Notes under the pieces: generated by a model
The model's database searches: none
Told to the model about the DNA's origin: nothing
Seen by the model: the letters and a program-made list of their open reading frames with translations, nothing else
Shown: one piece after another, positions 1-64,000 of the stretch
Layout of the letters: every line of letters begins with the position of its first letter
Position numbering within the stretch: position 1 is the first letter of the stretch
Assembly: GCA_963711045.1 (NCBI GenBank)
Contig: CAVQCM010000002.1
Span: 12,218-76,217, forward strand
Reading direction: 5' to 3'
DNA from: an uncultured bacterium
GTDB lineage: Bacteria > Babelota > Babeliae > Babelales > Babelaceae
Length of the DNA: 64,000 bases
Position numbers and translations under genes: made by a program

Positions 1-148
1 TTCAGCAGAAGATATTCAAAAACTCCTTATGATGATTGAGCACGGCAAGTTGGTAAAGGCTCAAGGTAAACGAGAACTAAGAATCTGTTCCTTTAAAGGT
101 ATTATCCCTGATCAAGAAGTGTTATCAAGTAGTAAGCTTATTAAGTAA
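1..148 (+). CDS. C-terminal fragment of unidentified protein (5' part outside window)
   Basis: Frame is open from base 2 to TAA at 146-148 (48 codons, ...SAEDIQKLLMMIEHGKLVKAQGKRELRICSFKG...). Too short for a family call. Convergent with trxB. Confidence 0.35.
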   Translation, partial: SAEDIQKLLMMIEHGKLVKAQGKRELRICSFKGIIPDQEVLSSSKLIK

Positions 149-167
149 TTGCTGATCAACGAGTAGT

Positions 168-1097
168 CTAGGTAATATTCTGTTCTTTTAAGTATCTTTC
201 AGCATCGAGTGCTGCTGCACAACCGGTTCCAGCGGCAGTGATTGCTTGGCGATATCTATGATCAGCTACATCACCGGCGGCAAATACGCCAGGTACTGAG
301 GTAACGGTTGTATCTTGTACTGTTAGGTAGCCATAGTCATTCATTGCTAGTTGACCTTTAAAAAGGTGGGTATTGGGAGTGAGTCCAATGGCAACAAATA
401 CACCTGCGGTAGCTAGATGTGTTGTTTTGTGGGTATTTTGATTGGTAACCGTTACACCAGTGACTTTTTTGCCATCACCTTCGATGGCAGTGACAGTGCT
501 GTTATAGATGATGGTAATGTCCTGGTTATTTACGACGCGTTCTTTCATTGCTTGCGAAGCGGTTAGTTCTGGAAGTATATGGATAATAGTGATCTTATTG
601 GTAAAATTAGTGAGAAATGAGGCAATTTCCATGGCCGTATCACCGCCACCAATGACCACCACTTCTTTATCTTTATAAAAAGCGCCATCACATACAGCGC
701 ACGTTGTTACTCCTTTGCCCCAATAGGTATCTTCGCCGGGACATTGTAGGCGCTTAGGTTTTGCACCAGTTGCAATAATGAGCGCATGAGTATGGAGCTC
801 TTTTTCTCCACGGGTAGTAAGTACAAAAGGGCGACGAGAAAGATCTACCTTAGTAATGGTATCACTGAGAAAGCGAGCATTATAATGTTCGGCATGATCT
901 CTCATACGCTTCATGAGAGCTGGTCCCATTATATGAATATCTCCTGGCCAGTTTTCTACCGCGGTAGTAGTCATGAGTTGACCTCCTGGTTCGTAGCCGT
1001 CTATGATGAGAGGCGACAAATCAGCACGACCCGCATATACACCAGCAGTAAGACCGGCAGGGCCAGATCCTATAATAATTATATTTTCGGTTGTCAT
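168..1097 (-). CDS. trxB: thioredoxin-disulfide reductase
   Basis: 309 aa. N-terminal FAD motif IIIIGSGPAGLTAG, redox-active CAVC (TTCAVCDGAFY), second dinucleotide motif VIGGGDTA, C-terminal FAAGDV. Typical low-Mr TrxR length. Confidence 0.9.
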   Translation of the reverse strand: MTTENIIIIGSGPAGLTAGVYAGRADLSPLIIDGYEPGGQLMTTTAVENWPGDIHIMGPALMKRMRDHAEHYNARFLSDTITKVDLSRRPFVLTTRGEKELHTHALIIATGAKPKRLQCPGEDTYWGKGVTTCAVCDGAFYKDKEVVVIGGGDTAMEIASFLTNFTNKITIIHILPELTASQAMKERVVNNQDITIIYNSTVTAIEGDGKKVTGVTVTNQNTHKTTHLATAGVFVAIGLTPNTHLFKGQLAMNDYGYLTVQDTTVTSVPGVFAAGDVADHRYRQAITAAGTGCAAALDAERYLKEQNIT

Positions 1098-2413
1098 AGT
1101 TTAGGCTTTCTGAGTATCTCATGTAGTACATGATTTAATGCTTTTTCACGTAAACAATATTTCTTCAGCAGCGCCGTAGGTAAAGCACTTTCATGACCTT
1201 GAGCTCGTGCAGACGGCATCACGAAGTAGATGAAATCTTTGGTACGGGGTCGCTTGAGAAGATTAAGATACCCACAAATATCTTTTGAGTCAACCGAAAG
1301 ACCTTCTTGATAAGCAATGGTATCAATGATAATAGCTTCTTTGAGCTGCTTCTGTGCAAGACCTGTTACCATTTCGTAAAAATCATCCCGTCCCTTATAG
1401 ACAAGGTAATTAGGACTTGCTTGAATGGCCGCAAGAACCATTTGTTCTTGAAGACTGAGTAAATGCTGCGGGACTGTAATGTCATAGTATTTATGAAGAT
1501 GACTAAAGGCAGCTTCAATGCTTTCACGTCGCTGAGTTATATCTTTTCGTGTCGAAAATACTTCTACGAGTTTTGTGTGAATCTCATGAGGATCCGTAAG
1601 CTTAAAATGATGACTAAAGTGGTCCAAACAGAAGTAGGCACCGGGTAAGCGATGCTTAATCTTAACCATAAAGACATAGGAAATATCATTGGTATCACAT
1701 ATCGATTCTTGCAAAAAGGGATTATTTGAAAGAAAGGTGTCACCAACTTTTTTGCCAATGAAGAGCTCCTGTAAGGCCTTATCATCTTCACCAGGGGCGA
1801 TGCGAACCCACAGGTCGCTGCTATAACCTGGAATCAGATCATGTTCTTCTTCATTGAGCAAAGATATTTCAAAGTTGATCCAGTCTTCAGTTTCAATAGT
1901 ATCTGCCGTACTTTTCTTTTTGAGCTTCAGCTCTTGATCCATAAAGAGATCTACTTGCCGATCAAGATCTTTGTAGTTTTTTCGGCGAGCTGGTTTTACT
2001 TTTATGAGTTTCCACGGCTGTTCTTGTGCAAAGCGTGCATTAGAAAGTCGAAATACAAACTCTGCGTTTCCCTCTGATTGCAGCTTTATATCTATAAGAT
2101 CAGGATCCCCAATGACAACAAGCTTCTTTTTATCAAGAGATTCATATAATAAATGGACCACACAGTGGCTAAATAAAACTTCTTTGATATGCTCAAGAAT
2201 ATGTGTCTTATAATTTTGTTCAATATAGTGTACCGAGGTATCACCTTTATTAAACCCTGGAATTTTTAATTGTTTTTGTCGAGAATGGACCGCTTCATTG
2301 TACAATGCATGTACGTATTCTTTTCCAACGATAACGGTCGCTTTTTGCCTATCAGGTTGCTCTTCAATAACTGAGAACCCAAAGTCTCCCCCTTGGTCAA
2401 TCATGACACTCAT
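1094..2413 (-). CDS. tig: trigger factor
   Basis: Start trimmed to ATG at 2411-2413 (MSVMIDQ...) because the longer ORF runs into tRNA-Leu. N-terminal GFNKG motif resembles the TF ribosome-binding GFRxGxxP. FKBP-like middle region (FIGKKVGDTF). Its stop overlaps the trxB start by 4 nt. Confidence 0.7.
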   Translation of the reverse strand: MSVMIDQGGDFGFSVIEEQPDRQKATVIVGKEYVHALYNEAVHSRQKQLKIPGFNKGDTSVHYIEQNYKTHILEHIKEVLFSHCVVHLLYESLDKKKLVVIGDPDLIDIKLQSEGNAEFVFRLSNARFAQEQPWKLIKVKPARRKNYKDLDRQVDLFMDQELKLKKKSTADTIETEDWINFEISLLNEEEHDLIPGYSSDLWVRIAPGEDDKALQELFIGKKVGDTFLSNNPFLQESICDTNDISYVFMVKIKHRLPGAYFCLDHFSHHFKLTDPHEIHTKLVEVFSTRKDITQRRESIEAAFSHLHKYYDITVPQHLLSLQEQMVLAAIQASPNYLVYKGRDDFYEMVTGLAQKQLKEAIIIDTIAYQEGLSVDSKDICGYLNLLKRPRTKDFIYFVMPSARAQGHESALPTALLKKYCLREKALNHVLHEILRKPKL

Positions 2414-2422
2414 CCTTTTTTT

Positions 2423-2507
<85 letters not shown>

Positions 2508-2603
2508 GTTTTTTAATGCTTCTATACTCTCGTTTCTTATTACAGAAACTTTTTACAGTATAGCACAGGTCTTTGCCCATGAGAAGTCTCAAGTTAGAAG
2601 ATC

Positions 2604-3218
2604 TTACTTTTTCTGTGATCTATAACTTTCCATGAGTGCCTTGTAGTTTGGCTCATGACGAATAAGAAGCTCACCAAAGCCTTCTATATCATTGCGCCAA
2701 TCTCTTTGGAGTTCTGAGGCAATACTAAACCAGTTTACCAGCTGAGCGCCAGCTTGACTCATTCTCAGTAGAGCTACATCTCTAATAGCCGTGCTTGTAG
2801 TGCCAGAAGCATCACAACAAACAAATACATCATATCCAGCTTCTATGGCTGATAGAGCGGGAAAGGCAACGCATACATCGGTGACAATGCCGGCCATAAT
2901 AAGCTGTTTTTTGCCGGTAGCCCTGATGGCCGTGACAAACTCGTCATTGTCCCAAGCATTTATTTGGCCTGGGCGCGCAATAAACTTTGCCGTTGGCAGC
3001 AGATGAGTAAGCTCTGGAACGGCAGGGCCATTTGGTCCTTCTTCAAAACTAGTGGTAATAATAGTTGGCAGATTAAAATACTGCGCGATATCAGCTAGGG
3101 CGAGTACATTATTCTTAAATTCGCTGGGGCTATAGTCATGTACCAGGCTTATCAAGCCAGTCTGATGATCAATAAACAAGACGACAGCATTGTCTTTATC
3201 TAATCGGTGATACTTCAT
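2604..3218 (-). CDS. isochorismatase-family cysteine hydrolase
   Basis: 204 aa. Family pattern VVLFIDHQ...(D), ...KKQLIMAGIVTDVCV (catalytic Cys context), YcaC-like length. Confidence 0.75.
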   Translation of the reverse strand: MKYHRLDKDNAVVLFIDHQTGLISLVHDYSPSEFKNNVLALADIAQYFNLPTIITTSFEEGPNGPAVPELTHLLPTAKFIARPGQINAWDNDEFVTAIRATGKKQLIMAGIVTDVCVAFPALSAIEAGYDVFVCCDASGTTSTAIRDVALLRMSQAGAQLVNWFSIASELQRDWRNDIEGFGELLIRHEPNYKALMESYRSQKK

Positions 3219-3328
3219 ACTTCTCCTTCATGGTTTGAAGTAGTATATCACATTGGGAGAAGGTAATTCAATAGTTTGGACTATGAGGCTTCTGATAGCA
3301 GAAGCCTCATGGTAAGTCTTGCCTTTGA

Positions 3329-3919
3329 TTAGATTGAAGTGATATCTTTTTCTTTTCTATCACTGATGGCATCACATTTTCTGATTATTTCATCAGTTGC
3401 CTTTTGTAATTCATCTTTTAAGCGGCGAGCATAATCTTCAGAGACTTGCTTATTCTTTTCCATAGTTCGTATTTGGTTAAGCACTTCATTACGAACATTT
3501 CTAATCGCTACGCGGGTAAGTTCATGTTTTTTCTTAAGGACCTTTACCAGTTCATCGCGCTGATTGCTGCTCATTTTTGGAAGAGGAATCCTAATAATGT
3601 TACCATCATTTACTGGTGAGAGTGCTAAGTCTGACTGGGATAGCGCCTTTTCTATAGCGGGAATGTTTTCCTTATCCCAGGGCTGAACCATCAAAAGGGC
3701 CGCTTCTGGAGCAGAAATAGAGGCGATTTCTTTTAAGGGCATGGTAGTGCCATAGGCATAGGCTTTTATATCTTCTATCATCGAAGGATGAGCACGTCCA
3801 GTACGAATTTTGAGAAGCTCTTTTTCAAAAGCTTCTATCGCATTTTGCATTTCTTTGGTAACACCATCATAAAAGGGCTTTGTGGGGCTACCTTCTACAA
3901 TTGTTGCTTTAAAGGTCAT
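3329..3919 (-). CDS. frr: ribosome recycling factor
   Basis: Start set at MTFKATIVE... (ATG 3917-3919). Strong RRF similarity (LLKIRTGRAHPSMIEDIK, NDGNIIRIPLPKMSSNQRDELVK). Conserved tsf-pyrH-frr order. Confidence 0.9.
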   Translation of the reverse strand: MTFKATIVEGSPTKPFYDGVTKEMQNAIEAFEKELLKIRTGRAHPSMIEDIKAYAYGTTMPLKEIASISAPEAALLMVQPWDKENIPAIEKALSQSDLALSPVNDGNIIRIPLPKMSSNQRDELVKVLKKKHELTRVAIRNVRNEVLNQIRTMEKNKQVSEDYARRLKDELQKATDEIIRKCDAISDRKEKDITSI

Positions 3920-3938
3920 AATAAATCCTTTTTTGTAG

Positions 3939-4616
3939 TTAACCTGATACGAGACTGCCATAGGCGGGATCCTTTGCAGCATGTATCAGTGCATTATCAC
4001 TAAATATATTAAATACTCTTATCGGTAAGTTATGTTCTTGGGCTAACACAAAAGCAGTAGCATCCATAATCCCCAAATCTTTTTCCCGAGCTTGGTGGTA
4101 ACTTACATGCTTTAACATCTTTGCTGATGGATCTTCATAAGGATCTGCTGAGTAAATACCGTCTACCTTTGTTGCTTTCCATAAAGAAGATGCCTGTATC
4201 TGTAATGCACGAATTACCGCGGAGGTATCGGTGCTAAAATAGGGACTTCCTGTACCACCACCAAATATGAGACAACGAGATTCCTTAAGGGCTCGCTGTA
4301 ATCCTTGTGGAGAGATGGATAACCCAACTTCGGGACACACGATAGCGCTAAACAGGGTAGTTGAGATGCCTGCATGCTCAAAAATATCCTGTATAATCAG
4401 CCCATTCATGAGGGTCGCAAGCATGCCTACAGAGTGGCCTGTTTGTTCGGTGATATGAAGCTTTTTACTTTGGCGTGCGCCACGAAAAAAGTTACCACCG
4501 CCAATGACGATACCAAAGGTATAATCTTCAAGCTGCTGTAGCTGTGCAGCTATATTCTCAAGAAGGGTTGGCCCATCATCAAGGATGTTACCCGTTAATT
4601 TGAGAAGGATACGCAT
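3939..4616 (-). CDS. pyrH: UMP kinase
   Basis: MRILLKLTGN... start avoids overlap with tsf. Amino-acid-kinase fold motifs (IVIGGGNFFRG, FGGGTGSPYFSTDT). Confidence 0.9.
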   Translation of the reverse strand: MRILLKLTGNILDDGPTLLENIAAQLQQLEDYTFGIVIGGGNFFRGARQSKKLHITEQTGHSVGMLATLMNGLIIQDIFEHAGISTTLFSAIVCPEVGLSISPQGLQRALKESRCLIFGGGTGSPYFSTDTSAVIRALQIQASSLWKATKVDGIYSADPYEDPSAKMLKHVSYHQAREKDLGIMDATAFVLAQEHNLPIRVFNIFSDNALIHAAKDPAYGSLVSG

Positions 4617-4620
4617 GGTT

Positions 4621-5211
4621 TTAGGTACCGACTTCAAATCTCACAAATCGTCTAATCTTAATGTTTTCACCCATTTTGGCGATGAGGTCTTTCAACATAT
4701 CTCCAACTGTGAGCTTGTCGTTTTTAATATACGGTTGATTAAGTAAACAGATTTCTGTGTAGTACTTCTCGAGCTTACCTTCGATAATTTTATCGATGAT
4801 TTCTGCCGGTTTACCAGCGAGTTGCTCTTTATAGATAGCTCGCTCTTTTTCGATTAATGCTGGATCAACATCGGTTGATTCTATACATACCGGCCTAAAT
4901 GCTGCAATTTGCATAGCAACATTTTGTGCAAAGGCAGCCATGTCTTCAGTTCGGGCTACAAAGTCTGTTTCACAGTTGAGCTCAACAAGAACACCAATAG
5001 TATTGCCGGGGTGAATATAGGCATGTACGAGGCCTTCAGAGGTTTTCTTACCAGCCCGTTTTTCAGCAAGAAGGGCACCTTTTTTACGAAGGAGCTCAAT
5101 TGCTTTTTCTATATCGCCACCAGTTTCAGTAAGGGCCTTTTTACAGTCCATCATACCTATACCGGTTCTTTCACGTAATCGTTGAATTAATTCTAATGTT
5201 ACATCTGCCAT
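4621..5211 (-). CDS. tsf: elongation factor Ts (short form)
   Basis: Start at MADVTLELIQRLRERTGIGMMDCKKAL (UBA-like N-terminus typical of EF-Ts). About 196 aa. Confidence 0.9.
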   Translation of the reverse strand: MADVTLELIQRLRERTGIGMMDCKKALTETGGDIEKAIELLRKKGALLAEKRAGKKTSEGLVHAYIHPGNTIGVLVELNCETDFVARTEDMAAFAQNVAMQIAAFRPVCIESTDVDPALIEKERAIYKEQLAGKPAEIIDKIIEGKLEKYYTEICLLNQPYIKNDKLTVGDMLKDLIAKMGENIKIRRFVRFEVGT

Positions 5212-5281
5212 AAACGCTCCTTGGTTTGGCATAAACTGTATATTTCTCTCTAGTGTGCCAAAAAGTCGCGCATTGCGCAAA

Positions 5282-5833
5282 TTAGGTATGTTTTTTTACG
5301 AGGTCTATATATGGCATACGTTTATCCTCAGGTAGGCTACGTAAATCCATTTCGAGGTCGTTTCTTGAGTCAGGTTGTTTAGCAAGAATTTTTTTGGCAA
5401 GCGTAAGGTTGCGATTTCTGATAATTTGATAGAGATACTTTTCTGGGACAGTAAGATGAGGAATTTGTAATAAGAGCTCGACAGTACTTGAGTCTTTAGT
5501 GAGTGTTCTCCATGAAGCATCACTCATCTGTGTAGCTTCAATATCAGTATCTTCTACAAGGAAGGTAATAACGCGGATTCGTAACTCTTTATTCTGAATG
5601 TGCATTATTTCTTCTAAGATAGCGGAATTTTTTCTATGATCGGTTAATTTGAATGAAACTTTCCCTTTTAGTTCTTTAAGAGCGGTGAGATTGCCGGATT
5701 TTACGGCATCAATCATTTTATAGGCTTGACTCATTGTTGGTCTTGGAAGTGCCCGGGAGAGTGCCTTAGAAGATTGCTTCATACAAAAGATGGGAGCCGA
5801 TATGAGTGTGCAAAAAAGTAATTTGTAGAGCAT
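5282..5833 (-). CDS. hypothetical secreted protein
   Basis: 183-aa ORF with hydrophobic N-terminus (MLYKLLFCTLISAPIFC). No recognisable family. Sits where rpsB would normally precede tsf. Confidence 0.5.
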   Translation of the reverse strand: MLYKLLFCTLISAPIFCMKQSSKALSRALPRPTMSQAYKMIDAVKSGNLTALKELKGKVSFKLTDHRKNSAILEEIMHIQNKELRIRVITFLVEDTDIEATQMSDASWRTLTKDSSTVELLLQIPHLTVPEKYLYQIIRNRNLTLAKKILAKQPDSRNDLEMDLRSLPEDKRMPYIDLVKKHT

Positions 5834-6022
5834 TGATAGTTCCTTCTTCAGTTAGATGTTCATAGCTTAAAAAAGTTTGCCACCTTTTTAGGTGTTTGAC
5901 AAGCAAGTGTCTTTTGACGTGCAGGCCAGTTAGCGTAGTATTGTATTTGCTGGTATTTTTTATATTTACAAGAGGAACTACTACTATGATGGTGTTTGAT
6001 GGAAATTCTCCTCTAATTGGCG

Positions 6023-6050
6023 TTGAAATATACTAGATATATGCTACAAT
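6023..6050 (+). promoter_or_regulatory. candidate sigma-70 promoter of rplU
   Basis: TTGAAA, 16 nt spacer, TACAAT. The -10 ends 47 nt upstream of the rplU ATG. Confidence 0.35.
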
Positions 6051-6096
6051 AGAAAATATGCTTTAAAAGCGTTATTTTTCCATATAAAGGACTGCT

Positions 6097-6426
6097 ATGG
6101 CACAGAAAAACAAAGTAGATGCTCGTTATGCAATTATTGAGACGGGTGGTAAACAATACCAAGCACTTGAAGGCAAGACGTTAGGTATCGAAAAGCTTGA
6201 CATGAATGAAGGTGATTCAGTAACCTTTGAGAAGGTATTATTAAGAAAAGATGGTAATGACGTACATATTGGTCAGCCATTTCTTACTATGCCAGTTAAA
6301 GCTAAGGTATTAAAGCACATTCGCGGGCCTAAACTTACGGTATTTAAGTTTAAACGTCGCAAGAAATATATGCGTAAAAAGGGTCATAGACAACCGATTA
6401 CCGTGGTGCGCATAGAATCCATCTAA
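6097..6426 (+). CDS. rplU: 50S ribosomal protein L21
   Basis: 109 aa. YAIIETGGKQYQALEGK... is typical of L21. Confidence 0.9.
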   Translation: MAQKNKVDARYAIIETGGKQYQALEGKTLGIEKLDMNEGDSVTFEKVLLRKDGNDVHIGQPFLTMPVKAKVLKHIRGPKLTVFKFKRRKKYMRKKGHRQPITVVRIESI

Positions 6427-6442
6427 ATGGGGGAGCACGTAC

Positions 6443-6745
6443 ATGAAGGGAGTAGTAGCAGCAATGCTCATTGCAGGCAGTCTGTCTGCGCATAATAAGT
6501 CAACAGAATCGCTAGAATCTCTTTTTGAGGGTAAGCCCTCAAGAGGTTCTGCTGCGTCTTTATATAGGTTTATTGATTTGAATATGCTTTTTGAAGAGTT
6601 TCCTGAGGCAGGAAAAGACTTTAAAAAGCTTTCTCAAGAGGATAAAGATAAAATTATTGAGTCGGTAGATCTGTTTAATGAGGCTTTTAGTGAGGCCTTT
6701 GGTGAGATTCTTGCTTCATTAGATGAAGAAGAGCCACCGGTATAA
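6443..6745 (+). CDS. hypothetical small secreted acidic protein
   Basis: 100 aa. GGGGAG Shine-Dalgarno sequence, N-terminal signal-like MKGVVAAMLIAGSLSA, acidic C-terminus. Occupies the position where rpmA usually follows rplU. Confidence 0.5.
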   Translation: MKGVVAAMLIAGSLSAHNKSTESLESLFEGKPSRGSAASLYRFIDLNMLFEEFPEAGKDFKKLSQEDKDKIIESVDLFNEAFSEAFGEILASLDEEEPPV

Positions 6746-6971
6746 TGAATGAACATCTACGAGAAGCGCTTCCTCGTTTTACCTAGCATTTTATGTTAGA
6801 AATCTTTCTTCTGTCCATAAAATTCTTATAGAAATGTCATAGTATGCTTATGCTTGAGGTAGTTTTCGAGCATTTTTAGTTCAGCTAGAAACTATTTGAT
6901 AGTAAAAACTATGGATTTTTATACAAAAAGTATCGTATACTGATAATGAGGGTCATATAAAAGGAAGTAAG

Positions 6972-9707
6972 ATGAAGTATCTCATATACAGTCTCATACT
7001 TAGTTATGTAGCGTGCGGTGTCCTCAATGGCGGTAATTCTCAAGCAAATGCCGTATTAGTAGATGCGCAAGGAAGAATTCTCACGGCTGGACTGGCTAAT
7101 AATATTACAAGTGTTCCAAGTAACATGCCTGATAGGACCACTGATTTTGCGCTCGCCAGATACTTACCTGATGGATCTTTAGATCCTACTTTCAATCCTA
7201 CGGGCTTTAATCCTGGCATGATACAATTTGATATTCAGGAGATGTTGCCTCCAGCAATGGCGGTGGTGCTCGAGCCAATTGATGAAGGAATTACTGCATT
7301 GGCATTTGATCAGAATAATAAGATTATAGCGGCCGGTTTTGCGAGTGTTGGCTTAAACTCGACTTTTGTAGTTGCCCGTTTTAATGAAGATGGGAGTCTT
7401 GATACAACGTTTAATGCCAACGGTCAGTTGGGCACGCTTCCCGGTATTGCGTTTATTACGTTTGGTATGTTAGGTGATGTGGCGACTGGTGTTGCTGTAG
7501 ATAGCCACAATAGAATTGTTGTTGTTGGTTCATCAGATAATGGCCAGAATATTGACTTAATAGTGATTCGTCTAACAGAAGATGGGATGCTTGATCCAAC
7601 CTTTAATCCTTTTTCACCGGTGATAGGAAGTCCTGCATTTAATTTTACCGCAATAACAACAGGTCAAGAGACACCATTATTTAGAAGTCCGGGGGTTTTA
7701 GTGATGAGAGATATTGACGGCATTCAAAGCTTAACGAATCAAGGTGATCAATCTGCTTCTGCCGTTGTTGTATTGCCAGATGATGCCATTCTGGTTGGGG
7801 GAACGCTTGATAATGTGAATTTTACGGTTGCTACTCCCGCATTAAGTACCGATTTTCTTATCGTGAAATTAACGCCAACGGGCCAACTTGATCAAACATT
7901 TAATGCACAAAGTTCGACGCCGGGTATTGTAACACTTGATTTCAATACGTTTGATGACGAATCTTTTGCTTTGCGCGTAGATACTAATAATCGCATTGTT
8001 ATTGGTGGTCTTACCAATAATGCTGATCTTACCAGCTTTGGCTTAGCACGTTATACTCCAAATGGTACCCTTGATACTACGTTCAATGGTGCAGGGCAAT
8101 CAGAAGGGTCACCTGGTACGGTGATAACGACCATTACGACTGAGGTAAATAACATAGAAGTACAAAGTTCTTTGTCGGTGTTGAGAGGACTTGCTATTCA
8201 AGATGACAATAAAATTATCGCTGCAGGCTTTACTGATAATCTTGACAGTCGTTCTTTTGCCACCATACGTTATACCGAAGATGGAGCGTTAGATACTACG
8301 TTTAATCCTAATGGTCTTACCCCAGGAGTGGTGATACAAACCATAGAGCCTTCGGAAAACACACAAAATGATACGGCAATAACTGCCGAAAATGAGGGGC
8401 TTGGTGTTGCACTTGGCCAAAATAATAGCATCTATACGACTGGTTATTCAAATGATGGCCTTCAAAATAATTTTACGACCATTAATTATCTTGAAACGGG
8501 TGCGCTCAATACCGTTTTTAATGCTAATGGAGAGGTGTCTAATCAACCAGGCATTGTAATTACTCCCTTTGGACCACCATTAAGAAGTTTGGGTAATGGT
8601 GTTCCTATTGAAGTTACCGAAGATCTTACTGGGGTAAGCCCTATAATTATTGCAGATTTAACCTATCCTCCTTTGCCTTTCGAACCTTATATTTATAAGA
8701 GCAGTTTGCAAGCAATTAATGTTGGACAGCGAATGCTTTCAGGCCAAGCATCGCCACACGCTATCATCTCGGTGTTTATTAATGAAGTGCCTGCCGTAAC
8801 CACATCCGCAAATAAGGCTGGGGTATGGAGTGCTCATTTACCCTTTTTAGCTGATGGTATCTATCAGGCAACTGTAGTAGCTATAGATCCTTTAACGGGC
8901 GTATCGTTATCATCTGAACCTGTGTCACTGAGCATAGAACATGTAGCTCCGGAGATTCCTCGTATTATTAGTCCTACACCTGGTCAGCGCCTTACTCGCA
9001 CTATCAGTACTATTAGGGGTACTGGGCAACCAGGTATGGTTATTTCCATTGTTATTGATGGGAAAGAAGAGCTTGAAACGGCCACCACTTCTGACGGGCA
9101 ATGGCATATACAAACCTCACTTTCAGATGGTGAGCATACGTTACAAGCGCATGCAATTGACAAAGCTGGTAAGGTAAGTGGCATATCTGAAAAGCTAACC
9201 TTTGAGGTTGCTACCAAAAAACGAGTGGCACCTCAGATTATATCACCTCAATCTGGCGCAACCGTAGCAAGCTCTACGATTTTTATTCGAGGAACTGGCC
9301 AGCCAAATACTACAATTAACGTTGTCATAAATGGCACCTCTCAAAACGTTACCACTTCCTCAGATGGTATCTGGACAGTGCCTCTTGTTGAACCAACGGG
9401 AATGGTTACGGTACAAGCTTTCCATGACGGTCTGCAGTCACAGAAGGTGCGTTTTTCAGTACAAAAGAGTAAGCCCATACATGCTGATAAAGAACATGGA
9501 GGGGTGCTTTCAGGAATCTCAGAGCCAGAAAGTCGCATTAGTTTTTATAAAGATAAGAAGTATCTTGGGTCAACTTATGCAAATAAGCAAGGTGCTTGGA
9601 CGTATACGCCAAAAGGTCTTCCTGAAGGTAAACAGCGTATAAAGCTTCTTGTTGAAGATAAAAAAGGGGCACCCTTGCGGATGATTGAGCAAAATATCTC
9701 CCTCTAA
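6972..9707 (+). CDS. large secreted delta-60-repeat (beta-propeller type) protein with C-terminal bacterial Ig-like domains
   Basis: 911 aa with a signal peptide. At least 8 repeats of about 55-60 aa share the signature (A/I)RY.(P/E)DG.LD.TFN..G. The C-terminal third has repeated I(I)SP..G....S..I.G.TGQP..... modules (Big-like). Confidence 0.75.
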   Translation: MKYLIYSLILSYVACGVLNGGNSQANAVLVDAQGRILTAGLANNITSVPSNMPDRTTDFALARYLPDGSLDPTFNPTGFNPGMIQFDIQEMLPPAMAVVLEPIDEGITALAFDQNNKIIAAGFASVGLNSTFVVARFNEDGSLDTTFNANGQLGTLPGIAFITFGMLGDVATGVAVDSHNRIVVVGSSDNGQNIDLIVIRLTEDGMLDPTFNPFSPVIGSPAFNFTAITTGQETPLFRSPGVLVMRDIDGIQSLTNQGDQSASAVVVLPDDAILVGGTLDNVNFTVATPALSTDFLIVKLTPTGQLDQTFNAQSSTPGIVTLDFNTFDDESFALRVDTNNRIVIGGLTNNADLTSFGLARYTPNGTLDTTFNGAGQSEGSPGTVITTITTEVNNIEVQSSLSVLRGLAIQDDNKIIAAGFTDNLDSRSFATIRYTEDGALDTTFNPNGLTPGVVIQTIEPSENTQNDTAITAENEGLGVALGQNNSIYTTGYSNDGLQNNFTTINYLETGALNTVFNANGEVSNQPGIVITPFGPPLRSLGNGVPIEVTEDLTGVSPIIIADLTYPPLPFEPYIYKSSLQAINVGQRMLSGQASPHAIISVFINEVPAVTTSANKAGVWSAHLPFLADGIYQATVVAIDPLTGVSLSSEPVSLSIEHVAPEIPRIISPTPGQRLTRTISTIRGTGQPGMVISIVIDGKEELETATTSDGQWHIQTSLSDGEHTLQAHAIDKAGKVSGISEKLTFEVATKKRVAPQIISPQSGATVASSTIFIRGTGQPNTTINVVINGTSQNVTTSSDGIWTVPLVEPTGMVTVQAFHDGLQSQKVRFSVQKSKPIHADKEHGGVLSGISEPESRISFYKDKKYLGSTYANKQGAWTYTPKGLPEGKQRIKLLVEDKKGAPLRMIEQNISL

Positions 9708-9803
9708 TGAAGAATGTTCTTAGTTCAGATACATATTAGATAATTTGAATAATTGTGGAATACTTAATGTGAGTAGTACGTCTTATTATATTCATGAAAG
9801 CAA

Positions 9804-10457
9804 TTAGCTAACAACAGCATTATTGAGAGAGATCTCAATTTTGTTAGCACCAACTATAATGAGAGGAAACCTGGTATTTCCTGTTTCAAGATTAATCGAA
9901 CCGCATATCATATAAGGAAGAGAACAGTGGGAAGCAAATGTAAGGGTTATTGTTTGAAATAAGGCATCTTCTTGTTCAGAGCAAATGATAAGCTCATCGG
10001 CTTGCTCAAAATAGCATGATTGAAAAAAAAATTGTTTACCAATAAATTTATTGGGAGGCTTGTTAAATATAGTTCTTTTGAACGTTTGATATGCGTTTGT
10101 GGTGCCAAAAAAGTTATCACCTATTAGCATGAGCCTGTGTTCTTCGTAAAAAGTAGAGATAAAGGGCAAAATACAAGTGTCATGTACGTCTCCTAATGGA
10201 AATGAAGACACTTCAGAGTATACTTCTTTAATAGCCTGAATCATTTCTTTAGAAACTGTTAAGGGACCTATGGTGATATAACCATTATCGGAAAAGAGAC
10301 ATATAGGCGAATCTTCACATGAGACTGTCACTGATTGAACAGGCGAGAGTAGATTCCTTATGCTGGTGCCATTAATAGACACCGTTTCAGGTAAGGCAAA
10401 AAGTGGATTATTTAGTAGTGCTGCGACATATAGAGGCCATCGAATGCTTGTATACAT
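9804..10457 (-). CDS. hypothetical protein (signal-like N-terminus)
   Basis: Start moved to ATG 10455-10457 (MYTSIRWPLYVAALLNNPLFALP). The AAGGA Shine-Dalgarno sequence overlaps the stop codon of the upstream gene, implying translational coupling. Confidence 0.55.
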   Translation of the reverse strand: MYTSIRWPLYVAALLNNPLFALPETVSINGTSIRNLLSPVQSVTVSCEDSPICLFSDNGYITIGPLTVSKEMIQAIKEVYSEVSSFPLGDVHDTCILPFISTFYEEHRLMLIGDNFFGTTNAYQTFKRTIFNKPPNKFIGKQFFFQSCYFEQADELIICSEQEDALFQTITLTFASHCSLPYMICGSINLETGNTRFPLIIVGANKIEISLNNAVVS

Positions 10458-10464
10458 AGAATCC

Positions 10465-11376
10465 TTAAAAAATGGCTTTGAGCTTTTCTTGCAATAGACA
10501 ATATTGTTCATATTTGTCTTTGTAATCTGGATTAAAGCCCATCGCTAAGCCAATAATACCGGCAACGCTTGCTGCACATCCGACCCATAATGACATCTTC
10601 TCTTCTTTAAAATAGCCATAGGCTGAAGCGCAAAGGCCACTTGTTAAAAGTACAGAGCTCTTGTATACAACAGCATCATTCATAGATTTGTCTTTGAGTG
10701 AATGATAGGTTAACACGAATGTGTCCACAATCTCTTTTATGCTCTGTTTTGCATAAGCAGGTGTTAAGAAGAACATATCAATTGAGGTCAGTAAATGAGC
10801 ATAGGTGTTCGCTATATCATCCTCAGATAGAGATAATGCATGCTCTTTGAACTGTGCTAACACGGGTTCTGTATACCTCTTAAACCATTCAATCCGTTTA
10901 GCTAAGGGCATATGTTGAGTAATCTTACTAAAGGTGGATGTTTTTCCTAATTTTACTAGGATTTCTCCAGTTATTCTGTTAAGCATAATGCAATCAGCCT
11001 CATAGCTCACAGTTAGGTTGCTTGGGTTTAACGGTGCTGAATCTTCAATCTCGATGATACAATGTTCTGTCTTGATATATCCAGTGAAGGATAAAGTTTT
11101 AACCTTGATGAATGCATAAGGGGCTGATAGGGATCCATTTCCTGAGAAGGTATGTGCATAAATATGGATTTCTTTGCCTGCGGTGATAGAACCAGTATTA
11201 TCTAAGGACGTTACGCTGAATATTGCTTTGTCTGTTGCATGATATGCCCCCGTATTTTTTAGGTAATAGGAACTGATTTCGAGCGTTCTACTTGAAATAG
11301 TTCCCATATTAAGTGAAACAATACACTGGGTAGCACTTATTGCAAGCAGTGGCAAGAGATATATGATTTTTTTCAT
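10465..11376 (-). CDS. hypothetical exported/membrane-anchored protein
   Basis: 303 aa. GGAAGGA Shine-Dalgarno sequence, signal peptide MKKIIYLLPLLAISA, C-terminal hydrophobic segment (WVGCAASVAGIIGLAMGF). Confidence 0.6.
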   Translation of the reverse strand: MKKIIYLLPLLAISATQCIVSLNMGTISSRTLEISSYYLKNTGAYHATDKAIFSVTSLDNTGSITAGKEIHIYAHTFSGNGSLSAPYAFIKVKTLSFTGYIKTEHCIIEIEDSAPLNPSNLTVSYEADCIMLNRITGEILVKLGKTSTFSKITQHMPLAKRIEWFKRYTEPVLAQFKEHALSLSEDDIANTYAHLLTSIDMFFLTPAYAKQSIKEIVDTFVLTYHSLKDKSMNDAVVYKSSVLLTSGLCASAYGYFKEEKMSLWVGCAASVAGIIGLAMGFNPDYKDKYEQYCLLQEKLKAIF

Positions 11377-11421
11377 CTGAATCCTTCCTGTTTTTAATCT
11401 TTATTGATTATAACTACGCTT

Positions 11422-12075
11422 TTAGCCTTTTTTAGGAGGCTTAGGAAGTCGTGCTAGGTCTTTTATGGTACCAGCAAAGAGGAGTACATCGTTCTCAGTA
11501 ACAAGATAATCAGCTCGGACTGGTTCAATGTCGTTACTATCTCGTTTGCCAATGCATTGTATGCCATAGCTTTCTGGGAAATTGAGTTCTTCTATGCTTT
11601 TTTTCTGAAACTCCTCAGGAGCTTCTAGTTCGCTAATGCAGTAGTTAGCAGCCAGTCGTGTGACGGCTTTAAATGGTAAGCTAAGTAGATCGGCAACGCG
11701 TCGACCTTCCTCACGCTCAGGCAAAATAACTTGATCAGCTCCTATCAGAAGAAGTATCTCTCTGTGGATGTCACTTATTGAGCGAGTAATAACATTGGGA
11801 ATTTTTAGTCGATGTTTACAAAGAGCTGTTACTAATATGGATTGGGCAAAATTTTCACCCATGGCGACAATGACGGTATGCATACCTTCTATGCCTACTG
11901 TTCGTAATGACTCTTCATCTCTAATGCGTAAGCATACCGCTTGGGTAACTTTATCTCTTATTTCAGCAATGATAGCTTCATTGCTATCAATGGCCAGCAC
12001 TTCCATGCCATTTTCTGCAAGGGTAGTTGCTACATGATAACCAAACCGTCCAAGACCGATAACACAAAATTTCAT
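11422..12075 (-). CDS. trkA: K+ uptake system NAD-binding subunit (TrkA/KtrA family)
   Basis: 217 aa. Rossmann motif VIGLGRFG, RCK N- and C-lobes. Adjacent to trkH. Confidence 0.85.
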   Translation of the reverse strand: MKFCVIGLGRFGYHVATTLAENGMEVLAIDSNEAIIAEIRDKVTQAVCLRIRDEESLRTVGIEGMHTVIVAMGENFAQSILVTALCKHRLKIPNVITRSISDIHREILLLIGADQVILPEREEGRRVADLLSLPFKAVTRLAANYCISELEAPEEFQKKSIEELNFPESYGIQCIGKRDSNDIEPVRADYLVTENDVLLFAGTIKDLARLPKPPKKG

Positions 12076-12084
12076 CGCACAATC

Positions 12085-13422
12085 CTAACTCATCATAATC
12101 CGTTCTTCAGGGTATTGAAATTCTACCCTATCTTGAGACATTCGTAAAGCTAACATGAGTGTTAATATACCAACTCTTCCCATAAACATGTTAAGAATAA
12201 CGATCCATTTGCCTGGGGTACTCAAGGAAGGTGTGATGCTTGATGCAAGACCTAAGTTGGTAAATGATGATACTGCTTCAAAAAAAACACTCATAAAAGA
12301 GCTATGGCTTTCAAAGAGGGCCAAAAAGAAGGTGCTTGTAGTGATCCAGACCACACTTACTGAAAGTACGGCCATGGCCTTAAATATCTGATCTTGTGGA
12401 ATAGTTCTTCCTTTAAGATCAACTGTCATTCTTCCATTAATAACGGCACGTATGGTAGCTAAAAAGAGGGCAAACGTGGTTACTTTTATTCCTGAGCCTG
12501 TTGATACGGGCGATGAGCCAATAAAACTGTACATCATAATAAGAAATACCGTTGCACTTTGCATGGTGCCTAAATCGATAGTGGTAAGACCGATACTACG
12601 GTACGCTATAGCATTAAAAACCATATTGCTTAGGGTTATGCCCCAGGGACTTCCTGGAAAATGGCTTGGGCCTTCTAAGATTAACAGCAATAGGGTAGAT
12701 GACGCGATAAGGAGCGCACTCATTGTAAGGATAACCTTAGTAGTTAATGAGAACTTAAATCGTTTGCCATACCATTTGTTCTGAAAATATAAAAACAGTT
12801 CATGTAAGGTCATGAATCCTATGCTGCCGGCAAGCACAAGAAGAGCGGTAATGCCTAAAAAGGGAAGATTGTGTTTAAATTGAACTAGGCTTGAAGGCCC
12901 AAAGCTACTTAACCCGGCGGTACAAAAAGTAGAAACGCTATGAAAGACCGAATGGAATAGTGCTTCGCGAAATGGATACTGCTCTGCTATTAATGAGTAG
13001 ATGCCAAAGGCGCCTGCAGCCTCACAAAAGAGGGTAATGCCAATAATAAAAAAGAGTATCGAACGTGGATTTTTGAAGGTAGAGAGTTCAAGAACCCTTC
13101 CTAGCATGAACTGGGTTGAGATGCCTAAGTTAAAAAACAATGAAAAGAGAAAGAGCCACATTGTTAAGAGCCCAATACCACCAAGTTGTATGAGCCCTAG
13201 AATAATGCACTTGCCAAAGAGGGTAAAGTAATCAAAGGGTACCGTTAGAACCCCGGTAACACAGGTTGCCGAAGTGGCCGTAAAAAAACAATCGATAAGT
13301 GAAATGGGGGTATTCTGTGCTGCTGGCAGCATAAGAAGTCCTGTTCCCATTACTATTGTGAGTGCGATTGTCAACAATACCGTTCTACCCGGTGAATCGG
13401 TGAGCGTTCGTCTAAATCTCAT
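12085..13422 (-). CDS. trkH: K+ transporter membrane subunit (TrkH/KtrB family)
   Basis: Multi-TM ORF. Start placed at ATG 13420-13422 (MRFRRTL...) rather than the upstream TTG. Repeated pore-loop-like segments (TATCVTG, FCTAGLS, SIGLTT, VSTGSG). Confidence 0.85.
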   Translation of the reverse strand: MRFRRTLTDSPGRTVLLTIALTIVMGTGLLMLPAAQNTPISLIDCFFTATSATCVTGVLTVPFDYFTLFGKCIILGLIQLGGIGLLTMWLFLFSLFFNLGISTQFMLGRVLELSTFKNPRSILFFIIGITLFCEAAGAFGIYSLIAEQYPFREALFHSVFHSVSTFCTAGLSSFGPSSLVQFKHNLPFLGITALLVLAGSIGFMTLHELFLYFQNKWYGKRFKFSLTTKVILTMSALLIASSTLLLLILEGPSHFPGSPWGITLSNMVFNAIAYRSIGLTTIDLGTMQSATVFLIMMYSFIGSSPVSTGSGIKVTTFALFLATIRAVINGRMTVDLKGRTIPQDQIFKAMAVLSVSVVWITTSTFFLALFESHSSFMSVFFEAVSSFTNLGLASSITPSLSTPGKWIVILNMFMGRVGILTLMLALRMSQDRVEFQYPEERIMMS

Positions 13423-13904
13423 AGCACTGTTCCTTTTGTTATCGTAACAATATACACCTAAATGGGGTAGTTCTGTCAAGTGCTATGTTTGGATGGGCTT
13501 GGGTAGGCAGTTTTGAAATAGTATTTTTGTAGAGAGGTTTAGGTAAAGATTAGAAGGTGACTCAAAAGTATTAGAAACTCCTGTGCTGTGATGAATGTAA
13601 AGAGAGAGGACTGGACTACTTATGATTCAGGTGAACAGTGAACAAAAGTAAAAAAAGTCATATCAATTATTGTAATCTGCTTTCTTTTTGTGATAACGTT
13701 AAGATTGTAGATTGTTATGTTTAAGCGATTAATTATTCTATAAGGATAGCTGAATTAAGATCTAATGAGTTATAAATAAGAGGAGGGCATGATTGCAATG
13801 ATAAATTAAAGTCTTATCATGCAAAAAATGTAATAACGTGTGATCTCAAAAAGTGGTCTCACTAAATTGTTAAACTAATCATCACAATAAAGCAAGGAGC
13901 AAAG

Positions 13905-15548
13905 ATGATGAAGCATAATATAAAACTAATGAGCGAATCAACTAGATTTGGTATTTCGCTGACTCTCGGTGTAGGCTTATTATTTTTTTCTAACCAAACA
14001 TTTGGGAAGAAACGGTCAAGAATAGATAAATGTAATGCTGATCTTTCATTAAGAACAGAGTTGCTAAATGCTATGAACCAAAATGATCCAATTAATAATG
14101 GTAATTTTCCTCCTGACCCAATAAATGCTGTGGGATCAAATACTGTAATAACAATGGTTAACCTTTCTATGGCTATTTGGGTCAAGGATACATTGCAGCA
14201 AAGCTATATAGCAAATCTTATTAATTTTTTTCCTTTTGAAAGCGATTTCATGAGTGATCCCTGGATTATGTATGATGAGTTTTCAAAGAGATTTTTTGTA
14301 ACTATAACAACATTGAATAATATATATCTTGCGGTATCAAAAAAGCCCGATCCTCGAATTGGTGATGACTTTTTTTTCTATAAGTATCACCTTCCAGAAA
14401 TAGGATTGATTGGAGCAGATTATCCAAAGCTTGCATGTGATAGGGAAGCAGTTTATATAACATGGCGAGATCCCTTTTTTGTGGATGATGAACTAAGGAT
14501 CTTTTATTCCGCTGCGACGTTTGATAAGAAGTCACTTGTTGACGGAACATCACCAGTAGATATTTTATCTACCTTTTATAAAAGAATTGATTCAGGGCCT
14601 CCAAATGATATTGGGTTTGCAGAATTTATCTTCCCGGTTCAGCCACATGTAAATTTAAATTGTGACAAAAATAGTATCGAGAAGGTGCTTCTCGTGCAGG
14701 CAAGAACTGAAGAGACAGGTATGATGCCAAATACCACAAAAGGTAATACTCTTCGTATTTATCAGGTAAAGAATGTGCTTGATGCAGAACGTGCTGAAAT
14801 CGTATTTACCGATGTTAAAGTGCCAGAATTTATGACGGGTGGTTTTGGCTTTTTCGGAACTTCGACGGTACCTCAACCACCTCCATTGATTAACATTAAT
14901 AATGAGCCAATTATAGGTCTTGAAACTGCCGGCGGTTACCTTATAACAGGAACGATTCGCGATAAATCCTTGTGGACATCTCACGATGTATTTTCTGAGG
15001 ATGGGCAATTTCGTAAGCTAGCTCGTTGGTATGAAATTGATATCTCAAAGTTCCTTTCTCGAAACAAAGCTTCATTGGTGCAGTCTGGCGATGTCGATCC
15101 TGGCAATAGAGCGCAAACTGGTCTTTGGCAGGCGATTAATGTTGATAAGCATGGCAATATGGGTATCAGTTTTGCTCTTGCCGGTGAACTGCAATATCCA
15201 GCCCTTGCTTATACAGGCCGCTTAAAAAGTGATCCTAAGGGAACTGTTAGATTACCATTAGAGATACCAATAAGCCCAAATCTTTACTATCAAGAATTAG
15301 ATGGTGAGCGCAACCGGTATGGTGATTATTCTGGGCTTGTTGTTGATCCTGAAGATGGTAAGACTTTCTGGATGTTCCATGAGTATCCTTACCCAGTCAA
15401 TCCTGAGGATCAAGGGTTTGGCTCTTTATGGACCACATACCTCGCAGCTTTCCAAATTAGTAAGGGTGGCAATTCTTATAATGCTCCCCAAGGAATAGTT
15501 AAGAGTATTGTAGATAGATTACCCGTTGTTGAAGATGAGGATGCCTAA
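13905..15548 (+). CDS. hypothetical secreted protein
   Basis: 547 aa. AAGGAG Shine-Dalgarno sequence and signal peptide. No family recognised by eye. Motifs DPWIMYDEFSKRFF and NRYGDYSGLVVDP suggest a propeller-like fold only weakly. Confidence 0.65.
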   Translation: MMKHNIKLMSESTRFGISLTLGVGLLFFSNQTFGKKRSRIDKCNADLSLRTELLNAMNQNDPINNGNFPPDPINAVGSNTVITMVNLSMAIWVKDTLQQSYIANLINFFPFESDFMSDPWIMYDEFSKRFFVTITTLNNIYLAVSKKPDPRIGDDFFFYKYHLPEIGLIGADYPKLACDREAVYITWRDPFFVDDELRIFYSAATFDKKSLVDGTSPVDILSTFYKRIDSGPPNDIGFAEFIFPVQPHVNLNCDKNSIEKVLLVQARTEETGMMPNTTKGNTLRIYQVKNVLDAERAEIVFTDVKVPEFMTGGFGFFGTSTVPQPPPLININNEPIIGLETAGGYLITGTIRDKSLWTSHDVFSEDGQFRKLARWYEIDISKFLSRNKASLVQSGDVDPGNRAQTGLWQAINVDKHGNMGISFALAGELQYPALAYTGRLKSDPKGTVRLPLEIPISPNLYYQELDGERNRYGDYSGLVVDPEDGKTFWMFHEYPYPVNPEDQGFGSLWTTYLAAFQISKGGNSYNAPQGIVKSIVDRLPVVEDEDA

Positions 15549-15578
15549 ATTGCATCATTGATCGGTTGTTTGATAATT

Positions 15579-15610
15579 AGGGGTGATCTTTGGATTGCCC
15601 CTACCTTTTT
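15579..15610 (+). terminator. possible intrinsic terminator
   Basis: AGGGG...CCCCT stem with a long loop, followed by CCTTTTT. Lies 30 nt after the stop at 15548. Confidence 0.3.
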
Positions 15611-15865
15611 GGGTCTAACTATTTAATGCTATAAAAATTCAAGAATACGTTCATTTTACTTCGGTGTGCTGTGTTCACTCTAATCAAGGCTTTCATGACT
15701 ATTGATAAAGAAATAAGGAAGGCCAGTAAAAATATAAGTTTTAGCAATATATGCATCCCGAAACCTATTTTAGTTAGGGTAGTTAATGCCTATCTTAGCT
15801 TAATCCTGCAAATAATAGTAAAAGATGTGAAGCTATAGTTCCATTCATATTCACTTTGATGATAA

Positions 15866-15899
15866 GATACTGCGAGCTATAGTGATTGCCCGCAGTATC
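15866..15899 (-). terminator. possible lon terminator hairpin
   Basis: 12-bp stem GATACTGCG(A/G)GC with one mismatch and a 10-nt loop, directly downstream of the lon stop. Weak T-tract. Confidence 0.35.
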
Positions 15900-15915
15900 G
15901 TGAATTTCTAAATAT

Positions 15916-18327
15916 TTATTTTATTCTCCCAACCGCCTTTTTATGAGGCTTTGTTGCTAGTTTTCGCTTGATAGGAGGTGTCTTAAACGGGTCATTTTCA
16001 AGGGCAAGTTTAAGCACATCATCCATGTTATTGACGAAGATGATATGCAGCCCTTTTTTGTCTTCGATGTCTTTAAGGACATCTGCAACATCATCCTTAT
16101 TTTCTTCAGGTACCAAGATAGTGGTTTTGCCATGCTGGCGGGCTGCTAGAATTTTAGCCTTTAGGCCACCAACGCCAAGTACCCGTCCTCGCAGAGTAAT
16201 CTCACCAGTCATTGCCACTTCTGGCTTGGTAGGATTTTTAGTCAGTGCAGAAACAAGGGCAACGCACATAGTGATACCAGCTGAAGGTCCATCTTTTGGC
16301 GTAGCACCTTCAGGGATATGCATATGTATATCCTTTGAAGAATAGAATGAATCCTTAAGACCAAGGTTCTTAGCGCGGGAACGTATATAGCTGAGTGCGG
16401 CATGAGCAGATTCTTGCATCACTTCACCAAGTTGTCCGGTGAGCGTCAAGCCGCCCTTGCCAGGAAGTACGGTTGTTTCTATTTCAAGAACATCACCTCC
16501 AACTTCCGTCCAGGCAAGGCCGGTCGCAAGACCAATCCGCTCACCAGTATCGAGAGCTGTTTTTTTGTAGCGTGGATGCCCAAGCCAATCTTTTAAGCGA
16601 CTTTCTGTGACGGTAACACTCTTAGTCGCTGGATCTTTGAGAATCATTTGAATTGCCTTTCTCATAAGCTTCGCAATAATACGTTCAAGCTGACGTACCC
16701 CTGCTTCTTTAGTGTATTCATTAATAACCTTAGCGAGTAATGTCGGTGGCAACTTAAATTGTGTTGCTTTGAGGCCATACTCTTTTAAGTTTTTCGGTAT
16801 TAAGAAGGATTTGGCGATTTCAGTCTTTTCTGCTTCGGTATACCCAGATAGATTAATACGCTCCATACGATCATACAGAGGATATGGTATGCCCTCAGTA
16901 TGATTTGCTGTTGCAATAAACATTACCTTTGATAAGTCATATTCAAGCTCAAGAAAATGATCCACAAATGATTTATTCTGTTCTGGATCAAGGACCTCAA
17001 GTAAGGCAGAAGCTGGGTCTCCATGAAAATCACTTGACATCTTATCAATTTCATCAAGAAGAATAACCGGGTTTGATGAATTTGCTTTTTTCATCGCTTG
17101 AATAATTTTACCAGGAAGGGCACCAATATAGGTACGACGATGACCACGAATTTCAGCTTCGTCTTTTACTCCACCAAGTGAAATACGCACAAATTCACGT
17201 CCCAGGCTTTCTGCTATTGAATGGCCAAGTGAGGTCTTACCAACCCCCGGCGGGCCAATGAGGCAAATGATGGGAGACCGTTCAAGGTTTTTTGAGAATT
17301 TACGTGCTGCAAGAAACTCAATAATACGCTCTTTTGCTCGCTTTAGACCAGCATGATTCTTATTAAGAATCTTCTCGGCTTGTTCGAGGCTAATTTTATC
17401 TTTTGTGGTCTTATTCCAAGGTAATGAAATTACCCAATCAATGTAGTGCCTACTCACCACTGCTTCAGAAGACAATGGCGGCATTTGTTCAAGGCGCTTA
17501 AGCTCTTTATTAACCTTTTCGAGAGCTTCTTTTGGTAAGCCTAGCTTTTTCACTTTTGCTTTGATGAGTGCAATGTCAGATTGGGTATCATCACGACCAA
17601 GCTCTTTTTGGATAGCTTTCATTTGTTCAGTAAGATAGTACTCTCGCTGACTTTTTTCGACTTGCTTTTGAATACTTCCTCTAATACGCTCTTCCGTTTC
17701 AAGGATCTCAATTTCTCGGTTAAGAAAACCACAAATCAAGGTGATTCTTTTTGGCAAATCGTCCTCTTCAAGAATCTGTTGACGCTCTTCAAATGAGAGA
17801 TTTAAATGTATTGCTAAGGTGTCAACGGTCGTATCCATATCTTCTGCCGTTTTTACTGCCGCCATTAATTCTTGTGGCACTTTGGTATTATGCTGTGCAA
17901 AGATGGAATACAGGCTCTTTAGTTGGCGCCAGAGCGCCTCTAAGTCGACCGTTTTTTTCATATTTTTTGAAGGGAGGTCGGTAATTTCAACAGTAATGAA
18001 CGAATCTCCTACCTCAGCCGTTTTTACTTTGGCGCGACTCATACCTTCAACAAGTATTTTTAGCGTACCTTTAGGCATTCTCATAACTTGCAGAATGCTT
18101 GAGCGAGTACCATGCGCATACACATCTTTAGGGGTTGGCACCTCTAATTCGGCATCTTTTTGTGCGGTAATAAAGAGGTCGGTACCATTGCGCAATGCTT
18201 CTTCAACAGCAGCAACCGATGAAGGACGACCTACAATTATGGGTAAAATGCTTTTTGGCAGTATTACCACGTTTTTTAGCGGTAATAATGGCAACTCTAC
18301 GTTTTTTGTGTGCTTTTTCTTTGTCAT
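15916..18327 (-). CDS. lon: ATP-dependent Lon protease
   Basis: 803 aa. LON N-domain, Walker A GPPGVGKTS, Walker B ILLDEIDK, protease Ser motif PKDGPSAGI. Confidence 0.95.
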   Translation of the reverse strand: MTKKKHTKNVELPLLPLKNVVILPKSILPIIVGRPSSVAAVEEALRNGTDLFITAQKDAELEVPTPKDVYAHGTRSSILQVMRMPKGTLKILVEGMSRAKVKTAEVGDSFITVEITDLPSKNMKKTVDLEALWRQLKSLYSIFAQHNTKVPQELMAAVKTAEDMDTTVDTLAIHLNLSFEERQQILEEDDLPKRITLICGFLNREIEILETEERIRGSIQKQVEKSQREYYLTEQMKAIQKELGRDDTQSDIALIKAKVKKLGLPKEALEKVNKELKRLEQMPPLSSEAVVSRHYIDWVISLPWNKTTKDKISLEQAEKILNKNHAGLKRAKERIIEFLAARKFSKNLERSPIICLIGPPGVGKTSLGHSIAESLGREFVRISLGGVKDEAEIRGHRRTYIGALPGKIIQAMKKANSSNPVILLDEIDKMSSDFHGDPASALLEVLDPEQNKSFVDHFLELEYDLSKVMFIATANHTEGIPYPLYDRMERINLSGYTEAEKTEIAKSFLIPKNLKEYGLKATQFKLPPTLLAKVINEYTKEAGVRQLERIIAKLMRKAIQMILKDPATKSVTVTESRLKDWLGHPRYKKTALDTGERIGLATGLAWTEVGGDVLEIETTVLPGKGGLTLTGQLGEVMQESAHAALSYIRSRAKNLGLKDSFYSSKDIHMHIPEGATPKDGPSAGITMCVALVSALTKNPTKPEVAMTGEITLRGRVLGVGGLKAKILAARQHGKTTILVPEENKDDVADVLKDIEDKKGLHIIFVNNMDDVLKLALENDPFKTPPIKRKLATKPHKKAVGRIK

Positions 18328-19011
18328 ACTAATTGTTCTTCCTTACTTGAGCCGTGATTGCGGCAATTTGTTTTATTCCTAGAAATTCTTTAGGAATCTT
18401 TAGTCGTAAAATATACTACTCAAGACTAATATAATCTTAGCATAATTGACTCAAGTTGTACAGTCCTATTGCATGGCAACAGTGAAGGAGGCTTTTTCAT
18501 TAAAAGGTCCAATTGATGACGGCTTAGGATTGTTAAGTCGGGTGAATACTTGATGGATCGTATGAGAAGTTTTCTTTCAGAATTGTTTCTTGCTAGCAGC
18601 CAATACAAAAGAGATTATTTCGTCAAGCAGAGCGGGTGCTGCATCTCCCCAACAATGTTCAGTGTGATTTCCCGTCGTTTTTGGGGAGATGTAGTTATAT
18701 GAGCTCATATTGATAAGAAGAAAAAGTATGGCCTTCTTAAAGTTGCAGTTTTATCTAGGTTTTGTAGACTTAGTATTCTTCTATGGTGAAATACTGCCAA
18801 GCAGAGGAAACAGAATATGCCTGTGGTTGTGCTCATACTGTATGTTGGCACTTACCTATAAAACGGGTATACTTATGATAAGTTATAACATTGTGGTGTG
18901 ATACATACACCTCAAGGGCGGGAGAATATGCCTATGATTTAACCCGATTCTTTTGTGCTATACAGTGATAACAACAATCCGTACTATTATGATAAGGAAA
19001 AGGTTTAGTAT

Positions 19012-20526
19012 ATGGAATGGTTATATATAGGTATATTAGCAGCATTTGGTGCTGCAATGTTATTTGGGTATATTATTGGACTGCGTACGTTATTGCGTCC
19101 TATATTTGGTGATTTTGAGCCTGAAGAGCTTACCAAGTTCCTCTTGCTCGGTATTATTTTTGGCCTCATTATTGGGGTCTACTGGACATTGCGTCCTTTG
19201 AAGGATGCTTTGTTTCAGGATATTGTGGGCGGTATTTATCAGCCTCAAGCTAAGCTCTGGTCACTGGTGGTTATTTTCCCTCTAGTTATGATCTACAGCT
19301 TTATTGTTGATAAACTGTCTCGTAAGAATCTATTTTACGTAATGTCTGCAATCTATGGTACGGCAACGCTTGTCATAGCTTGGTACTTCTTTGATCCAGT
19401 TCATGGCCTTGCAAACACTATCGCATCTCCTGATCGTTGGATTGGATGGATATGGTACTGGTTTGTTGAAAGTTTTGGATCGCTTATCATTGCATTATTC
19501 TGGGCATTTGCTACAGATATTACCTCAGCGGAATCTGCAAAAAAAGGCTTCTTCTTTGTTATTATGCTTGGGCAGGTAGGAGGTATGTTGATTCCTCTTA
19601 TGACGCAAGTTCCAAAACTCTATAATATAAGTAATGCCTATACGGTTGTTGGCTGTGGTCTCTTGATTTTCATGATTATTCCACTTGTTGCCTACTTCTT
19701 AAAAGCGGTGCCACCGTCACAGCTTAAAGGATTTGGTGAGCAGGGCGTAAAAGAGGCGCCACAAGAGGCAGCTCAGAAAGACACTGGTATTCTTTCCTAT
19801 TTCTACAATATCTTCATGAGTTTCTTTGAAGGGTTATGGTTGCTTATTTCAAAACCATATCTTCTTGGTATTTTTGGTGTCATTACCTTCTATGAAGTTA
19901 TCGTAACGATCTTTGACTATATCTTTAAAGTTAAAGCGGAGACAGAGATCCTTGATAAAGCTGAAAAGCTTGCCTTCCTAGGTTCTTATGCCACTCTGAC
20001 CAATGTTGCAACATTCCTGTGTCTTGCATTTGGTATTAGTAAGGTACAAAAAAGACTTGGTCTTACCGCTTCGTTGATGCTTATGCCGGTACTGGTGCTT
20101 CTAGCGGTGGGAGTCTTTAGATTCTTCCCTAATCTGCAGGCACTGTTCTGGTTGATGGTACTTTCTAAAGCAGTGAACTATGCGTTGAATAGTCCTTCAC
20201 AGAAGCAACTATATATTCCAACAAGTGAACAAGCTCGTTATAAATCTCAAGCATGGATTGAGAGCTTTGGTGGCCGTGGTGCAAAAGCCGGTGGGTCATT
20301 CATTAATAAACAACATGGCGCTATGTTGAGAAACTTAGGACCTGAATGGTCAGATCCAAACTATATGATTACGCATAGGTTTGGGCCAAATGATACGGCA
20401 TCCCTTTGGTACATAGCCGCTGTAAGTTATGGCTTTGTCGGAGTGATCGCGGTATGGCTGGTCGTTGCTTACTTCTTGGGTAGAACCCATAAGAGAGCGA
20501 TTGAAGAAAACCGTTTGGTGTGTTAG
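19012..20526 (+). CDS. nucleotide transporter, TLC/NTT (ADP/ATP translocase) family, copy 1
   Basis: 504 aa, about 12 TM. Family hallmarks: LRPLKDALF near TM1, FWAFATDITSAESAKKGF, SKAVNYALNSPSQKQLYIP. Confidence 0.85.
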   Translation: MEWLYIGILAAFGAAMLFGYIIGLRTLLRPIFGDFEPEELTKFLLLGIIFGLIIGVYWTLRPLKDALFQDIVGGIYQPQAKLWSLVVIFPLVMIYSFIVDKLSRKNLFYVMSAIYGTATLVIAWYFFDPVHGLANTIASPDRWIGWIWYWFVESFGSLIIALFWAFATDITSAESAKKGFFFVIMLGQVGGMLIPLMTQVPKLYNISNAYTVVGCGLLIFMIIPLVAYFLKAVPPSQLKGFGEQGVKEAPQEAAQKDTGILSYFYNIFMSFFEGLWLLISKPYLLGIFGVITFYEVIVTIFDYIFKVKAETEILDKAEKLAFLGSYATLTNVATFLCLAFGISKVQKRLGLTASLMLMPVLVLLAVGVFRFFPNLQALFWLMVLSKAVNYALNSPSQKQLYIPTSEQARYKSQAWIESFGGRGAKAGGSFINKQHGAMLRNLGPEWSDPNYMITHRFGPNDTASLWYIAAVSYGFVGVIAVWLVVAYFLGRTHKRAIEENRLVC

Positions 20527-20537
20527 GAGTTATGTAT

Positions 20538-20569
20538 GCAAGGCCTTTGAAAAAAGGCCTTGCTTTTTT
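20538..20569 (+). terminator. intrinsic terminator between the two NTT genes
   Basis: GCAAGGCCTTT-gaaa-AAAGGCCTTGC followed by TTTTTT. Confidence 0.7.
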
Positions 20570-20590
20570 ATAAGGCAATGGGGGTTAATA

Positions 20591-22096
20591 ATGACATCAC
20601 ATATCAAGAGATCCGTTAAGAATTTATTAAACGTTGATCCAGGTGAAGCGCGTAAAGTATTATGGTTATGTATCACCTTCTTTTTGCTCATTGGGGCGTA
20701 TACAGTAACCTATGTTCTTAAGGATGCGGTATTTTCAAGTATCGTAGGGTCAGACAGAAAGCTTTGGGCCTATGCCAAAGTACTTTCGATGTTTGTATTG
20801 GTACCAGCAATCTTTTTTCATTCTCGGTTAGTTGATTTAGTACGCCGTCATAGACTTTTGTATATCTATTCGGGGCTTTATACCATATTAGGGTTTATGT
20901 TCGTTATACTCCTTGGTCACCCTACGATTGGGTTGCCAAATAATATTAGTTCACCTACGCGTATATTTGGTTGGATTTTTTACTTTTTTATAGAGCTGTA
21001 TGTACCATTAGTTATAAGTGTTTTCTGGGCCTTTACCAACTCAATTACTAAGCCAAAGTCGGCAAAAAACACCTATCCACTTATGATTGCTTCCTCGAAA
21101 ATGGGCGGTATCTTACTAGCCTTATTAGGATGGAGCATTATTTTGAGTGAATATCTTACTGATGTAGCAACTATTCAGGTCTTACTTGGGTATTCATCAG
21201 TTATTCTTGGCTTGGTGCCGTTTTCAGTATTTTATTTAGTCAATAAGATTCCAAAAAATGAACTCCACGGGTATGAAGCAGGGTATCAATTACGTAAGGA
21301 AAGCAGAAAACATCATCTTGGCAAAAAGAGATCCTTTTTGGAAAGTATTTTCTCGGGACTCACACTTTTATTTGAATATCCCTATGTAATGGGTATTTTT
21401 GCAATGAGCTTTTTTTATGAACTGGTTGGCCAAGCACTTAAGGTAGAAAATATTGTTTTTGCAAAGACGGCCACAACAGATCTTTCTGAATTGACGTCAT
21501 TTTTATTAAAGCAGCAGATTCTGATACATGGTGTAGCATTCATCGTTGTGCTCTTTGGCACCCGGGCTATCATTACCGCCCTTGGTGAACGTCGCTCACT
21601 TCTGCTTATACCAATTATTACTGGGGCATCTATATTAACCTTTGTGATTAATCCTACCTTAACAACGGCAATAGTTGCCTTTGTGGGAGCCAAATCAATT
21701 AATTATGCTTTTGCAAGTCCGTTAATTGAAAGCTTGTATATACCAACGATAAAAGAGATACAATTTAAATCTAAGACCTGGATTGATGGATTTGGTAAGA
21801 AGTTCTCCAAAACCTGCGCTTCCTCGTTTAACTATTATATTGATGGGCTAGGTGCCGGTGCGCTTCTTATGGCACAGGCAAGCTTCTTTGGTATCGTTAT
21901 CCTGCTTTGGGGTGTTGCTGCCTACTTACTTGGTTGGCGCCATGAAAGGGCAGTGGCTAATAATGAGGTAATAGGTGCCGAAAATCTTGAGGAAGAACTT
22001 GTAGAGGCTCATGAGACTGAACCACATGACAATAATAGGGCAGCTTTTGTATCCTCTGAAACTAAACAAGGTGCTGCTCAGCGGGATGCTTCTTAG
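20591..22096 (+). CDS. nucleotide transporter, TLC/NTT family, copy 2
   Basis: Start set at ATG 20591 (MTSHIKRSVKNLL...), downstream of the terminator. Paralogous motifs (YVLKDAVF, FWAFTNSITKPKSAKNTY, AKSINYAFASPLIESLYIP). Acidic C-terminal tail. Confidence 0.85.
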   Translation: MTSHIKRSVKNLLNVDPGEARKVLWLCITFFLLIGAYTVTYVLKDAVFSSIVGSDRKLWAYAKVLSMFVLVPAIFFHSRLVDLVRRHRLLYIYSGLYTILGFMFVILLGHPTIGLPNNISSPTRIFGWIFYFFIELYVPLVISVFWAFTNSITKPKSAKNTYPLMIASSKMGGILLALLGWSIILSEYLTDVATIQVLLGYSSVILGLVPFSVFYLVNKIPKNELHGYEAGYQLRKESRKHHLGKKRSFLESIFSGLTLLFEYPYVMGIFAMSFFYELVGQALKVENIVFAKTATTDLSELTSFLLKQQILIHGVAFIVVLFGTRAIITALGERRSLLLIPIITGASILTFVINPTLTTAIVAFVGAKSINYAFASPLIESLYIPTIKEIQFKSKTWIDGFGKKFSKTCASSFNYYIDGLGAGALLMAQASFFGIVILLWGVAAYLLGWRHERAVANNEVIGAENLEEELVEAHETEPHDNNRAAFVSSETKQGAAQRDAS

Positions 22097-22294
22097 CAAA
22101 CTTCGTAGAGATTTTCTGGGGCTAGTTAACAGTTGTGTTGATTTTGCTTAAAATTGCTTACATATTGCCACTATGGTTACTTTTATTAGCATAGGAAAAG
22201 AAGCAAGGACCCTTCATAATCCCAACGAAGCATTGTCTGCGGAGATACTCCGGCGTATAGTTGTAGGTCGATACATTTCTGCAGGAGGCGATAG

Positions 22295-22322
22295 TTGCAT
22301 TGGCCCTAGATTCTGGTATACT
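22295..22322 (+). promoter_or_regulatory. candidate promoter of rpsB (extended -10)
   Basis: TTGCAT, 16 nt spacer, TATACT, with TGg immediately upstream of the -10. About 108 nt upstream of the rpsB ATG. Confidence 0.4.
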
Positions 22323-22429
22323 AGTACTAGTTTATATCTTGTCACTTATTTTCCAAAACAGGGTGGTTGAGGGTCTTTTTTCAAGATCAAGCCGGAAAAT
22401 AATTGCTATAACCCTGAGGAGTATATATC

Positions 22430-23428
22430 ATGATCGATTTAAAAGTATTAATTAAGAATGGTGTTCACTTTGGTCACCAAACGGCCCGTTGGTCTCCAAA
22501 AATGGCGCCCTATATTTGGGGCTTCAAGGATGGTATTCATCTGATAGATGTAATGAAAACGGCGCGTTGCCTTGAGAATGCTGCTACGTTTTTAGAATCA
22601 GTTGCTGCTGAAGGAAAAACGATTTTATTTGTGGGTACAAAAAAAGCTGCTCGAGATGCTGTGCGCTCAGTTGCTGATGAACTACATTTGCCTTATGTAA
22701 TTCATAGATGGGTTGGTGGAACGTTTACCAATTATCGTCAGGTACGTAAAGCGATCCATAACTTACAAAACTATGAAGAAATTCTTGAAAAGTCAGCAAG
22801 CTCGCACTACACCAAAAAAGAACTTAATTTGCTTAAAAAGCGTGCAGGCCGCCTTGAAAATATTGTTGGTGGTATTCGTACGTTGTCATGGCCAGTTGGT
22901 GCGGTAGTTGTTGTTGATGCAAAAAAAGAAAGCGTGGTTGTAAAAGAAGCAAAAGCCTCTGGTATACCAGTCGTTGGGCTTGTTGATACAAACACTGATC
23001 CTACGGATATTGATTATGTTATTCCTGCCAATGATGATTCACCTCGCTCTATTGGTTTACTGATGAGCTATTTAGGTGAAGCTATCGTTCGTGGTCAGAA
23101 GGAAGCAGCTAAGAAGCCAAAACAGAAAGTAGAGGTAGCTGAAACTATTGTGGAAACTCTCTATGATGAAGAGCCAGATGATACACATGGTAAGAAGAAG
23201 CGTAAATTAGCACCTAAGAAAAAACCTGCTCTAAAAAAAGAAGCAGATGAAGAGGTTGAGCTAAAAAAAGAAAAGAAAGCTTTAGCAAAGAAAGACACAG
23301 CAAAGATGAAGGCTCCAACTAACGAGGAGCCAGGTCTCACCCCTGCAAAAGCAAACGCTGATGAAAAGACAGCGACCACAACAAAAAAGTCGTCAGGTAG
23401 TTCAGCTAAGGTGAAAGCCGCTGAATAA
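22430..23428 (+). CDS. rpsB: 30S ribosomal protein S2 with long Lys/Ala/Glu-rich C-terminal extension
   Basis: N-terminal ~235 aa is canonical S2 (LIKNGVHFGHQTARWSPKM, VDTNTDPTDIDYVIPANDDS). It is followed by a ~95-aa low-complexity tail (KKPKQK...KKKRKLAPKKKPALKKE...). Confidence 0.9.
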   Translation: MIDLKVLIKNGVHFGHQTARWSPKMAPYIWGFKDGIHLIDVMKTARCLENAATFLESVAAEGKTILFVGTKKAARDAVRSVADELHLPYVIHRWVGGTFTNYRQVRKAIHNLQNYEEILEKSASSHYTKKELNLLKKRAGRLENIVGGIRTLSWPVGAVVVVDAKKESVVVKEAKASGIPVVGLVDTNTDPTDIDYVIPANDDSPRSIGLLMSYLGEAIVRGQKEAAKKPKQKVEVAETIVETLYDEEPDDTHGKKKRKLAPKKKPALKKEADEEVELKKEKKALAKKDTAKMKAPTNEEPGLTPAKANADEKTATTTKKSSGSSAKVKAAE

Positions 23429-23435
23429 TTTTTGT

Positions 23436-23528
23436 GGAGAGGTGTCTGAGTGGCTGAAGGAGCGTGATTGGAAATCGCGTATATCCCCAAAAGGGGTATC
23501 GAGGGTTCGAATCCCTCTCTCTCCACCA
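23436..23528 (+). tRNA. tRNA-Ser (anticodon GGA), type II, encoded CCA
   Basis: GGAGAGGTGTCTGAGTGGCTGAAGGAGCGTGATTGGAAATCGCG...GGTTCGAATCCCTCTCTCTCCACCA. Anticodon loop TTGGAAA and a long variable arm. Confidence 0.9.
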
Positions 23529-23532
23529 TAAG

Positions 23533-23620
23533 TATAGGAAGCCTATAAAGAATACCTATTTTAATCTGTCAGGTCCGAAAGGAAGCAGCAGGAAGTAGGC
23601 GTTCTTGTATAGGCTTCCTT
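23533..23620 (+). ncRNA. ffs: small (4.5S-type) SRP RNA
   Basis: Contains the conserved domain IV core CUGUCAGGUCCGAAAGGAAGCAGC with a GNRA tetraloop. Closed by a perfect 12-bp helix (23536-23547 with 23608-23619) and followed by a T-run. Confidence 0.8.
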
Positions 23621-23798
23621 TTTTGATGCAGCACAGAGCTTCACTAAGCAATAGGCTCTATTAATTGAGCCAATATACTTGTTTCTGTTAATTAAACAGC
23701 CATTAGGATTCTTTATGCACCTCAGCTTGCTAGGGCTTTTCAAGTTCTTGGCTTCTTAGTGTAATTTTTATCAAAAATAGTGAAGCTTTTTTGGAGAG

Positions 23799-23847
23799 AT
23801 ACAGCTGGCTATGGTTTTTTATTTCCAGCTGTATTTTTGTTTTTTTT
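23799..23847 (+). terminator. terminator-like hairpin with no annotated upstream gene
   Basis: 10-bp stem ATACAGCTGG/CCAGCTGTAT with a 16-nt loop, followed by TTTTGTTTTTTTT. Confidence 0.3.
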
Positions 23848-24312
23848 GCATTATTCAGCTGAAAATAACATTTGTTTGTTCATAGGATTTTTTTAAGCAA
23901 CTTATTGTTGATTGAGATTGCAAAAAATATTTATTGGAGGTGGATTTCAGGGCAAGTAAAGCAGAATTTGTTATGGTGGGCAGGCAACGTGTAGGAAAAG
24001 CTTACTTATATAATACGTTAAGGTTGAATGTGCGATATAAAGAGGTGGCTTCTGCTGACAAAACGTTAGACGCAGCCGCTCATCGTGCCCTTGGTCTGAT
24101 TGTACATAAAGACTATACCCAAATTCTCAAAGATCAAGGAATAAGGTCGATCTGGTTCTTTTGGCGTTGCTTGTAAAGGTAAGAACGTCTTGGTTAAAAC
24201 AGCTGAACTTGCGTAAGCTTTTTCTTGTTTAGGACTAACGTGAAATCATTTTTTATAGTATACTAGAACTATCTCTTGTTAACGTCATATCATTAGTTTT
24301 TAAGGAAGTTTG

Positions 24313-26349
24313 ATGAATTTAAATCTAGCTCGTAAATGGCGTTCAAAGCAGTTTGATGAGATTGTTGGACAACAACTTGCCGTTCGTCTTGTTAAAAATA
24401 GTTTATATCGGAACCTGTTATTTCCGGTCTATTTGTTATCGGGTACCAGAGGAACTGGTAAAACAAGTACGGGTCGTATATTTGCGGCAGCACTAAATTG
24501 TAGTAAGCTTGCTGATTTTCAACAAGACCCACGAAATGTGGTTGTTCCCTGTCTTTTCTGTGATTCATGTAGTGCAATGCTCCAAGCTAATCATCCTGAC
24601 TTTATTGAAATTGATGCGGCATCTCATACTGGGGTAGATAATGTACGACAGATCATAGATGCTGCTTCATTTGTGCCAGTTCTTGGCAAAAAAAAGATTT
24701 ACTTGATTGATGAAGCTCATATGCTCAGTAAAGCTGCCTTTAATGCTTTTTTAAAGATTCTTGAAGAACCACCACCTTCGGTGGTTTTTATGCTAGCGAC
24801 TACTGATCCGCATAAAATTATACCAACGGTACTATCTCGCTGTTTTCAGCTCTTTTTTGAACCGATTAAGCCAATGCAAGTAGTGCACCATTTACAGTAT
24901 ATTTGTGAGCAAGAGAACTTACCAGCTGATCCTGATGCATTGCTGTTAATTGCCCAAGAAACTGAAGGTTCTATGCGGGATGCGTTAAATTTACTTGAAC
25001 GCCTGAGAGCATTGCCTGAAGTACTGAATACCTCTGATAAGCCGGCAGTTATTACCAAGGGAGCAGTAATACATTTGTTAGGGAGCATCGATGAAGATAG
25101 ATTAGCAACGGTACTGCTTGCCGTAGCATCTCAAGACTCATCACGAGTGCTCGCTACAATTGAGCAAGCAGAACTTATGCGGTTCAATCCAAGCACTATC
25201 TGGAAAAAGCTTGTTGAAACCCTCAGAAGATCGCTCTGGCTTAAGCAGGGAATTAGCCCTGACGATGCGCCAGTATCAGAGCAATTACACGCTTTTATTG
25301 CCGCTATCGATTATCAGCGTTTAATTACGTTACTTGATTTATGTTACACCTATGAGCTGTCATTTGCAAAGACGGCAGTTCCTCATACTATGCTAGAAGT
25401 GCTTCTTCTTAAAATGACTACCGCCGGTGGCCCTCAGATGACGGCTGCCCCGCCGCCGGCAAAGATGGCATCGCCTAAACCACCAACAGCTCCGGTAAAA
25501 CAAACTACTAAAGTTGCTGCAAGACAAGAGCCGGTCATCCCTGTAGTATCTAAGACACCTGTTACTCAACAACCAGCTCCGGTACAGCAGACTACTAAAG
25601 CACTGGCACCTCAAGGTCCGGTTATCCCAGGTGCCGCAGCATCTAAAAGGGCATCCGTTGCTCAACAACCTATAGCTCCACTGCAACAGTCTACTAAACC
25701 AGTGGAAACTCAAGAGCCAGTTATTCCTGGTGCTACAGCATCTAAGAGTAGTGCTAACCCTGCAGTACCTGTACAACAGGCTCAGCAATCAGTTCAGAAA
25801 CCACAACCAACAGTAGTAGATCAAAAGAAAACTCAGTCTACTATTTCTTCGCAGTCTTCTTCTGCTACAGAGTCGCAAGACAGTAAATGGTCACAATGTC
25901 TGTCTGAACTAGAAGGGCTTTCAGATCCTCTTGTTATCAGCATTTTTAAGCAGGCTGCTAATGTTTCTGCCAAAGAGGGAAAACTTACGATGAACTTTGC
26001 TCAAGATTTATTGTTTTTTGGTGACTGGCTTAATAATACACAAAAGATATGGCAGCCAATTATTGCTACTTACTATGGGGCTGGTACCCAGGTCATTCCA
26101 CAGTTTACCGGGCCTTCTACAAAGAAAAAACATCCTGCTCCTCCCGTTAGTAAACCTATGAATACACCGCCAGCATCTCAAGAAAAAAGTGCACCGGCAA
26201 AACAGTATGCCCGTAAACCGCAAACGGCAAAGCCGGCAGGAAAGCAGGTATCAGCTGAAGACGTAAAGCATCTTGAAACGAGTACGATGATTATGGAGAC
26301 CTTTCAAGGGACCCTACGTGTTGAGAATCTTCCTAAGGAGAGTGCATGA
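24313..26349 (+). CDS. dnaX: DNA polymerase III subunit gamma/tau
   Basis: AAGGA Shine-Dalgarno sequence. Walker A GTRGTGKTS, zinc module CLFCDSC, Walker B IYLIDEAHML, SRC motif (LSRC). Long Pro/Gln-rich linker and a C-terminal tau-like domain. Confidence 0.9.
   Translation: MNLNLARKWRSKQFDEIVGQQLAVRLVKNSLYRNLLFPVYLLSGTRGTGKTSTGRIFAAALNCSKLADFQQDPRNVVVPCLFCDSCSAMLQANHPDFIEIDAASHTGVDNVRQIIDAASFVPVLGKKKIYLIDEAHMLSKAAFNAFLKILEEPPPSVVFMLATTDPHKIIPTVLSRCFQLFFEPIKPMQVVHHLQYICEQENLPADPDALLLIAQETEGSMRDALNLLERLRALPEVLNTSDKPAVITKGAVIHLLGSIDEDRLATVLLAVASQDSSRVLATIEQAELMRFNPSTIWKKLVETLRRSLWLKQGISPDDAPVSEQLHAFIAAIDYQRLITLLDLCYTYELSFAKTAVPHTMLEVLLLKMTTAGGPQMTAAPPPAKMASPKPPTAPVKQTTKVAARQEPVIPVVSKTPVTQQPAPVQQTTKALAPQGPVIPGAAASKRASVAQQPIAPLQQSTKPVETQEPVIPGATASKSSANPAVPVQQAQQSVQKPQPTVVDQKKTQSTISSQSSSATESQDSKWSQCLSELEGLSDPLVISIFKQAANVSAKEGKLTMNFAQDLLFFGDWLNNTQKIWQPIIATYYGAGTQVIPQFTGPSTKKKHPAPPVSKPMNTPPASQEKSAPAKQYARKPQTAKPAGKQVSAEDVKHLETSTMIMETFQGTLRVENLPKESA
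25495..25788 (+). repeat. in-frame tandem repeat (3 units of 87-99 nt) inside dnaX linker
   Basis: Units begin V(K/Q)Q(T/S)TK and contain (E/G)PVIP(V/G). VKQTTKVAARQEPVIPVV..., VQQTTKALAPQGPVIPGA..., LQQSTKPVETQEPVIPGA... Confidence 0.6.
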
Positions 26350-27677
26350 GTACAAAAGCACAAGTAATGATTGTAGGACGTGTCAACGTAGGTAAGTCAA
26401 CCTTATTCAACCGACTTACCGAGCGCGTTAAAAGTATTACCCTTGATTATGAAGGTGTTACGCGTGACTTTCTTAGAGAGGAAATTGCCTGGAAAGATGC
26501 TCTCTTTGATCTCATCGATACGGGTGGTATTCATCTAAAAAAAACACACGATCCCTTATTTGAAGCTATGCGTAAACAGGTTCTTGATCTTGTTGCTCGG
26601 GCTGATGTAATAATCTTTATGGTTGATGGTACTGTTGGTGTTCTTCCTGAAGATAGAGAAATTGCTAAATTTATCCATAAGCTTGGTAAACCGGTGATAC
26701 TTGTGGTGAATAAAATAGATAGTAAGCAAGCACAAGAACGCTATTATGAATTTGAACGATTAGGGTTTAAGAGGATGCTTGGCTTATCAGGTGAACATGG
26801 AAAAGGCATTCCCGAACTCTTAGACAACGTGGTTGAGCTTCTTCCAGAGCATGTGTCATATAAGCCCGAGCAAAAGCCTGCCTTCAAGATTATGCTTCTT
26901 GGTAAACCTAATGTCGGTAAATCATCATTAATGAATGCGCTGCTTAATCAAGAACGAGCCATAGTTTCAGAGATTCCAGGGACTACAAGAGAAGCAATTT
27001 CTGAGCAGATCACGTTTTATAAAGAAGCAATAAAAATTACTGATGTACCAGGAATAAGGCGAAAGCGTGCCGTAACGGGCGAATTAGAGCCACTGATGGT
27101 AAAAAGTGCTTTTGATGCACTACGTAAATCTGACATAATACTCCTGTTAATTGATGGTTCATCAGATACGTTGGTAGACCAAGAGCTTAAGTTAGCATTT
27201 TATGTATTTCAAGAGCAGTATAAAGCATTGATTGTGCTTATTAATAAAGCTGATCTTATGGATGAGCACAGTGAAGCTGGGCTTGAACAAAGTTTTGAGG
27301 CATATCATTATTTTATTAAGAAAATTCCGGTGATGAAGATTTCTTGCAAAACAGGAAAAAATGTCGGTCGGGTTTTGCCCCTTATAAAAAAGGTCTGGGA
27401 TCGTGCGAGCCAGCGGTTTGATGATGCTGAACTGCAGCGCTTATTTATTGAAGCTGCCAAGAAAAAACCTTTATATCGCGCTCGAATGCCTTTACTTGTG
27501 TATAAAGTTCGACAAATTCGGACCGCTCCTATTACCATAGAAATGATTGTCAATGAATCACGATGGTTTGGACCTTCACAATTAAGTTTTTTTGAAAATA
27601 TTCTACGTTCAGAGTATGATATGATAGGTGTACCGGTTAAATTTATTGTTCGAAAAGGAAAGGATGTTACAGCATGA
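26346..27677 (+). CDS. der: ribosome-associated GTPase Der/EngA
   Basis: Two tandem G domains (GRVNVGKSTLFN and GKPNVGKSSLMN; NKID and NKAD) plus a KH-like C-terminus. ATGA overlap with the dnaX stop. Confidence 0.9.
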   Translation: MSTKAQVMIVGRVNVGKSTLFNRLTERVKSITLDYEGVTRDFLREEIAWKDALFDLIDTGGIHLKKTHDPLFEAMRKQVLDLVARADVIIFMVDGTVGVLPEDREIAKFIHKLGKPVILVVNKIDSKQAQERYYEFERLGFKRMLGLSGEHGKGIPELLDNVVELLPEHVSYKPEQKPAFKIMLLGKPNVGKSSLMNALLNQERAIVSEIPGTTREAISEQITFYKEAIKITDVPGIRRKRAVTGELEPLMVKSAFDALRKSDIILLLIDGSSDTLVDQELKLAFYVFQEQYKALIVLINKADLMDEHSEAGLEQSFEAYHYFIKKIPVMKISCKTGKNVGRVLPLIKKVWDRASQRFDDAELQRLFIEAAKKKPLYRARMPLLVYKVRQIRTAPITIEMIVNESRWFGPSQLSFFENILRSEYDMIGVPVKFIVRKGKDVTA

Positions 27678-28006
27678 ACAAACGAATAGCATATAGAGGA
27701 ATAGAAAGCACACCAGTGCTAGAAGAATTTATCAATTCACATCTTGAAAAAATTGAGCACCTGCTTGAGCATGAACCTACGCCGGTTACCATTGATGTTA
27801 TTTTAGAGCCATCTACGGTACATGCTCATCATCGGGTTGAGATTGTGGTTAAGACTCCCCATTATGATCTTGTTGCCCATCATGAAGGCCCAGAAATGTA
27901 TCAAGAAATTGATCGCGTTACCGATAAAATGATTAGAGAAATACGTAAAGCAAAAGAAAAGCGAATAGATCAACAAAAAAAGGGTGATTCTTTTAAAAGT
28001 GCGTAA
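27674..28006 (+). CDS. hpf: ribosome hibernation factor (HPF/YfiA/RaiA family, short form)
   Basis: 110 aa. The beta-alpha-beta-beta-beta-alpha pattern and length fit the S30AE family. ATGA overlap with the der stop. Confidence 0.8.
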   Translation: MNKRIAYRGIESTPVLEEFINSHLEKIEHLLEHEPTPVTIDVILEPSTVHAHHRVEIVVKTPHYDLVAHHEGPEMYQEIDRVTDKMIREIRKAKEKRIDQQKKGDSFKSA

Positions 28007-28010
28007 AATA

Positions 28011-28037
28011 AAAGGCCCCTTTTTGGGGCCTTCTTTT
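28011..28037. terminator. bidirectional intrinsic terminator (hpf / dsbD convergent)
   Basis: GGCCCC-TTTTT-GGGGCC, flanked by an A-run upstream and a T-run downstream. Confidence 0.7.
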
Positions 28038-28047
28038 ATTAGTGCAT

Positions 28048-29895
28048 TCAAGAACCAGCATGCTTTTCAGCTAACTCTCTCAAGGCTTGCTCTATACCTT
28101 CAAGACTCATCTGATCTATATCAATAGTCCATTTCTTAATAACAGTTTCGGTTGTAGGGTCAACTACTAAATAGGTAGGGAATCCAAGGATATACTCTTT
28201 ATATCTTTTTTTGATTTCTGTATAGGCAGCGGTATCTATATCAGATTCTATTTTTAGCAGGGTAAAGAGTGCCAAAGCATCTTGAATGCTAGCTTGGGCA
28301 AAGATTTGTTCATCAAGAGCTTTGCAGGAGGCACAATAGGATGCACCGATATCGATAAACATAAGGGTGTGATTTTGACGAGCCTGAGCGAGCGAGTTTA
28401 TATAATTATGGGTCCAGACTTGCTTTGTTTCATCAGGGAAAAAATGCTCAAGAACTGCTTTTACTCCTTGTACACCTAAGATAGTACCGATCACAATGAG
28501 GGAGACACCCATGACATTTTTATATCGCTTCATTCCTTTTGAGTCATACTGCTTGATTGTTACGAAGTAATAGATACCAAGCAGCACAAATACAAGCACC
28601 ACTACCCATACAAAAAGATACCACGGTAACAATCGCTCAAGGTGAGATACATGATACATGGCCATGGCAATGAGCATAATGCCAATGATCTTTTTGATTT
28701 CTACCATCCAGGCACCAGCTTTAGGAAGCATTTTGAGAGATCCTGAGAAGGTACCAATGATTAGCAGAGGAAGACTCGAACCGACACCAAACATAAACAG
28801 CAAGAAAAAACCTTCTAAGTAAGCTGCTAGCGATACGGTACTTATTTTGGCTACATAATTAAGAATAAGTACGAGCCCCGGAGATAAACAAGGTGAGGCA
28901 ACCGTACCACTTAGTGCACCAAAAATAAAGGCCGATTTTTTTGATCCTCCCTGAACGCTGGCTGTTTTTGGTTGTAGCCAAGTAGGTATAGGAAGCTGTA
29001 TCACGTCAAACATGGTCAAGCCAAAATAAAGCAGCACAAGGGCAAGTGGTATCACTAAATAGGGACTTCCCTGGAGTTCTCCAAAGACACAGCTTCCAAC
29101 GGCCGCAATCAGACCAAGAAGGGCAAAGGTTGTTGAAATACCCATAGTATAGCTGAGTGCTAACTTAAAGTTTTCCCAGCCAGATTTTGTGCCCGATGCT
29201 TGCAGTACCCCAATCGTGATCGGTATCATAGGATAAATGCAGGGAGTAAGGCTTAACAGAATTCCTAGCAAGAGGGCGGCTAGAATGCGCAATAGTTTTG
29301 AACCAGTCGTAGAAAATAAGCTTGATAATGCTTCTTTTGTCTGTGTAACTGTGACACTACTGTAGTTAAGGGTTTTTTGTATCAGGTTACCCACCAGTGA
29401 TGGTTGTTGGGGTTCACATTCAACCGTAGGCCCAATGGGTACTACTTTTTTTACCGTATTAGCCTGCATAGGCTGCTCTTCAGGTTGCTGAGGCAGGGTG
29501 AAGCTTAATGCAGTAATTTGTTCATGGGGCTGCTTGTCACTAGAAACCATAAAATGGGTATGAATAAGAGCATTTGGGACCTTTGCTGTAGGGGAAATAG
29601 TTGCCGTGCCAGTAAACGTGACGGTACCAGTATAGCCTTCTTTTTGTTTTTGATAGCTCTCGTCAAAAAAAGATACCGGTTGTGTACTCGTTGTAAGCGG
29701 GCTGAGCGTGACCTCTGGATTATTAATGCTCGGTAGAAGACTTTCTTTATAGAGGTACTCATTTTCTCCCAAGGTAAACGTGAGATTAATGTGTTGCTCA
29801 GTATCAGAGATTTTTTTCTGATCTTGAGTGACCTCATAGCTTAATAGTGATAGGGGAAGTAAGGCTGCAAGAGAGAAAAGGGCAGATAGTTTCAT
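28048..29895 (-). CDS. dsbD: thiol:disulfide interchange protein DsbD
   Basis: 615 aa. Signal peptide plus N-terminal periplasmic domain, a CcdA-like TM core with Cys in TPCIYPMIP and SPCLSPGL, and a C-terminal thioredoxin fold with CASC. Confidence 0.85.
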   Translation of the reverse strand: MKLSALFSLAALLPLSLLSYEVTQDQKKISDTEQHINLTFTLGENEYLYKESLLPSINNPEVTLSPLTTSTQPVSFFDESYQKQKEGYTGTVTFTGTATISPTAKVPNALIHTHFMVSSDKQPHEQITALSFTLPQQPEEQPMQANTVKKVVPIGPTVECEPQQPSLVGNLIQKTLNYSSVTVTQTKEALSSLFSTTGSKLLRILAALLLGILLSLTPCIYPMIPITIGVLQASGTKSGWENFKLALSYTMGISTTFALLGLIAAVGSCVFGELQGSPYLVIPLALVLLYFGLTMFDVIQLPIPTWLQPKTASVQGGSKKSAFIFGALSGTVASPCLSPGLVLILNYVAKISTVSLAAYLEGFFLLFMFGVGSSLPLLIIGTFSGSLKMLPKAGAWMVEIKKIIGIMLIAMAMYHVSHLERLLPWYLFVWVVVLVFVLLGIYYFVTIKQYDSKGMKRYKNVMGVSLIVIGTILGVQGVKAVLEHFFPDETKQVWTHNYINSLAQARQNHTLMFIDIGASYCASCKALDEQIFAQASIQDALALFTLLKIESDIDTAAYTEIKKRYKEYILGFPTYLVVDPTTETVIKKWTIDIDQMSLEGIEQALRELAEKHAGS

Positions 29896-29943
29896 GTTGG
29901 TTTGTCCTTGTTTGTTTTTGGTGCTACACTACCTTATATATGT

Positions 29944-30019
29944 GGGGCTGTAGCTCAGCTGGCAGAGCGCCTGGATGGCATTCAGGAGGTCAGGAGTTCG
30001 ACTCTCCTCAGCTCCACCA
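29944..30019 (+). tRNA. tRNA-Ala (anticodon GGC), encoded CCA
   Basis: GGGGCTGTAGCTCAGCTGGCAGAGCGCCTGGATGGCATTCAGGAGGTCAGGAGTTCGACTCTCCTCAGCTCCACCA. G3:U70 identity pair present. Confidence 0.9.
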
Positions 30020-30832
30020 TTATGATTCTTTTATAGTGATATTTCCACGCGTTGCTTCAAGAGTTATCGGTGCCGATGCACGTAATTTTTCCAGTTCTTC
30101 AGTATCTTTAAATTTACCTAAGACACCTACGATGTCTTTTTTAACACGATCAATCCAGTTTTTGTCCAGTTTTGTGGTAAGTATCATGGTGACAGGATGT
30201 TCACTTACTATGGTGCCTCGCTGAACGTTAGCAGTCAGGGTAGCCCGTGTTTCCCTTGGTAACGACAGGTCAATTGAACCTTTGTGCGCCTGTAAAAAAA
30301 TGCTGTTTGGCTCAACGAGTTTGCGTTGTTTTACGGTGATTTTGCCATTGCCTGTTTTTGCAATGACGGTTTTAGTTGAATCCTTTATATCAATTGATCC
30401 CGATTCGACTGACACATCAATATCTCCACTGATACCATTAATGGTGACGTTTCCTTTTGTTTGTGTTATTTTTACCGAGGCATCTTCTGGCACCCTAAGA
30501 GTATAGGTAACCTGTGCAGAAGAGCCTTCTTCTTTGAGTTGCGTGGTAATAGAAGCTTCTTTTCCTGATACTTTGCTCTTAATGAGGGTTTCTTTAAGTT
30601 GTTCAAGATTACCAACTTTTTCAACTTCAAGCGCAATCTTTTGTTGGTTCCACGGCTTAATAGTATATGATCCATTAGTATTAACAAGCGTAATATGGGA
30701 GTTTTTTTGGACAGGAATATCTTTCTTGATTTTTTCTACTTCATTCTTTTGCCAAAACTTAAAGTTGATACTATGGCAAGGAATATGGTATATCGTTATA
30801 ATAAGTAGGGGTAAAAAACGTAAGGTGTTCAT
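30020..30832 (-). CDS. exported DUF4097-like (putative adhesin, beta-helix) protein
   Basis: 270 aa with a signal peptide. Repeated G(N/S)(V/I)(T/D)I..(S/T)G.I.V motifs. The stop codon directly abuts the 3' end of tRNA-Ala. Confidence 0.65.
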   Translation of the reverse strand: MNTLRFLPLLIITIYHIPCHSINFKFWQKNEVEKIKKDIPVQKNSHITLVNTNGSYTIKPWNQQKIALEVEKVGNLEQLKETLIKSKVSGKEASITTQLKEEGSSAQVTYTLRVPEDASVKITQTKGNVTINGISGDIDVSVESGSIDIKDSTKTVIAKTGNGKITVKQRKLVEPNSIFLQAHKGSIDLSLPRETRATLTANVQRGTIVSEHPVTMILTTKLDKNWIDRVKKDIVGVLGKFKDTEELEKLRASAPITLEATRGNITIKES

Positions 30833-32303
30833 AAGTAAATCCTTTTAGTAAAAGTATCGTACCATGAAGTCTACACAAATTTTGCCAAAAGTTGAATTGG
30901 CACTTACACATCTTCTTAAGCACCATGAGGTGATACCTCGAATCGTACGTCATATAGAAAATGCAGGTGGCACTGCTTACTTAGTAGGTGGTGCCGTACG
31001 AGATCTTATCTTAGGAAGAAGGGTACTTGATATCGATATCGAGGTGCATGGCCTTTCACTAGATCAGCTAAGCGATATTTTGTCACAGGAGGGACCAGTT
31101 TCGTATGTTGGTAAATCATTTGGTATCCTTAAGTTGCATGGGACAGAAACAGACTGGGCACTTCCTCGTACAGATACTTCTGGTAGAAAGCCAGTCGTAC
31201 ATCTTGATCCACATATGGGTATTTATGAAGCGCTCAGACGACGAGATCTTACCATGAATGCCCTGGCTATAAACCTTGCTACCTTTGAGTTTATTGATCC
31301 TTTTCATGGCCTTGATGATATTACAGCGAAAGTACTACGATCGCCGGATCTTCAGTTTTTCACCGAAGATCCGCTGCGTTTTTATCGCGTCATGCAATTT
31401 ATTGGACGCTTTGAGATGTATCCTGATGTTGCCCTTAATGAGAAATGTACTCATATGGACATTTCTACTGTTTCAATCGAACGGATAGAATATGAATTTG
31501 AGAAGCTTTTACTTAAAAGTAAGTGGCCTTCGTTAGGTATTCGATGGCTTCATGATATACATCGGCTTGCCGATATCCTTCCAGAACTGGCTCACTGTGT
31601 TACCACACAGCAAGATCCAAAATGGCACCCAGAAGGAACGGTGTATGAGCATCTTATGCAAACGGTTGATGCTGCTGCGCAGTTAGATCTAGCAACCAAA
31701 GATAAAAATCTGACGTTGCGGTATGCAGCACTTACCCATGATCTTGGTAAGGTCTCTACCACCATTGTAAAAGACGGACATATTAAAAGTCCTGGTCATG
31801 CCCAGGCAGGAGCTATCTATGCCCAGGCATTGTTAAAACGCATTACACGCAAAGTAAAACTTATAAAAGCTGTCGTGCTGCTAGTTAAATACCATATGGA
31901 ACCCAGCGGATTTATAAAACAAAACGCCGGGTTAGCTGCCTATAAACGATTAGCATTTAAGTTAGCAACATATACTTCTCTTGAGATGTTGGCTACATTA
32001 GCATTAGTTGATCGGCGAGGGCGTAATGCAGATGGTCCAATGCCATTAACGATAACGCCACCTTTTATTGTAGAATTTCTCAAAAAGGCTGAAAAAGCAG
32101 GTGCTCTGTTTGAGCCTGAAAAACAGATTTTGCAAGGTAGGGATATCGTGGACCTTGTCAAACCAGGCCCATTGATGGGTAAGCTGCTTTCATTTGCTTT
32201 TGAACATCAAATAGAAGAAGGAATTCAAGATAAAGAAACGTTGAAAAAAATGGTGGTTAAGCGACTTAAGCAGCTGAAAAAAAGCCGGGATATATCTTGA
32301 TGG
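30384..32303. repeat. segmental duplication, copy A (~1.92 kb)
   Basis: Colinear with 35021-36940 at a constant offset of 4637 nt with no indels seen. Covers the 5' 450 nt of the DUF4097 gene, the 31-bp divergent spacer and the whole cca gene. Confidence 0.9.
30864..32300 (+). CDS. cca: CCA-adding tRNA nucleotidyltransferase with HD domain, copy 1
   Basis: 478 aa. Pol-beta NTase motif GGAVRDLILGR..LDIDIEV, RRDLTMNA, HD motif LRYAALTHDLGK. Confidence 0.85.
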   Translation: MKSTQILPKVELALTHLLKHHEVIPRIVRHIENAGGTAYLVGGAVRDLILGRRVLDIDIEVHGLSLDQLSDILSQEGPVSYVGKSFGILKLHGTETDWALPRTDTSGRKPVVHLDPHMGIYEALRRRDLTMNALAINLATFEFIDPFHGLDDITAKVLRSPDLQFFTEDPLRFYRVMQFIGRFEMYPDVALNEKCTHMDISTVSIERIEYEFEKLLLKSKWPSLGIRWLHDIHRLADILPELAHCVTTQQDPKWHPEGTVYEHLMQTVDAAAQLDLATKDKNLTLRYAALTHDLGKVSTTIVKDGHIKSPGHAQAGAIYAQALLKRITRKVKLIKAVVLLVKYHMEPSGFIKQNAGLAAYKRLAFKLATYTSLEMLATLALVDRRGRNADGPMPLTITPPFIVEFLKKAEKAGALFEPEKQILQGRDIVDLVKPGPLMGKLLSFAFEHQIEEGIQDKETLKKMVVKRLKQLKKSRDIS

Positions 32304-32351
32304 TAACGGTAGATTTATTCACATAGGAAGCTAGGGCTCATTATACTGATG

Positions 32352-32621
32352 TTAGATAAAAGGTCCGACAAAATGGCCTATCGAGTCAGCAATCTCTTTA
32401 GAGTATGCTGCTTGAGAGTTGCCGTCACCTTCTTTGCAGTCACTCTCTTTGTATAGAAAAAGCTTCTGGAAGTTTACATACCTGCGATACCATAAAGGAT
32501 TTTGGGCTGGACATGAAAAAGAGTCAATGCATTAGATTTGAAGTTATATTTCTATATCCTTAAGCTTTTTATTCAGTTGGAGAATGTTGTCGGCAACCAC
32601 AAATATTATTGAATTATTCAT
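32352..32621 (-). pseudogene. candidate decayed small gene (two in-frame stops)
   Basis: A strong Shine-Dalgarno sequence (AGAGGTGA) precedes ATG at 32619-32621. The 25 codons end at TAA. The same frame reopens after two stops and runs 59 more codons (CIDSFSCPAQNPLWY...GHFVGPFI*). Confidence 0.3.
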
Positions 32622-32905
32622 AATTCACCTCTTTCGTATCTTTATTAAATGGCCAGTTTAAAAAAAATCACAAACCCTTGCTTTTTTTTAAATGAGTATA
32701 GTAGAATGAATGCGTACCTGCTATACAAGGAGACCGAAGGTTAGCACATAAGCATGATGGTGCAACAATTAGAATCTAAGTTTACGATGCTCTACCAAGG
32801 ATATCTTTGTGGAAATAGGGAAGAAAGCTACCGTGGGGGTAGCTGAAAACATTACCAAACAGCCTAGAAAAAGGCTGTATTACTTCATCTAACAGAGGAG
32901 AACAA

Positions 32906-34717
32906 ATGATGAAGAAGTTTATTCAATTATTTAGCTTGGCTCTTTTGGTGTCGCCAGTATGTGCTAAGAAGAATAAAGACCATGGGCGTAAGAAGAAGGA
33001 GCATCCTTGTATCGATTGGAATACTTTTTGCTTCCAAGGGTGTACAATGCCTGCTTCCGCAGTAATTGACCCAACTGATCCAACACAGAGAGATAAATAT
33101 GACAAAATGCGCAAATTGCAGTTGAGTACTTTCGAGCTGTGCCTTCAGGAAAATATTGGTCATTATATAGATATGGGTGACCAAATTTACTCAGATGAAA
33201 CTCTACGTTCTGGTGTTCCTGTACACTTTGGGTATATTGTAGATTACATTGATGCTAATGCTCTGTATTTTCTTTATGTTGATCCTGCTACTAATCAGGT
33301 ATATCCTGAATATCAAGATGTTGCATTAGTTATCTATAACCCCCTATTTAATGAAGATACATTGTGGCTTCTAAAAACTCCTCGGTATTATGATGCCCTT
33401 TACCCTAATGGCATAGATAATTTGCTTGAGAACAAAAAGTTCCAATGGAAAGAGCTCATGAATACGAAAACGGCGCGACAATTGCGTTCTCGTATCGGAT
33501 CACGTAACTTTTTGTATTGTCCTGATGATCATGATTGGGAAATAAGTGATACAGCTGACTCACTAAGTGTAATTGCTCAACAAACATATGCTTTGGCTGA
33601 AAAATATATGTTTAATAATGATCGATGTCATCCTCAAGTTATTCAGATGAATGAACGAAGGAAAAAAGGAAATGATAATCCCGGATTTTACTATACTGTT
33701 GCCTATGAACTGTACCCTGGTAAGTTTGTACAGCTTGTTGGTTTCGATGAACGAACCCAGGCGATTGGTTCTGTTATACAAATGAGAAGAGATAGAACGA
33801 CTGGTGAAATCACCTATTATGCTATGGCTAATTCTGGAGGAAATAACTATAATCCATTACTACCCCCTGAAGTTGCAGAAATGTTTACGCGCACCTATGC
33901 TAAACAGGCTACCACTCTTGGTAAAAACCAACTACTCTGGTTACGAGATGTGCTTCAAAAAGATGGAAAAGTTCCTGCGTATAGTAAAGAAGGCAAATAT
34001 CTAGGCTATTCGCTCAATCAAGACCAAATCTATTTCAGATGTTTGATTGGAAATACGACATTAATTTCTGGGGCAGGGTTTCGAGATAGATTGTCTACTC
34101 AAGAAACCTCTATTTTATATCATCTCTTTAATGGAGGTGACATCGTAGATGATCCAAACGGTGTGGTAACACCGATTGATCCTCTAAACTATGAAGGTAA
34201 AGAGGCAGTAAGGGGTATTCTTTGCTTAGAAAGTGGTAACCATCATTTTGATGGCTTCAGAACCGATAGTTCAACACCATTAAATCAAACTGTTGAACCA
34301 GATATTAATGGCATTATCCCACCATATACAATTTATAGTTATGCAATGTCAAACTGGACGAGTGATGAAGGTGTTGTTGGACCAATTACCTTGAATAGTA
34401 TTAATACACTCGATTCTGCAGCGGCATTCCGTTACGACGAACGCTTTAGACGTACCTTTACTACTGGTGATTATATCAATCAACCATCTGCTATAACAAT
34501 AACTTTTGATTTAGAAAAGGATGGATTTGAGAAAGCCTTTGTAAAAGCTGTTTCATGGGGTAATCAAAATATATTCCCACAGCAAACAGACTCCCCAGAG
34601 TATGTATTAGACAACTCAGCATTTAATGTTAAGCCATATAGCTTAATGGAAGATACATTAGTCTATGAACAGTTGCGAAAAGCTCCAGCAGCTGTAACTG
34701 CCGCTGACAAGGAGTAA
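32906..34717 (+). CDS. secreted putative metallophosphatase (PhoD-like)
   Basis: 603 aa. GAGGAG Shine-Dalgarno sequence and signal peptide. The metallophosphatase-like motifs MGDQIYSDE and CPDDHDWEISD resemble PhoD GDxIY / DDHE. The assignment is tentative. Confidence 0.55.
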   Translation: MMKKFIQLFSLALLVSPVCAKKNKDHGRKKKEHPCIDWNTFCFQGCTMPASAVIDPTDPTQRDKYDKMRKLQLSTFELCLQENIGHYIDMGDQIYSDETLRSGVPVHFGYIVDYIDANALYFLYVDPATNQVYPEYQDVALVIYNPLFNEDTLWLLKTPRYYDALYPNGIDNLLENKKFQWKELMNTKTARQLRSRIGSRNFLYCPDDHDWEISDTADSLSVIAQQTYALAEKYMFNNDRCHPQVIQMNERRKKGNDNPGFYYTVAYELYPGKFVQLVGFDERTQAIGSVIQMRRDRTTGEITYYAMANSGGNNYNPLLPPEVAEMFTRTYAKQATTLGKNQLLWLRDVLQKDGKVPAYSKEGKYLGYSLNQDQIYFRCLIGNTTLISGAGFRDRLSTQETSILYHLFNGGDIVDDPNGVVTPIDPLNYEGKEAVRGILCLESGNHHFDGFRTDSSTPLNQTVEPDINGIIPPYTIYSYAMSNWTSDEGVVGPITLNSINTLDSAAAFRYDERFRRTFTTGDYINQPSAITITFDLEKDGFEKAFVKAVSWGNQNIFPQQTDSPEYVLDNSAFNVKPYSLMEDTLVYEQLRKAPAAVTAADKE

Positions 34718-34782
34718 CAACCTGTATCTATATACTAGTACTGACGCTCTCACTAGTTGAGCATATTAGTCTATAACTATGG

Positions 34783-34817
34783 CATGAGACCTCTTTAACA
34801 AATGGAGAGGTCTCATG
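34783..34817 (+). terminator. hairpin downstream of the PhoD-like gene
   Basis: Perfect 12-bp stem CATGAGACCTCT/AGAGGTCTCATG with an 11-nt loop. Weak T-tract. Confidence 0.4.
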
Positions 34818-34920
34818 TCATTTAGCGGATGACAATTAATAGGTATGATTGAAGAAATTTCCGAGTCTTAAATCATTATGTTCATAATGGTAAAAAGAAG
34901 AGAGAAAAAGGAGCTGATTG

Positions 34921-35020
34921 TATGTTAAAAAAAGAGCCGGGATTAAACCCGGCTCATACATTATTATTCGTTTGTTGAAGTCAAGCTGCCGAATGAGGAT
35001 AGCAGGCTTTTAGCAAATCC
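34921..35020 (-). pseudogene. 3'-terminal remnant (last ~18 codons plus terminator) of a paralog of the 38048-38746 gene
   Basis: About 85% identical by eye to 38014-38110. Encodes GFAKSLLSSFGSLTSTNE* versus GFAKSLLSSFNSLTSTNE*, and carries the matching GAGCCGGG...CCCGGCTC hairpin. Confidence 0.65.
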
Positions 35021-35469
35021 TATATATCAATCGATCCCGATTCGACTGACACATCAATATCTCCACTGATACCATTAATGGTGACGTTTCCTTTCGTTTG
35101 TGTTATTTTTACCGAGGCATCTTCTGGCACCCTAAGGGTATAGGTAACCTGTGCAGAAGAGCCTTCTTCTTTGAGTTGCGTGGTAATAGATGCTTCTTTT
35201 CCTGATACTTTACTCTTAATAAGGGTTTCTTTAAGTTGTTCAAGATTACCAACTTTTTCAACTTCAAGCGCAATCTTTTGTTGGTTCCATGGCTTAATAG
35301 TATATGATCCATTAGTATTAACAAGCGTAATATGGGAGTTTTTTTGGACAGGAATATCTTTCTTGATTTTTTCTACTTCATTCTTTTGCCAAAACTTAAA
35401 GTTGATACTATGGCAAGGAATATGGTATATCGTTATAATAAGTAGGGGTAAAAAACGTAAGGTGTTCAT
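35020..35469 (-). pseudogene. 5'-truncated-copy of DUF4097 gene (N-terminal 149 codons only)
   Basis: Identical or near-identical to the first 149 codons of 30020-30832. The frame ends in TAG exactly at the duplication junction. Confidence 0.7.
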
Positions 35470-36940
35470 AAGTAAATCCTTTTAGTAAAAGTATCGTACC
35501 ATGAAGTCTACACAAATTTTGCCAAAAGTTGAATTGGCACTTACACATCTTCTTAAGCACCATGAGGTGATACCTCGAGTCGTACGTCATATAGAAAATG
35601 CAGGTGGCACTGCTTACTTAGTAGGTGGTGCCGTACGAGATCTTATCTTAGGAAGAACGGTACTTGATATCGATATCGAGGTGCATGGCCTTTCACTTGA
35701 AAAGCTCAGTGATATTTTGTCACAGGAGGGACCTGTTTCGTACGTTGGTAAATCATTTGGTATCCTTAAATTGCATGGGACAGAAACAGACTGGGCACTT
35801 CCTCGTACAGATACTTCTGGTAGAAAGCCAGTCGTACATCTTGATCCACATATGGGTATCTATGAAGCGCTCAGACGACGAGATCTTACCATGAATGCCC
35901 TGGCTATAAACCTTGCTACCTTTGAGTTTATTGATCCTTTTCATGGCCTTGATGATATTACAGCGAAAGTACTACGATCGCCGGATCTTCAGTTTTTCAC
36001 CGAAGATCCGCTGCGTTTTTATCGCGTCATGCAATTTATTGGACGCTTTGAGATGTATCCTGATGCTGCCCTTAATGAGAAATGTACTCATATGGACATT
36101 TCTACTGTTTCAATCGAACGGATAGAATATGAATTTGAGAAGCTTTTACTTAAAAGTAAGCGGCCTTCGTTAGGTATTCGATGGCTTCATGATATACATC
36201 GGCTTGCCGATATTCTTCCAGAACTGGCTCACTGTGTTACCACACTGCAGGATCCAAAATGGCACCCAGAAGGAACGGTGTATGAGCATCTTATGCAAAC
36301 GGTTGATGCTGCTGCTCAGTTAGATCTAATGACCAAAGATAAAAATCTTACGTTACGGTATGCAGCTCTTACTCATGATCTTGGTAAGGTCTCTACCACC
36401 ATTGTAAAAGACGGACATATTAAAAGTCCTGGTCATGCCCAGGCAGGAGCTATCTATGCCCAGGCATTGTTAAAACGCATTACACGCAAAGTAAAACTTA
36501 TAAAAGCTGTCGTGCTGCTAGTTAAATACCATATGGAACCCAGCGGATTTATAAAACAAAATGCAGGATTAGCTGCCTATAAACGATTAGCATTTAAGTT
36601 AGCAACATATACCTCTCTTGAGATGTTGGCTACCTTAGCATTAGTTGATCGGCGAGGGCGTAATGCAAATGGTCCAATGCCATTAACGATAACGCCATCT
36701 TTTATTGTAGAATTTCTCAATAAGGCTGAAAAAGCAGGTGCTCTGTTTGAGCCTGAAAAACAGATTTTGCAGGGTAGAGATATCATGGATCTTGTTAAAC
36801 CAGGCCCATTGATGGGTAAGCTGCTATCATTTGCTTTTGAGCATCAAATAGAAGAAGGGATTCGGGATAAAGAATCGTTAAAAAAACTGGTGGTTAAGCG
36901 ACTTAAGCAGCTGAAAAAAAGCCGAGATACATCTTGATAG
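35021..36940. repeat. segmental duplication, copy B (~1.92 kb)
   Basis: See copy A. Scattered substitutions only. 16 amino-acid differences between the two 478-aa cca products. Confidence 0.9.
35501..36937 (+). CDS. cca: CCA-adding tRNA nucleotidyltransferase with HD domain, copy 2
   Basis: Full-length 478 aa with all catalytic motifs retained. Differs from copy 1 at 16 positions (for example I27V, R53T, W221R, A276M, D400N). Confidence 0.85.
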   Translation: MKSTQILPKVELALTHLLKHHEVIPRVVRHIENAGGTAYLVGGAVRDLILGRTVLDIDIEVHGLSLEKLSDILSQEGPVSYVGKSFGILKLHGTETDWALPRTDTSGRKPVVHLDPHMGIYEALRRRDLTMNALAINLATFEFIDPFHGLDDITAKVLRSPDLQFFTEDPLRFYRVMQFIGRFEMYPDAALNEKCTHMDISTVSIERIEYEFEKLLLKSKRPSLGIRWLHDIHRLADILPELAHCVTTLQDPKWHPEGTVYEHLMQTVDAAAQLDLMTKDKNLTLRYAALTHDLGKVSTTIVKDGHIKSPGHAQAGAIYAQALLKRITRKVKLIKAVVLLVKYHMEPSGFIKQNAGLAAYKRLAFKLATYTSLEMLATLALVDRRGRNANGPMPLTITPSFIVEFLNKAEKAGALFEPEKQILQGRDIMDLVKPGPLMGKLLSFAFEHQIEEGIRDKESLKKLVVKRLKQLKKSRDTS

Positions 36941-37320
36941 GATAGTTACGGGTGTTTTTCTAAGTTGGGCATTATTTTTTCCTGAACTGAAAATGGTTGG
37001 ATTGAAAGGAGTAGATACAGCAAAGTATGTTGAATTCACGGTGACTATAATGTGTGCCCCCATTTGTAGCCGCTCCGCTGTCATATTTTTGGTTCTCTGA
37101 GGTTATGACCCTTAAAAAGTGGTTAGGGCTTCTCGTTGGCTTTTGGGGCCTGCTTTCCACAATTGCTTAGTGTTGGACCGCTCACCGTAGATGTATATGA
37201 CTCTATTATAAATAATTTTGCTTTCCCTCGTTGCCTGGATGGCGCGAAAGAACTCAGCGAACATTTCTTCTACACGACATATGGAAAATTAACGTTGAGT
37301 GCTGTCAATAAAGATGGGTT

Positions 37321-37850
37321 CTAGGCACCGTTAAGTTCTTGAACGCTGCAATCAAACTCGATTTGTTCATGACCTTGCTTGATCGCCAAACCAACCAAAG
37401 TGATTGTTCTTCCATCTAAGTGATATTTTTCAAAGTATTTCTTGTCTGTTATCTGATCTAGTGCCTGTGCTGCAGATTTGTTGTACTTTAATTCGATAAC
37501 ATAAATATGGCGTGCTGTTTTTGCAACAAGATCTATGCGACCCTTATCAGTCAGTATTTCAGACTCAATGTCGAGTGCAAGCAGCTTGCCTATAAGTTGA
37601 AACATTGAATGATAGTAGCGCTCTTTCTTAATATGAAGGGTGTAGGGAATGTGAGCAAACAAACTTTGTAGAATATCACAAAATTGAGAGATATTATTAG
37701 TCTCAAGGGCATTTTTTAGCTTTGAGAGGGAGCTCTTTCAACATGCTGTATATTTGTTCGGGAGAAAGCTGCTAACAAGTATTTGTTAAATGAGTACCCT
37801 AAAGGGCAACCTTTCATTGATTCCCGCACATAAAAAAGAAGTGTCATAAA
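37321..37850 (-). pseudogene. decayed AAA-ATPase-like / PD-(D/E)XK nuclease (PDDEXK_9, former DUF1703) gene
   Basis: The 113-aa ORF holds the C-terminal nuclease core (KGRIDLVAKTARHIYVIELKYNKSAAQALDQITDKKYFEKY). Upstream matching sequence (MTLLFYVRESMKG...FSRTNIQHVERAPSQS*) is in another frame. The whole N-terminal ATPase part is missing. Confidence 0.6.
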
Positions 37851-37867
37851 AAAGGCTAGACCTTATA

Positions 37868-37904
37868 CCCGAGGAGCCTTTCAAAGCTCCTCGGGTTTTC
37901 GTTT
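37868..37904 (+). terminator. orphan terminator-like hairpin
   Basis: CCCGAGGAGC-ctttcaaa-GCTCCTCGGG followed by TTTTCGTTT. No intact plus-strand gene lies upstream. Confidence 0.35.
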
Positions 37905-38013
37905 ACTTTATCTTGATATACATTGCTTCATGCTAGCAAGAATAATATATTCGTAACGATAAAATAGAGCGATACAAGAGAAGTGCACAAGGAGAGGCAG
38001 CTTGCCAGTGTAA

Positions 38014-38042
38014 GAAAAAGAGCCGGGATTATATCCCGGCTC
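38014..38042 (-). terminator. intrinsic terminator of the 38048-38746 gene
   Basis: On the minus strand, GAGCCGGGAT-ataa-TCCCGGCTC followed by TTTTT, 5 nt after the stop. Confidence 0.65.
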
Positions 38043-38047
38043 ATAGA

Positions 38048-38746
38048 TTATTCGTTAGTTGAAGTCAAACTATTAAATGAGGATAGCAGGCTTTTAGCAA
38101 ATCCTACCATCATTTCGCTAAATGTTGCTTCGTGATATAACTCCTCAGTGAGCGTATTAATGGCATCGGCAATAGCAGCAGTAATGTCCACAAGGGCGTT
38201 AAGTTGTTCTTCGACCTGTGCAGCATCTTCTTTAGCTATTATAGTTGTTAGCTTGTTATTAAATGTCTCAACGGCTGTGAGAGCCATAACAAGGCGAGAA
38301 GTACTTGCCAAAATAATGTCATCTTCCTGAGGCGCATCAGCTTTTTGAGTTGATGACCAGGTGAATAAACCACCTACTTTTTTAAAGAACCCATCAGGTT
38401 TGAGCGTTTTTACTGCCTTGGTGCAAAGTGCTGGAGCTTTCTCTAGCTGTGCAATAACTGTTTCGATTGTTTGCTCAATTTTTATGATGTTATTTTGATT
38501 TTCTTGCTCTCCTGGCAAGAGTTCTTCGCCTTCTTTCTTATGCTGCGCAAGCTCACTATTTGTTTGGGCAAGCATTTCTTTGAGAGCAGATGCATCCTTA
38601 CCGAATGCTTTGATATCACCAATATCCTCTGTAGTAATGGTGATAATCTTTGTAGTCTCTTCTTCCTTAGTTGCTACGTCATCCATAGCGAATAATGAAG
38701 GAGAGAAGGCGAGTAATGCTGCAAGACTCATGAAATGTTTTTTCAT
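38048..38746 (-). CDS. hypothetical secreted alpha-helical/coiled-coil protein
   Basis: 232 aa. AAGGAG Shine-Dalgarno sequence, signal peptide MKKHFMSLAALLAFSPSLFA, heptad-like Glu/Lys/Ala-rich sequence. Confidence 0.65.
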   Translation of the reverse strand: MKKHFMSLAALLAFSPSLFAMDDVATKEEETTKIITITTEDIGDIKAFGKDASALKEMLAQTNSELAQHKKEGEELLPGEQENQNNIIKIEQTIETVIAQLEKAPALCTKAVKTLKPDGFFKKVGGLFTWSSTQKADAPQEDDIILASTSRLVMALTAVETFNNKLTTIIAKEDAAQVEEQLNALVDITAAIADAINTLTEELYHEATFSEMMVGFAKSLLSSFNSLTSTNE

Positions 38747-39327
38747 GACGACTCCTTTTTGTAGGGGGATGAATAAAATATCAGCCTAAGCCTAAGGCGA
38801 ACAAGAGTGGTTGTCAATATATAAGTAGGGTCTAGTGAGATTGAGCGTAATGAAGGCAAAGTAATTAAACAGATACTCTATATTAAGAGTATATATACTA
38901 GTATGAGACGATTGATTATTTGGCAGGGAATCTTATTATACATAAATAATATAAGCCGAGAGGTGAAAGGTAAAGAAGAATGAGACAATATTGGTTCAAT
39001 CCGCTGTAATTGAGGCAAAAGGCTTGAGCTACAATAGAATCTTACGATATAATATAGTGTAATATATTCATAATATCATTGATTGTATACTGCTTGTATA
39101 ATTACAGCCTTTTTGCCCGGAAGTAATAGGAATTGTTTCTTGGAATTACTATATGGCTTTTCCCATTCATATAAAACATGCTATAAGTTTTATAGAGCAT
39201 TGAAATGAGAACTTGCTATGCATTGACGGCAAATTACATTTGATTGCTCATAATTATACTATGGTATTGCCTCCTCTTGCCTGGAGAAGTTAAAAAAATC
39301 TGAATAGAAGTAGTAGTCTATAACTTA

Positions 39328-39621
39328 TTACTGGACCTTTTCAGGGTTGTCTGTACGTGATAGAGATTGAATAGTGGCTACGGCAACACATTCCTCTTCT
39401 TCTTCCTCTTCTTCATCAATGTCATCCTCGAAGACCCATTCTACTGCTTGAAAAGCTATCTGAGGGGTATTGTGGCTATATACAACTTCTTTTTTAAGGA
39501 CAATCGTGCCATCTTCTTGGACAAAGAACTCAAGGGCATCGCCAGGTTGAAGATTTAAAGCAAGACGTATTACTTTTGGGATGGAGAGGTTGAATGAAGG
39601 TGATAGGGTAGATATAACCAT
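39328..39621 (-). CDS. SpoVT/AbrB-type (MazE-like) DNA-binding protein with poly-Glu tail
   Basis: 97 aa. The N-terminal looped-hinge-helix pattern (IPKVIRLALNLQPGDALEFFVQEDGTIVLKK) is followed by DDIDEEEEEEEE. Confidence 0.6.
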   Translation of the reverse strand: MVISTLSPSFNLSIPKVIRLALNLQPGDALEFFVQEDGTIVLKKEVVYSHNTPQIAFQAVEWVFEDDIDEEEEEEEECVAVATIQSLSRTDNPEKVQ

Positions 39622-39775
39622 TTTGTGGCTCCGATATATTTTATTTACTTTATTCTAGTATACTACAATCTAGTAGGCCCGTTAAGCTTTACTTTAAAGG
39701 AATGGAATTGTACCTACTTATAAGGTTTTTAGGAGATTTAGGCTCCGAATGGCTTTTTTTTGGCTATTTTAGTTA

Positions 39776-39822
39776 TTTTGGTCGTACAACCCATTTTTCA
39801 TAAATGGGTTGTACGACCAAAA
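39776..39822. repeat. perfect 21-bp inverted repeat (5-nt spacer)
   Basis: TTTTGGTCGTACAACCCATTT-ttcat-AAATGGGTTGTACGACCAAAA. Lies between the divergent AbrB-like gene and tolQ. Confidence 0.9.
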
Positions 39823-39903
39823 ATGAGTTGGTTTTGCAATTATCTTTAGTACAAAGTACACTAGAAAACAGTTAGCACACATTGAAAATGCAAAGGTTAT
39901 ATT

Positions 39904-40638
39904 ATGGCAATGGGTCTTTGGTCTCTCGTTTTATCAACTGATGTCACTAGTAAAATAGTTCTGCTTGTGTTGCTTGGCATGTCTATTACGTGTTGGGCTC
40001 TTGCAATCTATAAGCGAATGCTTACTAAGATTAAGCGTGAATCATTAGCGCATGCTAAGAACCTGCTACAAACAACTAAAAGTATGGAAGATCTTCTCAA
40101 TCGAGTTGCGGTAATACAGACAACCTATGCAGGAGAGCTCATAACTAATTTTTTAATTGATTTGAAAAAGATTATCCGCTTGCGTGATGCCGGCAATGAG
40201 ATTAAAGATGCAGACTGGCATATGTTACAGACATCATTACAACAAAGAATTGATGATGCGGTTACCGAGGAAGAATCACTTATACCGATATTAACCACCT
40301 CAGCTCAAGCGGCACCGTTAATAGGATTGTTTGGTACGGTTTGGGGATTGATTCATGCTTTCATGGAAATTGCTCAACAACGTACAGCTGATATAGCAGC
40401 GGTTGCTCCAGGTATAGCTGAAGCTTTATTAACAACGCTTGGCGGTTTGCTTGTTGCTATTCCAACACTTGGCTTAATAAGTTACCTATATTCTAATGCA
40501 CGTCTGTTAGAACAAGATATTGTAGAGTTAACAGATACCTGTACCTGGGTTTTTAGGGGGATTATTATATCTTCTTCAACACGAGTAAGCAAACCTACCG
40601 CCCAGAAGACTGTATCTGCTGAAAGGGAAATGGCATGA
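39904..40638 (+). CDS. tolQ: TolQ/ExbB-family proton channel
   Basis: 244 aa with 3 TM. MotA/TolQ/ExbB signature region (APLIGLFGTVWGLIHAF...AEALLTTLGGLLVAIP). Confidence 0.85.
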   Translation: MAMGLWSLVLSTDVTSKIVLLVLLGMSITCWALAIYKRMLTKIKRESLAHAKNLLQTTKSMEDLLNRVAVIQTTYAGELITNFLIDLKKIIRLRDAGNEIKDADWHMLQTSLQQRIDDAVTEEESLIPILTTSAQAAPLIGLFGTVWGLIHAFMEIAQQRTADIAAVAPGIAEALLTTLGGLLVAIPTLGLISYLYSNARLLEQDIVELTDTCTWVFRGIIISSSTRVSKPTAQKTVSAEREMA

Positions 40639-41051
40639 TTTCTCGGCGGATACGAAGAAAACAGCACCAGTTGCCAGAAGTGTCACTTACACCCCTGATT
40701 GATACCGCTTTAGTGTTATTAGTGATATTTATGGTGGCGACGCCGATTATGCATAACTCACTGAAGATAGATCTTCCCGAAGGAAACATGAAGGAAGAGG
40801 TTGATCCTTCACTTTCTTCACTAGTTGTATCTGTTATCCAGGGAGACAAGGTCTTGCTTAATGGGAGTGCATATTCTTTTGAAAGTCTTCTTAATGAGTT
40901 AGCAAAAAAAGTAAAAACAGCTAAAGATAAACGAGTATATGTTGATTGTGATAAAAAAGTATCCTCCGGAATGCTCGTGAAGGTTATTGACTCAATTAAA
41001 TATATAGCCGGGGTCGAACATGTTATTCTCTCTACCGAACGAGTACGATAA
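40635..41051 (+). CDS. tolR: TolR/ExbD-family protein
   Basis: 138 aa. LTPLIDTALVLLVIFMV with the conserved Asp in the single TM. ATGA overlap with tolQ. Confidence 0.85.
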   Translation: MISRRIRRKQHQLPEVSLTPLIDTALVLLVIFMVATPIMHNSLKIDLPEGNMKEEVDPSLSSLVVSVIQGDKVLLNGSAYSFESLLNELAKKVKTAKDKRVYVDCDKKVSSGMLVKVIDSIKYIAGVEHVILSTERVR

Positions 41052-41748
41052 ACAGATAGGTTACCTGATTATTGGGCTTACGTGTGGTGCCCATCTAGCA
41101 CTGCTTGCGCTCTTTTTTTGGGTTGAAGGCTATTTCTTTCAGGAAAAACCTCTTATTTTTGATCTTTCTCATATGGGCAGTAGAGTAAGTATGCTCTCAA
41201 TGCCAAGGCCGCAATCAACTACCGGGGTAAAAAATCCAGCTAAGAAGCAGCCGGTACAGAAGACACCCCAGAGAAAAAAAGAGCCAGTAAAAAAGGCAGT
41301 GCCCAAAAAACAAGTGCAAAAAAAACCGGTAGTTAAAAAGCAACCGGTTAAAAAGGTCGCACCTAAAAAAGTGCCTGCAAAAACGATACCGATCAAAAAA
41401 ATACCTGTTACAAAAACCCCTCCAAAAAAGGCAGAAACTAAAAAAGCAGGGAGCGCGGCGCCAGTTACACCTGTAGTGCCTGTGCCAAAAGAGTTTAATG
41501 TGGCTGATGCCGCAGTGTCATCAGATAAGGTTATACGGGAAATCTATCGACACTTAACTATACCACCTGGCATTGAAGAGGTAGCTGCATTTACGATAAC
41601 ATTTGATATAGATGATAAGGGAAAAGTGATAAACTTACAACCCAAGGGCTCGGAGCCATTAGTAATGTATACGGCCTTTAAAGATGCATTATTACGATGT
41701 ACCATGCCCATTAAGAATCGCAAAAACATTCCTCTCGTGATTAAATAG
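41020..41748 (+). CDS. tolA: TolA/TonB-like protein
   Basis: N-terminal TM, a long Lys/Pro-rich spacer of KK.PV.KK repeats, and a small C-terminal globular domain. Position between tolR and tolB. Confidence 0.6.
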   Translation: MLFSLPNEYDKQIGYLIIGLTCGAHLALLALFFWVEGYFFQEKPLIFDLSHMGSRVSMLSMPRPQSTTGVKNPAKKQPVQKTPQRKKEPVKKAVPKKQVQKKPVVKKQPVKKVAPKKVPAKTIPIKKIPVTKTPPKKAETKKAGSAAPVTPVVPVPKEFNVADAAVSSDKVIREIYRHLTIPPGIEEVAAFTITFDIDDKGKVINLQPKGSEPLVMYTAFKDALLRCTMPIKNRKNIPLVIK

Positions 41749-41754
41749 GATTAT

Positions 41755-43065
41755 ATGATTAGTATTGGTCTGTTATTACTCTGTACAAGCATATATGCGC
41801 AACAACCGCAGGTTGCGATTGAGTCTTCAGTCTATGAAGATGCAAATAGGCAAGCTATGCCCTTATTACTTGGCGTGATGCCCGGGGATGATAGCCAGCT
41901 TATGTTTATAGGTAAGCTGCTAGCACAAAATCTAGAGCGATCAGGACAGTTTAAGGTTGACGTCAAAGGTTTCAAGGTTCCTTCAAAACAATCTGAGCTT
42001 GATCAGCTCTTTGATACAAAGTACCCACTTGAACTTTTTATTGAGCATGATGATAAAGGGAATAGTATAAAATGGCGCTTATATGATGTGCCAGATAAAA
42101 AACTTATCCAAGGTAAAAAATATCGAAAACGAGGTGCCTTTGCGCATGGGTATGCTGATAATATTGCCGATGAGCTGTGGCCATTGTTAACCAGCGAACC
42201 GAGTTCATTTTCAACAAAGCTTGCTTATGTAAAACGAAGAGCTCCCAAGGGTAAACGTCAGCAATCTATTGTATGTGTTTCAAATAGTGATGGATCTCAT
42301 GAGCAGGTAATTATTCCAAAGCTTGGTACCTATGTTAGCTTGTATTGGCATAATGATATACAAAATCCCTGTCTCTTTTGCTCAGAATTTACGAAATATA
42401 ATGTGCGCTTTGCTGCAGCAAATCTCCGAGGTAGTAAGTCTACCGTGCTTAATTTACGGGGTACCTGTGTGGGGATTTCTGTAGCGCATGATACAAATAA
42501 GGTAGTGTATTGTAGGTCAGGCACCATTTGGTTGTATACTTATGAACCAACATCGCGTAAAGGCATACATAAAGTAATAATCTCAAATGAAGGTAAAAAT
42601 ATGTCGCCAACGCTCCTTGATACGGGTGATATTATATTTTGTTCTGATGCGCCCTCATTACGAAAAGGTATCTCATCTCGTGGACCTAAAGTTTATAGAT
42701 ATAATGCCAAGGATAGAAGTATCACCTTACTTACCAAAGAGGGCTATTGCGTTGGACCAAGTTACTGTGCAACCAATGGTAAAATTGCTTACTCAAAACG
42801 TATCAATGGTGTTATGCAATTGTTTGTGTATGATACTAAGCGGGATAAAGATATTCAGCTGACATTTGATCAAGGCAACAAAATTGACTGCTCTTGGTCT
42901 CCCTGCGGGAGGTATATCGTATTTTGTTGTCAACAAAATAGAACAAGTCGTATAGTGGTGATTCATGTTGCCATGAAACATAGAACCTATATAACACCAG
43001 CTCGGGAGTACTGCACCTGTCCTGCCTGGTCACCAGTATATGGGGAAGTGCCGGTTGTCACGTAG
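41755..43065 (+). CDS. tolB: TolB beta-propeller protein
   Basis: 436 aa. Signal peptide, TolB-like N-domain, then repeated propeller blades (SP.G..IAY/ ...W.P.G..I.F). Confidence 0.8.
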   Translation: MISIGLLLLCTSIYAQQPQVAIESSVYEDANRQAMPLLLGVMPGDDSQLMFIGKLLAQNLERSGQFKVDVKGFKVPSKQSELDQLFDTKYPLELFIEHDDKGNSIKWRLYDVPDKKLIQGKKYRKRGAFAHGYADNIADELWPLLTSEPSSFSTKLAYVKRRAPKGKRQQSIVCVSNSDGSHEQVIIPKLGTYVSLYWHNDIQNPCLFCSEFTKYNVRFAAANLRGSKSTVLNLRGTCVGISVAHDTNKVVYCRSGTIWLYTYEPTSRKGIHKVIISNEGKNMSPTLLDTGDIIFCSDAPSLRKGISSRGPKVYRYNAKDRSITLLTKEGYCVGPSYCATNGKIAYSKRINGVMQLFVYDTKRDKDIQLTFDQGNKIDCSWSPCGRYIVFCCQQNRTSRIVVIHVAMKHRTYITPAREYCTCPAWSPVYGEVPVVT

Positions 43066-43461
43066 TATATAGACTATGATTACTGAAAAAAGAGACAGAT
43101 CCTCTTGAAACATCTATAAGGAGAGATAGAATGTCTCAATGATATAACTGTTAGATAGAATAATTCATCATGCAAGAATTATTAGGCGAACAAAACTATC
43201 AAAAGGACTCTTAATCAATAAAATCAAAGAATGAAGCGTAAGAATATATGAAAAGAAGAACATTATCTATCAAACTCATAAAAAAGAGCCAAAAATAGTT
43301 GACCTTCTACAGCGAAAACCCTTTTTCTGACTATGAGAACTAATTTTTTGTGCCAAACCATTGGCATAATGGTGTAAAGTGTGCTAGATTCTAACTGACT
43401 TTCAGAGGATCAAATAATCAAGGAAGGAGTAAGATTGTGCGAAATAACCCTCTGGTAGGGG

Positions 43462-43491
43462 TTGGACAATTAGTTTCGACCGTGATATACT
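43462..43491 (+). promoter_or_regulatory. candidate promoter of ftsH (extended -10)
   Basis: TTGGAC, 18 nt spacer, TATACT, with TGa directly upstream of the -10. 37 nt upstream of the ATG. Confidence 0.4.
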
Positions 43492-43527
43492 ATGATTAAA
43501 ACGTAACATTCTTAGTTAGGATTTCGC

Positions 43528-45354
43528 ATGAAAAAAATTAATATGAAGCAGTTTAAAGGACCGGGCAATATACTATTAGTCGCCGCATTTTTGAGTTTAG
43601 CTTTTCTGGCGGTGCACAAGCTGGCTGATTTTAGTCAACGGACGGAAAATATCAGTTACTCTACCTTTGTGAAAAAACTTGAAAACAACCAAATCCAATC
43701 AGTTGAGGTGGCGGGCAATGAGGTTCGTGGTACCTACCGAGGTGGTGGCCACTCGTTTGAAACAAAGGTTCCTAATACCCCTCAAGTATGGGATAATCTT
43801 GCAAAACATAATGTTGAAACAACTATTGGCAGTACTGGCGGGGGAACTAGCTTTTGGTCACTTCTCTTTTTACTTTTAGTTACGTTTGGTCTTGTAGGCC
43901 TGGTAATGTGGTATTTTAGGCAAAGTAGAGGCGGCAGTGGCGGCGCGGGAAGTAACATCTTTAGTATGAGTAAGAGTAAAGCCCGTATGTTTATGCCATC
44001 TCAAATTAAAGCTAATTTTGATTCAGTTGCTGGAGCCGTTGAGGCAAAAGAAGAGCTCACTGATGTCATTGAGTTTCTTAAGCATCCAGATCGTTTTAAG
44101 CGAATGGGAGCAAAATTAACGAAGGGCATTCTGTTAGTAGGGGAACCGGGTAATGGGAAAACATTACTTGCAAAAGCTGTTGCAGGTGAAGCAAATTGTC
44201 CCTTCTTTAGTGTGAGTGGCTCTGAGTTTCTCGAAGTATTTGTAGGTGTTGGAGCGGCACGTGTTCGTGATTTATTTGCCCAAGCTCGCCGTCATGCACC
44301 AAGTATTATATTTATTGACGAAATCGATGCTGTTGGCCGTCAGCGTGGCAGTGGCGTAGGCGGTGGAAATGATGAGCGTGAACAGACGCTTAATCAGCTC
44401 CTTATAGAAATGGATGGCTTTGAATCGTATCAATCTTCTGTAGTAGTTATGGCTGCCACAAATAGGCCGGATGTACTTGATAAAGCGTTATTACGCCCGG
44501 GACGTATCGACAGACGCGTAAGTGTACCATACCCAGATATTACGAGCCGCGAAGCGATTCTTCGTGTGCATGCGCAGAAAGTGCCACTTTCTGATCAGGT
44601 AGATCTTGCACGTATAGCTCGTGGAACACCTGGGTTTACCGGTGCAGAGCTTGCAAATCTCATCAATGAAGCTGCGATTAACGCTTCTAAGAATGATATG
44701 GCTCATGTATCGGTAGAAGATTTTGAGGATGCGCGAGATAAGATAATTCTTGGAAAAGAAATGAAATCAATGGTCCTTACTGAAGAAGATAGGAAAGTAA
44801 CGGCTTATCATGAGGCTGGTCATGCGCTAGTCACCTTACTTACTCCAGAAGAAACAGATCCGCTTCATAAAGTGACTATAATACCCCGCGCTAAGGCTCT
44901 AGGGGTAACCTGGTCATTGCCTGAGCGTGAAAAACATACGGTAAGTAAAGATGAAATGACTGCCCGCATAATGGTGGCCTTAGGTGGACGAGCAGCTGAA
45001 GAATTGATATTTAATCGATTAGAATCTGGCGCGCACAGTGACTTTGCTACCGCAACGAAGGTTGCACGTGCGATGGTCTGTTCTTACGGTATGTCTGAGA
45101 AGCTTGGTCCTCTAGTATATGAACAAAATAGAATGGGTGAGAAGAGCTATTCAGAAGAAACAGCGCGTACTATTGATGATGAAATGCGCTCTATACTTGA
45201 TGGGTGCTACAAGCATGTGCTGAAGCTCTTAACAGAAAATCGGGATAAGCTTGAAGTCCTTGCAAATGAGCTTCTTGAAAAAGAAACACTCTATGCTGGT
45301 GAAATTTATCAGCTCCTCGGGATTGAGCCCCGTGCCGAGCATCTGTTTCATTAA
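43528..45354 (+). CDS. ftsH: ATP-dependent zinc metalloprotease FtsH
   Basis: 608 aa with two TMs. Walker A GEPGNGKT, Walker [13 protein letters not shown], zinc site HEAGHA. Confidence 0.95.
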
Positions 45355-45417
45355 GCATTGCAAATAGTTCAGTATTTAGTAGACTAAGAAAAGGTAGTTG
45401 AAAAGAAAGGTATTACA

Positions 45418-45621
45418 ATGGCACGTATATGCGGGGTTTGTGGTAAGAAACCTCAAGTGGCGAACTTAGTAAGTCACGCAAAAAACAGAACAAAACGTTG
45501 GGTCTACCCAAATGTGCATAAGATGCGCTATACATTAACATCATGTCCTTCTAATAAAGTACATGCTGGAAAAGTATGCACAAAATGTGTCAAAGCACAG
45601 AAGGTACAAAAGGTAATTTAA
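45418..45621 (+). CDS. rpmB: 50S ribosomal protein L28
   Basis: 67 aa. MARICGVCGKKPQVANLVSHAKNRTKR is typical of L28. Confidence 0.9.
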   Translation: MARICGVCGKKPQVANLVSHAKNRTKRWVYPNVHKMRYTLTSCPSNKVHAGKVCTKCVKAQKVQKVI

Positions 45622-45622
45622 T

Positions 45623-45904
45623 ATGGCTAATACTTCATCTGCAAAAAAGGCGTCACGTCAAAACCAGAAACGTCGCTTGAAAAATATCTCTAGAAAAACG
45701 TCAATTAAATCAGCTATTCGTAGAGTGCATGATGCGCTCGTTGCCGAATCATTTGATGCTGATGCAACTAAGAAGCTTTTAGGTGATGTTGCTGCTAAAT
45801 TAGCTCGCGCTAAATCAAAAAAAGTAATCCATGCAAATACAGCTTCTCGTAAATTGAGTCGCCTTGCAAAGAAAGTCGATAAGCGTATAGAAGCTGCAGC
45901 GTAA
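45623..45904 (+). CDS. rpsT: 30S ribosomal protein S20
   Basis: 93 aa. MANTSSAKKASRQNQKRRLKN is typical of S20. 1-nt gap after rpmB. Confidence 0.9.
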   Translation: MANTSSAKKASRQNQKRRLKNISRKTSIKSAIRRVHDALVAESFDADATKKLLGDVAAKLARAKSKKVIHANTASRKLSRLAKKVDKRIEAAA

Positions 45905-45926
45905 ATTGCCTGATATAAACGTCGTT

Positions 45927-45962
45927 ATAGTCTCTCCTTCTTATAGGTGAGACTATTTTTTT
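45927..45962 (+). terminator. intrinsic terminator after rpsT
   Basis: ATAGTCTC...GAGACTAT stem followed by TTTTTTT. Confidence 0.6.
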
Positions 45963-46449
45963 GTTTCCCTATGTTTTTTTACCCTGCAGTTCTGATGTTA
46001 GATCTTGTGCATTGAAAACGATGCATTGTTACTTGAACTTGTTTTCATAGTTCTAGATACGCTTTGTTGTACCGTTTTTAGAGTAGCAAAAGCTACAGTC
46101 CCAGCCCCGTGCCCTCTTAGCGCGCATACTATGGGCAATACACCTTTGAAGATGTGTGGCCACAATAATAGTCCATGGTATGTTAATAGTAATAGAGGCC
46201 AGAATACGACCAAGCTATAGCGAACGCCAACTCCTGTAAGAATGTCTGAGTGCTTGTGTTCGCTTTTGCAAACCGTGTAGGCTATTAATGAATAGTTTAT
46301 GTATATCAGATCTTCCATGTGTTCCATTTTAGAGAAGTGTTGAGAGCGTTGAAAGAACAAAACGATTTACTACACCACGTTCAAACAGCTTAAAGAGGCC
46401 CCTTTCTAGACAAGAAGTAAATGCGTTGCGCGTTGAATGGGCTCCAGTG

Positions 46450-46478
46450 TTGCAATTTGAAAACATTTTTGGTATACT
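46450..46478 (+). promoter_or_regulatory. candidate promoter (extended -10)
   Basis: TTGCAA, 17 nt spacer, TATACT, preceded by TGg. About 60 nt upstream of the ATG at 46540. Confidence 0.4.
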
Positions 46479-46539
46479 CAATAATAGATAAAGTGATAGT
46501 ATAGTTATGCAATCTACATTACAAGAATTGGAGAAATCT

Positions 46540-46995
46540 ATGAAAGGTACACTTACCCTTTTACTACTAGCTTCACCAGTAGCTATGGTAGCATCTGAAT
46601 TACCCAGAGCTTCATACCAAGAGGTTCTTGAACAAGTTCAAAGAGAATTTGAGAATGGAACACTTGATCCACGTATCGTAGCTGATAGAATCAAACCGCT
46701 TGGTGAAAGAGGAACCAACATTGACCGGGACAAACAAGCGGCATTACGTCGTTTTGTTAACCAAGGGTTTGCACGAGCAGCTATTAAGGTAGCTCGAACT
46801 GTTGCTGATAGAATGCCAGATGTGCCAGAGGAAGAACTTAATAATGCCCGTGCTGGTTTACAGGTAGTTGCTTCAGCTTTAGAGACACAAGGAGTGTCTA
46901 CTGAAACAGGAAGAGATATTATCAGGGATTGGAGTATAAAGAACGCTGAGGTAGAACGTCTTGAAGGACTTCTTGGCATGCGCCAAGCTCAATAA
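46540..46995 (+). CDS. hypothetical secreted helical protein
   Basis: Start chosen at ATG 46540, which has a GGAG Shine-Dalgarno sequence 6 nt upstream. Signal peptide MKGTLTLLLLASPVAMVAS. No family recognised. Confidence 0.55.
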   Translation: MKGTLTLLLLASPVAMVASELPRASYQEVLEQVQREFENGTLDPRIVADRIKPLGERGTNIDRDKQAALRRFVNQGFARAAIKVARTVADRMPDVPEEELNNARAGLQVVASALETQGVSTETGRDIIRDWSIKNAEVERLEGLLGMRQAQ

Positions 46996-47016
46996 TTCTT
47001 TTCTCCTACTAGATTA

Positions 47017-47048
47017 GGGTTATAGTAGTTGCTGTAGCCCTTTTTTTT
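47017..47048 (+). terminator. intrinsic terminator
   Basis: GGGTTATAG-tagttg-CTGTAGCCC (two G:U pairs) followed by T8. Confidence 0.6.
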
Positions 47049-47169
47049 GCACAAATGTGTAGCTTAAGCGTTATACCTATTGGTTGTGTACAGACTCAGT
47101 AGCACCATGTTTTCCTGCTAAAACTCATTTCATACGTAATATGTAGCCTAAGCTAGCCTGTTTTAGCTA

Positions 47170-47201
47170 AGAAAATGGAGATGAGGTATTCTCTCATCTC
47201 C
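47170..47201 (-). terminator. intrinsic terminator of the RING-protein gene
   Basis: On the minus strand, GGAGATGAG-agaatac-CTCATCTCC followed by ATTTTC. Confidence 0.55.
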
Positions 47202-47220
47202 CTAATAGATTGGTAGATTG

Positions 47221-48393
47221 TTAGTTCTTTGCAGTTCTCTGTAAATAGCCGTATATACCGCCAAGAAGGCCTATGGTCCAGATACCAGCTGCTTTAAGTC
47301 TTTCGCTGGGAGACGTTTCATATATGCTATAGGCACTAAAGCCTAAGGCAAAAGGATAGGCCCTTCTTAGTCTTGTACCCTTTTTATCAAACTCAGGTCC
47401 TATAAGGAAACCGCATGCTATGCCTATCAATAAATTTCTTCCAAGGTTATTCTCTGAAGATGTATAGGAAGGTGATTTTTTAGGTGACGGCTGTGGTCGT
47501 TGGGGCAACGTACGTGCCCTACGAGCAAGGGCTAGGGTTCCATTAGGCTGAAGTACTACTTGCCAATCCTGTGGGCTTAGGTGGGCTGGTAGGTAGGCAG
47601 CATTAAGCTCTTTGTCTTCGTTAGTGGGAGGCAGATTGGGGTAAGTCTCGGAAAGGACGGGTAAACTTGCAGGGTTAGAAACCGGTACACGTTGATGGTA
47701 AGGTATATGCTCTTGATAGAGAGGTACCATGCTTCTTAGCTTGTGAAGGATTGTCAGTTCTTCACGGGAAGGTCGTCTTGCTTGATAGAGTAATTTTATG
47801 CGATCAGGTCCCCTAAGAGGATCTACCAATCGTAGAGGCTCATTACATACTTGGCAAGACCCAGACGCTGCCCATGAAAGAGCCTTATTGAGGCATACGG
47901 CATGGGAGCAGGTAAATCGTACCAGCAGTTCTGCCTCATGTTCAACCTGACAAGCGTGGCAAGCTCTATCTATCGCTTCTGGACTACGTCTTTTACTCAA
48001 TGGTACACGTTGTAAGACCCAGGAAAGGTCTTTTTGCTCCTTAGAGGTTAAGGGACGATATACGTGGTGTATTTTTTGGTAGCTTGTTCTATCTATGCGT
48101 GGATCATGCAGCCTAAAGGGTGCTCGACATAGAGGACAAGTAAGATGGTTAGTATGTCGATGATGTTCATTACAGATCTGCTCGTTTGTTGTTATTTGTT
48201 TTTTTGCGCAGTCCAGGCACATATGATGATGTTTCTTTTGATTACAATCAAGCTGAAGTACGATCGTATCCTTGGTATATTCTTCAAGGCAAATGGTGCA
48301 TTCTACCGGTTCTAAAGTATTCATTGCGAAGGAACTTGTGTATATACCTATACTCAAGGTGAACAGTATGGCTATCGTACGTAGTAGGTTCAT
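47221..48393 (-). CDS. membrane/secreted protein with two RING-finger-like zinc modules (eukaryotic-like E3 ligase candidate)
   Basis: 390 aa with an N-terminal signal/anchor. Module 1 is CTIC-x14-C-x4-HHH-x-C-x2-C-x23-CPLC. Module 2 is CHAC-x13-C-x-H-x2-C-x12-CQVC. Each is followed by R-L-(H/V)-D-P and Y..RP.(S/T). Pro-rich linker and two C-terminal hydrophobic segments. Confidence 0.7.
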   Translation of the reverse strand: MNLLRTIAILFTLSIGIYTSSFAMNTLEPVECTICLEEYTKDTIVLQLDCNQKKHHHMCLDCAKKQITTNEQICNEHHRHTNHLTCPLCRAPFRLHDPRIDRTSYQKIHHVYRPLTSKEQKDLSWVLQRVPLSKRRSPEAIDRACHACQVEHEAELLVRFTCSHAVCLNKALSWAASGSCQVCNEPLRLVDPLRGPDRIKLLYQARRPSREELTILHKLRSMVPLYQEHIPYHQRVPVSNPASLPVLSETYPNLPPTNEDKELNAAYLPAHLSPQDWQVVLQPNGTLALARRARTLPQRPQPSPKKSPSYTSSENNLGRNLLIGIACGFLIGPEFDKKGTRLRRAYPFALGFSAYSIYETSPSERLKAAGIWTIGLLGGIYGYLQRTAKN

Positions 48394-48499
48394 GATGCTT
48401 CTCGCTTCTAAATTGAGTTATTTTCTATCATTCTATAGTTTAGTTTATCAATCTGTGTAAAAAGCTTAAATGGTGAGTAATAGTATTTGTGAGTGGGGC

Positions 48500-50197
48500 T
48501 TATGGGTGTCGCTGATCTTCTATGCGGGCGATTTGTTCAAGCAATCGATGTGCTAGGGATATGGCATGTCGTGAGGTGTTTGCATGTTCAAGAAGAATCA
48601 CTAATGTTCTTGGTTTATAGTGTTTATACTGGAATCGTGCAGCAAAGTACCCGTGGGGGAGATCTTTTTTTGAGGATGTCTTGTTTGTACACGAGCGAAC
48701 TTGGGCGGTCCCTGATTTTCCTTGGATGGTAAATCCTGAAAGCCTGTTAAGAAGCGTACCGGTTCCTTTTTTAATTACAGAAGTGAGGCATTGCTGTAAA
48801 AAAGATAGTGTTGCTGGGCGTAATTGGACGAGTTCCTTTATAACCGGTTCTTCTACTAACATTCGTGGACGTACCTTAGAGCCAGTTCCTACGGCGCAGA
48901 TCATACAGGCTAATTGAAGGGGGGTAACGAGTAAGGAGCTTTGCCCAATGACTGCTGAAAGTGTTTCTCCAGGCCACCACGGCTCATTGCGTGCTTTTTG
49001 TTTCCATGAGCTGGTGGGCACCAGCCCTTTTTGTTCCGGAAAAAAGATGCCAGTTTTTACGCCAAGTCCTAATGCATGGGCATACTCAGCGAGGGTATCA
49101 ATGGGCATTTTTGTGCCAATATCATAAAAAGGAACATTGCAGGACTGAGCAAATGCTTTCTTGGTGTTAATGATGCCATGGCCCCATCGTCTATTGCAAT
49201 GATAGTTTCGGCCCTTAAAGTTCAGTGCTCCTTTACAGCGCCACTCGGTATCTGGGGTAATCATAGACGTCTCTAATGCCGCAGCAAGGGTCACCAGTTT
49301 AAATAAGGAAGCAGGAGGATAACAGGCGCTAAATGCTCGATTGATAAATCCATTATTTTGCTGGAGCAAGCGCCATTGTTCATGAGTTAATGGTTGCAAA
49401 AATATCCCTGGCGAAAAGCATGGTCGAGAGAGAACTACTTCAAGGGCTCCGTCATCATCCATAAGGAGGAGGCATCCTTCATATTCCTTAGGAAAGAGCT
49501 TTTCTGCAATTTGTTGAAGCTGAAGGTCAAGAGTTGTTTTAATAGTAGTGCCCATAGTCGGGCGTGTCACCTTATGCGTTGTTAATTTTCTGCCGAGTGA
49601 ATTGATAATCTTAATGATGGTACCTGCTTGTCCGGTAAGTTTTTTATTATAGAGGCGCTCAAGACCCATTTTACCGAGAGCATCTTTCATACCAAGGTAA
49701 CCCACAATATGGCTGGCAAGAGTATCATGAGGGTAGTACCGTTCATAAGTTGTATGTATGAGAAGATTCTTATTATGAGGTAGCTGTTCAACAAGTTTGG
49801 TAAGTTGTTCATAGGGCATATCGTCGCTCAGAAGGAGCTGTTTACCAGTTCGCTCAATCTGGGCAATATGGATAAGAACGTCTGGTTCTAAAGAAAAGAT
49901 AAGAGATAATCGGGTAAGGATAGCTTCTTGCTGAGTACTAAGATGATAATTGCCTGTGCCTTGCCAGTACAAGCTATATACTGGTCGATTAGTAGCAAGA
50001 AGCTTGTTATATTGGTCGGTGATATTTCCTCGTGGAGATTCTACCTGTTCTTGCCTGAAAAAGTTTCTCCTGCTCAATTGAGAAAAAAGGGTGCTTTGCG
50101 CTATTTGTAGATTAAAGAGGTACCCACCAAGGGTACAAAACGCTACAAGTACCACAGCTAGAAGATGGATCAGCCGTTTGCTAATAGGGAAATGCAT
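48500..50197 (-). CDS. mrdA: penicillin-binding protein 2 (class B transpeptidase)
   Basis: 565 aa with an N-terminal TM. SxxK (ASLFK), SxN (QSCN) and KSG(T) (GKSGTAQ) motifs in the correct order. Confidence 0.85.
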   Translation of the reverse strand: MHFPISKRLIHLLAVVLVAFCTLGGYLFNLQIAQSTLFSQLSRRNFFRQEQVESPRGNITDQYNKLLATNRPVYSLYWQGTGNYHLSTQQEAILTRLSLIFSLEPDVLIHIAQIERTGKQLLLSDDMPYEQLTKLVEQLPHNKNLLIHTTYERYYPHDTLASHIVGYLGMKDALGKMGLERLYNKKLTGQAGTIIKIINSLGRKLTTHKVTRPTMGTTIKTTLDLQLQQIAEKLFPKEYEGCLLLMDDDGALEVVLSRPCFSPGIFLQPLTHEQWRLLQQNNGFINRAFSACYPPASLFKLVTLAAALETSMITPDTEWRCKGALNFKGRNYHCNRRWGHGIINTKKAFAQSCNVPFYDIGTKMPIDTLAEYAHALGLGVKTGIFFPEQKGLVPTSSWKQKARNEPWWPGETLSAVIGQSSLLVTPLQLACMICAVGTGSKVRPRMLVEEPVIKELVQLRPATLSFLQQCLTSVIKKGTGTLLNRLSGFTIQGKSGTAQVRSCTNKTSSKKDLPHGYFAARFQYKHYKPRTLVILLEHANTSRHAISLAHRLLEQIARIEDQRHP

Positions 50198-50204
50198 GCC
50201 AGTC

Positions 50205-52925
50205 CTATTTAAGGTTATATTCTTGACAACGTCTATTTACAGAAGATCTATTAACCCCAAGGAGTGTGGCTATTTTTGATTGATTCTTAAATTTAGCCCA
50301 CAATAATCCCATAATTTGAGGATCTTTAAGGGCTTTTTTACCCATACGAACTGCTTGGGCAATATCAGGATCACTTACATTATAGGCAACATCAAATTTT
50401 GTCACTTCAGAAATCTTATGTTTAGAAGATTTCTGCACGAGAAGTTGGTGAACCCGCTCTTTAAACTCATGCAAACTAAAGGGTCGCTCATCATAGAGTT
50501 TCGTTTTATCTTTATCAGTTAGTGAAAGAAGATTTTTATAGGTATCTTCAGTAATGATCTGATCAGCATATCCTTGTGCAAGAGTGGTGACTTCCTTTTC
50601 TGAAAGATCTTGCAGTGAGGGCATTACGAGGGATGTTTGCTCTAACTCGTTATACAGCTCTTTTGAGAATTTGTCTTCATTAATGAGTTGCAGAAGATTT
50701 CTTCTTGTAGAGCAGATGATGCGTACGTTACTAAAGACCTTATGGTCACTCTTGAGGCGATGAAAGAACCCGAAGGAAATAAATTCAGCAAGATATTCTT
50801 GCGTTTCTCTACTGAGATTTTCAACATTTTGAATAAAAAGGGTCCCCACATTATCAAGCTTCTCAAGAAGAGGAAGCGCCGCATCTTTTTGTATAAGAGG
50901 ATTAAGACCAAAGAGGGTTACTGCTACTTCATCAGTTTTTTCTGGTGACGTCAGCTTAATAGTATGCAGTGATTGTCGCAAGCTAATGTCATGAAGTACT
51001 TCAACGGTGGGCATGAGGTCATTATCTGGTATATTAATAAGCGTTGCTTTTTTGGTTAGCGCCGTTCTGAGAAGATTAATTTTAAAGTTAAGCAATTTTT
51101 CACTATCTCCTGGAATCATTTGATTAATGAGACGTCCAGATTGTGTTGTTTCAAGGTAGAGCATATAGTCCCAATCTGAAGGGTCTTTAAGTTGCTCAAA
51201 ATGCGTTTTAATGACATCCGATACTTCAGGATAATGCACAAGAAGAATGGTAGAACGTTCTTCTAGGCTTGGTATACCAGTGATAATAAGTTTATTGCCT
51301 TCTGTATCATGAGCAAAGTTAGTTTGTGAGGTCTTATATTCTTGCACGCGGCGTGCCACTTTTCTCATTGCTTGAGTGAGCGGATGCCCTTCATTCATAT
51401 TAGGATCCATGCCGATCAAGATTTGTGCGGCTTCATTTGCAATAGTGAAGCGTCGGTATTTATAAAAGAGGATACCTACTTTTCGTTCTTTTGATCGCAT
51501 GAACGAGCGAATACTTTCCTTGTATTGGTTAATTTCTTGATGTTTGTTATAGAGTTCTTCAGTGAGTTGCTTATGCCGCTGATGGAGTGCTTCAAGGTTT
51601 GAATATTTAAGAATATTAATGACATTACTCAGGTAGGTAGTAAACACGAGCATTTCATCACGCTCTTTATTGGTGTAGAGGCTGCTTGGTCGGGCGTCTT
51701 TTTCTACAATGATATAGGCTGATATATCATTTCGCTCAAAAATTGGTACAAAGATATCAGCATTGATGTGATCAAGAAATCGTAGTGCTTCTCCACTTAA
51801 GACGTCCTCTTCATAAAAGTATGAGAAATGAATATCATCTCTAATAAAGAGTTTCATTTCCCGCAGAGATCGTGTTAAGGTTTCATTTTCATGCTTACCG
51901 ATATACTGTTCAACTTTAGCGGTCGTATTTGCGATGTCATAGTAGCTGTGATCTTCTTGGTCAGTTTCTGCTTTACGTACGTAGAGGCGAACTCTTCCAA
52001 TAGGAATATGAAATGCTGTGTTAAAGAATTGCTGGGTATGCTGAGCAAGTTCTTTAAGGGCCGTTGCATAGCTTAATTGCTCTAAGATGTCTCTAAACTG
52101 GGAGAGAAAATTGAACTTTTCTTTTGAGCTAACAGTCTTCCGAATATTAAGAAAGCGCAACCCCATAATTTTTAGGGCAATAAAGTATAAGATACTCGTA
52201 GAAGCTACTGTTCCTAAAGCACCTATGAGTGCTCGGTAGGTTTTAAAGTAGGAAATTACTTTTGCAAGTGAGTTAACTGAAATACTCATTAACTCGGTGC
52301 TAAAGACAAAGAAAATAAAGAAAATAAGGTACCATGATTGGTGAACAAGAATGCGTGGTACTTTTTCTTTTCTGAAACGGAGCACAATAACCATCATGGT
52401 GGAAATAGTCAAAAATATTACATAGTATCTAATGACCGAGACTAAGAAGGATTCAAAGGGAAGTGTGCCAGAACTTTCTGAAGAAATATCATATTTAAAT
52501 ATGGCCAAGTAGAGAAAACTAAGAGAAATCGCGATATTAACAAATCCATGAAGTATTGTTGTAGGCGTAAGCATTATACGTTTTGTATAAAAGTATTCTA
52601 AGCTTGCAATTAATGCTTGAAACTGAGTGAGATAAAAAATCCAGGTGATTCTATGAAATATGGTAAAAGCAACAAACTCCTCTCTGCGCTTTAGTATCCC
52701 CCATAAAATAAGTTCAAGAACATGTTGTACGTCGATAAGCAAGGTAGAAACTAGATAAATAGAGAGCAGAATAAATGCTTTTCTTGATCGCTTAGAGGTA
52801 ATAATGAAATGTACACATATGCCAAAAAAGAAGAGCTTAACAAGTATGCAGGTAATATGTATCAAGGAGATTACATAGTAGTTCCTGGCTGCTAAATGAA
52901 GGACGTTGCTAACTTCTTCTATCAT
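50205..52925 (-). CDS. membrane-anchored GAF/PAS-like regulator with degenerate sigma-54-activator AAA+ module and Fis-type HTH (paralog A)
   Basis: 906 aa with about 7 hydrophobic segments in the first 250 aa. C-terminal HTH_8-like IATLLGVNRSSVNRRCQEYNL. The central region aligns by eye to the Sigma54_activat domain (TLFGLN / GTLFIQNVENLS / VRIICSTRRNL / KELYNEL) but lacks GxxGxGK, the DE pair and GAFTGA. Confidence 0.7.
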   Translation of the reverse strand: MIEEVSNVLHLAARNYYVISLIHITCILVKLFFFGICVHFIITSKRSRKAFILLSIYLVSTLLIDVQHVLELILWGILKRREEFVAFTIFHRITWIFYLTQFQALIASLEYFYTKRIMLTPTTILHGFVNIAISLSFLYLAIFKYDISSESSGTLPFESFLVSVIRYYVIFLTISTMMVIVLRFRKEKVPRILVHQSWYLIFFIFFVFSTELMSISVNSLAKVISYFKTYRALIGALGTVASTSILYFIALKIMGLRFLNIRKTVSSKEKFNFLSQFRDILEQLSYATALKELAQHTQQFFNTAFHIPIGRVRLYVRKAETDQEDHSYYDIANTTAKVEQYIGKHENETLTRSLREMKLFIRDDIHFSYFYEEDVLSGEALRFLDHINADIFVPIFERNDISAYIIVEKDARPSSLYTNKERDEMLVFTTYLSNVINILKYSNLEALHQRHKQLTEELYNKHQEINQYKESIRSFMRSKERKVGILFYKYRRFTIANEAAQILIGMDPNMNEGHPLTQAMRKVARRVQEYKTSQTNFAHDTEGNKLIITGIPSLEERSTILLVHYPEVSDVIKTHFEQLKDPSDWDYMLYLETTQSGRLINQMIPGDSEKLLNFKINLLRTALTKKATLINIPDNDLMPTVEVLHDISLRQSLHTIKLTSPEKTDEVAVTLFGLNPLIQKDAALPLLEKLDNVGTLFIQNVENLSRETQEYLAEFISFGFFHRLKSDHKVFSNVRIICSTRRNLLQLINEDKFSKELYNELEQTSLVMPSLQDLSEKEVTTLAQGYADQIITEDTYKNLLSLTDKDKTKLYDERPFSLHEFKERVHQLLVQKSSKHKISEVTKFDVAYNVSDPDIAQAVRMGKKALKDPQIMGLLWAKFKNQSKIATLLGVNRSSVNRRCQEYNLK

Positions 52926-52929
52926 TTTG

Positions 52930-52957
52930 TTGACATCTTTTTTTTGTCTTATATACT
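52930..52957 (+). promoter_or_regulatory. candidate promoter for the small plus-strand ORF
   Basis: TTGACA, 16 nt spacer, TATACT. About 107 nt upstream of the ATG at 53065. Confidence 0.35.
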
Positions 52958-53064
52958 TTGGCTTGACAGTGAAAAGTGTAAAGCTAAGTGAAGTAATTTG
53001 TCAAATTAAATTGAAATTTGTAGTGTAGTGGTTGACAGTTTAATATACTTCTGAAGGAGTACCA

Positions 53065-53220
53065 ATGAAACATTTATTGTTAGGCTCTTGTGCTTTTATG
53101 CTTACTGTTACAATAGTGAGTACGCTTGAAGCACAAGTTTTACCACAAGACGCAAAGCCTGTCGTCCAGGAAATGCCCGATAGTGGCCCTCCCTATAATG
53201 GCTATGGTTGGGATGACTAA
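53065..53220 (+). CDS. unannotated small secreted peptide (51 aa)
   Basis: An AAGGAG Shine-Dalgarno sequence lies 5 nt before the ATG. MKHLLLGSCAFMLTVTIVSTLEA|QVLPQDAKPVVQEMPDSGPPYNGYGWDD*. A strong terminator follows 15 nt after the stop. Below the 60-aa cut-off of the ORF track. Confidence 0.55.
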   Translation: MKHLLLGSCAFMLTVTIVSTLEAQVLPQDAKPVVQEMPDSGPPYNGYGWDD

Positions 53221-53235
53221 TTTCTAACAAAGTTA

Positions 53236-53268
53236 GCGACCTATGCGAAAGCATAGGTCGCTTTTTTT
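53236..53268. terminator. intrinsic terminator (small ORF; also directly follows the stop of paralog B on the other strand)
   Basis: GCGACCTATGC-gaaa-GCATAGGTCGC followed by T7. The T-run overlaps the TAA of the 53267-55960 gene. Confidence 0.7.
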
Positions 53269-55960
53269 ATGTCAGCTTATATTCCTGACATCTTCTATTG
53301 ACCGATGATCTATTGACCCCTAAGAGTTGTGCGATTTTATTCTGGTTTTTAAAGCGATGCCATAAGAGTGCCATAAGATGAGGATCTCTCAGCGCTTTTC
53401 TGCCAAGGCGAACGGCTTGAGCAATATCTGGGTCACTGATTAAGTAGGCAGGATCGAAGGTAGTATGTTTGGATATTTGGTGTTTATAGGTCTTTTCTTT
53501 CACGAGTTGTTCAACCCGCGTTTTTAATTCATGGATACTTAAGGGAGTATCTTGTATAAGCTGTAGCGTATCTCTTTCTGATAATGACAAGAGATGCTTA
53601 AAGGTATCATTTTGTATAAGCTGATCCGCAAACCCTTGCGCGAGACAGGTGATATCTTCTTCTTGTAAGGTTGGCATAGAGATGCAAGTTGATTCAAGTT
53701 GTTGATAGAGCTCCTTACAGAAACTACCTTCTTCAACAAGGGCCGCTAGCTGCTTAGTTGTTGAGCAGATGATACGTGCTCTACTTGAGATATTCTTATC
53801 ACTTTTTAGTGGCTTGAAATACCCAAACGTGAGATAATGAGCTAACGCGCTTTGTGTTTCTGCACTTAGGTATTCAATATTTTCTATAAAGAGCGTGCCA
53901 TGCTCATCAAGCTGTTCAAGAAGCCCTTCAGATTGGTCGATAAGTTTATTAATGCCAAAAAGTGAGCGTGCAACTTCGTCAGATTGTTCTTTACCAGTAA
54001 GCTCAATGCGGTGAAGCGTTGTTCTTAAGCTAATAGCATGGAGGACATCAACGGTTGCCTGAAGGTCATCAGGTGGAAGCGTAAGAAGGAGGGTTTTTTT
54101 GCTTAATGCTGCCGATAAGAGGGAAATTTTTAAGCGCATAAGCTGTTCTGTAGTGCCGGGTATTAATGAACTAATGAGTCTTCCTGAGGTTGTTGTTTCG
54201 AGGTATAGGGCATAATCCCAGGTTGAGGGATCAGGAAGATGTTCAATATGATTTTTTACCATATCAGAAAGTTCGGGGTAATACAACAATATAATGCTTG
54301 ATGACCCATCCATATTGGGTAGGCCTGATACAACAAGTTTTTTCCCTTGCAGCTCAATAGATGTTGTTTGTGCTGTTCTAAATTCTTGTACCCGTTTTGC
54401 AACTGAGGTACACGCTTTACTTAATGGATGACCTACATGGGTATTCATATCATGAGGAATAAAATCATGTGCTGCTTCGTTAGCATAGGTAAACTTTCTA
54501 TTTTTATAATAAACGATGCCGATACGGCGACTTTCTGAAGAGCGCATATAAGAGCGAAGGACTTCTTTATATTGATTAATTTCTTGATGTTTGTGATAGA
54601 GCTCTTCGGTAAGCTCTTTTTTTTCAAGCTGAAGCGCTGCAAAACTGCTTTGCTTGACGAGACTGATAATATTACTTAAGTAGGTAGTGAAGACAATCAT
54701 TTCGTCACGCTCTTTACTCGTATAAAGGCTTCTGGGACGGGCATCTTGTTCAACAATGCAGTAGGCAATGATTGAAGATCGTTCATAGATTGGTAAAAAG
54801 ATATCTGCATGGATGCTATCTAAAAAAGCGACTATTTCATGGGCGTTACTGTTTTCTTCATAAAATGAAGTAAAGTGATAATCATCTCTAATGAGTATTT
54901 TAGCTTGATAGAGTTCATTGGTCAGTACCGATTCTTTTTCTATGAATTTTTCTATCAGATCGGCTTTTCCATTTTGTTTAAAAGAGAACATACCACTGGT
55001 GTCTTGCTTGGTGCGTAACATGAGGTGTGTCTTTCCACGAGTAATATTAAAAGCAGTGGAAAAAAATGTCTGTGTAATATGAGTGAGTTCATTTAATCCG
55101 GTGGTATAGCTGAGCTGTTCAAGAATATCTTTAAATTTTCGTAGGAAATTGAACTGTTCAGATGAGGTAATATCTTTTCTGATATTTAAAAATCGCAATT
55201 GCATGATTTTGGTACTAAGGAAGTACAAACTAATGGTCGTGAAGATCCCAATAATAACTTCAAGTGAAGGTTTAGTGAACGGAATAAAAGGAAATGATAG
55301 GTGATACTCAATACAGATGCGCATACCAAGAGAGAGCACTTGAAAAGGAATAATAAATTTGGCGAGCATGCTAATCTGCCGGTATAAGATGCGTGGCAGC
55401 CTTTGTGAACGTAGCGCATTAATAATATGCCATAAAATCCAGATACACATACAGGCGGCATAACTATAGATGAAGGTAACGATCTTCCATTCAAAGCCGA
55501 GTGTTTGACTACTATCTGAAGGGATACCATAATAGCCAATAATAAGATATAAAAAACTGCCGATACTAATGACGCCAGCGGCACCATTAAGAAGCCAAAA
55601 CCATGAAAATTTAAGGCGGCGATAGAGTAAATAGTAAAAAAAGAGGGCAAGCGACTGTATTCGTGGAAGATAAACTATCCAATTGATACGCGCAGCAAAA
55701 GTATGAATGAATAGTTCACCCTTTAGCTTTAGGCACCCACGAAGGAGACCAGCAATTAGATATTCAAGATCATTACATGCTGCTGTTACTACAAATATCA
55801 AGAGCAAAAGAAGGGGTAGTCGATCTTTTTCACGAGTAACAAGATACCAACAAAGAAAACATGCTATGATAAGCTTTGCTACCAAGGCACCAGTAAGAGC
55901 GGCAACGGCCACGACAGGATGTGATAAAATAGCTACGAGTACCGTTAAAGGGTTTTGCAT
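53267..55960 (-). CDS. membrane-anchored GAF/PAS-like regulator with degenerate sigma-54-activator AAA+ module and Fis-type HTH (paralog B)
   Basis: 897 aa, colinear with paralog A. Shared blocks: LRFLNIRK, FRDILEQLSY / FKDILEQLSY, ERDEM(L/I)VFTTYLSN, HQEINQYKE, GTLFIENIEYLS, RIICST, LLGVNRSSVNRRCQEY. Confidence 0.7.
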   Translation of the reverse strand: MQNPLTVLVAILSHPVVAVAALTGALVAKLIIACFLCWYLVTREKDRLPLLLLLIFVVTAACNDLEYLIAGLLRGCLKLKGELFIHTFAARINWIVYLPRIQSLALFFYYLLYRRLKFSWFWLLNGAAGVISIGSFLYLIIGYYGIPSDSSQTLGFEWKIVTFIYSYAACMCIWILWHIINALRSQRLPRILYRQISMLAKFIIPFQVLSLGMRICIEYHLSFPFIPFTKPSLEVIIGIFTTISLYFLSTKIMQLRFLNIRKDITSSEQFNFLRKFKDILEQLSYTTGLNELTHITQTFFSTAFNITRGKTHLMLRTKQDTSGMFSFKQNGKADLIEKFIEKESVLTNELYQAKILIRDDYHFTSFYEENSNAHEIVAFLDSIHADIFLPIYERSSIIAYCIVEQDARPRSLYTSKERDEMIVFTTYLSNIISLVKQSSFAALQLEKKELTEELYHKHQEINQYKEVLRSYMRSSESRRIGIVYYKNRKFTYANEAAHDFIPHDMNTHVGHPLSKACTSVAKRVQEFRTAQTTSIELQGKKLVVSGLPNMDGSSSIILLYYPELSDMVKNHIEHLPDPSTWDYALYLETTTSGRLISSLIPGTTEQLMRLKISLLSAALSKKTLLLTLPPDDLQATVDVLHAISLRTTLHRIELTGKEQSDEVARSLFGINKLIDQSEGLLEQLDEHGTLFIENIEYLSAETQSALAHYLTFGYFKPLKSDKNISSRARIICSTTKQLAALVEEGSFCKELYQQLESTCISMPTLQEEDITCLAQGFADQLIQNDTFKHLLSLSERDTLQLIQDTPLSIHELKTRVEQLVKEKTYKHQISKHTTFDPAYLISDPDIAQAVRLGRKALRDPHLMALLWHRFKNQNKIAQLLGVNRSSVNRRCQEYKLT

Positions 55961-56036
55961 AGCACTATCTCCGGTGATTTATTTTCTCTAGTTGAAAGAG
56001 TAGTGTATGAATATTTTTAGCACTGCTTGTATTTTT

Positions 56037-56064
56037 AATATAGCAAAACATCTCATATTGTCAA
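56037..56064 (-). promoter_or_regulatory. candidate promoter of paralog B
   Basis: On the minus strand, TTGACA, 16 nt spacer, TATATT. About 75 nt upstream of the ATG at 55960. Confidence 0.4.
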
Positions 56065-56121
56065 ATGTTGTGCTGGTAAAACCATTGCACTTTTTTATTA
56101 TCATGATAGAGTGATGATACA

Positions 56122-56787
56122 ATGAATCAAAAAACAATACATATCTTACGATGCCTCGATCTTCTGCGGCAAGCCACAAAAGGGATGGCTCAACCTATGT
56201 CGGTGATGCTTGCTGAGGAGTTTGGGAAAGATCCTTTTGTTATACTATTTTCCTGTTTACTGAGTTTACGAGCAAAAGATACGGTGACTTATCCCGTAAG
56301 TCGCTCGCTCTTTAGTCTGGCCCGCACGCCAGAAGAGCTTCTTCGTATACCAACGAGTGATCTTGAAAAACTTTTTCATCCATTGGGGTTCTATCATAAG
56401 AAGGCACAGGTAGTAAAAGATGTAGCAAAAGAGCTTATAAAAAGATTCCACGGTAAGGTTCCTTCAACAGAAGAGCAACTGCTCAGTATAAAAGGAGTAG
56501 GGAGAAAAACGGCTAATCTTGTTCTTGGTATAGCTTTTGATAAGCCAGCAATCTGCGTTGATACTCATGTACACCGCCTAGCAAATAGGCTTGGATGGGT
56601 GTCTACGAAGACGCCAGATCAAACAGAACGTGCACTACAACAGATGGTGCCCAAAGAATATTGGATTGAACTTAACACGCTGTTAGTTATCTGGGGTCAA
56701 AATATATGTGTGCCGATATCTCCTTTCTGCTCCAAATGTGTTTTAAACCCACTCTGCCCTAAAAAGGGTGTTGCCTCCCATCGATAA
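56122..56787 (+). CDS. nth: endonuclease III
   Basis: 221 aa. HhH-GPD motif (IKGVGRKTANLVLG, catalytic K/D context) and a C-terminal 4Fe-4S cluster C-x6-C-x2-C-x5-C (CVPISPFCSKCVLNPLC). Confidence 0.9.
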   Translation: MNQKTIHILRCLDLLRQATKGMAQPMSVMLAEEFGKDPFVILFSCLLSLRAKDTVTYPVSRSLFSLARTPEELLRIPTSDLEKLFHPLGFYHKKAQVVKDVAKELIKRFHGKVPSTEEQLLSIKGVGRKTANLVLGIAFDKPAICVDTHVHRLANRLGWVSTKTPDQTERALQQMVPKEYWIELNTLLVIWGQNICVPISPFCSKCVLNPLCPKKGVASHR

Positions 56788-56812
56788 GTACAGTTCTACA
56801 TGTGTGTCCGAA

Positions 56813-56841
56813 TTGACAAAATATCGTTATTTATATACAAT
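56813..56841 (+). promoter_or_regulatory. candidate promoter of the ankyrin gene
   Basis: TTGACA, 17 nt spacer, TACAAT. 67 nt upstream of the ATG. Confidence 0.4.
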
Positions 56842-56907
56842 AAGAAAGATAAACTCATAATAATAGTACTAGTATTAACATCCTTTAAGCGGGTGTAGGG
56901 AGAATCC

Positions 56908-58140
56908 ATGAAACAGATAATCATTGTACTACTAATAGGTAGTTCCTTAGGAGCAATGAGACCAGCGGTACTGCGAGATATTAAGAATGCTCCACAGCGC
57001 CAGAAGTCTCAAAGCCTACGAAAAACGCTTCTTACGAGTAAATTTATCACTGCCTATAACCGGCATCAAGCAGCTGAACAAGCAGTAGCATCTCAAAAAA
57101 AGATGAAAAAAGCTCTGTATAAAGCTATTAAGCGATCAGATGTGACCGGCATCACTGAGCTGGTGAAGCAAGGCGTTGATATCACCGGCATTATCGGTGG
57201 GACTGATACCGCTCTTGTTGCTGCTATGAAGATTGATAAAGAGGAGGATCGAGTACCTTTTGTTCATTATTTACTCTGGTTTCAAGCGCCGATTGATGCA
57301 GTTGATAAGCAAGGCCTAACCGCACTTCATTATGCTGCATTAAAAGGTCATGCTGAGGCCCTTTGTGTCCTATTAGAAGCCGGTGCTACCGTAAATCTCT
57401 CAAAATACTCAGGTGAAACGGCATTAACCCTAGCTGCACTTAATGGCCATGCTACCTGTGTAGAAGCGCTGCTTGCTGCTGGTGCTGATCCAAATAAAGG
57501 TAAGCTTAACGGTCAGACGCCGCTTAGTGGTGCTGCGCTGAAGGGCCATGCTGCATGTGTACGCCTATTACTTGAAGCAGGAGCTTCACCAAATAAAGCC
57601 CATTTAGATGGGAGCACGCCGTTACATCTTGCTTGTATTACTGGCCATATTGATTGTGTAGAGCTTCTTCTTTTTTTTAATGCAGATCCGATGAGCTGTA
57701 AGAAAGATGGCCAAACGCCTCTTCATCTTGCCGCCTTACAAGGAAATGATCTCTGTTGTGAGATGCTTCTTATCTGTGGTGCTGATGTTAATGCAAAAGA
57801 TAGTAAAGGAGAAACGCCTCTTGAACTTGCTGCGCTTCAAGGTAATAAAGAAACAGTGTGTCTATTTCTTGTTAGCGGTGCTGGGGTTAATGAGAGAAAT
57901 AACCTGCATCAAACAGCGTTAAGTGCTGCTGCATTACGAGGGAATTATATCATTGCCAAGATGCTTCTTGAGCGCGGAGCTTCAGTCGATGGCAAAGATA
58001 CTAGATTTGGTAGCACGCCACTTCATTGCGCGTATCAAAAAGGGCATAAAAAACTAGCTACATTGCTGCTAAAGGCTGGCGCTAATCCTTCTGCTCTTAA
58101 TAAGGCTGGTCGCCGACCGATAGACCTTCTTAAAGAGTAG
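56908..58140 (+). CDS. ankyrin-repeat protein with N-terminal signal peptide
   Basis: 410 aa. About 9 consecutive 33-aa ANK repeats (G.T(A/P)L..AA..GH...V..LL..GA..N). Confidence 0.85.
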   Translation: MKQIIIVLLIGSSLGAMRPAVLRDIKNAPQRQKSQSLRKTLLTSKFITAYNRHQAAEQAVASQKKMKKALYKAIKRSDVTGITELVKQGVDITGIIGGTDTALVAAMKIDKEEDRVPFVHYLLWFQAPIDAVDKQGLTALHYAALKGHAEALCVLLEAGATVNLSKYSGETALTLAALNGHATCVEALLAAGADPNKGKLNGQTPLSGAALKGHAACVRLLLEAGASPNKAHLDGSTPLHLACITGHIDCVELLLFFNADPMSCKKDGQTPLHLAALQGNDLCCEMLLICGADVNAKDSKGETPLELAALQGNKETVCLFLVSGAGVNERNNLHQTALSAAALRGNYIIAKMLLERGASVDGKDTRFGSTPLHCAYQKGHKKLATLLLKAGANPSALNKAGRRPIDLLKE

Positions 58141-58266
58141 GGATCTGGCGTACTAGTTGAGTCAAATCACTGTGTGTTTCTGTGTAACATAATCCAAGAA
58201 ACTGCGTTTCTCAGTCCTTTTACTACTTATGTCTTTAATACGAGCCATTTTGAAGCTTATTAACTG

Positions 58267-58452
58267 CTACGTTTCAAAATGATTAAAAGTCCGAAAAATG
58301 CACCAATTGGGTGGATTGTGCAAGAAGGAAAGAATGTAGTATTGCAGATCAAGAGGAAATGTACGAAAAATAGGATTGATAATGGCTCCCCCAGAAGTGA
58401 AGCATTCATTGTTAGGTGCAAACGAGAAGGTGGATGCTCGATTATAGTTCAT
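58267..58452 (-). CDS. small ORF with F-box-like motif (possibly a gene remnant)
   Basis: 61 aa. A GAGGA Shine-Dalgarno sequence lies 4 nt before the ATG. FPLDLQYYILSFLHNPPNW matches the LPxE(I/L)xxxI(L/F)SxL core of F-box domains. No downstream interaction domain. Confidence 0.35.
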   Translation of the reverse strand: MNYNRASTFSFAPNNECFTSGGAIINPIFRTFPLDLQYYILSFLHNPPNWCIFRTFNHFET

Positions 58453-58549
58453 GGTTTCCTCAATATTAAGGAAGTAGTGTCATTTTTAGTGGAGCGTAGC
58501 ATGAGTTGTTTGACAAAAAATTCCTGGTACCGAAACGAGTAGCTAGCTA

Positions 58550-58578
58550 TTGACTGGAGGATATATTTGAAGTAAACT
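58550..58578 (+). promoter_or_regulatory. candidate promoter of the RRM gene
   Basis: TTGACT, 17 nt spacer, TAAACT. Leaves a ~100-nt leader. Confidence 0.3.
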
Positions 58579-58683
58579 GTAAAAGACTTTTAATTGATTC
58601 TCTTCTTGTAAAGCTTTTCCAGAAGTTCTCATCATTTCAAAAGTTTGTGAAATACTTTTTATTCCTTTTTTATGAGGTTCTTA

Positions 58684-58989
58684 ATGAAAATATACGTAGG
58701 AAACCTTTCCCGTTCTACCACGGATGAAACGGTTAAACATGCGTTTGAACAATACGGTGATGTTTCATCAGTTCGTATTTTGTTTGATCGTGAAACTCGT
58801 CAATCACGTGGTTTTGGCTTTGTTGATATGCCAAACGATGATCAGGCTCGTCAAGCAATGGATAACTTGAACGATACTGAACTTGAAGGACGTCGTCTTC
58901 GTGTTAACGAAGCACGAGAACCAGAACGTCGCCCAGGTGGTGGTGGTAGTGGCGGTCCTCGTGGAGGTGGTTTTAGAAATCGATTCTAA
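58684..58989 (+). CDS. RRM-type RNA-binding protein with Gly/Arg tail
   Basis: Start at MKIYVGNL (RNP-2). RNP-1 is RGFGFVDM. C-terminal GGGGSGGPRGGGFRNRF. Confidence 0.85.
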   Translation: MKIYVGNLSRSTTDETVKHAFEQYGDVSSVRILFDRETRQSRGFGFVDMPNDDQARQAMDNLNDTELEGRRLRVNEAREPERRPGGGGSGGPRGGGFRNRF

Positions 58990-59003
58990 GAGCTACAAAA
59001 CAC

Positions 59004-59038
59004 TAAAAAAAAGCGGGTCTTCGGGCCCGTTTTTTTTA
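59004..59038. terminator. bidirectional terminator (RRM gene / ABC exporter convergent)
   Basis: A8-GCGGGTC-ttcg-GGCCCGT-T8. Confidence 0.7.
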
Positions 59039-60892
59039 ATCTTCAATAGAGACATCACCCGTCATAAGTTTTTTATAATAAGGTGATTTTTGTTCAAGTT
59101 CACGTCGTGGATAGAAAATCATTTCTTTTTGTTTATCAAGCAATGAGAAGTCCAAGATCCCAACGGCATCGGCTAGCGTATGCAGTCTATGCGCAATAAC
59201 TAGCGTAAGGGACTTTTGTGATAGTTCACTGATCATTGAGGTGATCGCTCGTTCACTTATATCATCAAGACTCGAAGTTGGTTCATCAATTAAGATTAGT
59301 ACTGGATCGTAGAAGGTCGCTCGCAAATATAAGCTTGCAAAATTAAGGCGTTGACGTTGTCCACCTGATAGGTTGAGTCCGGCTTCACCAATGGGTGTAT
59401 CAAGACCTTGCTTTTCTTCAAAGATGAACCAGAGGCCCACTTTTTGTAGGACGGCAATAATTTCTTGATCAGAGTAGACATTCTTTGGCAAGCCCAACAT
59501 AAGATTACGTCGTATAGTACCACTCAAGCTACTGGCAACTTGTCCCTGCATAGCAATGAGTGTCCTACGAACACTGTCATCAACGTTATAGATTGGAATA
59601 CTGTTGATGGCTACCACACCTTTATCAGGTTTGAGTTGGCCTCCCAACACTGATATAAGGGTTGTTTTACCGACACCTGATGGACCAATAATACCATAGA
59701 GCTTATTTTTTTGTTCTTCAGGGACCTCTAGGTACAGGCTATGTCCATCAAATATTTTTGCATCAGGATTATAATAAAAGGTCATATCTTTCGCTTCTGC
59801 GGTGATTACACCTTCTTTAAAAGAGCTAAGAGGTTCAACCGGCGGAGCTGAAAGTACGGGAAATGTTTGTTTGCCAAAGAGCTGAATGAAGCTGTACAAA
59901 TCATTAATACGAGTGGTTGCTCGTAAGAGCTTACGTAGTTTTCTTCCAACATCGATCACTTCATAGGTGCCATTAATATAGGCAATAAGGATGGTGGAAC
60001 CGAGCATGACTGAAAGGGTACCTATTTGCATAGCAGAAAATACTATCCATCCAAGAATAATGACACTTGCCACATAGGCTAATCGTGAAACGCTCACTGA
60101 ACTCGCAAATGCAAGCCAGGCGGTTCCTTCTCGGTACATGAGGTTACTTGCTCGTTTGTGGGTAAGATTGGTAAGTTCATTTGTAGCAAAGGATGAACGA
60201 ATGAGTTGAACCTGTGTTAAGCTTTCAACCCCAAGCGATTTAAGTTCATCATCAGCAACAATGAGCCTTTTTTCAAAGGTGGCACTCGTAAAGAGATTAA
60301 GGGCAACATTTACGACAACAATAATAAGAAGGAGTATAAGGCATACTAGCCCAAGCGTCATATCATGACGCATAAATTCGATCGAAACTGATCCGATACT
60401 TACGATGATAGGGAGCAGATCCCACAACAGAATATCAAGAAGATTTTCATATGCTCGTGCGCAGCGAGTTATCTTAGAAAATAGTTTACCGGTAGATTTA
60501 AGGGTATGATACACTGGGTCAACCGTGAGGAAATGCTTAAAGGAGTTATAGAGTACACTATTCATACATTGAATTTCCATAAGTGCTGCACAATACACTG
60601 AAAGATAATCAAGAAGAATTACGCCGATCCAGAAAGCTATAAGATACAGAAAGTGATGCCAGTTTTGGTATTCTATAATGCGGCCAATATAGATGGGATA
60701 AATAGAATAAAAGCTTTGGATGACGATTTGACATAAGACCGTTACGATAGGAAATACTTTTTGCTGTATGATAACGTGATACCATGGCTTACTAAAATCG
60801 ATAGCAAAGATACTAGCTTTTTCTGGTAGATTAGCTAATCTTACCCATAAGCGGTAATAGGAATCCGTAAGATGTTTATATCGATTTAACAT
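59036..60892 (-). CDS. ABC exporter, fused permease/ATPase (type I exporter, MsbA-like fold)
   Basis: 618 aa with 6 TM helices. Walker A GPSGVGKTT, signature LSGGQRQRL, Walker B LILIDEPTSSLD. Confidence 0.85.
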   Translation of the reverse strand: MLNRYKHLTDSYYRLWVRLANLPEKASIFAIDFSKPWYHVIIQQKVFPIVTVLCQIVIQSFYSIYPIYIGRIIEYQNWHHFLYLIAFWIGVILLDYLSVYCAALMEIQCMNSVLYNSFKHFLTVDPVYHTLKSTGKLFSKITRCARAYENLLDILLWDLLPIIVSIGSVSIEFMRHDMTLGLVCLILLLIIVVVNVALNLFTSATFEKRLIVADDELKSLGVESLTQVQLIRSSFATNELTNLTHKRASNLMYREGTAWLAFASSVSVSRLAYVASVIILGWIVFSAMQIGTLSVMLGSTILIAYINGTYEVIDVGRKLRKLLRATTRINDLYSFIQLFGKQTFPVLSAPPVEPLSSFKEGVITAEAKDMTFYYNPDAKIFDGHSLYLEVPEEQKNKLYGIIGPSGVGKTTLISVLGGQLKPDKGVVAINSIPIYNVDDSVRRTLIAMQGQVASSLSGTIRRNLMLGLPKNVYSDQEIIAVLQKVGLWFIFEEKQGLDTPIGEAGLNLSGGQRQRLNFASLYLRATFYDPVLILIDEPTSSLDDISERAITSMISELSQKSLTLVIAHRLHTLADAVGILDFSLLDKQKEMIFYPRRELEQKSPYYKKLMTGDVSIED

Positions 60893-60973
60893 GGGCCGTT
60901 ACTCATCACCTAAGTGTATTAATAGCTACATATTTGTAGAGTATACCACAGAAACCAGAAGAGAGTACAGAGA

Positions 60974-61720
60974 ATGATGTATATTGATTCACTTAAAGCT
61001 TCACTTATAGAATCTTTTAACATGCTAAAGCTAGAGAGCATCAGCATGTTAGCATTGGTATCATTACGCACCTTGTTGTTTTTATATCAGTCTTGCATGT
61101 ATGCCTGGTTTTTGCCGTTGGGACTGCTCGTAGGCCTTGTTCTTGAGTTGAAATATCTTCTTGTTGCCTGCTATCTAACACTGCTTATTAAAGCTGCACG
61201 ACCTTCAATTGATCTTAAGCGAGTATCCTATTGGCAACAGCCACTTGTTGCTGACTGGATTATATTTGGTGGTATCCTGACGTTTTTATTTCTGCCTCAG
61301 CTCATTAAGGGAACATGGCTATCAACAATAATGCAAAAGCTGTTTTTCATAGTGGGGCCATCTTGGTTACCAGGTATTGAAGCTATAGGCAGCGTTGTTC
61401 TGTGTATGTCTCCCTTATTAATTGTATGGGGATTGTTTATGCTTGATGCGAAGTTAACTACCTGGAGTTATATCAAAGCATTTAAGCGAGCAATTACGAT
61501 GATCATTTTTAATTATCCTTTTTTCTTGGTTACCTATGCGATACTACTCTTAGCTCTTTCGGTAGGGTACCTTATGGGTTCTTTTCTTGTTGAGTATCTT
61601 CCTCAGTTGATAATTGTTGGCTGGTTGCTCTTACTCGGGGGTATTGTTCCCTATACAGTCTGTTTTATAACCAATTTTTATGTGAAGCGCTTACATGAGC
61701 AGTTTTCCTTATATTATTGA
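60974..61720 (+). CDS. hypothetical polytopic membrane protein
   Basis: 248 aa with about 6 hydrophobic segments. No family recognised. Confidence 0.6.
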   Translation: MMYIDSLKASLIESFNMLKLESISMLALVSLRTLLFLYQSCMYAWFLPLGLLVGLVLELKYLLVACYLTLLIKAARPSIDLKRVSYWQQPLVADWIIFGGILTFLFLPQLIKGTWLSTIMQKLFFIVGPSWLPGIEAIGSVVLCMSPLLIVWGLFMLDAKLTTWSYIKAFKRAITMIIFNYPFFLVTYAILLLALSVGYLMGSFLVEYLPQLIIVGWLLLLGGIVPYTVCFITNFYVKRLHEQFSLYY

Positions 61721-61744
61721 AAGACTTTCTTAATAAGGTATACT
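61717..61744 (+). promoter_or_regulatory. candidate promoter of the 61780 gene
   Basis: TTGAAA, 16 nt spacer, TATACT. 36 nt upstream of the ATG. Confidence 0.35.
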
Positions 61745-61779
61745 CATTGCTATCAACAAAATAATAGAAGGATGGTTCC

Positions 61780-63636
61780 ATGAAAAAATATATGCTATTA
61801 GCAAGTATGGTTGTAGTTTCTGTACGAGCTTATGAAGGCACGGTTATTCCCTGCATGAGAAATGGAGTGTGTGGTGCATGCCAAACGAGTTCCTGTAGCA
61901 CGTGTGTTAAACTTGGTTCTCAGCAAGGGTATGTTGCAGAAGAAAACGAAGGCCCCTGTAGCCGGTGTAGAGATACCAGCCGATTTTGTGCCGGTGCTGC
62001 TCATGAACTTGAACGAGGTCCTTGCCCTCGCACGTTGTTTATTCCTCGCTCACAAGGTACTGATACTGCGCGAGAGTTGGTAGGGTGGGAAGAATTCATT
62101 CATCAATTTGATGTAGGTGATTACTATCTTACCACTGGCCATGTACTCGGGTACTATCGCTCATTTAGACCAGAGCGTTTAGCACAACAGCTCTTTGGTG
62201 ATACCATACTGCGCTTTGCCGGAAGTCAAGTTGCTGATCGAAGGCCATGTGAACTGATCGCGGATAACTTTGGCCTTTCGCCAGAATTTAGAGGATCACT
62301 CACCATTAACCCTCTTATTGAAAATATCGTACTTGATAATCAGTTTTTTCTTGGGCTTGATCCTCTTGCTTGTGGGCTTTATCTACGATTTCATCTGCCA
62401 CTTGTTCATACACGATGGGATCTCAGATTATGTCCAATAATTGAAGAGAAAGGATCTAAGACATTTCCTGAGTGTTATATGGCGGAAGATCAAACAGCAA
62501 CAATGCGGAGTTTGTTACGCGCCATATCTGGCGATACTGTCTTTGGTGATCAACATGAGCCGTGGGACTATGGACGAATACTCGATGGCCCTCAGACAAA
62601 AACGGGATTAGCAGATATCGACGTAATTGTTGGGTATGACGTTAGTCAATCAGATACCCACCATGCAGGGTTCTATGGGCAGTTAGTATTACCTACTGGT
62701 AATCGATACAATCCTTGCTCGGTTTTTTATCCAATGGTTGGTAATGCACGACATGTAGAATTAGGAGGTGGGTTTAGTGCTCATATTGTCCTGTATGAAT
62801 ATACCGCTGAGAATAATCTTTCATTCTGGATTGAAGGCAATGCTGTACATATGTTTAAAAATACCCAAATGCGTTCATTTGATTTTTGCGAAAATGGGTT
62901 GCTGAGTCGCTATATGCTGCTCAAAGAACTCAATCGAGTTGATGGTAACTTAGTCTATTCAGGTAATCTGAGTAATGCTATTAACTTTGCTACGCGCCCA
63001 GCAGAGGTATCTATTGCTGTGAAGGGTGATGTTTCTGCTAAATTCGCGCTTCGTACGCCTCGTATAATCGCAGATCTTGGCTATAATTTCTACGGAAGAA
63101 CAAAAGAGACTCTCTGCCTGCGTGATACTACTGATGAGAAGATCTATGCCTTTAAAGGAACTGAAGGAGTATGTGGATTAGAATATGCAACGGTAGGGCA
63201 ACAACCGCCGATCGAATTTGGTCCCTTAGTAAGGAAAATACCATTAAACTCTTCACAACATTGCGCTACTATAAGAACAGCAGCCCTACCTGATAATCCA
63301 CAGGAACCCGAAAAAGTTAATCCATCAGATATTATAGTTACCGCCTTTAGCGTTCAAGAAGGGCCAATTGAGGCTCCAGGAGTTATGCCTGCCTTTGAGT
63401 CAGCACCCCCTGTAGTGGTAACAACTGATGACCTATGCTTACCATCAGGAACCTTGCCAGCGCAAGCAACGCATAAGGTGTTTGGGTATCTTGGCTATAA
63501 TTTCTATGATGTTGACTGGTGTTATAATCCATATCTTGGGATTGGTGGAGAGGCGGAATTTGACGCCCGATCACTCTCAGTAAGAAGTGCGCTCAATCAA
63601 TGGTCTGTATTCATAAAAGGTGGTTTTGAGTTTTAA
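61780..63636 (+). CDS. putative outer-membrane beta-barrel protein with Cys-rich N-terminal region
   Basis: 618 aa. GAAGGA Shine-Dalgarno sequence and signal peptide. 10 Cys in the first ~80 mature residues. C-terminus ...IKGGFEF ends in Phe, as in OMP beta-signals. Confidence 0.55.
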   Translation: MKKYMLLASMVVVSVRAYEGTVIPCMRNGVCGACQTSSCSTCVKLGSQQGYVAEENEGPCSRCRDTSRFCAGAAHELERGPCPRTLFIPRSQGTDTARELVGWEEFIHQFDVGDYYLTTGHVLGYYRSFRPERLAQQLFGDTILRFAGSQVADRRPCELIADNFGLSPEFRGSLTINPLIENIVLDNQFFLGLDPLACGLYLRFHLPLVHTRWDLRLCPIIEEKGSKTFPECYMAEDQTATMRSLLRAISGDTVFGDQHEPWDYGRILDGPQTKTGLADIDVIVGYDVSQSDTHHAGFYGQLVLPTGNRYNPCSVFYPMVGNARHVELGGGFSAHIVLYEYTAENNLSFWIEGNAVHMFKNTQMRSFDFCENGLLSRYMLLKELNRVDGNLVYSGNLSNAINFATRPAEVSIAVKGDVSAKFALRTPRIIADLGYNFYGRTKETLCLRDTTDEKIYAFKGTEGVCGLEYATVGQQPPIEFGPLVRKIPLNSSQHCATIRTAALPDNPQEPEKVNPSDIIVTAFSVQEGPIEAPGVMPAFESAPPVVVTTDDLCLPSGTLPAQATHKVFGYLGYNFYDVDWCYNPYLGIGGEAEFDARSLSVRSALNQWSVFIKGGFEF

Positions 63637-64000
63637 AAGCTTACGGATGCCTTACCAAATACACCCCAGTTTTCTAAGGTTGAGGTATGTTCATTAGTAC
63701 CGGCAATTTCATAACGAGCTGCAAGGGCAAAACTAAAGGGATAATCGCACCATATGCTATTGTACGTAATAACACCTGAGAAGGTGTGAGAAAGGGCTTC
63801 TCGTGCTGCTGCAGGACATTCATTCACTACTTCGCTCGTAAGCACTACAAATGAGGGATCAGGAGTGCCAACCCCAAAAGGATCTGAAATGCGGGCAGTG
63901 CTATGTGATGTTCTTCCAGAGCAACGGGTATTATCAAAGATACCATGTTCTTCAAAATTAAAGCCACAGGGACGTACTATCTCTTCATCTCGCCAGAAGA
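63633..64000 (-). CDS. 3' part of a paralogous putative outer-membrane protein (5' end outside window)
   Basis: The minus-strand frame is open from the window edge (FWRDEEIVRPCGFNFEEHG...) to ...ENWGVFGKASVSF*. The C-terminal ~40 aa aligns with the 61780 product (WC.YP......EI/F......L.(Q/N)W.VF.K....F). Confidence 0.5.
   Translation of the reverse strand, partial: FWRDEEIVRPCGFNFEEHGIFDNTRCSGRTSHSTARISDPFGVGTPDPSFVVLTSEVVNECPAAAREALSHTFSGVITYNSIWCDYPFSFALAARYEIAGTNEHTSTLENWGVFGKASVSF

Follow-up and report, generated by a model that had tools for sequence, protein, structure and literature searches.

Head-to-tail, tandem-type duplication of a DUF4097-cca locus with differing interiors in an uncultured Babelaceae bacterium

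In the window analysed here (the whole 64,000-nt stretch of DNA, from a 1.78-Mb genome of an uncultured Babelaceae bacterium), the gene for a putative CCA-adding enzyme and part of its divergent DUF4097 neighbour occur twice. Judged from the sequence, the arrangement is a tandem-type duplication whose two units have differing interiors, and not a 1.92-kb piece pasted elsewhere. It is probably the product of unequal recombination that set two versions of one locus head to tail through a single join at AATCCT, with strain alleles about 3% diverged slightly preferred as the partners. The duplication is a real but ordinary rearrangement. Its features are as follows.

29944-30019, plus strand: tRNA-Ala(GGC), abutting the DUF4097 stop, conserved left flank (ARAGORN; Rfam tRNA, 61.8 bits)
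30020-30832, minus strand: full-length DUF4097 (toastrack) gene, 270 aa, signal-peptide-like N-terminus (PF13349, E 8.9e-7; syntenic orthologue)
30379-32301: repeat copy A1, with DUF4097 codons 1-151, the 31-bp spacer and the whole of cca (self-BLAST, per-base comparison, Logan contigs)
30773-30802, plus strand: promoter-like site for cca, ATGGCA-18-TATAAT, inside the DUF4097 coding sequence (consensus match only)
30864-32300, plus strand: cca copy 1, 478 aa, intact, with class II tRNA nucleotidyltransferase head and HD domain (PF01743, E 4e-18; PF01966, E 5e-7)
32302-34922: segment B, cargo of unit 1, unrelated to segment C
32660-32847, plus strand: promoter-plus-leader repeat of ~190 nt; members of its family precede genes for secreted proteins across the genome
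32906-34717, plus strand: orphan 603-aa gene with a signal-peptide-like start (profile and homologue searches)
34923-35022, minus strand: R, remnant of a p232-type gene (last ~19 codons) with terminator hairpin (34934-34955), 86% identical to R'
35016-35021: novel junction J2, AATCCT microhomology (three-way alignment)
35016-36938: repeat copy A2, 1923 bp (self-BLAST, per-base comparison, Logan contig L033)
35020-35469, minus strand: truncated DUF4097' ORF, 149 aa (ORF list, per-base comparison)
35501-36937, plus strand: cca copy 2, 478 aa, intact (Pfam, per-base comparison)
36939-38008: segment C, cargo of unit 2, gene debris (PF08011)
38009-38106, minus strand: R', native 3' end of p232 with terminator (38020-38042; self-BLAST, three-way alignment)
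38048-38746, minus strand: p232, secreted coiled-coil-like protein (ORF list, profile search)
39904-41051, plus strand: tolQ-tolR, conserved right flank of the variable gap (synteny)

Self-BLAST of the window aligned A1 with A2 over 1923 bp at 97.14% identity, with 55 mismatches and no gaps at an offset of 4637; repeat finding and per-base comparison were concordant. Beyond the edges of A, identity in the flanking 100 nt on either side falls to the random level (29-31%), and a genome-wide search recovered exactly two copies. These measurements bear out the initial annotation in describing a genuine duplication with colinear, indel-free copies at constant offset: its edges (30384 and 32303) lay within 5 nt of those measured, and the self-alignment confirmed the length that it gave. 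Its three-part content likewise stands, comprising 454 nt of the DUF4097 5' end, the 31-bp spacer (30833-30863) and the entire 478-codon cca. The right edge of homology, placed at the cca stop, lies 1 nt beyond the TGA, and the left edge, placed within the DUF4097 coding sequence, falls at approximately codon 151 of 270.

The initial annotation did not contain the 100-nt repeat R/R'. Self-BLAST gives 86% identity over 100 nt between 34923-35022 and 38009-38106, and R, which borders copy 2 on its left side, ends exactly at the start of A2. Derivation of R from the p232 paralogue on contig C1 is ruled out, the genome having only two copies of R. Both ends of the unit are therefore represented twice, A1/A2 forming the left and R/R' the right, and unit 1, ending at 35022, directly adjoins unit 2, which starts at 35016. 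By three-way alignment, the DUF4097 breakpoint, R and R' have in common the six nucleotides AATCCT at J2, and it is also at this join that the truncated DUF4097 ORF meets its TAG stop. J2 is the sole novel join; synteny with relatives is retained in the left flank and, on the other side, across p232-tolQ. Since p232, the gene downstream of copy 2, has its tail repeated immediately before that copy, the geometry is head to tail, (A1-B-R)(A2-C-R'), and the earlier description of the copies as dispersed does not hold. The full-length homology expected between the two units of a tandem segmental duplication is, however, interrupted by B and C. The 6-nt AATCCT at the one novel junction points to an illegitimate, microhomology-mediated join, as had originally been proposed. 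Mismatch between R and R' (~10%, plus two indels) is comparable to the silent divergence in A, which makes A and R similar in age, as expected for two ends of one unit.

Segments B (2621 nt) and C (1070 nt) yielded no local alignment above shuffled controls, and B is absent from the 30 relatives searched. The 603-aa gene in B had been called PhoD-like, a label that profile searches do not support: the protein matches no profile in Pfam, NCBIfam or PDB (in Pfam, nothing at E ≤ 1 bar one chance DUF), has only three homologues in 1.8 billion representatives, and recalls a metallophosphatase only by the short motifs GDQIY, DDHDWE and GNHHF. Its AlphaFold model (pLDDT 30) is unusable. Segment C is the debris of an AAA/PD-(D/E)XK gene and contains a PD-(D/E)XK_9 fragment (37321-37662, minus strand; PF08011, E 8e-17), and full-length relatives of this gene type fill the same cca-tolQ gap in two other genomes (G002 and L036). 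A profile search with p232 gave no family match.

Gene order in all relatives examined is dnaX-der-hpf-dsbD-DUF4097-cca-gap-tolQ-tolR, with the DUF4097 orthologue adjoining cca in every case, and no second full cca was found in the 30 relatives searched genome-wide. The cca-tolQ gap spans ~70-140 nt in several Babeliales and up to 11 kb elsewhere, and in relatives contains effector-like ankyrin, LRR and secreted coiled-coil genes; in G006, a convergent gene for a 232-aa secreted protein ends 16 nt beyond cca. Partial duplications are present at this locus in at least three other Babeliales genomes. A tandem unit is still recognizable in G014 (cca 3' end, ankyrin gene and 5' end of the next gene), the cca 3' end is repeated on either side of an ankyrin gene in G002 (359 bp, 99.2%), and LRR genes are flanked by a repeat of the DUF4097/cca 5' ends in L040, where an LRR protein has taken over the signal-peptide end of DUF4097. 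In this lineage, the short stretch separating the cca stop from the p232 terminator is a hot spot for insertions, which accounts for the differing interiors of the two units. The genome also holds many other duplications, with tandem paralogue arrays at 85-95% identity.

Both cca products contain PolyA_pol head (PF01743) and HD (PF01966) domains, and their top matches are the NCBIfam CCA models, yet below the curated cut-offs. They are the only two cca matches genome-wide, forming the sole such gene family in the genome, and are both putative full-length class II CCA-adding enzymes. The copies differ at 16 amino acids, every one at a position variable among relatives, with dS of 0.094 and dN/dS of 0.17; the orthologue pair G005 and G001, serving as baseline, gives 0.11 (cca) and 0.055 (the DUF4097 stretch that is duplicated here). 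Each cca has its own duplicated upstream region, in which the promoter-like site recurs at 35410-35439, and either copy may be expressed. The site lies within a 288-nt mismatch-free tract (30654-30941), the longest of three in the A1/A2 alignment (288, 205 and 188 nt; P about 0.007 and 0.003). These tracts hint at gene conversion between resident copies, which would imply some period of co-residence.

The DUF4097' protein matches residues 1-149 of the full-length product without a single difference, the DNA carrying seven silent and no replacement changes (dS 0.076). Approximately 11 replacements would be expected, giving P = 0.004 under neutral drift, a value that rests on seven sites. This pattern suggests one of two histories: divergence of the two versions as functional alleles ahead of the join, or continuing selection on the fragment. 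Silent-site divergence of about 0.08-0.09, together with a silent-only pattern suggestive of mostly pre-join divergence, is at odds with the previous view of the duplication as recent. Neither a second strain nor a single-copy relative closer than 68% protein identity was found in the collections searched, and polarity and timing are therefore read solely from substitution patterns.

Two readings that would remove the tandem structure have little probability. The initial annotation envisaged a 1.92-kb piece inserted 4.6 kb downstream with B already present. Direct repeats, unrelated intervening DNA, microhomology at one edge and the lack of mobile-element genes would all suit such an event, but it makes a mere coincidence of the p232-tail copy that lies left of copy 2, with its source 3 kb rightward and a divergence equal to that of silent sites in A. 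It also needs two illegitimate joins where there is a single novel edge, the other, at the cca stop, being the usual start of the variable gap in relatives, and B is missing from 30 of 30 relatives; this course is highly improbable. Equally remote is an assembly artefact, in which two uncollapsed haplotypes or strains of one locus were concatenated in the contig, despite the resemblance of the geometry to false duplications in haplotype-rich assemblies and the nature of the genome, a four-contig MAG with 2.9% estimated contamination. Logan contigs from run ERR11571143, used as an independent assembly check, reproduce three of the four borders, the fourth, J2, being spanned by none of those retrieved: L031 (23501-30425) joins the left flank to A1-specific SNPs, L030 (32258-35021) joins A1-specific SNPs to B and R, and L033 (36895-38105) joins A2-specific SNPs to C and R', while R' is linked to tolQ. 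The A1 and A2 variants are thus tied to different unique neighbours. The contigs end exactly at shared 31-mers, and the 6.9-kb left-flank contig, which shows no second strain, runs unbroken until 46 nt inside A, a break expected if A has two left neighbours and not from mixed strains. An artefact is unlikely given the three reproduced borders and breaks that fit a true repeat, and to that extent the structure withstands the refutation that the initial annotation had proposed. Furthermore, no gap or run of N is present, the 6-nt overlap at J2 is far too short for an assembler join, and comparable structures occur in independently assembled genomes.

The remaining readings share one anatomy and differ only in the timing and origin of the divergence. 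In both, a single illegitimate join at AATCCT would have linked the p232 tail to codon ~151 of DUF4097 as two copies of the region recombined unequally. Unit 1 (30379-35022) would thereby comprise 5' DUF4097, cca, cargo B (the orphan gene for a secreted protein, preceded by a promoter/leader of the family type) and p232 tail R, and unit 2 (35016-38106) would comprise DUF4097', cca, cargo C (the AAA/PD-(D/E)XK debris) and p232 tail R'. The 149-aa stub would end at the stop at the join, followed by a borrowed terminator. In the sub-variant that is preferred, if slightly, the partners were already ~3%-diverged alleles, perhaps of two strains in one host cell; divergence predating the join would explain both the silent-only DUF4097' and the orthologue-like dN/dS of cca. 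It requires a donor strain, and none has been observed. Alternatively, and possible though less probable, tandem duplication took place in situ between sister chromosomes of one lineage and was followed by ~9% silent divergence, with both cca genes and the 149-aa stub under purifying selection and cargo inserted or replaced in each unit. The head-to-tail geometry fits this course equally well, and the tandem paralogue arrays of this genome, the in-situ tandem unit of G014, the conversion-like tracts and the absence of intact competence machinery from the genes found are all in its favour. The signal-peptide end reused in L040 also suggests that a truncated DUF4097 copy may have a use. However, a half-domain would have to be constrained like the full gene to show none of ~11 expected replacements, and a plain duplication needs at least two further insertion or replacement events, as B and C retain no residual similarity.

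No transposase, integrase or inverted repeat of ≥30 nt was found in 28-40 kb, in agreement with the initial annotation, and Pfam matches in the region are limited to DUF4097, PolyA_pol/HD, PDDEXK_9, MazE/AbrB-like and DsbD. A transposon, IS or integrative element is accordingly not supported, neither mobile-element genes nor terminal inverted repeats having been found there. RecA is intact in the genome, and could use the 1.9-kb direct repeat to delete B plus one copy. As to a route of DNA exchange between strains, the single ComEC-like match looks broken (two in-frame TAG codons), and DprA was not found in the 96%-complete genome.

Segmental duplications at microhomologies are well known, and microhomology-mediated, RecA-independent tandem duplications have been studied in Salmonella and Escherichia coli. 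The present locus shares with these its head-to-tail units, single join with few-base microhomology, lack of mobile-element genes and a product expected to be unstable to homologous recombination; it differs in the unrelated interiors B and C and in its 3% divergence with an orthologue-like substitution pattern. Campbell-type insertion-duplication also places cargo between direct repeats of a homologous fragment, and a single crossover between diverged partners predicts divergence across the whole repeat, as seen here, though no plasmid or vector remnant is present. For this course, A, B and R would all have to lie on one circle arising via the same AATCCT join, which makes it indistinguishable in sequence from the preferred explanation. 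A cca 3'-end copy bounds an inserted gene in this genome, G002 and G014, recalling 3'-end-targeting, gene-restoring integrative elements; unlike those, the locus has no integrase or recombinase, and its repeats (190-1923 bp) have differing inner edges and no conserved att-like core. In the T6SS effector-immunity arrays of Vibrio cholerae and in Rhs orphan arrays, modules are sequentially displaced through homology-facilitated illegitimate recombination (PMC5361080). Both settings have a conserved upstream anchor gene and no integrase, and in the present locus too cargo would have been added via one homologous and one illegitimate join, with older material displaced downstream as remnants. Here, however, the anchor itself, made up of cca and half of DUF4097, has been doubled and not exchanged, and the cargo does not consist of toxin/immunity pairs.

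The cca duplication alters no general principle. It provides a clean, base-resolved case of an obligate intracellular, protist-dwelling bacterium (Dependentiae) enlarging a variable region without mobile-element enzymes, and shows that a housekeeping gene can travel with the duplicated DNA and remain intact in both copies. Whether a truncated gene has diverged at silent sites only offers a simple test for a between-strain origin of the duplication. More speculatively, and on balance doubtfully, the post-cca spacer and the bidirectional DUF4097-cca promoter block may form an integrase-free cargo-capture site in Babeliales. If so, ankyrin, LRR and secreted-orphan genes would have been added repeatedly by cca-anchored recombination, the anchor being partly duplicated each time and sometimes lending its promoter or signal peptide, as in L040; the site would then be this lineage's own counterpart to T6SS/Rhs loci, where effector arrays grow by accretion. 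The region from dnaX to cca, with the gap and tolQ-tolR beyond it, is a useful marker site for island growth across Dependentiae.

The duplicated segment, A, spans 1923 bp, with its left copy (A1) at 30379-32301 and its right copy (A2) at 35016-36938 (offset 4637; 97.14% identity, 55 mismatches, 0 gaps in the self-comparison of the window). A repeat search and a base-by-base comparison concur on this extent, and beyond both edges identity drops to 29-31%. The left edge lies near codon 151 of DUF4097 and the right edge 1 base past the cca stop codon; the initial annotation had thus placed the extent and contents of a 1.92-kb duplication correctly to within 5 nt. Exactly two copies of A are present in the whole 1.78-Mb genome. 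The elements of the region are as follows.

Elements of the duplicated region
In both copies of A, minus strand: first 454 nt of the DUF4097 gene
In both copies of A: 31-bp spacer between DUF4097 and cca
In both copies of A, plus strand: whole cca gene, 478 codons
32302-34922: B, carrying a promoter/leader repeat and, behind it, the 603-aa orphan gene
34923-35022: R, 86% identical to R' in the window self-comparison
36939-38008: C, gene debris with a PD-(D/E)XK_9 fragment
38009-38106, minus strand: R', the last ~19 codons and terminator hairpin of p232
Minus strand: p232, a 232-aa secreted-type gene

R terminates exactly at the start of A2, and a three-way alignment shows that AATCCT is common to R, R' and the DUF4097 breakpoint at the join. 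These two observations indicate the layout A1-B-R (unit 1) followed by A2-C-R' (unit 2) and then the body of p232. Such an arrangement would arise by one unequal join of the p232 tail to approximately codon 151 of DUF4097, yielding two head-to-tail versions of one locus. The feature is real, and its structure is tandem and two-unit, not the dispersed copy first described; the shared AATCCT agrees with the kind of mechanism then proposed, an illegitimate or microhomology-mediated join. The interiors B and C are unrelated, and residual homology between them, or in DNA just past the repeat edges, was not above shuffled controls. R and R' differ by ~10% and two indels, close to the silent-site difference in A (0.076-0.094), indicating that the two repeats are similar in age, as opposite ends of a single unit should be. 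A circle bearing A, B and R and inserted in the Campbell manner would leave the same sequence as tandem duplication. Mobile-element and site-specific models were rejected when their defining tests failed, in keeping with the earlier view that no mobile element was involved.

An assembly artefact is very improbable. Indirect support for the structure comes from contigs assembled independently from run ERR11571143 (Logan), retrieved through exact-protein look-ups of dsbD, tolQ, the 603-aa gene and a variant of the PDDEXK ORF with a different start (94 aa); look-ups of cca1, cca2, the truncated 149-aa DUF4097 copy at A2 (the stub), the 113-aa PDDEXK ORF and full DUF4097 returned none. One contig (L031) covers 23501-30425 with A1-specific bases at 30385/30395, another (L030) covers 32258-35021 with A1-specific bases at 32288/32293 followed by B and R, a third (L033) covers 36895-38105 with A2-specific bases followed by C and R', and the last (L032) covers 38077-40922. 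Every one ends exactly where the next 30-mer is common to both repeat copies. On the left, a single uninterrupted 6.9-kb contig covers the flank and stops just 46 nt into A. Such a break fits a genome in which A has two different left neighbours, and does not fit a mixture of two strains differing everywhere. Moreover, the overlap at the R-A2 join (35016-35021) is only 6 nt, on which no assembler would join. L030 and L031 differ from the assembly by four and five single bases, respectively (e.g. 32307, 32684, 33799, 33823), pointing to differences in polishing or to low-level variation within the population; there are 0 differences in 36895-40922.

Both cca reading frames are intact, and cca1 and cca2 differ by dS 0.094 and dN 0.016 (dN/dS 0.17), with all 16 Cca replacements distributed over both copies at positions that vary among relatives. 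The stub differs from the full DUF4097 gene at seven sites, 7/7 of them silent, a pattern with a chance of ~0.004 if the stub drifted neutrally while the full gene was constrained. Between orthologues of two related species the baseline is 0.11 (cca) and 0.055 (the matching part of DUF4097), so the A1/A2 differences resemble those between functional orthologues. The slightly favoured reading is that the units were alleles already diverged before they were joined, making the join younger than the divergence. In-situ duplication followed by purifying selection on the stub and both cca copies would also account for the pattern and is slightly less favoured. Given the silent divergence and the silent-only stub, the duplication is probably older than the label 'recent' implied, or its timing different. 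Mismatch-free tracts of 288, 205 and 188 nt in A exceed chance, the longest spanning both gene starts and the spacer; they may be gene-conversion patches or reflect nucleotide-level constraint on a shared promoter block. RecA is encoded in the genome, in which DprA was not found and ComEC (PF03772) has a single match (contig C4:563819-564220) with two in-frame TAG codons; the DNA-uptake machinery may have decayed.

Each cca copy retains at least 454 nt of upstream DNA and a promoter-like site (30773-30802 and 35410-35439; consensus match only). The 3' CCA is encoded in 34/35 predicted tRNA genes, the exception being tRNA-Thr(CGT) (C4:1173422-1173495), so Cca is required to complete at least one tRNA, besides repairing ends; there is no sign that a second copy is required. 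At the join, a TAG closes the stub ORF, and the borrowed terminator follows. With a 1.9-kb direct repeat in place, RecA-dependent loss of B and one copy should be possible.

The 603-aa gene in B had been labelled PhoD-like, a label that every profile method tried (Pfam, NCBIfam, HMMER scan, PDB profile) left unsupported; none of these searches placed the gene functionally. A HMMER scan of 1.8 billion proteins found three homologues, and three short metallophosphatase-like motifs are the sole such feature conserved among the four family members. The AlphaFold model was unusable (pLDDT 30). Upstream, 32660-32847 belongs to a ~190-nt repeat family (73-78% identity) with the following further copies on contigs C2-C4.

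Other copies of the ~190-nt repeat
C2:149766-149955
C3:12934-13124
C3:20635-20823
C4:637685-637830
C4:698484-698650
C4:728494-728622

These repeats begin with a promoter-like CCCTTGCAT-N17-TATAGT, followed by ~150 nt with conserved hairpins, and most copies precede, by 8-240 nt, a long ORF whose start resembles a signal peptide. They match no Rfam family and show little covariation (RNAalifold); across 29.8-40 kb, Rfam matched tRNA alone. The family may represent a promoter/leader cassette common to a secreted-protein regulon. A perfect 47-nt palindrome, also a genome BLAST self-hit, lies at 39776-39822 between an AbrB/MazE-like gene (39328-39621, minus) and tolQ.

Judged by Cca similarity, the nearest relatives with a name are MAGs assigned to Babeliales, Dependentiae or TM6. 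The order dnaX-der-hpf-dsbD-DUF4097-cca-gap-tolQ-tolR is widely conserved among 30 relatives searched genome-wide and 16 named loci, which possibly overlap that sample. A second full cca was found in 0/30 relatives, as was the 603-aa gene of B. The cca-tolQ distance is only ~70-140 nt in several genomes and 1.3-11 kb in the window's genus and family, where genes for ankyrin, LRR, Fic-like and secreted coiled-coil proteins occupy the gap; in one relative (G006) a convergent 232-aa secreted-protein gene stops 16 nt past cca. This survey and the absence of the 603-aa gene from relatives indicate that the duplication is derived and the post-cca gap an insertion hot spot. Two borders are ancestral, the left one of unit 1 and the right one of unit 2. 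Single substitutions cannot be polarised by outgroup, since the closest relative's Cca is 68% identical and 90%-identity clusters contain this genome's proteins alone.

Similar rearrangements occur at this locus in relatives. In G014 an older tandem unit (73-91% identity) runs from the 3' end of cca through an ankyrin gene into the 5' end of the following gene. In G002, of the same genus, two direct copies of the cca 3' end, 359 bp long and 99.2% identical (locus L018, 7626-7984 and 11434-11792), bracket a 932-aa ankyrin-repeat gene. Next to that gene are one of 467 aa with a Fic-like motif and an ankyrin gene of 887 aa, and the cca-tolQ gap is 11 kb. In a Babeliales relative (CAZSHB010000001.1, L040 7876-9969), the 5' ends of DUF4097 and cca recur as a 294-bp repeat on either side of two LRR genes, and the signal peptide of DUF4097 (MNTKQFL...) forms the start of one LRR protein, apparently through promoter and signal-peptide capture. 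The window's own genome is unusually duplication-rich for its size, with 977 hits of at least 400 bp at ≥85% identity in tandem and dispersed paralogue arrays; examples are C4:39422-50937, C2:107835-125212 and C4:1103254-1109541.

Anchor-based, integrase-free accretion of effector modules has been proposed for the Vibrio cholerae T6SS and Rhs arrays (PMC5361080), and this is the nearest richer analogy to the structure described here. Tandem-type segmental duplications joined at a microhomology are themselves well known, and the present one is an ordinary event in what is, for this lineage, a hot spot.

What the first reader, a model, noticed from the sequence alone, without database searches (positions are those of the whole stretch)
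50205..55960. Tandem paralogous membrane-anchored regulators carrying an apparently dead sigma-54-activator AAA+ module
Two neighbouring minus-strand genes (906 and 897 aa) share one architecture. It runs: about 7 N-terminal hydrophobic segments, a GAF-like block (...IFVPIFERNDISAYIIVEKDARPSSLYT.KERDEMLVFTTYLSN), a coiled-coil/PAS-like block, a ~230-aa region colinear with the NtrC/PspF-type sigma-54 interaction domain, and a Fis-type HTH (LLGVNRSSVNRRCQEY).

In both paralogs the catalytic signatures are replaced.
- The Walker A position reads (T)LINIPDNDL / LLLTLPPDDL instead of GESGTGKE.
- The ELFGHEKGAFTGA block is reduced to TLFGLN / SLFGIN, so there is no GAFTGA.
- Walker B GTLFLDEI reads GTLFIQNV / GTLFIENI.

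Flanking framework residues are kept (RIICST, ELY..LE, SxHELK.RVEQ). The same losses in both diverged paralogs argue for a selected pseudo-ATPase rather than a decaying gene.

I know of no characterised family that combines a polytopic membrane anchor with an ATPase-dead, GAFTGA-less activator-like module and a DNA-binding HTH. A membrane-tethered DNA binder is itself mechanistically odd.
Basis: partly seen in the sequence, partly recalled or inferred. Interest (0 to 1): 0.8.

Follow-up and report, generated by a model that had tools for sequence, protein, structure and literature searches.

The report
Membrane-bound regulators with dead ATPase module
Two neighbouring genes of a Dependentiae (TM6) parasite encode seven-helix membrane receptors fused to a DNA-binding regulator whose ATPase motor has lost every catalytic motif across the whole family, and most family genes sit next to an overlooked gene for a tiny membrane peptide.

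Summary
Window 50205-52925 and 53267-55960 (minus strand) encode 906- and 897-aa paralogs, 49% identical.

Each has:
- a predicted 7-helix membrane domain;
- two alpha/beta modules joined by a long helix;
- a module homologous to the sigma-54-activator AAA+ domain;
- a Fis-type HTH.

Walker A, GAFTGA and Walker B DE are absent from all 198 full-length family members checked. In the 101-member alignment both arginine fingers are replaced too. New residues are conserved in their place, so this is a selected pseudo-ATPase.

The family is found across Dependentiae, is named only generically, and appears in no paper I could find. The complete genome of Babela massiliensis has one member but no rpoN.

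The best reading is an extreme, membrane-integrated form of the known "atypical" sigma-54-independent enhancer-binding proteins (TyrR, NtrX, VpsR), acting at sigma-70 promoters.

New here: 62 of 106 family genes have a divergent micro-ORF about 95 nt upstream. It encodes a roughly 28-aa peptide with a basic N-terminus, one hydrophobic helix and a C-terminal PP motif. Controls gave 1 of 106 on the same strand and 0.23 per shuffle. In the window it lies at 53065-53220.

The GAF and PAS labels have no sequence support. No function has been tested.

The parts
53267..55960 (-). Regulator paralog A (897 aa, nth-proximal): 7TM domain, two alpha/beta modules, pseudo-AAA+ module, Fis-type HTH
   Evidence: ORF. 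Pfam PF00158/PF14532. AlphaFold2 model with pLDDT 86.7. Identical to database protein P0001.
50205..52925 (-). Regulator paralog B (906 aa, PBP2-proximal), same architecture, 49% identical to A
   Evidence: Identical to P0017.
55181..55960 (-). Paralog A, predicted 7-helix membrane domain (residues 1-260; helices 15-42, 44-76, 84-113, 120-142, 154-185, 190-218, 230-254). Basic loops place the N-terminus outside and the C-terminus in the cytoplasm.
   Evidence: AlphaFold2 (pTM 0.83 for the domain alone). Only generic 7TM/GPCR-like fold matches, TM-score 0.5-0.6 with E > 1e-3. No Pfam family. A profile of the domain finds 393 clusters at 50% identity; in the 150 listed, the domain is at or near the N-terminus.
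52122..52925 (-). Paralog B, 7-helix membrane domain (residues 1-268)
   Evidence: Aligned with paralog A and 25 relatives.
54149..55177 (-). Paralog A, cytoplasmic sensor-like region (residues 262-604): alpha/beta module, long helix 440-475, second alpha/beta module with a PAS-like strand order
   Evidence: Secondary structure of the model. No sequence match to Pfam or PDB. Highly conserved within the family.
51102..52139 (-). Paralog B, equivalent sensor-like region
53462..54160 (-). Paralog A, pseudo-AAA+ module homologous to the sigma-54 interaction domain (residues 601-833)
   Evidence: Profile alignment to NtrC4, NtrC1 and PspF. Foldseek target TM-score 0.68 to PspF.
50400..51101 (-). 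Paralog B, pseudo-AAA+ module (about residues 609-842)
   Evidence: Pfam and NCBIfam matches over residues 682-841. Alignment to paralog A.
54050..54091 (-). Paralog A, Walker A-equivalent stretch LLLTLPPDDLQATV (no GxxxxGK[ST]; Asp632 is invariant in the family)
53918..53965 (-). Paralog A, L1-loop region SLFGINKLIDQSEGLL (GAFTGA absent, loop two residues shorter)
53876..53899 (-). Paralog A, Walker B-equivalent GTLFIENI (DE replaced by EN)
53696..53722 (-). Paralog A, arginine-finger region FCKELYQQL (both Arg replaced)
53270..53455 (-). Paralog A, C-terminal Fis-type helix-turn-helix (residues 836-897); the most conserved part of the protein
   Evidence: 73% mean column identity. Ten best PDB matches are Fis; a TyrR-homologue DNA-binding domain follows at E 0.22. 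NCBIfam Fis E 0.032.
50208..50393 (-). Paralog B, C-terminal Fis-type helix-turn-helix
53065..53220 (+). Micro-ORF, 51 aa, divergent from paralog B: MKHLLLGSCAFMLTVTIVSTLEAQ/VLPQDAKPVVQEMPDSGPPYNGYGWDD. It has a signal-peptide-like N-terminus and a PPY motif, and is preceded by GGAG. This exact sequence is not in the protein collection that was looked up.
   Evidence: It belongs to a set of micro-ORFs found divergently upstream of 62 of 106 family genes.
53235..53262 (.). 12-bp-stem hairpin between the micro-ORF and the 3' end of paralog A. The T-run lies on the + strand, so it reads as a terminator for the micro-ORF and possibly works in both directions.
52930..52957 (+). Sigma-70-like promoter TTGACA-16-TATACT (11 of 12) pointing at the micro-ORF; its -35 box lies within 10 nt upstream of the start codon of paralog B
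   Evidence: Related loci show a similar arrangement.
52975..53004 (-). Sigma-70-like promoter TTGACA-18-TACACT (10 of 12) for paralog B
56037..56064 (-). Sigma-70-like promoter TTGACA-16-TATATT with TG extension (11 of 12) for paralog A
48500..50197 (-). PBP2-type transpeptidase gene starting 7 nt after paralog B; a conserved downstream neighbour, possibly co-transcribed here
   Evidence: Pfam. Synteny in most of 79 Dependentiae loci.
56122..56787 (+). Endonuclease III (nth) gene, divergent from paralog A; a conserved upstream neighbour of the family
   Evidence: Pfam. Synteny.

Best explanation
The two genes encode membrane-integrated, one-component transcription regulators. They descend from bacterial enhancer-binding proteins but no longer work through sigma-54.

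Proposed mechanism:
- A seven-helix membrane domain has its N-terminus outside, its C-terminus inside and only short loops. It senses a signal in or at the membrane.
- The signal passes through two cytoplasmic alpha/beta modules and a long connecting helix.
- It reaches a Fis-type HTH that binds DNA while the protein stays in the membrane, and controls sigma-70 promoters.
- The former AAA+ motor cannot bind or hydrolyse ATP by the canonical P-loop mechanism and has no sigma-54-contacting loop. It survives as a rigid scaffold for oligomerisation or signal relay, much as catalytically inactive AAA+ subunits serve in other complexes.

The family is found throughout Dependentiae. In Babela massiliensis it is one of very few signal-transducing regulators in a reduced parasite genome.

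Most family genes are paired with a divergent micro-gene for a peptide of about 28 aa: basic N-terminus, one hydrophobic helix, then (D/E)-hydrophobic-P-P-x-x. In the window's clade the peptide is longer and looks like a cleavable secreted form. I infer that this peptide is a direct target of the regulator and/or a modulator or ligand of its membrane domain.

Shown: the architecture, the homology, the family-wide motif loss under selection, the taxonomic distribution, the synteny and the micro-ORF association.

Inferred: DNA binding, use of sigma-70, the scaffold role of the dead module, and any link between peptide and receptor.
For: Homology and fold of the central module.

Loss of catalytic motifs across the family, with conserved replacements:
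- Walker A, GAFTGA and Walker B DE are absent in 198 of 198 full-length members by pattern scan.
- In the 101-member alignment both R-fingers are replaced; sensor II Arg remains in only 14 of 101.
- Replacement residues are conserved: invariant D632, N694 in 97 of 101, N671 in 97 of 101.

Intact full-length genes with 51-53% mean column identity argue for purifying selection.

HTH. It is the best-conserved segment and is Fis-like. NCBIfam alignments to TyrR, DhaR and AtoC models run to the C-terminus.

Membrane domain. Seven confident helices with basic cytoplasmic loops.

No sigma-54 in a family-bearing genome. The COG table of the complete Babela massiliensis genome lists RpoN (COG1508) 0 and NtrC-family (COG2204) 1. 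The partial TM6 genome also has RpoN 0 (PMC4378268, Additional file 11). Babela carries family member P0059.

Promoters. There is no excess of -24/-12 matches in the window: 37 against 33.3 +/- 6 expected. Near-consensus sigma-70 promoters lie in front of both paralogs and the micro-ORF. GTATAAT sits 33-43 nt upstream of the start codon of more than 20 family genes.

Precedent. Atypical EBPs that lack GAFTGA act at sigma-70 promoters, and some do so without ATP hydrolysis.

Distribution and synteny. 179 tblastn-confirmed matching stretches were found in GTDB species genomes. Of the 79 loci kept, every title that names a phylum-level group says Dependentiae, Babeliales or TM6, apart from TPA assemblies titled 'uncultured Pseudomonadota' and generic 'bacterium' titles. 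The order nth <-> regulator(s) ... PBP2 recurs in most loci.

Micro-ORF.
- 48 of 106 upstream regions carry one under strict criteria, against 0 on the same strand and 0.03 per shuffle.
- 62 of 106 carry one under relaxed criteria, against 1 and 0.23.
- 48 have a Shine-Dalgarno-like sequence. The start-to-start distance has a median of 95 nt. PP is usually followed by two residues.
- Many lie upstream of second or stand-alone copies with no nth gene downstream.
Against: - Nothing functional was tested: not DNA binding, promoter targets, oligomeric state or nucleotide binding. A non-canonical nucleotide or ligand site in the remodelled pocket cannot be excluded.
- Absence of rpoN is documented only for Babela and one partial TM6 genome. 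It was not checked for the genome this window comes from, of which only 64 kb is available.
- No conserved palindromic operator was found in the upstream regions.
- HTH matches are statistically marginal (E about 0.01).
- GAF and PAS identities are unsupported.
- The micro-ORF is missing upstream of 44 of 106 family genes, including paralog A here. Where nth follows it, it could instead be a leader ORF of nth. Its PP motif could reflect ribosome stalling rather than receptor binding.
Confidence: 0.65

Rival explanations
1. They are ordinary sigma-54-dependent enhancer-binding proteins, as the public annotation 'sigma 54-interacting transcriptional regulator' implies. They would hydrolyse ATP to open sigma-54 promoters.
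For: Pfam PF00158 is matched above threshold. NCBI names relatives this way.
Against: All elements needed for that mechanism are missing in every member examined: the P-loop, Walker B DE, both R-fingers and the GAFTGA loop. RpoN is absent from Babela, which carries a member. The window shows no -24/-12 enrichment.
Confidence: 0.02
2. They are decaying genes: relics of enhancer-binding proteins left over after sigma-54 was lost.
For: The catalytic motifs are gone, and the host lineage has reduced genomes.
Against: There are 198 intact ORFs of about 900 aa across a phylum. Mean column identity is 51-53%, and there are dozens of invariant positions, including residues that replaced the motifs. 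Tandem duplicates have been retained repeatedly. Synteny is conserved.
Confidence: 0.01
3. The protein is chiefly a membrane sensor or scaffold that acts through protein partners or a small ligand bound in the remodelled AAA+ pocket, as c-di-GMP binds FleQ and VpsR. DNA binding would be secondary or absent.
For: FleQ and VpsR show that EBP AAA+ domains can be ligand sensors. The conserved acidic stretch with invariant Asp in place of the P-loop suggests a new function for the pocket.
Against: The HTH is the most conserved segment. Babela has no GGDEF proteins or class 3 adenylate cyclase, so a self-made cyclic nucleotide ligand is unlikely.
Confidence: 0.1
4. The regulator works by regulated proteolysis: a signal triggers cleavage, and the soluble pseudo-AAA+/HTH fragment is released to bind DNA. 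This is a variant of the best explanation, not an exclusive alternative.
For: There is precedent in membrane-tethered regulators (my own knowledge). RseP-type proteases (COG0750) are present in two copies in Babela. FtsH is encoded nearby in many loci.
Against: There is no direct evidence. ToxR and CadC-type proteins work without release. No conserved cleavage motif was identified.
Confidence: 0.12
5. The micro-ORFs are unrelated to the regulators' function. They could be leader ORFs of nth, type I toxin-like hydrophobic peptides, or translation-arrest (PP-stalling) sensors of membrane insertion.
For: In nth-adjacent loci the micro-ORF lies on the nth strand just upstream of nth. Small hydrophobic peptides and PP stalling motifs have other known roles (my own knowledge).
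Against: The micro-ORF follows the regulator rather than nth. It occurs upstream of second copies and of stand-alone copies that have no nth gene (window, L010, L027, L040, L057, L079, L080, several 2of2 copies). The spacing to the regulator start is tight, with a median of 95 nt. In the window it has its own terminator.
Confidence: 0.3

Closest known systems
Atypical (sigma-54-independent) enhancer-binding proteins: TyrR/PhhR, NtrX, HupR, HsfA, VpsR, Rhodobacter capsulatus NtrC, Caulobacter NtrC
   Same: They share the EBP-type AAA+ fold followed by a Fis-type HTH, lack GAFTGA, and in some cases have degenerate Walker motifs. They act at sigma-70 promoters, sometimes without ATP hydrolysis. 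NtrX chains give the lowest Foldseek E-values, though at lower target TM-scores than PspF. TyrR, DhaR and NtrX models are among the best NCBIfam hits.
   Different: The known members are soluble, with REC, ACT or PAS sensor domains, and the cited papers describe only some of them as having non-consensus Walker A or B motifs. Here every catalytic element is gone family-wide, and the sensor is a 7-helix membrane domain. All NCBIfam scores are far below the family cut-offs.
Canonical bacterial enhancer-binding proteins (NtrC1, PspF, NorR, NifA, DmpR)
   Same: The central domain is homologous across its full length and the framework residues are conserved. The modular layout of sensor, central domain and HTH is the same.
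   Different: There is no ATPase site, no sigma-54 contact loop, no sigma-54 in a family-bearing genome, and the protein is membrane-anchored.
Membrane-integrated one-component regulators (ToxR, CadC, BcrR)
   Same: A single polypeptide combines transmembrane segments with a DNA-binding domain, so DNA would be bound at the membrane (my own knowledge for these examples).
   Different: Those proteins have a winged-helix or other HTH at the N-terminus and one to four TM helices. Here the order is reversed: 7TM first, about 640 cytoplasmic residues, and the HTH last. There is no sequence relationship.
Catalytically inactive AAA+ subunits used as structural elements (e.g. the delta and delta-prime subunits of the clamp loader)
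   Same: The AAA+ fold is kept under selection without a working nucleotide site (my own knowledge).
   Different: They belong to a different AAA+ clade and work in a different cellular process. Oligomeric partners are unknown here.
Regulator/small-peptide gene pairs: Rgg/SHP and ComR/ComS (a small hydrophobic peptide gene next to its regulator), AgrC/AIP (a polytopic receptor for a peptide), PhoQ/MgrB (a small membrane protein that feeds back on a sensor)
   Same: A very short gene for a peptide with a basic N-terminus and a hydrophobic body lies divergently beside the regulator gene, with a compact shared promoter region. The comparison itself rests on my own knowledge.
   Different: There is no homology. 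Those regulators are cytoplasmic RRNPP proteins or histidine kinases. No evidence exists yet that the Dependentiae peptide is processed, secreted or sensed.

Membership tests
Bacterial enhancer-binding protein (sigma-54-dependent activator, Pfam PF00158) | Central domain homologous to the sigma-54 interaction AAA+ domain | tested here: met
   PF00158 E 4e-11 and 8e-13, above the gathering score. Full-length colinear profile alignment to NtrC4. Foldseek target TM-score up to 0.68.
Bacterial enhancer-binding protein (sigma-54-dependent activator, Pfam PF00158) | Walker A P-loop GxxxxGK[ST] | tested here: not met
   Replaced by L-(D/E)-M-P-E-(E/D)-D-L. Absent in 198 of 198 members.
Bacterial enhancer-binding protein (sigma-54-dependent activator, Pfam PF00158) | Walker B hhhhDE | tested here: not met
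   Reads (Q/E/K)N, with Asn at the catalytic Glu position in 97 of 101. No DE motif in 198 members.
Bacterial enhancer-binding protein (sigma-54-dependent activator, Pfam PF00158) | GAFTGA loop (L1) that contacts sigma-54 | tested here: not met
   Reads LFG(I/L)NP with a 2-residue deletion. Absent in 198 of 198.
Bacterial enhancer-binding protein (sigma-54-dependent activator, Pfam PF00158) | Arginine fingers (PspF R162/R168 equivalents) and sensor II arginine | tested here: not met
   The R-finger positions are Ser in 95 of 101 and Glu in 89 of 101. Sensor II is Q or H, with Arg in only 14 of 101.
Bacterial enhancer-binding protein (sigma-54-dependent activator, Pfam PF00158) | Sigma-54 (rpoN) and -24/-12 promoters in the same genome | tested here: inconclusive
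   RpoN COG count is 0 in Babela massiliensis and in the TM6 genome. There is no -24/-12 excess in the window and no RpoN box in 1.39 Mb of window and locus sequence. The rest of this genome is not available.
Atypical (sigma-70-dependent) EBPs | EBP central domain without GAFTGA, plus a C-terminal Fis-type HTH | tested here: met
   The HTH match to Fis and a TyrR-homologue DNA-binding domain is marginal in E-value (0.01-0.2), but the ten best hits are all Fis.
Atypical (sigma-70-dependent) EBPs | Binds DNA and regulates sigma-70 promoters | not testable with these tools
   Only indirect evidence: sigma-70-like promoters in the locus and RpoD as the only sigma-factor COG with a nonzero Babela count among those retrieved.
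Membrane-integrated one-component regulators | Transmembrane segments and a DNA-binding domain in one polypeptide | tested here: met
   Seven predicted TM helices at pLDDT above 90, plus a C-terminal HTH. This is prediction only.
GAF domain / PAS domain sensors | Sequence or fold match to GAF or PAS | tested here: inconclusive
   No GAF hit and one PAS_8 hit (E 0.036) among 52 members. No PDB sequence match for residues 262-604. The secondary-structure order is compatible with small alpha/beta sensor folds. A domain-wise fold search was not possible.
Known bacterial 7TM sensor families (7TMR-DISM, 5TMR-LYT, MASE and others in Pfam) | Profile match to the family | tested here: not met
   No Pfam match at E <= 0.1 to any of these families in the 52 members scanned. 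Only generic 7TM fold similarity.

The most novel reading that the evidence does not exclude
The regulator and its divergent micro-gene form a previously unrecognised signalling module of the phylum Dependentiae. A tiny membrane-inserted or secreted 'PP' peptide would be sensed by, or would feed back on, a 7-helix receptor that is itself the transcription factor. Its fossilised enhancer-binding-protein motor would serve as the transmission element. In Babela massiliensis, and perhaps more widely in these obligate intracellular parasites, there is no sigma-54 and no OmpR- or NarL-type response regulator. The module could therefore be the main developmental or host-sensing switch.
Probability: 0.3. 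Interest if true: 0.85.

Novelty: new variant of a known kind. Interest (0 to 1): 0.65.

Why it matters
- It marks one end of a known evolutionary path. Enhancer-binding proteins can drift from ATP-driven sigma-54 activators to sigma-70 regulators. Here the motor is completely dead yet strictly conserved across a phylum, which asks what a nucleotide-free EBP domain does.
- It corrects a systematic mis-annotation. 'Sigma 54-interacting transcriptional regulator' is applied in genomes of a phylum whose one fully checked member has no sigma-54.
- In Babela massiliensis this is one of very few candidate environment-sensing transcription factors: the COG table shows no OmpR/NarL response regulators, ECF sigma factors or GGDEF proteins. 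That makes it a prime candidate for controlling the infection cycle of Dependentiae, whose regulation is unknown.
- The associated micro-ORF family is largely unannotated. It offers a concrete, testable hypothesis about small-peptide signalling or small-protein modulation of a membrane receptor.

Tried and rejected
- Third paralog in the window: the 911-aa ORF at 6972-9707 is unrelated. It is a beta-propeller/Ig-like protein.
- Looking up the window's own contig by exact protein failed for P0001 and P0059.
- Literature on Dependentiae combined with sigma-54, NtrC or enhancer binding returned nothing relevant. The Chromulinavorax paper and the two TM6/Babela main texts do not discuss sigma factors. 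Only the Babela supplementary COG table was informative.
- Conserved palindromes and k-mers upstream of family genes: no palindrome exceeded the shuffled controls. The apparent GCTGCAAA motif was just the coding 3' end of the upstream paralog. What remained were sigma-70-like -10 and -35 elements and the micro-ORF's Shine-Dalgarno sequence. A position-wise consensus aligned on the start codon was uninformative.
- A CCACTAC/GTAGTGG element 35-45 nt upstream of the micro-ORF start in the window's clade is unexplained.
- Identifying the 7TM domain gave only generic GPCR/rhodopsin-like matches at E > 1e-3. Identifying the middle region by sequence gave nothing.
- The micro-peptides match no Pfam family.
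- Rfam and tRNA scans found nothing in the locus.
- Pseudogene decay and canonical sigma-54 activation were considered and rejected on the conservation and motif data.

Full report
WHAT IS THERE

The two minus-strand ORFs named in the finding exist at exactly the stated coordinates: 50205-52925 (906 aa) and 53267-55960 (897 aa). They align over their whole length at 49% identity.

The window is about 40% G+C. It also encodes two ATP/ADP translocases, Lon, FtsH, TolQ/TolR, DsbD, an ankyrin-repeat protein and a RING-finger protein. That is the gene content of an intracellular energy parasite. Relatives of the two proteins that carry a source name come from Candidatus Dependentiae, Babeliales or TM6, including Babela massiliensis.

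ARCHITECTURE

An AlphaFold2 model of the 897-aa protein was built on 101 relatives (mean pLDDT 86.7). It shows:
- a short N-terminal helix;
- seven long hydrophobic helices (residues 15-254);
- an alpha/beta module (about 272-437);
- a 35-residue helix (440-475);
- a second alpha/beta module (481-560);
- an alpha/beta/alpha domain with a helical lid (about 605-830);
- a C-terminal helical bundle (844-893).

The loops after helices 1, 3, 5 and 7 are rich in Arg and Lys (sequence). The N-terminus should therefore be outside and the long C-terminal part cytoplasmic. The outside loops are only 6-11 residues long.

The membrane domain modelled on its own is confident (pTM 0.83). It resembles solved structures only generically, as a 7TM bundle (GPCRs and sensory rhodopsin, TM-score 0.5-0.6, E > 1e-3). 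It matches no Pfam family.

A profile of this domain was searched against 1.84 billion representative proteins. It finds 393 clusters. In the 150 listed, the domain is at or near the N-terminus, and the proteins are either about 900 aa long or shorter (possibly fragments; not checked). I saw no sign of the domain in another architecture.

It has no sequence match to Pfam (no GAF hit and one PAS hit at E 0.036 among 52 members) or to any PDB chain. I treat those labels as unproven.

THE DEAD MOTOR

Pfam PF00158 and PF14532 are matched above threshold by both proteins, but only by the second half of the domain. The family profile aligns the complete domain colinearly with NtrC4 (residues 133-358), NtrC1 and PspF (E 1e-19 to 1e-16). 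The model superposes on PspF at a target TM-score of 0.68. Homology is therefore secure.

In that alignment:
- the P-loop GESGTGKE faces L-P-E-E-D-L-L-P;
- ELFGHEKGAFTGA faces K-L-F-G-I-N-P, with two residues missing;
- LFLDE faces L-F-I-Q-N;
- FREDLYYRL faces F-S-K-A-L-F-N-E-L;
- the sensor II Arg faces Gln.

Column counts over 101 full-length relatives show that these are fixed states, not accidents:
- Asp632 is invariant in place of the P-loop.
- Asn is present in 97 of 101 at the catalytic Glu position.
- Asn671 is present in 97 of 101 in the shortened L1 loop.
- Ser is present in 95 of 101 and Glu in 89 of 101 at the two arginine-finger positions.

Among 198 full-length members, including representatives at 50% identity, none has a Walker A, a GAFTGA or a DE Walker B pattern.

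Framework residues of the fold are kept, such as GTLF, Q703, R729-I-I-C-S-T and F747. Intact 900-aa genes across a phylum, with more than 50% mean column identity, rule out decay. The coordinates of the four motif stretches in paralog A were checked by translation.

DNA-BINDING END

The last 62 residues are the most conserved part, at 73% mean column identity. A profile of them has Fis as its ten best PDB matches and a TyrR-homologue DNA-binding domain further down. The signature NQ..A..LG.nR..l.rk...Y aligns with NQnkIA.fLGVNRSSVNRRCkEY (E 0.01-0.2). The statistics are marginal for so short a segment. NCBIfam alignments to the TyrR, DhaR and AtoC models also run to the C-terminus.

SIGMA-54

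The supplementary COG table of the complete Babela massiliensis genome lists:
- RpoN (COG1508): 0 in Babela and 0 in the TM6 genome;
- RpoD: 1 in each;
- NtrC family (COG2204): 1 in Babela.

These come from PMC4378268, Additional file 11. Babela carries family member P0059. The same table shows no GGDEF proteins, no class 3 adenylate cyclase, no OmpR or NarL response regulators and no ECF sigma factor. In Babela, then, this protein is one of very few signal-transducing regulators.

In the window there is no excess of -24/-12-like sites: 37 against 33.3 +/- 6 expected, and none perfect. No RpoN box occurs in the 1.39 Mb of window and locus sequence I held. Near-consensus sigma-70 promoters precede both paralogs. 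GTATAAT sits 33-43 nt upstream of the start codon of more than 20 family genes.

I could not check the remainder of this particular genome.

PLACE AMONG KNOWN SYSTEMS

GAFTGA-less 'atypical EBPs' are an established class. TyrR, PhhR, HupR, HsfA, NtrX, VpsR, Rhodobacter capsulatus NtrC and Caulobacter NtrC regulate sigma-70 promoters. Some have degenerate Walker motifs, and VpsR does not need ATP. The Dependentiae proteins fit that class in what they have lost and kept.

They differ in two respects that I could not find described anywhere. First, all ATPase elements are erased family-wide. Second, the sensor is a polytopic membrane domain, which makes the protein a membrane-integrated one-component regulator.

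Membrane-bound DNA binders are familiar from ToxR, CadC and BcrR (my own knowledge).

I file the proteins as a new variant of a known kind. They fail the tests for membership of the sigma-54-dependent activators.

DISTRIBUTION, SYNTENY AND DUPLICATION

A scan of one genome per GTDB species found 179 tblastn-confirmed stretches encoding a relative. The 79 loci kept are Dependentiae, Babeliales or TM6 wherever the record title names a group, apart from some TPA assemblies titled 'uncultured Pseudomonadota'.

In most loci the order is nth (divergent), one or two family genes, often a XerC-like gene, then a PBP2-type transpeptidase, with FtsH frequently nearby. The window has the same order. Here PBP2 starts 7 nt after paralog B, so the two may be co-transcribed.

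A neighbour-joining tree of 110 family proteins shows one old duplication shared by a large group of genomes. It also shows several independent younger ones. The window's two copies group with the corresponding first and second copies of L001, L004, L005 and L007. That duplication therefore predates those species but is separate from the large one. Repeated duplication and retention suggests divergent sensing or heteromer formation. I could not test this.

A PARTNER MICRO-GENE (NEW)

Between the two paralogs, on the opposite strand, lies a 51-codon ORF at 53065-53220. It is preceded by GGAG and followed by a 12-bp-stem hairpin with a T-run. The product is MKHLLLGSCAFMLTVTIVSTLEAQ/VLPQDAKPVVQEMPDSGPPYNGYGWDD, which looks like a signal peptide followed by a short mature peptide.

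Related genomes carry one to three such ORFs in the same place and orientation. Their sequences are variable, but each has a signal-peptide-like start and a PP(Y/W) or PFPF motif near the end.

I extended the scan to all 106 non-redundant upstream regions of family genes. The test was for a divergent ORF encoding a basic N-terminus, a hydrophobic helix and 'PP' within the last 14 residues.

| Criteria | Divergent strand | Same strand | Mean per shuffle |
|---|---|---|---|
| Strict (ATG start) | 48 of 106 | 0 | 0.03 |
| Relaxed (alternative start codons) | 62 of 106 | 1 | 0.23 |

Further properties of the 62:
- 56 of 74 loci have at least one, and 34 of 43 single-copy genes have one.
- The typical product is about 28 aa and ends (D/E)-hydrophobic-P-P-x-x.
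- 48 of the 62 have a Shine-Dalgarno-like sequence.
- The distance between the two start codons has a median of 95 nt.
- The sequences diverge fast, but length, hydrophobicity and the PP position are kept.

They match no Pfam family. Of the eight I looked up by exact sequence, five, including the window's, are not in a 15-billion-protein collection; the only name any of the others carries is 'hypothetical protein'.

In nth-adjacent loci the micro-ORF lies just upstream of nth on the same strand. That may explain the conserved nth synteny. It also occurs upstream of second and stand-alone copies without nth, so the association is with the regulator.

In the window, a TTGACA-16-TATACT promoter pointing at the micro-ORF has its -35 box within 10 nt upstream of paralog B's start codon. 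Related loci show a comparable face-to-face promoter arrangement.

MOST LIKELY MECHANISM

Shown:
- the architecture and the homology;
- the loss of all catalytic and sigma-54-contact motifs under selection;
- the phylum-wide distribution and the synteny;
- the micro-ORF association.

Inferred:
- The protein sits in the inner membrane as a dimer or higher oligomer.
- Its 7TM domain senses a membrane-borne or periplasmic cue.
- The cytoplasmic modules and the nucleotide-free AAA+ scaffold relay the change to the Fis-type HTH.
- The HTH binds DNA near the membrane and activates or represses sigma-70 promoters.
- The adjacent micro-gene is a likely direct target, and its product a candidate modulator or ligand of the receptor.

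Two analogies apply. One is small membrane-protein feedback, as in MgrB-PhoQ. The other is peptide-regulator pairs, as in Rgg/SHP. Both analogies rest on my own knowledge, not on a test.

Alternatives for the micro-ORF remain open: an nth leader, a type I toxin-like peptide, or a PP-stalling insertion sensor. Regulated proteolytic release of the cytoplasmic part is possible and not exclusive.

VERDICT

The feature is real, conserved and uncharacterised.

It belongs to a known evolutionary theme (atypical EBPs and membrane-bound one-component regulators) rather than to a new category. The micro-peptide partner and the near-absence of other regulators in Babela raise its interest. The lack of any functional data, and the difficulty of working with these parasites, temper it.

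Noticed in passing
window 53065-53220 (+), hairpin 53235-53262; also L001 8856-9822 and about 60 other loci: A largely unannotated family of micro-ORFs lies divergently upstream of the regulator genes. Products have a median length of about 28 aa (51 aa in the window), with a basic N-terminus, one hydrophobic helix and a C-terminal PP motif. 62 of 106 regulator genes have one, against 1 on the same strand and 0.23 per shuffle.
   Followed up: yes
window 52926-53064; L001, L003, L006, L007, L009, L010, L080 equivalents: A conserved CCACTAC (GTAGTGG) element lies 35-45 nt upstream of the micro-ORF start in the window's clade, and is doubled in the window (CCACTACACTAC). It is not explained by promoter or ribosome-binding-site consensus and could be an operator.
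   Followed up: partly
window 30864-32300 and 35501-36937 (repeat detected at 30379-30678 and 35016-35315, spacing 4637): Two 478-aa CCA-adding/poly(A)-polymerase-plus-HD genes are 97% identical. They are part of a recent segmental duplication that also copies part of the upstream DUF4097 gene.
   Followed up: partly
window 19012-20526 and 20465-22096 (+): Two tandem TLC-type ATP/ADP translocase genes, a hallmark of energy parasitism.
   Followed up: no
window 47221-48393 (-), 56908-58140 (+), 58672-58989 (+): Eukaryote-like proteins flank the locus. One is a double RING-finger-like protein with hydrophobic N- and C-terminal segments (weak Pfam RING hit). One is a protein with repeated ankyrin motifs. 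One is an RRM RNA-binding protein with a Gly/Arg-rich tail. RING and RRM genes recur next to the regulator locus in related genomes (L001, L004-L007).
   Followed up: partly
L013 7538-7726 (-): One micro-ORF variant carries three tandem DDFPPMG repeats after the hydrophobic segment, like a precursor holding several copies of the PP motif.
   Followed up: no
L002 15658-16572 and the ~0.9-1 kb gaps between regulator and PBP2 in many loci: In L002 a XerC/XerD-like integrase gene sits between the regulator genes and PBP2. Many other loci have a gap of matching size there that I did not annotate. The window has no such gap: PBP2 follows paralog B after 7 nt.
   Followed up: no

Follow-up and report, generated by a model that had tools for sequence, protein, structure and literature searches.

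Among the closest described counterparts of the locus presented here are the SHP/Rgg and ComS/ComR systems of streptococci, members of the RRNPP group. The resemblance extends to an ORF of 20-35 codons divergent from the regulator gene, to a product with a basic N-terminus, a hydrophobic core and informative residues at its extreme C-terminus, and to the duplication of the peptide-regulator pair as a unit. SHPs are released by a protease of the RseP family, and an RseP homologue is encoded in this genome as well. In the window, a term used below for the whole stretch of 64,000 nucleotides that was analysed, the peptide gene is likewise adjacent to and divergent from a regulator gene; the active part of RRNPP peptides is C-terminal. 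The receptors differ, however. Rgg is a soluble cytoplasmic HTH-TPR protein whose peptide is re-imported by Opp, whereas the adjacent regulator has no TPR and combines seven transmembrane helices (7TM) with a dead AAA+ remnant and a Fis-type HTH (HTH_8). A membrane receptor would need no import of its peptide. Moreover, the present organism is diderm and lives as an intracellular parasite, the peptide carries a Pro-Pro (PP) motif, and there is no sequence similarity between the two systems.

Other systems share part of this design. Rap-Phr, PlcR-PapR and NprR-NprX rely on a Sec-type signal peptide, a short pro-region and an active C-terminal end, an organization comparable to the 40-51-aa forms found in the genus of the window, but they are restricted to Bacillota, with peptide genes downstream on the same strand and cytoplasmic TPR receptors. 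In AgrD-AgrC, CSP-ComD and ComX-ComP, an exported peptide faces a multi-helix bundle (6-8 TM) with very short external loops, and peptide and receptor co-diversify into specificity groups, to be compared with the D/E-x-PP and R-aromatic-PP classes described below. These receptors are nevertheless histidine kinases with a separate response regulator, and their peptides require dedicated maturation or export proteins from the same operon, whereas in the present case a DNA-binding output is fused directly to the 7TM domain, with no maturation gene in linkage. Finally, MgrB and SafA, which target PhoQ, are proteins of fewer than 50 residues with a single N-in/C-out membrane pass and a short periplasmic tail, and the peptide studied here would, like MgrB, act on the membrane or periplasmic part of a sensor within a feedback loop. 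The mgrB gene, however, lies apart from phoQ, and its product depends on periplasmic cysteines and has a histidine kinase as its target. The gene studied here is fixed beside a one-component regulator, PP is the key motif, and no Pfam small-protein family is matched.

The peptide gene and its expression signals

The features of the window considered in this study are the following.

50205-52925, reverse strand: 906-aa regulator (paralog A), divergent partner of the small ORF (sORF), in which an N-terminal 7TM domain precedes an NtrC-type AAA+ remnant (ATPase-dead) and a Fis-type HTH
52930-52957, forward strand: sigma-70-type promoter of the sORF, TTGACA-16-TATACT, with 11 of 12 consensus matches
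52975-53004, reverse strand: candidate promoter of paralog A, TTGACA-18-TACACT, within the sORF leader, proposed on a consensus match only (10 of 12)
53024-53033, forward strand: leader element TGTAGTGGTT, conserved in the genus, about 35-45 nt 5' of the ATG
53054-53059, forward strand: Shine-Dalgarno sequence AAGGAG, 5 nt ahead of the sORF ATG
53065-53220, forward strand: sORF of 51 codons, whose product is a lengthened form within the Dependentiae Pro-Pro micropeptide family
53065-53133, forward strand: N-terminal part of the peptide, residues 1-23, with a basic N-terminus (K2, H3), a hydrophobic segment and T-L-E-A before Q24
53179-53196, forward strand: core motif D39-S-G-P-P-Y44, the acidic-x-PP-x signature of the family
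53235-53269, forward strand: intrinsic terminator of the sORF, with a 12-bp stem, a GAAA loop and a run of seven T
53267-55960, reverse strand: 897-aa regulator (paralog B), convergent with the sORF

The sORF extends from an ATG at 53065 to a TAA at 53218-53220 and its product is 51 aa long (MKHLLLGSCAFMLTVTIVSTLEAQVLPQDAKPVVQEMPDSGPPYNGYGWDD). This ATG is the sole plausible start, since just 7 open codons lie upstream of it. The initial annotation had claimed at this place an ORF of 51 codons equipped with a promoter, a Shine-Dalgarno sequence and a terminator. The ORF, the AAGGAG and the TTGACA-16-TATACT sequence are all present as claimed, and a strong hairpin is found as well, with a stem of 12 bp instead of 11 and beginning 14 nt instead of 15 nt past the stop codon. 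Promoter-like matches near the sORF (3 seen against 3.2 expected) show no enrichment by themselves in this AT-rich region; what lends credibility to the sORF promoter is that it recurs at the equivalent location in about 50 further genomes. The hairpin (53235-53262) contains 7 G-C pairs and is followed by TTTTTTT, and its folding energy of -23 kcal/mol (z = -6.8) is equalled by none of 200 shuffled sequences. Read in the other direction, it lies at the end of the 897-aa gene, where no T-run follows it. Among the copies of the sORF in the same genus, the Shine-Dalgarno context AAGGAGTAGCAATG is kept and most copies possess a hairpin terminator of their own, while TTGAC[AT]-16-TAGAAT stands ahead of each copy in the genomes G001, G005 and G002.

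The sORF and paralog A would have interdigitated divergent promoters if the candidate promoter of paralog A is real. The element TGTAGTGGTT precedes nearly all of the 22 same-genus copies; its role as a regulon-wide operator was rejected, as it is enriched neither genome-wide (4 seen against 4.8 expected) nor in the window. A riboswitch or another conserved RNA structure in the 100-nt leader was discarded on an RNAalifold energy of 0.0 kcal/mol, and no Rfam family reaches its gathering score on the locus. A sigma-54 promoter (GG-N10-GC) around TGTAGTGG in the leader was also set aside, on a spacing that does not fit by eye and on a genome in which no rpoN was found.

Besides carrying expression signals of its own (promoter, ribosome-binding site and terminator), the sORF is one of a conserved family whose divergence, as described below, is codon-aware. 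Gene signals and conservation argue that it is, as the initial annotation had held, a real gene and no chance ORF, and its translation can be inferred from the same evidence.

The peptide family within the genus

The Dependentiae Pro-Pro micropeptide family is an operational definition. One to three tandem small ORFs beside a regulator of about 900 aa are carried by all of the same-genus genomes (9/9), and their products share the same build: MAK is followed by a hydrophobic segment and then by an A/G-Q junction, and PP[YWF] occurs in the tail. At no other place in these nine genomes is there a strong match. Strong family matches all adjoin a regulator gene, with the exception of one in G009, for which one side was examined. 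When the window ORF was left out of an HMM made from the peptides of its relatives, it ranked first among the 17,417 small ORFs of the genome, with an E-value of just 0.094. In alignment A1, the second proline is the sole invariant column apart from Met1. The tails closest to that of the window peptide are ..RDEPPWDGLGY (G012) and ..GPFGPPYGKPS (G023), and intermediate long tails occur in the same family-level group (..EPPWDGLGY in G012 and ..GPPWIIGR in G006).

The codon-aware substitutions anticipated for a genuine gene are borne out between the copies of relatives. In 12 copy pairs, the differences at codon positions 1, 2 and 3 amount to 66, 41 and 111, the ratio of synonymous to non-synonymous codons is 88 : 91, and the lengths of the copies differ by whole codons only. 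Between G001 and G005, no indel is observed over 372 coding nt against several in the spacers, and changes at position 2 reach 0.024 against 0.086 in the spacers. A TBLASTN search of 40 relatives with the 51-aa peptide produced noise only (E of at least 0.019), a collection of 5.8 billion proteins yielded no candidate relative, and no close relative was present in metagenome contigs, so that no same-species variants of this exact ORF are at hand for a dN/dS. The conservation that the initial annotation had proposed to seek with TBLASTN was not seen as a direct sequence match in these 40 relatives, but position, architecture and profile are conserved, and it is through these only that the homology of the window peptide is visible.

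Pairing with the regulator across Dependentiae

The regulator is present in 164 of 230 genomes. Upstream of 60 of the 70 regulator genes analysed in 55 other genera, a divergent ORF of 18-70 codons encoding a helix and a PP can be observed, most often starting about 80 nt from the regulator and showing the same succession of a basic N-terminus, one hydrophobic helix and PP. The sense strand, taken as a control, provides 1 such ORF in 70, and shuffled sequences 5 in 1400 (0.4%). Nucleotide sequence has diverged fully across the 55 genera; what persists at this place is an ORF of the same build. The tie of the peptide gene to a membrane regulator gene is supported both by this count and by the strong family matches lying beside regulator genes.

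In the pooled set of 68 peptides, K or R occurs within the first 12 residues in 65, the last PP is followed by 1-3 residues in 63, and PP never constitutes the final two residues. The commonest PP context among these peptides from other genera is [DE]-x-P-P (as in ..TDGPPSGT and ..LDGPPVDA), and in several lineages the PP unit is found two or three times per precursor, for instance as 3 x D[DE]FPPMG. From this repetition, the PP unit is judged to be the functional element of these peptides.

A common promoter architecture accompanies the pair. In other genera, the consensus of the peptide promoter, tTaTTGat.TT-N13-tTATAcT, abuts the start codon of the regulator. It is matched at 9 or more of 12 positions in 50 of 60 loci, and the distance between the -35 box and the regulator ATG has a mode of 6 nt and lies between 3 and 7 nt in 35 of 60. 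The window shows the same divergent arrangement, with the -35 box at 52930 located 4 nt from the regulator ATG at 52925. The conserved unit is a divergent pair of peptide and regulator genes that share a control region of about 80-140 nt. The sORF had initially been described as wedged between two regulator paralogs. Both do flank it, but the conserved unit is the divergent pair formed with the 906-aa paralog, and the proximity of the sORF to the end of the 897-aa paralog results from the duplication of the regulator.

The gene order nth-peptide-regulator-mrdA is conserved, and mrdA (PBP2) is found in the window 7 nt downstream of paralog A. In genomes with a single regulator, nth is downstream on the peptide strand. 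In genomes with tandem regulators, the second regulator has its own peptide gene in 9 of 17 new spacers, and the peptides of these second regulators differ in class, being of the R-aromatic-PP and not of the D/E-x-PP type. Such a gene is lacking for about half of the second regulators in tandem pairs and likewise for paralog B, upstream of which no intact Pro-Pro peptide gene is detected. The micro-gene is absent from every public gene call set and family library searched. No published description of the pairing was found, nor any literature on sigma-54-type regulators or small peptides in Dependentiae.

Anatomy and predicted processing of the peptide

The window peptide begins with K2 and H3, followed by the single hydrophobic helix LLLGSCAFMLTVTIVSTL, and residues 1-23 are probably a signal peptide or a membrane anchor. 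Substrates of the Sec/SPase I pathway are recognised by a positive n-region, by 7-15 hydrophobic residues in the h-region and by a c-region in which small residues occupy positions -1 and -3. The window peptide has K2 in its n-region, a long h-region (about 17), Ala23 at -1 and Leu21 at -3. The A/G-Q junction is common to most copies of the genus in alignment A1, and the genome carries three genes for signal peptidase I, together with one for a protease of the RseP type. Cleavage between TLEA and Q is therefore a plausible prediction, judged by the -3/-1 rule only, for which Leu at -3 is non-ideal.

The ancestral form is organized differently. Its hydrophobic N-terminus, like the equivalent segment in other genera, is a single membrane helix followed by xPPxx-stop, and because the helix runs directly into this motif there is no room for a signal-peptidase site. 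A tail of 15-30 residues with an (A/G)-Q junction fitting the -3/-1 rule is found only in this genus and some family relatives. The signal peptide of the initial annotation thus agrees with the conserved junction of the genus and a plausible cleavage, but the segment is ancestrally a membrane helix without room for cleavage. The window peptide departs from the family in two further respects, since DSGPPY is followed by NGYGWDD, giving 8 residues after PP instead of 1-3, and the leader measures 100 nt against a norm of 30-50.

A Pfam search of the window peptide returned no family, and NCBIfam only NprX (E 0.18 over residues 1-18, against a cut-off of 75 bits). This weak match reflects only the signal-peptide-like N-terminus. 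Two other classifications were rejected: a lipoprotein (L-G-S-C9), in which on inspection the Cys is too near the N-terminus for a lipobox, and a RiPP precursor, for which the neighbourhood contains no maturase gene.

The regulator

In paralog A, the Pfam and NCBIfam matches are limited to an HTH and to the C-terminal half of the sigma-54 interaction domain. The best NCBIfam matches of the regulator include TyrR, NtrX, DhaR and PspF, with scores far below the family cut-offs. No profile matches the N-terminal half of the AAA+ domain, where Walker A and GAFTGA are expected, and Walker B reads GTLFIQNVENLS in paralog A against GTLFLDEIGELS in NtrC1. The regulator shares the NtrC-type AAA+ lineage and the Fis-type HTH with TyrR, NtrX and Rhodobacter capsulatus NtrC, which are sigma-54-independent, but it differs from them by its N-terminal 7TM domain and by the replacement of DE with QN in Walker B. 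The rpoN gene (sigma-54, PF04552) was not found in this 96%-complete genome, while control genomes responded. Enhancer-binding proteins combine an intact AAA+ domain with a sigma-54 gene in the genome; with Walker B lost and no sigma-54 gene found, the regulator is no ordinary member of this class.

Hydropathy and the distribution of K and R give seven TM helices in an N-out/C-in topology, and the AF2 model is a seven-helix bundle. In a fold search with the 7TM domain there was no match at E <= 0.001, the best (E 3e-3, TM-score about 0.5) being generic GPCR bundles. The periplasmic loops of the bundle are short only, so that any ligand must act at the membrane surface.

Proposed mechanism and alternative explanations

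The reading favoured here is that of an exported or membrane-bound peptide acting on its adjacent regulator. The hydrophobic segment would carry the peptide into or across the inner membrane in an N-in/C-out orientation, which would place the Pro-Pro tail in the periplasm. In the window, a cut by signal peptidase I after Ala23, proposed because the tail of the genus is lengthened and the (A/G)-Q junction has appeared, would give a 28-residue periplasmic peptide containing DSGPPY. The peptide would act on the seven-helix domain of the regulator as a ligand, a co-sensor or a feedback modulator, and the DNA-binding end of the regulator would control the compact divergent promoter region shared by the two genes, closing an autoregulatory loop. 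Taken as a whole, this scheme stands at about an even chance of being correct. The role of signal, ligand or anti-regulator is suggested by gene linkage, which is no proof of physical interaction.

The most serious competitor reverses the roles of the partners. The regulator would sense another envelope cue and drive the peptide gene, and this gene would supply a small effector, directed to the envelope or the host, that exerts no feedback on the regulator. Regulators commonly adjoin their own targets, and the near-consensus promoter and strong Shine-Dalgarno sequence are those expected of an abundant product, the dosage of which would be raised by the tandem arrays of two or three copies in the genus. 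The conserved gene order, with the regulator syntenic with PBP2/mrdA, and the many other small secreted peptides encoded in the genome point in the same direction. A near-consensus sigma-70 promoter, however, needs no activator, and a peptide of 20-27 residues made almost entirely of a membrane helix leaves little room for an independent effector function. In addition, the two classes of peptide are distributed in line with the two regulator paralogs, which fits cognate recognition better than a generic effector. This explanation is consequently held to be on the unlikely side.

It could also be supposed that the ORF acts in cis and that the peptide has no function. Ribosome pausing at Pro-Pro, responding to EF-P or proline supply, would tune the overlapping divergent promoter of the regulator, or nth in other genera. 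Indeed, PP followed by G, A or V near the stop is the only strictly conserved sequence feature of the family, EF-P is present, the promoters of peptide and regulator overlap within a spacer of about 80 nt, and single-regulator genomes have nth downstream on the peptide strand. The arrest peptides SecM, MifM, VemP and ApdA resemble the window peptide by an N-terminal export or membrane segment and a C-terminal motif containing proline. They are, however, long enough for their N-terminus to exit the stalled ribosome and they control a downstream gene on the same mRNA, whereas here the helix abuts PP and the transcript ends at a terminator. As the copies of the window and its genus end at their own strong terminators, no gene is controlled in cis, and attenuation cannot couple divergent genes. 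A stalling leader does not need the basic N-terminus and membrane-length helix found in 65 of 68 peptides, and neither the position of PP, never at the last two residues, nor its repetition within precursors favours this explanation, which is considered highly improbable.

The sORF could also be put down to chance, or to a small RNA that is non-coding and has an incidental frame. In favour of this, neither TBLASTN nor the protein collection gave a homologue of the window peptide, and the promoter matches of the AT-rich spacer are unenriched. It is scarcely credible in view of the leading rank of the ORF in the leave-one-out profile search, the persistence of the same build in the same place over 55 fully diverged genera, the codon-periodic divergence with whole-codon indels, the conserved Shine-Dalgarno context and a locus at which no Rfam family reaches threshold and no RNA structure is conserved.

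Significance

Dependentiae (TM6) parasitize protists; they are widespread, have hardly been cultivated and encode very few regulators that can be recognised. Given the presence of the regulator in 164 of 230 genomes, almost always together with the micro-gene, the pair described here is, on this distribution, probably a central control circuit of the phylum. The locus also illustrates the extent to which conserved coding sequence is lost below the 60-codon limit of annotation.

In one Dependentiae genome paper, quorum-sensing mechanisms were stated to be absent (PMC6561590). The back-to-back placement with the regulator in most of the Dependentiae genomes sampled makes the micropeptide family a candidate partner or signal for the 7TM regulator. 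If the peptide is indeed a ligand or partner of this protein, the pair would represent a cassette of new design, found outside Bacillota and built on a one-component receptor that is embedded in the membrane and has a dead AAA+ core. A bolder extension of the favoured reading can be envisaged, although it is plainly unlikely: a phylum-wide peptide-sensing switch, in which a GPCR-like bundle of seven helices, fused to a DNA-binding output, detects the Pro-Pro micropeptide at the surface of the membrane. In the genus of the window, the anchored peptide would have become a diffusible pheromone, released by signal peptidase and tandemly amplified. Such a switch, if true, would offer these intracellular parasites a means of gauging their own numbers or their confinement in the host vacuole.

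The micropeptide gene and the regulators that flank it

The small open reading frame (sORF) absent from the ORF track encodes a Pro-Pro micropeptide and is provided with a complete set of expression signals, as follows.

53065-53220, plus strand: sORF of 51 codons, from ATG to TAA, with only seven open codons before the ATG
5 nt 5' of the sORF ATG, plus strand: Shine-Dalgarno AAGGAG, read from the sequence
52930-52957, plus strand: sORF promoter TTGACA-16-TATACT (11/12 matches)
53235-53269, plus strand: terminator hairpin beginning 14 nt past the sORF stop, with a 12-bp stem (7 G-C pairs) followed by T7

The folding energy of the terminator, -23 kcal/mol (z = -6.8), was not equalled in any of 200 shuffles. 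The sORF is divergent from paralog A, a 906-aa regulator gene (50205-52925, minus strand) from which it is separated by a 139-nt spacer, and convergent with paralog B, of 897 aa (53267-55960, minus strand). The sORF, promoter, Shine-Dalgarno sequence, terminator and flanking paralogs described in the initial annotation were found to be correct when checked against the sequence, with only trivial details off.

Each paralog carries about seven N-terminal transmembrane helices in an N-out/C-in topology, according to hydropathy and K/R distribution, and the external loops deduced from hydropathy are short. Residues 1-340 form a seven-helix bundle in an AlphaFold2 model (pLDDT 77, pTM 0.68), for which a fold search returned no significant structural relative, the best matches being generic GPCR bundles (E 3e-3, TM-score ~0.5). 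Profile searches detect the C-terminal half only of the NtrC-type sigma-54 interaction domain, together with a Fis-type HTH, and the Walker B motif reads GTLFIQNVENLS, versus GTLFLDEIGELS in NtrC1. No sigma-54 gene was found in the genome of the window (1.78 Mb, 96% complete) by a search that was positive in control genomes. These regulators are therefore not ordinary enhancer-binding proteins. The regulator is present in 164/230 Dependentiae genomes.

The ancestral gene order comprises nth, the peptide gene on the nth strand, the divergent regulator or regulators, and mrdA, the gene of PBP2. The adjacency between the regulator and mrdA noted in the initial annotation holds throughout the order, where nth occupies the opposite flank (window 48500-52925; regulator loci L009, L010, L012, L019, L020, L039 and L047). 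A link between the regulator and cell-wall growth is possible.

Coding constraint in the genus

The 51-aa peptide used directly as a tblastn query gave no match among the relatives. The DNA around the regulator genes was then compared in nine genomes of the same genus, and in all nine a regulator gene is adjoined, on the opposite strand, by a single small ORF or a tandem of two or three, each 40-51 codons long. Their products, such as MAKYFFSACAVLSMMLCVFSVVSAQGHQTQKKIEVPLGGGPPWIIGR and MAKLFSMLAVIAMLVCSVNDVQANAKAKKDVHGAPHGLPPY, are built alike: they open with M-[AT]-K and some 15 hydrophobic residues, followed after an (A/G)-(Q/K/N) junction by a short polar tail that terminates in PP[YWF], PFPF, PPPG or PIPP. 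The Shine-Dalgarno context AAGGAGTAGCAATG is common to every copy, a conserved element, TGTAGTGG, lies 35-45 nt 5' of nearly all of them, a hairpin terminator of their own is usual, and each copy inspected is preceded by its own promoter TTGAC[AT]-16-TAGAAT. Every strong match to a profile of these peptides adjoins a regulator gene, with none elsewhere in those genomes. One copy in G009 lies just 3' of its regulator, the only side examined there. An HMM made without the ORF of the window placed that ORF at the top of the 17,417 small ORFs in its genome (E 0.094), and the chance of a top match falling on the syntenic spot is about 1 in 10^4.

When the orthologous three-copy arrays of G001 and G005 are compared, the substitution rates at codon positions 1/2/3 are 0.089/0.024/0.097, against 0.086 in the spacers, and the 372 coding nt contain no indel, versus several in the spacers. 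Over 12 paralog or ortholog pairs, not all independent, the differences by codon position amount to 66/41/111, with 88 synonymous and 91 non-synonymous codon changes, and both length differences among the compared copies are whole codons. The same-genus copies diverge like moderately constrained coding sequence. Neither the protein collection nor the metagenome contigs yielded a close relative of the peptide of the window, and this codon-divergence test is therefore not directly applicable to the copy in the window.

Rapid turnover of the regulator copies is apparent in this genus: two regulator paralogs, G003:C3:1133556-1136262 and G002:C2:690774-693196, are pseudogenes full of stop codons (29 in G003), and a peptide gene still adjoins each of them.

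A family extending over the order

The upstream regions of 70 regulator genes, drawn from 69 genomes in 55 genera and 8 families, were scored for divergent-strand ORFs of 18-70 codons, starting at most 300 nt from the regulator ATG and encoding a hydrophobic helix with a Pro-Pro motif (PP) in the last seven residues. Such an ORF is present in 60/70 regions, with a start distance mode of about 80 nt, against 1/70 on the regulator-sense strand and 5/1,400 in shuffled sequence; several of the 10 misses are longer-tail variants. Typical products are MKKQLFSLITALVVIGSILLDTPPFS, MKFSIVKLSGLLITLVIIIASVAPPAS and MKFMTVLLGLVTFLGIFPPV. K or R occurs within the first 12 residues in 65/68 peptides, the commonest residues before PP are [DE] then F/L/G/W in this same set, and only one to three residues follow the last PP in 63/68. 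The ancestral product would thus be a very small peptide that spans the membrane once, N-in/C-out, and is capped by Pro-Pro, a short form that leaves no space for a signal-peptidase site. Long-tailed forms exist in the family-level group of the window (..RDEPPWDGLGY in G012, ..GPFGPPYGKPS in G023, ..EGFPPPTE in G048), and the tail ..DSGPPYNGYGWDD of the window belongs with them.

In several lineages the PP unit is repeated two or three times per precursor, as in the 3 x D[DE]FPPMG of G018, and this repetition points to PP as the functional element. Such precursors, which retain one hydrophobic helix, were observed at L053 (G018), L058 (G020), L118 (G156), L020 (G027), L112 (G069) and L114 (G058), for example ..GQDDFPPMGIRSDDFPPMGCHDDEFPPMG, and they look like a multi-copy propeptide.

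A shared control region

A sigma-70-type promoter of the peptide gene (at least 9/12 matches) was located in the spacer of 50/60 loci, with the consensus tTaTTGat.TT-N13-tTATAcT. Its -35 box starts 3-7 nt from the regulator start codon in 35/60 loci, and 4 nt from it in the window, where the otherwise unremarkable promoter match is made credible by its conservation at the other loci. Since this box abuts the regulator ATG, there is no space for a regulator Shine-Dalgarno sequence, and the regulator promoter has to be interleaved with the peptide promoter. The regulator genes indeed have no Shine-Dalgarno sequence at window 52926-52929 or at the equivalent site in L051-L120, unlike the peptide genes with their strong AGGAG sites. 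One candidate was found for paralog A.

53004-52975, minus strand: candidate paralog A promoter TTGACA-18-TACACT

Both genes thus use one compact control region in common. A longer leader of about 100 nt, specific to the genus, holds the TGTAGTGG element; neither a conserved RNA fold nor an Rfam family was found in this leader, and no genome-wide enrichment of TGTAGTGG was detected.

Duplication and pairing

A second peptide gene is present in 9/17 newly examined inter-regulator spacers of tandem-regulator genomes. The peptides of the second regulator end in ..LLRYPPNA, ..LFRFPPQG or ..IIRMPPSY, those of the first being acidic (..DEFPPNR, ..GEFPPRG). Among the tandem pairs of family f21 (spacers L121-L137), the second regulator often has its own R-[FYWM]-PP-x-x peptide and the first a D/E-x-PP one, which suggests two specificity groups. 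Regulator and peptide thus duplicate and diverge pairwise, as cognate partners would; the duplications share ancestry and do not count as many independent events. G004 has two identical 46-aa family members (..CDMFIPGPPWNH), 8.2 kb apart (L034, 423-563 and 8620-8760); the regulator next to one is intact, and next to the other there is only a regulator fragment. The unit of peptide and regulator was probably copied here by a recent segmental duplication.

In the window, paralog A, the downstream regulator, alone retains a peptide gene. Paralog B and nth are separated by a 161-nt spacer, which in other genera is the site of the Pro-Pro peptide gene and here contains the following ORF.

56007-56114, plus strand: 35-codon ORF MNIFSTACIFNIAKHLILSNVVLVKPLHFFIIMIE, without PP

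G001 and G005 share its DNA (AGCACTGCTTGTATT..TTGTCAAATG) but not its reading frame, so it is either the remains of a peptide gene or DNA with a promoter/operator role.

Proposed role of the peptide

Comparative genomics shows the sORF to be a conserved micro-gene, to all appearances independently transcribed and codon-constrained, that is firmly tied to the 7TM regulator gene in both position and architecture. From this type of evidence alone, we give an even chance to the peptide being a partner of, or a signal to, the adjacent regulator. It would insert into the membrane N-in/C-out, and cleavage after Ala23 is probable in the genus of the window, where the (A/G)|Q junction is conserved; three signal peptidase I (SPase I) genes and one RseP protease are available in the genome as processing enzymes. 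The PP tail would act on the periplasmic face of the seven-helix bundle, and the regulator would feed back on the shared promoter region.

The peptide could instead be a mere output of the regulator, which we regard as rather unlikely. A Pro-Pro stalling leader is a much more doubtful proposal, since the membrane helix is conserved, the terminators are private and PP units are repeated. A chance ORF or an sRNA is scarcely credible.

The genome of the window is also rich in small exported proteins. Outside the window there are further tandem families whose small, secreted, Cys-rich products (48-79 aa) are of a size that escapes annotation and whose Shine-Dalgarno sequences are strong (G000:C4:583204-584595, G000:C2:137785-138877 and G000:C2:9118-9569; one of the products, MKHYIIIALLSFATVGAMKAE..., is encoded in four copies). 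The three SPase I (S26) genes, unusually many for a genome of 1.8 Mb, are in tandem at G000:C4:6151-9249, likewise outside the window.

Comparison with known systems

The closest system in its working is SHP/Rgg, with its divergent micro-ORF, basic N-terminus, hydrophobic core and C-terminal active end. The receptor logic is similar in the Agr/Com-type systems, where a peptide is sensed by a polytopic bundle, and in MgrB-PhoQ. The candidate receptor of the window, however, has no TPR domain, unlike SHP/Rgg, and is not a histidine kinase, unlike Agr/Com and PhoQ; as no small-protein profile of Pfam or NCBIfam matched either, the pair is not a member of these systems. No published description of a Dependentiae peptide-regulator pair was found in the literature. 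To this family, the window contributes a derived, long-tailed and probably cleavable form of the Pro-Pro micropeptide, and it illustrates that a duplicated regulator pair can end up with one peptide gene.
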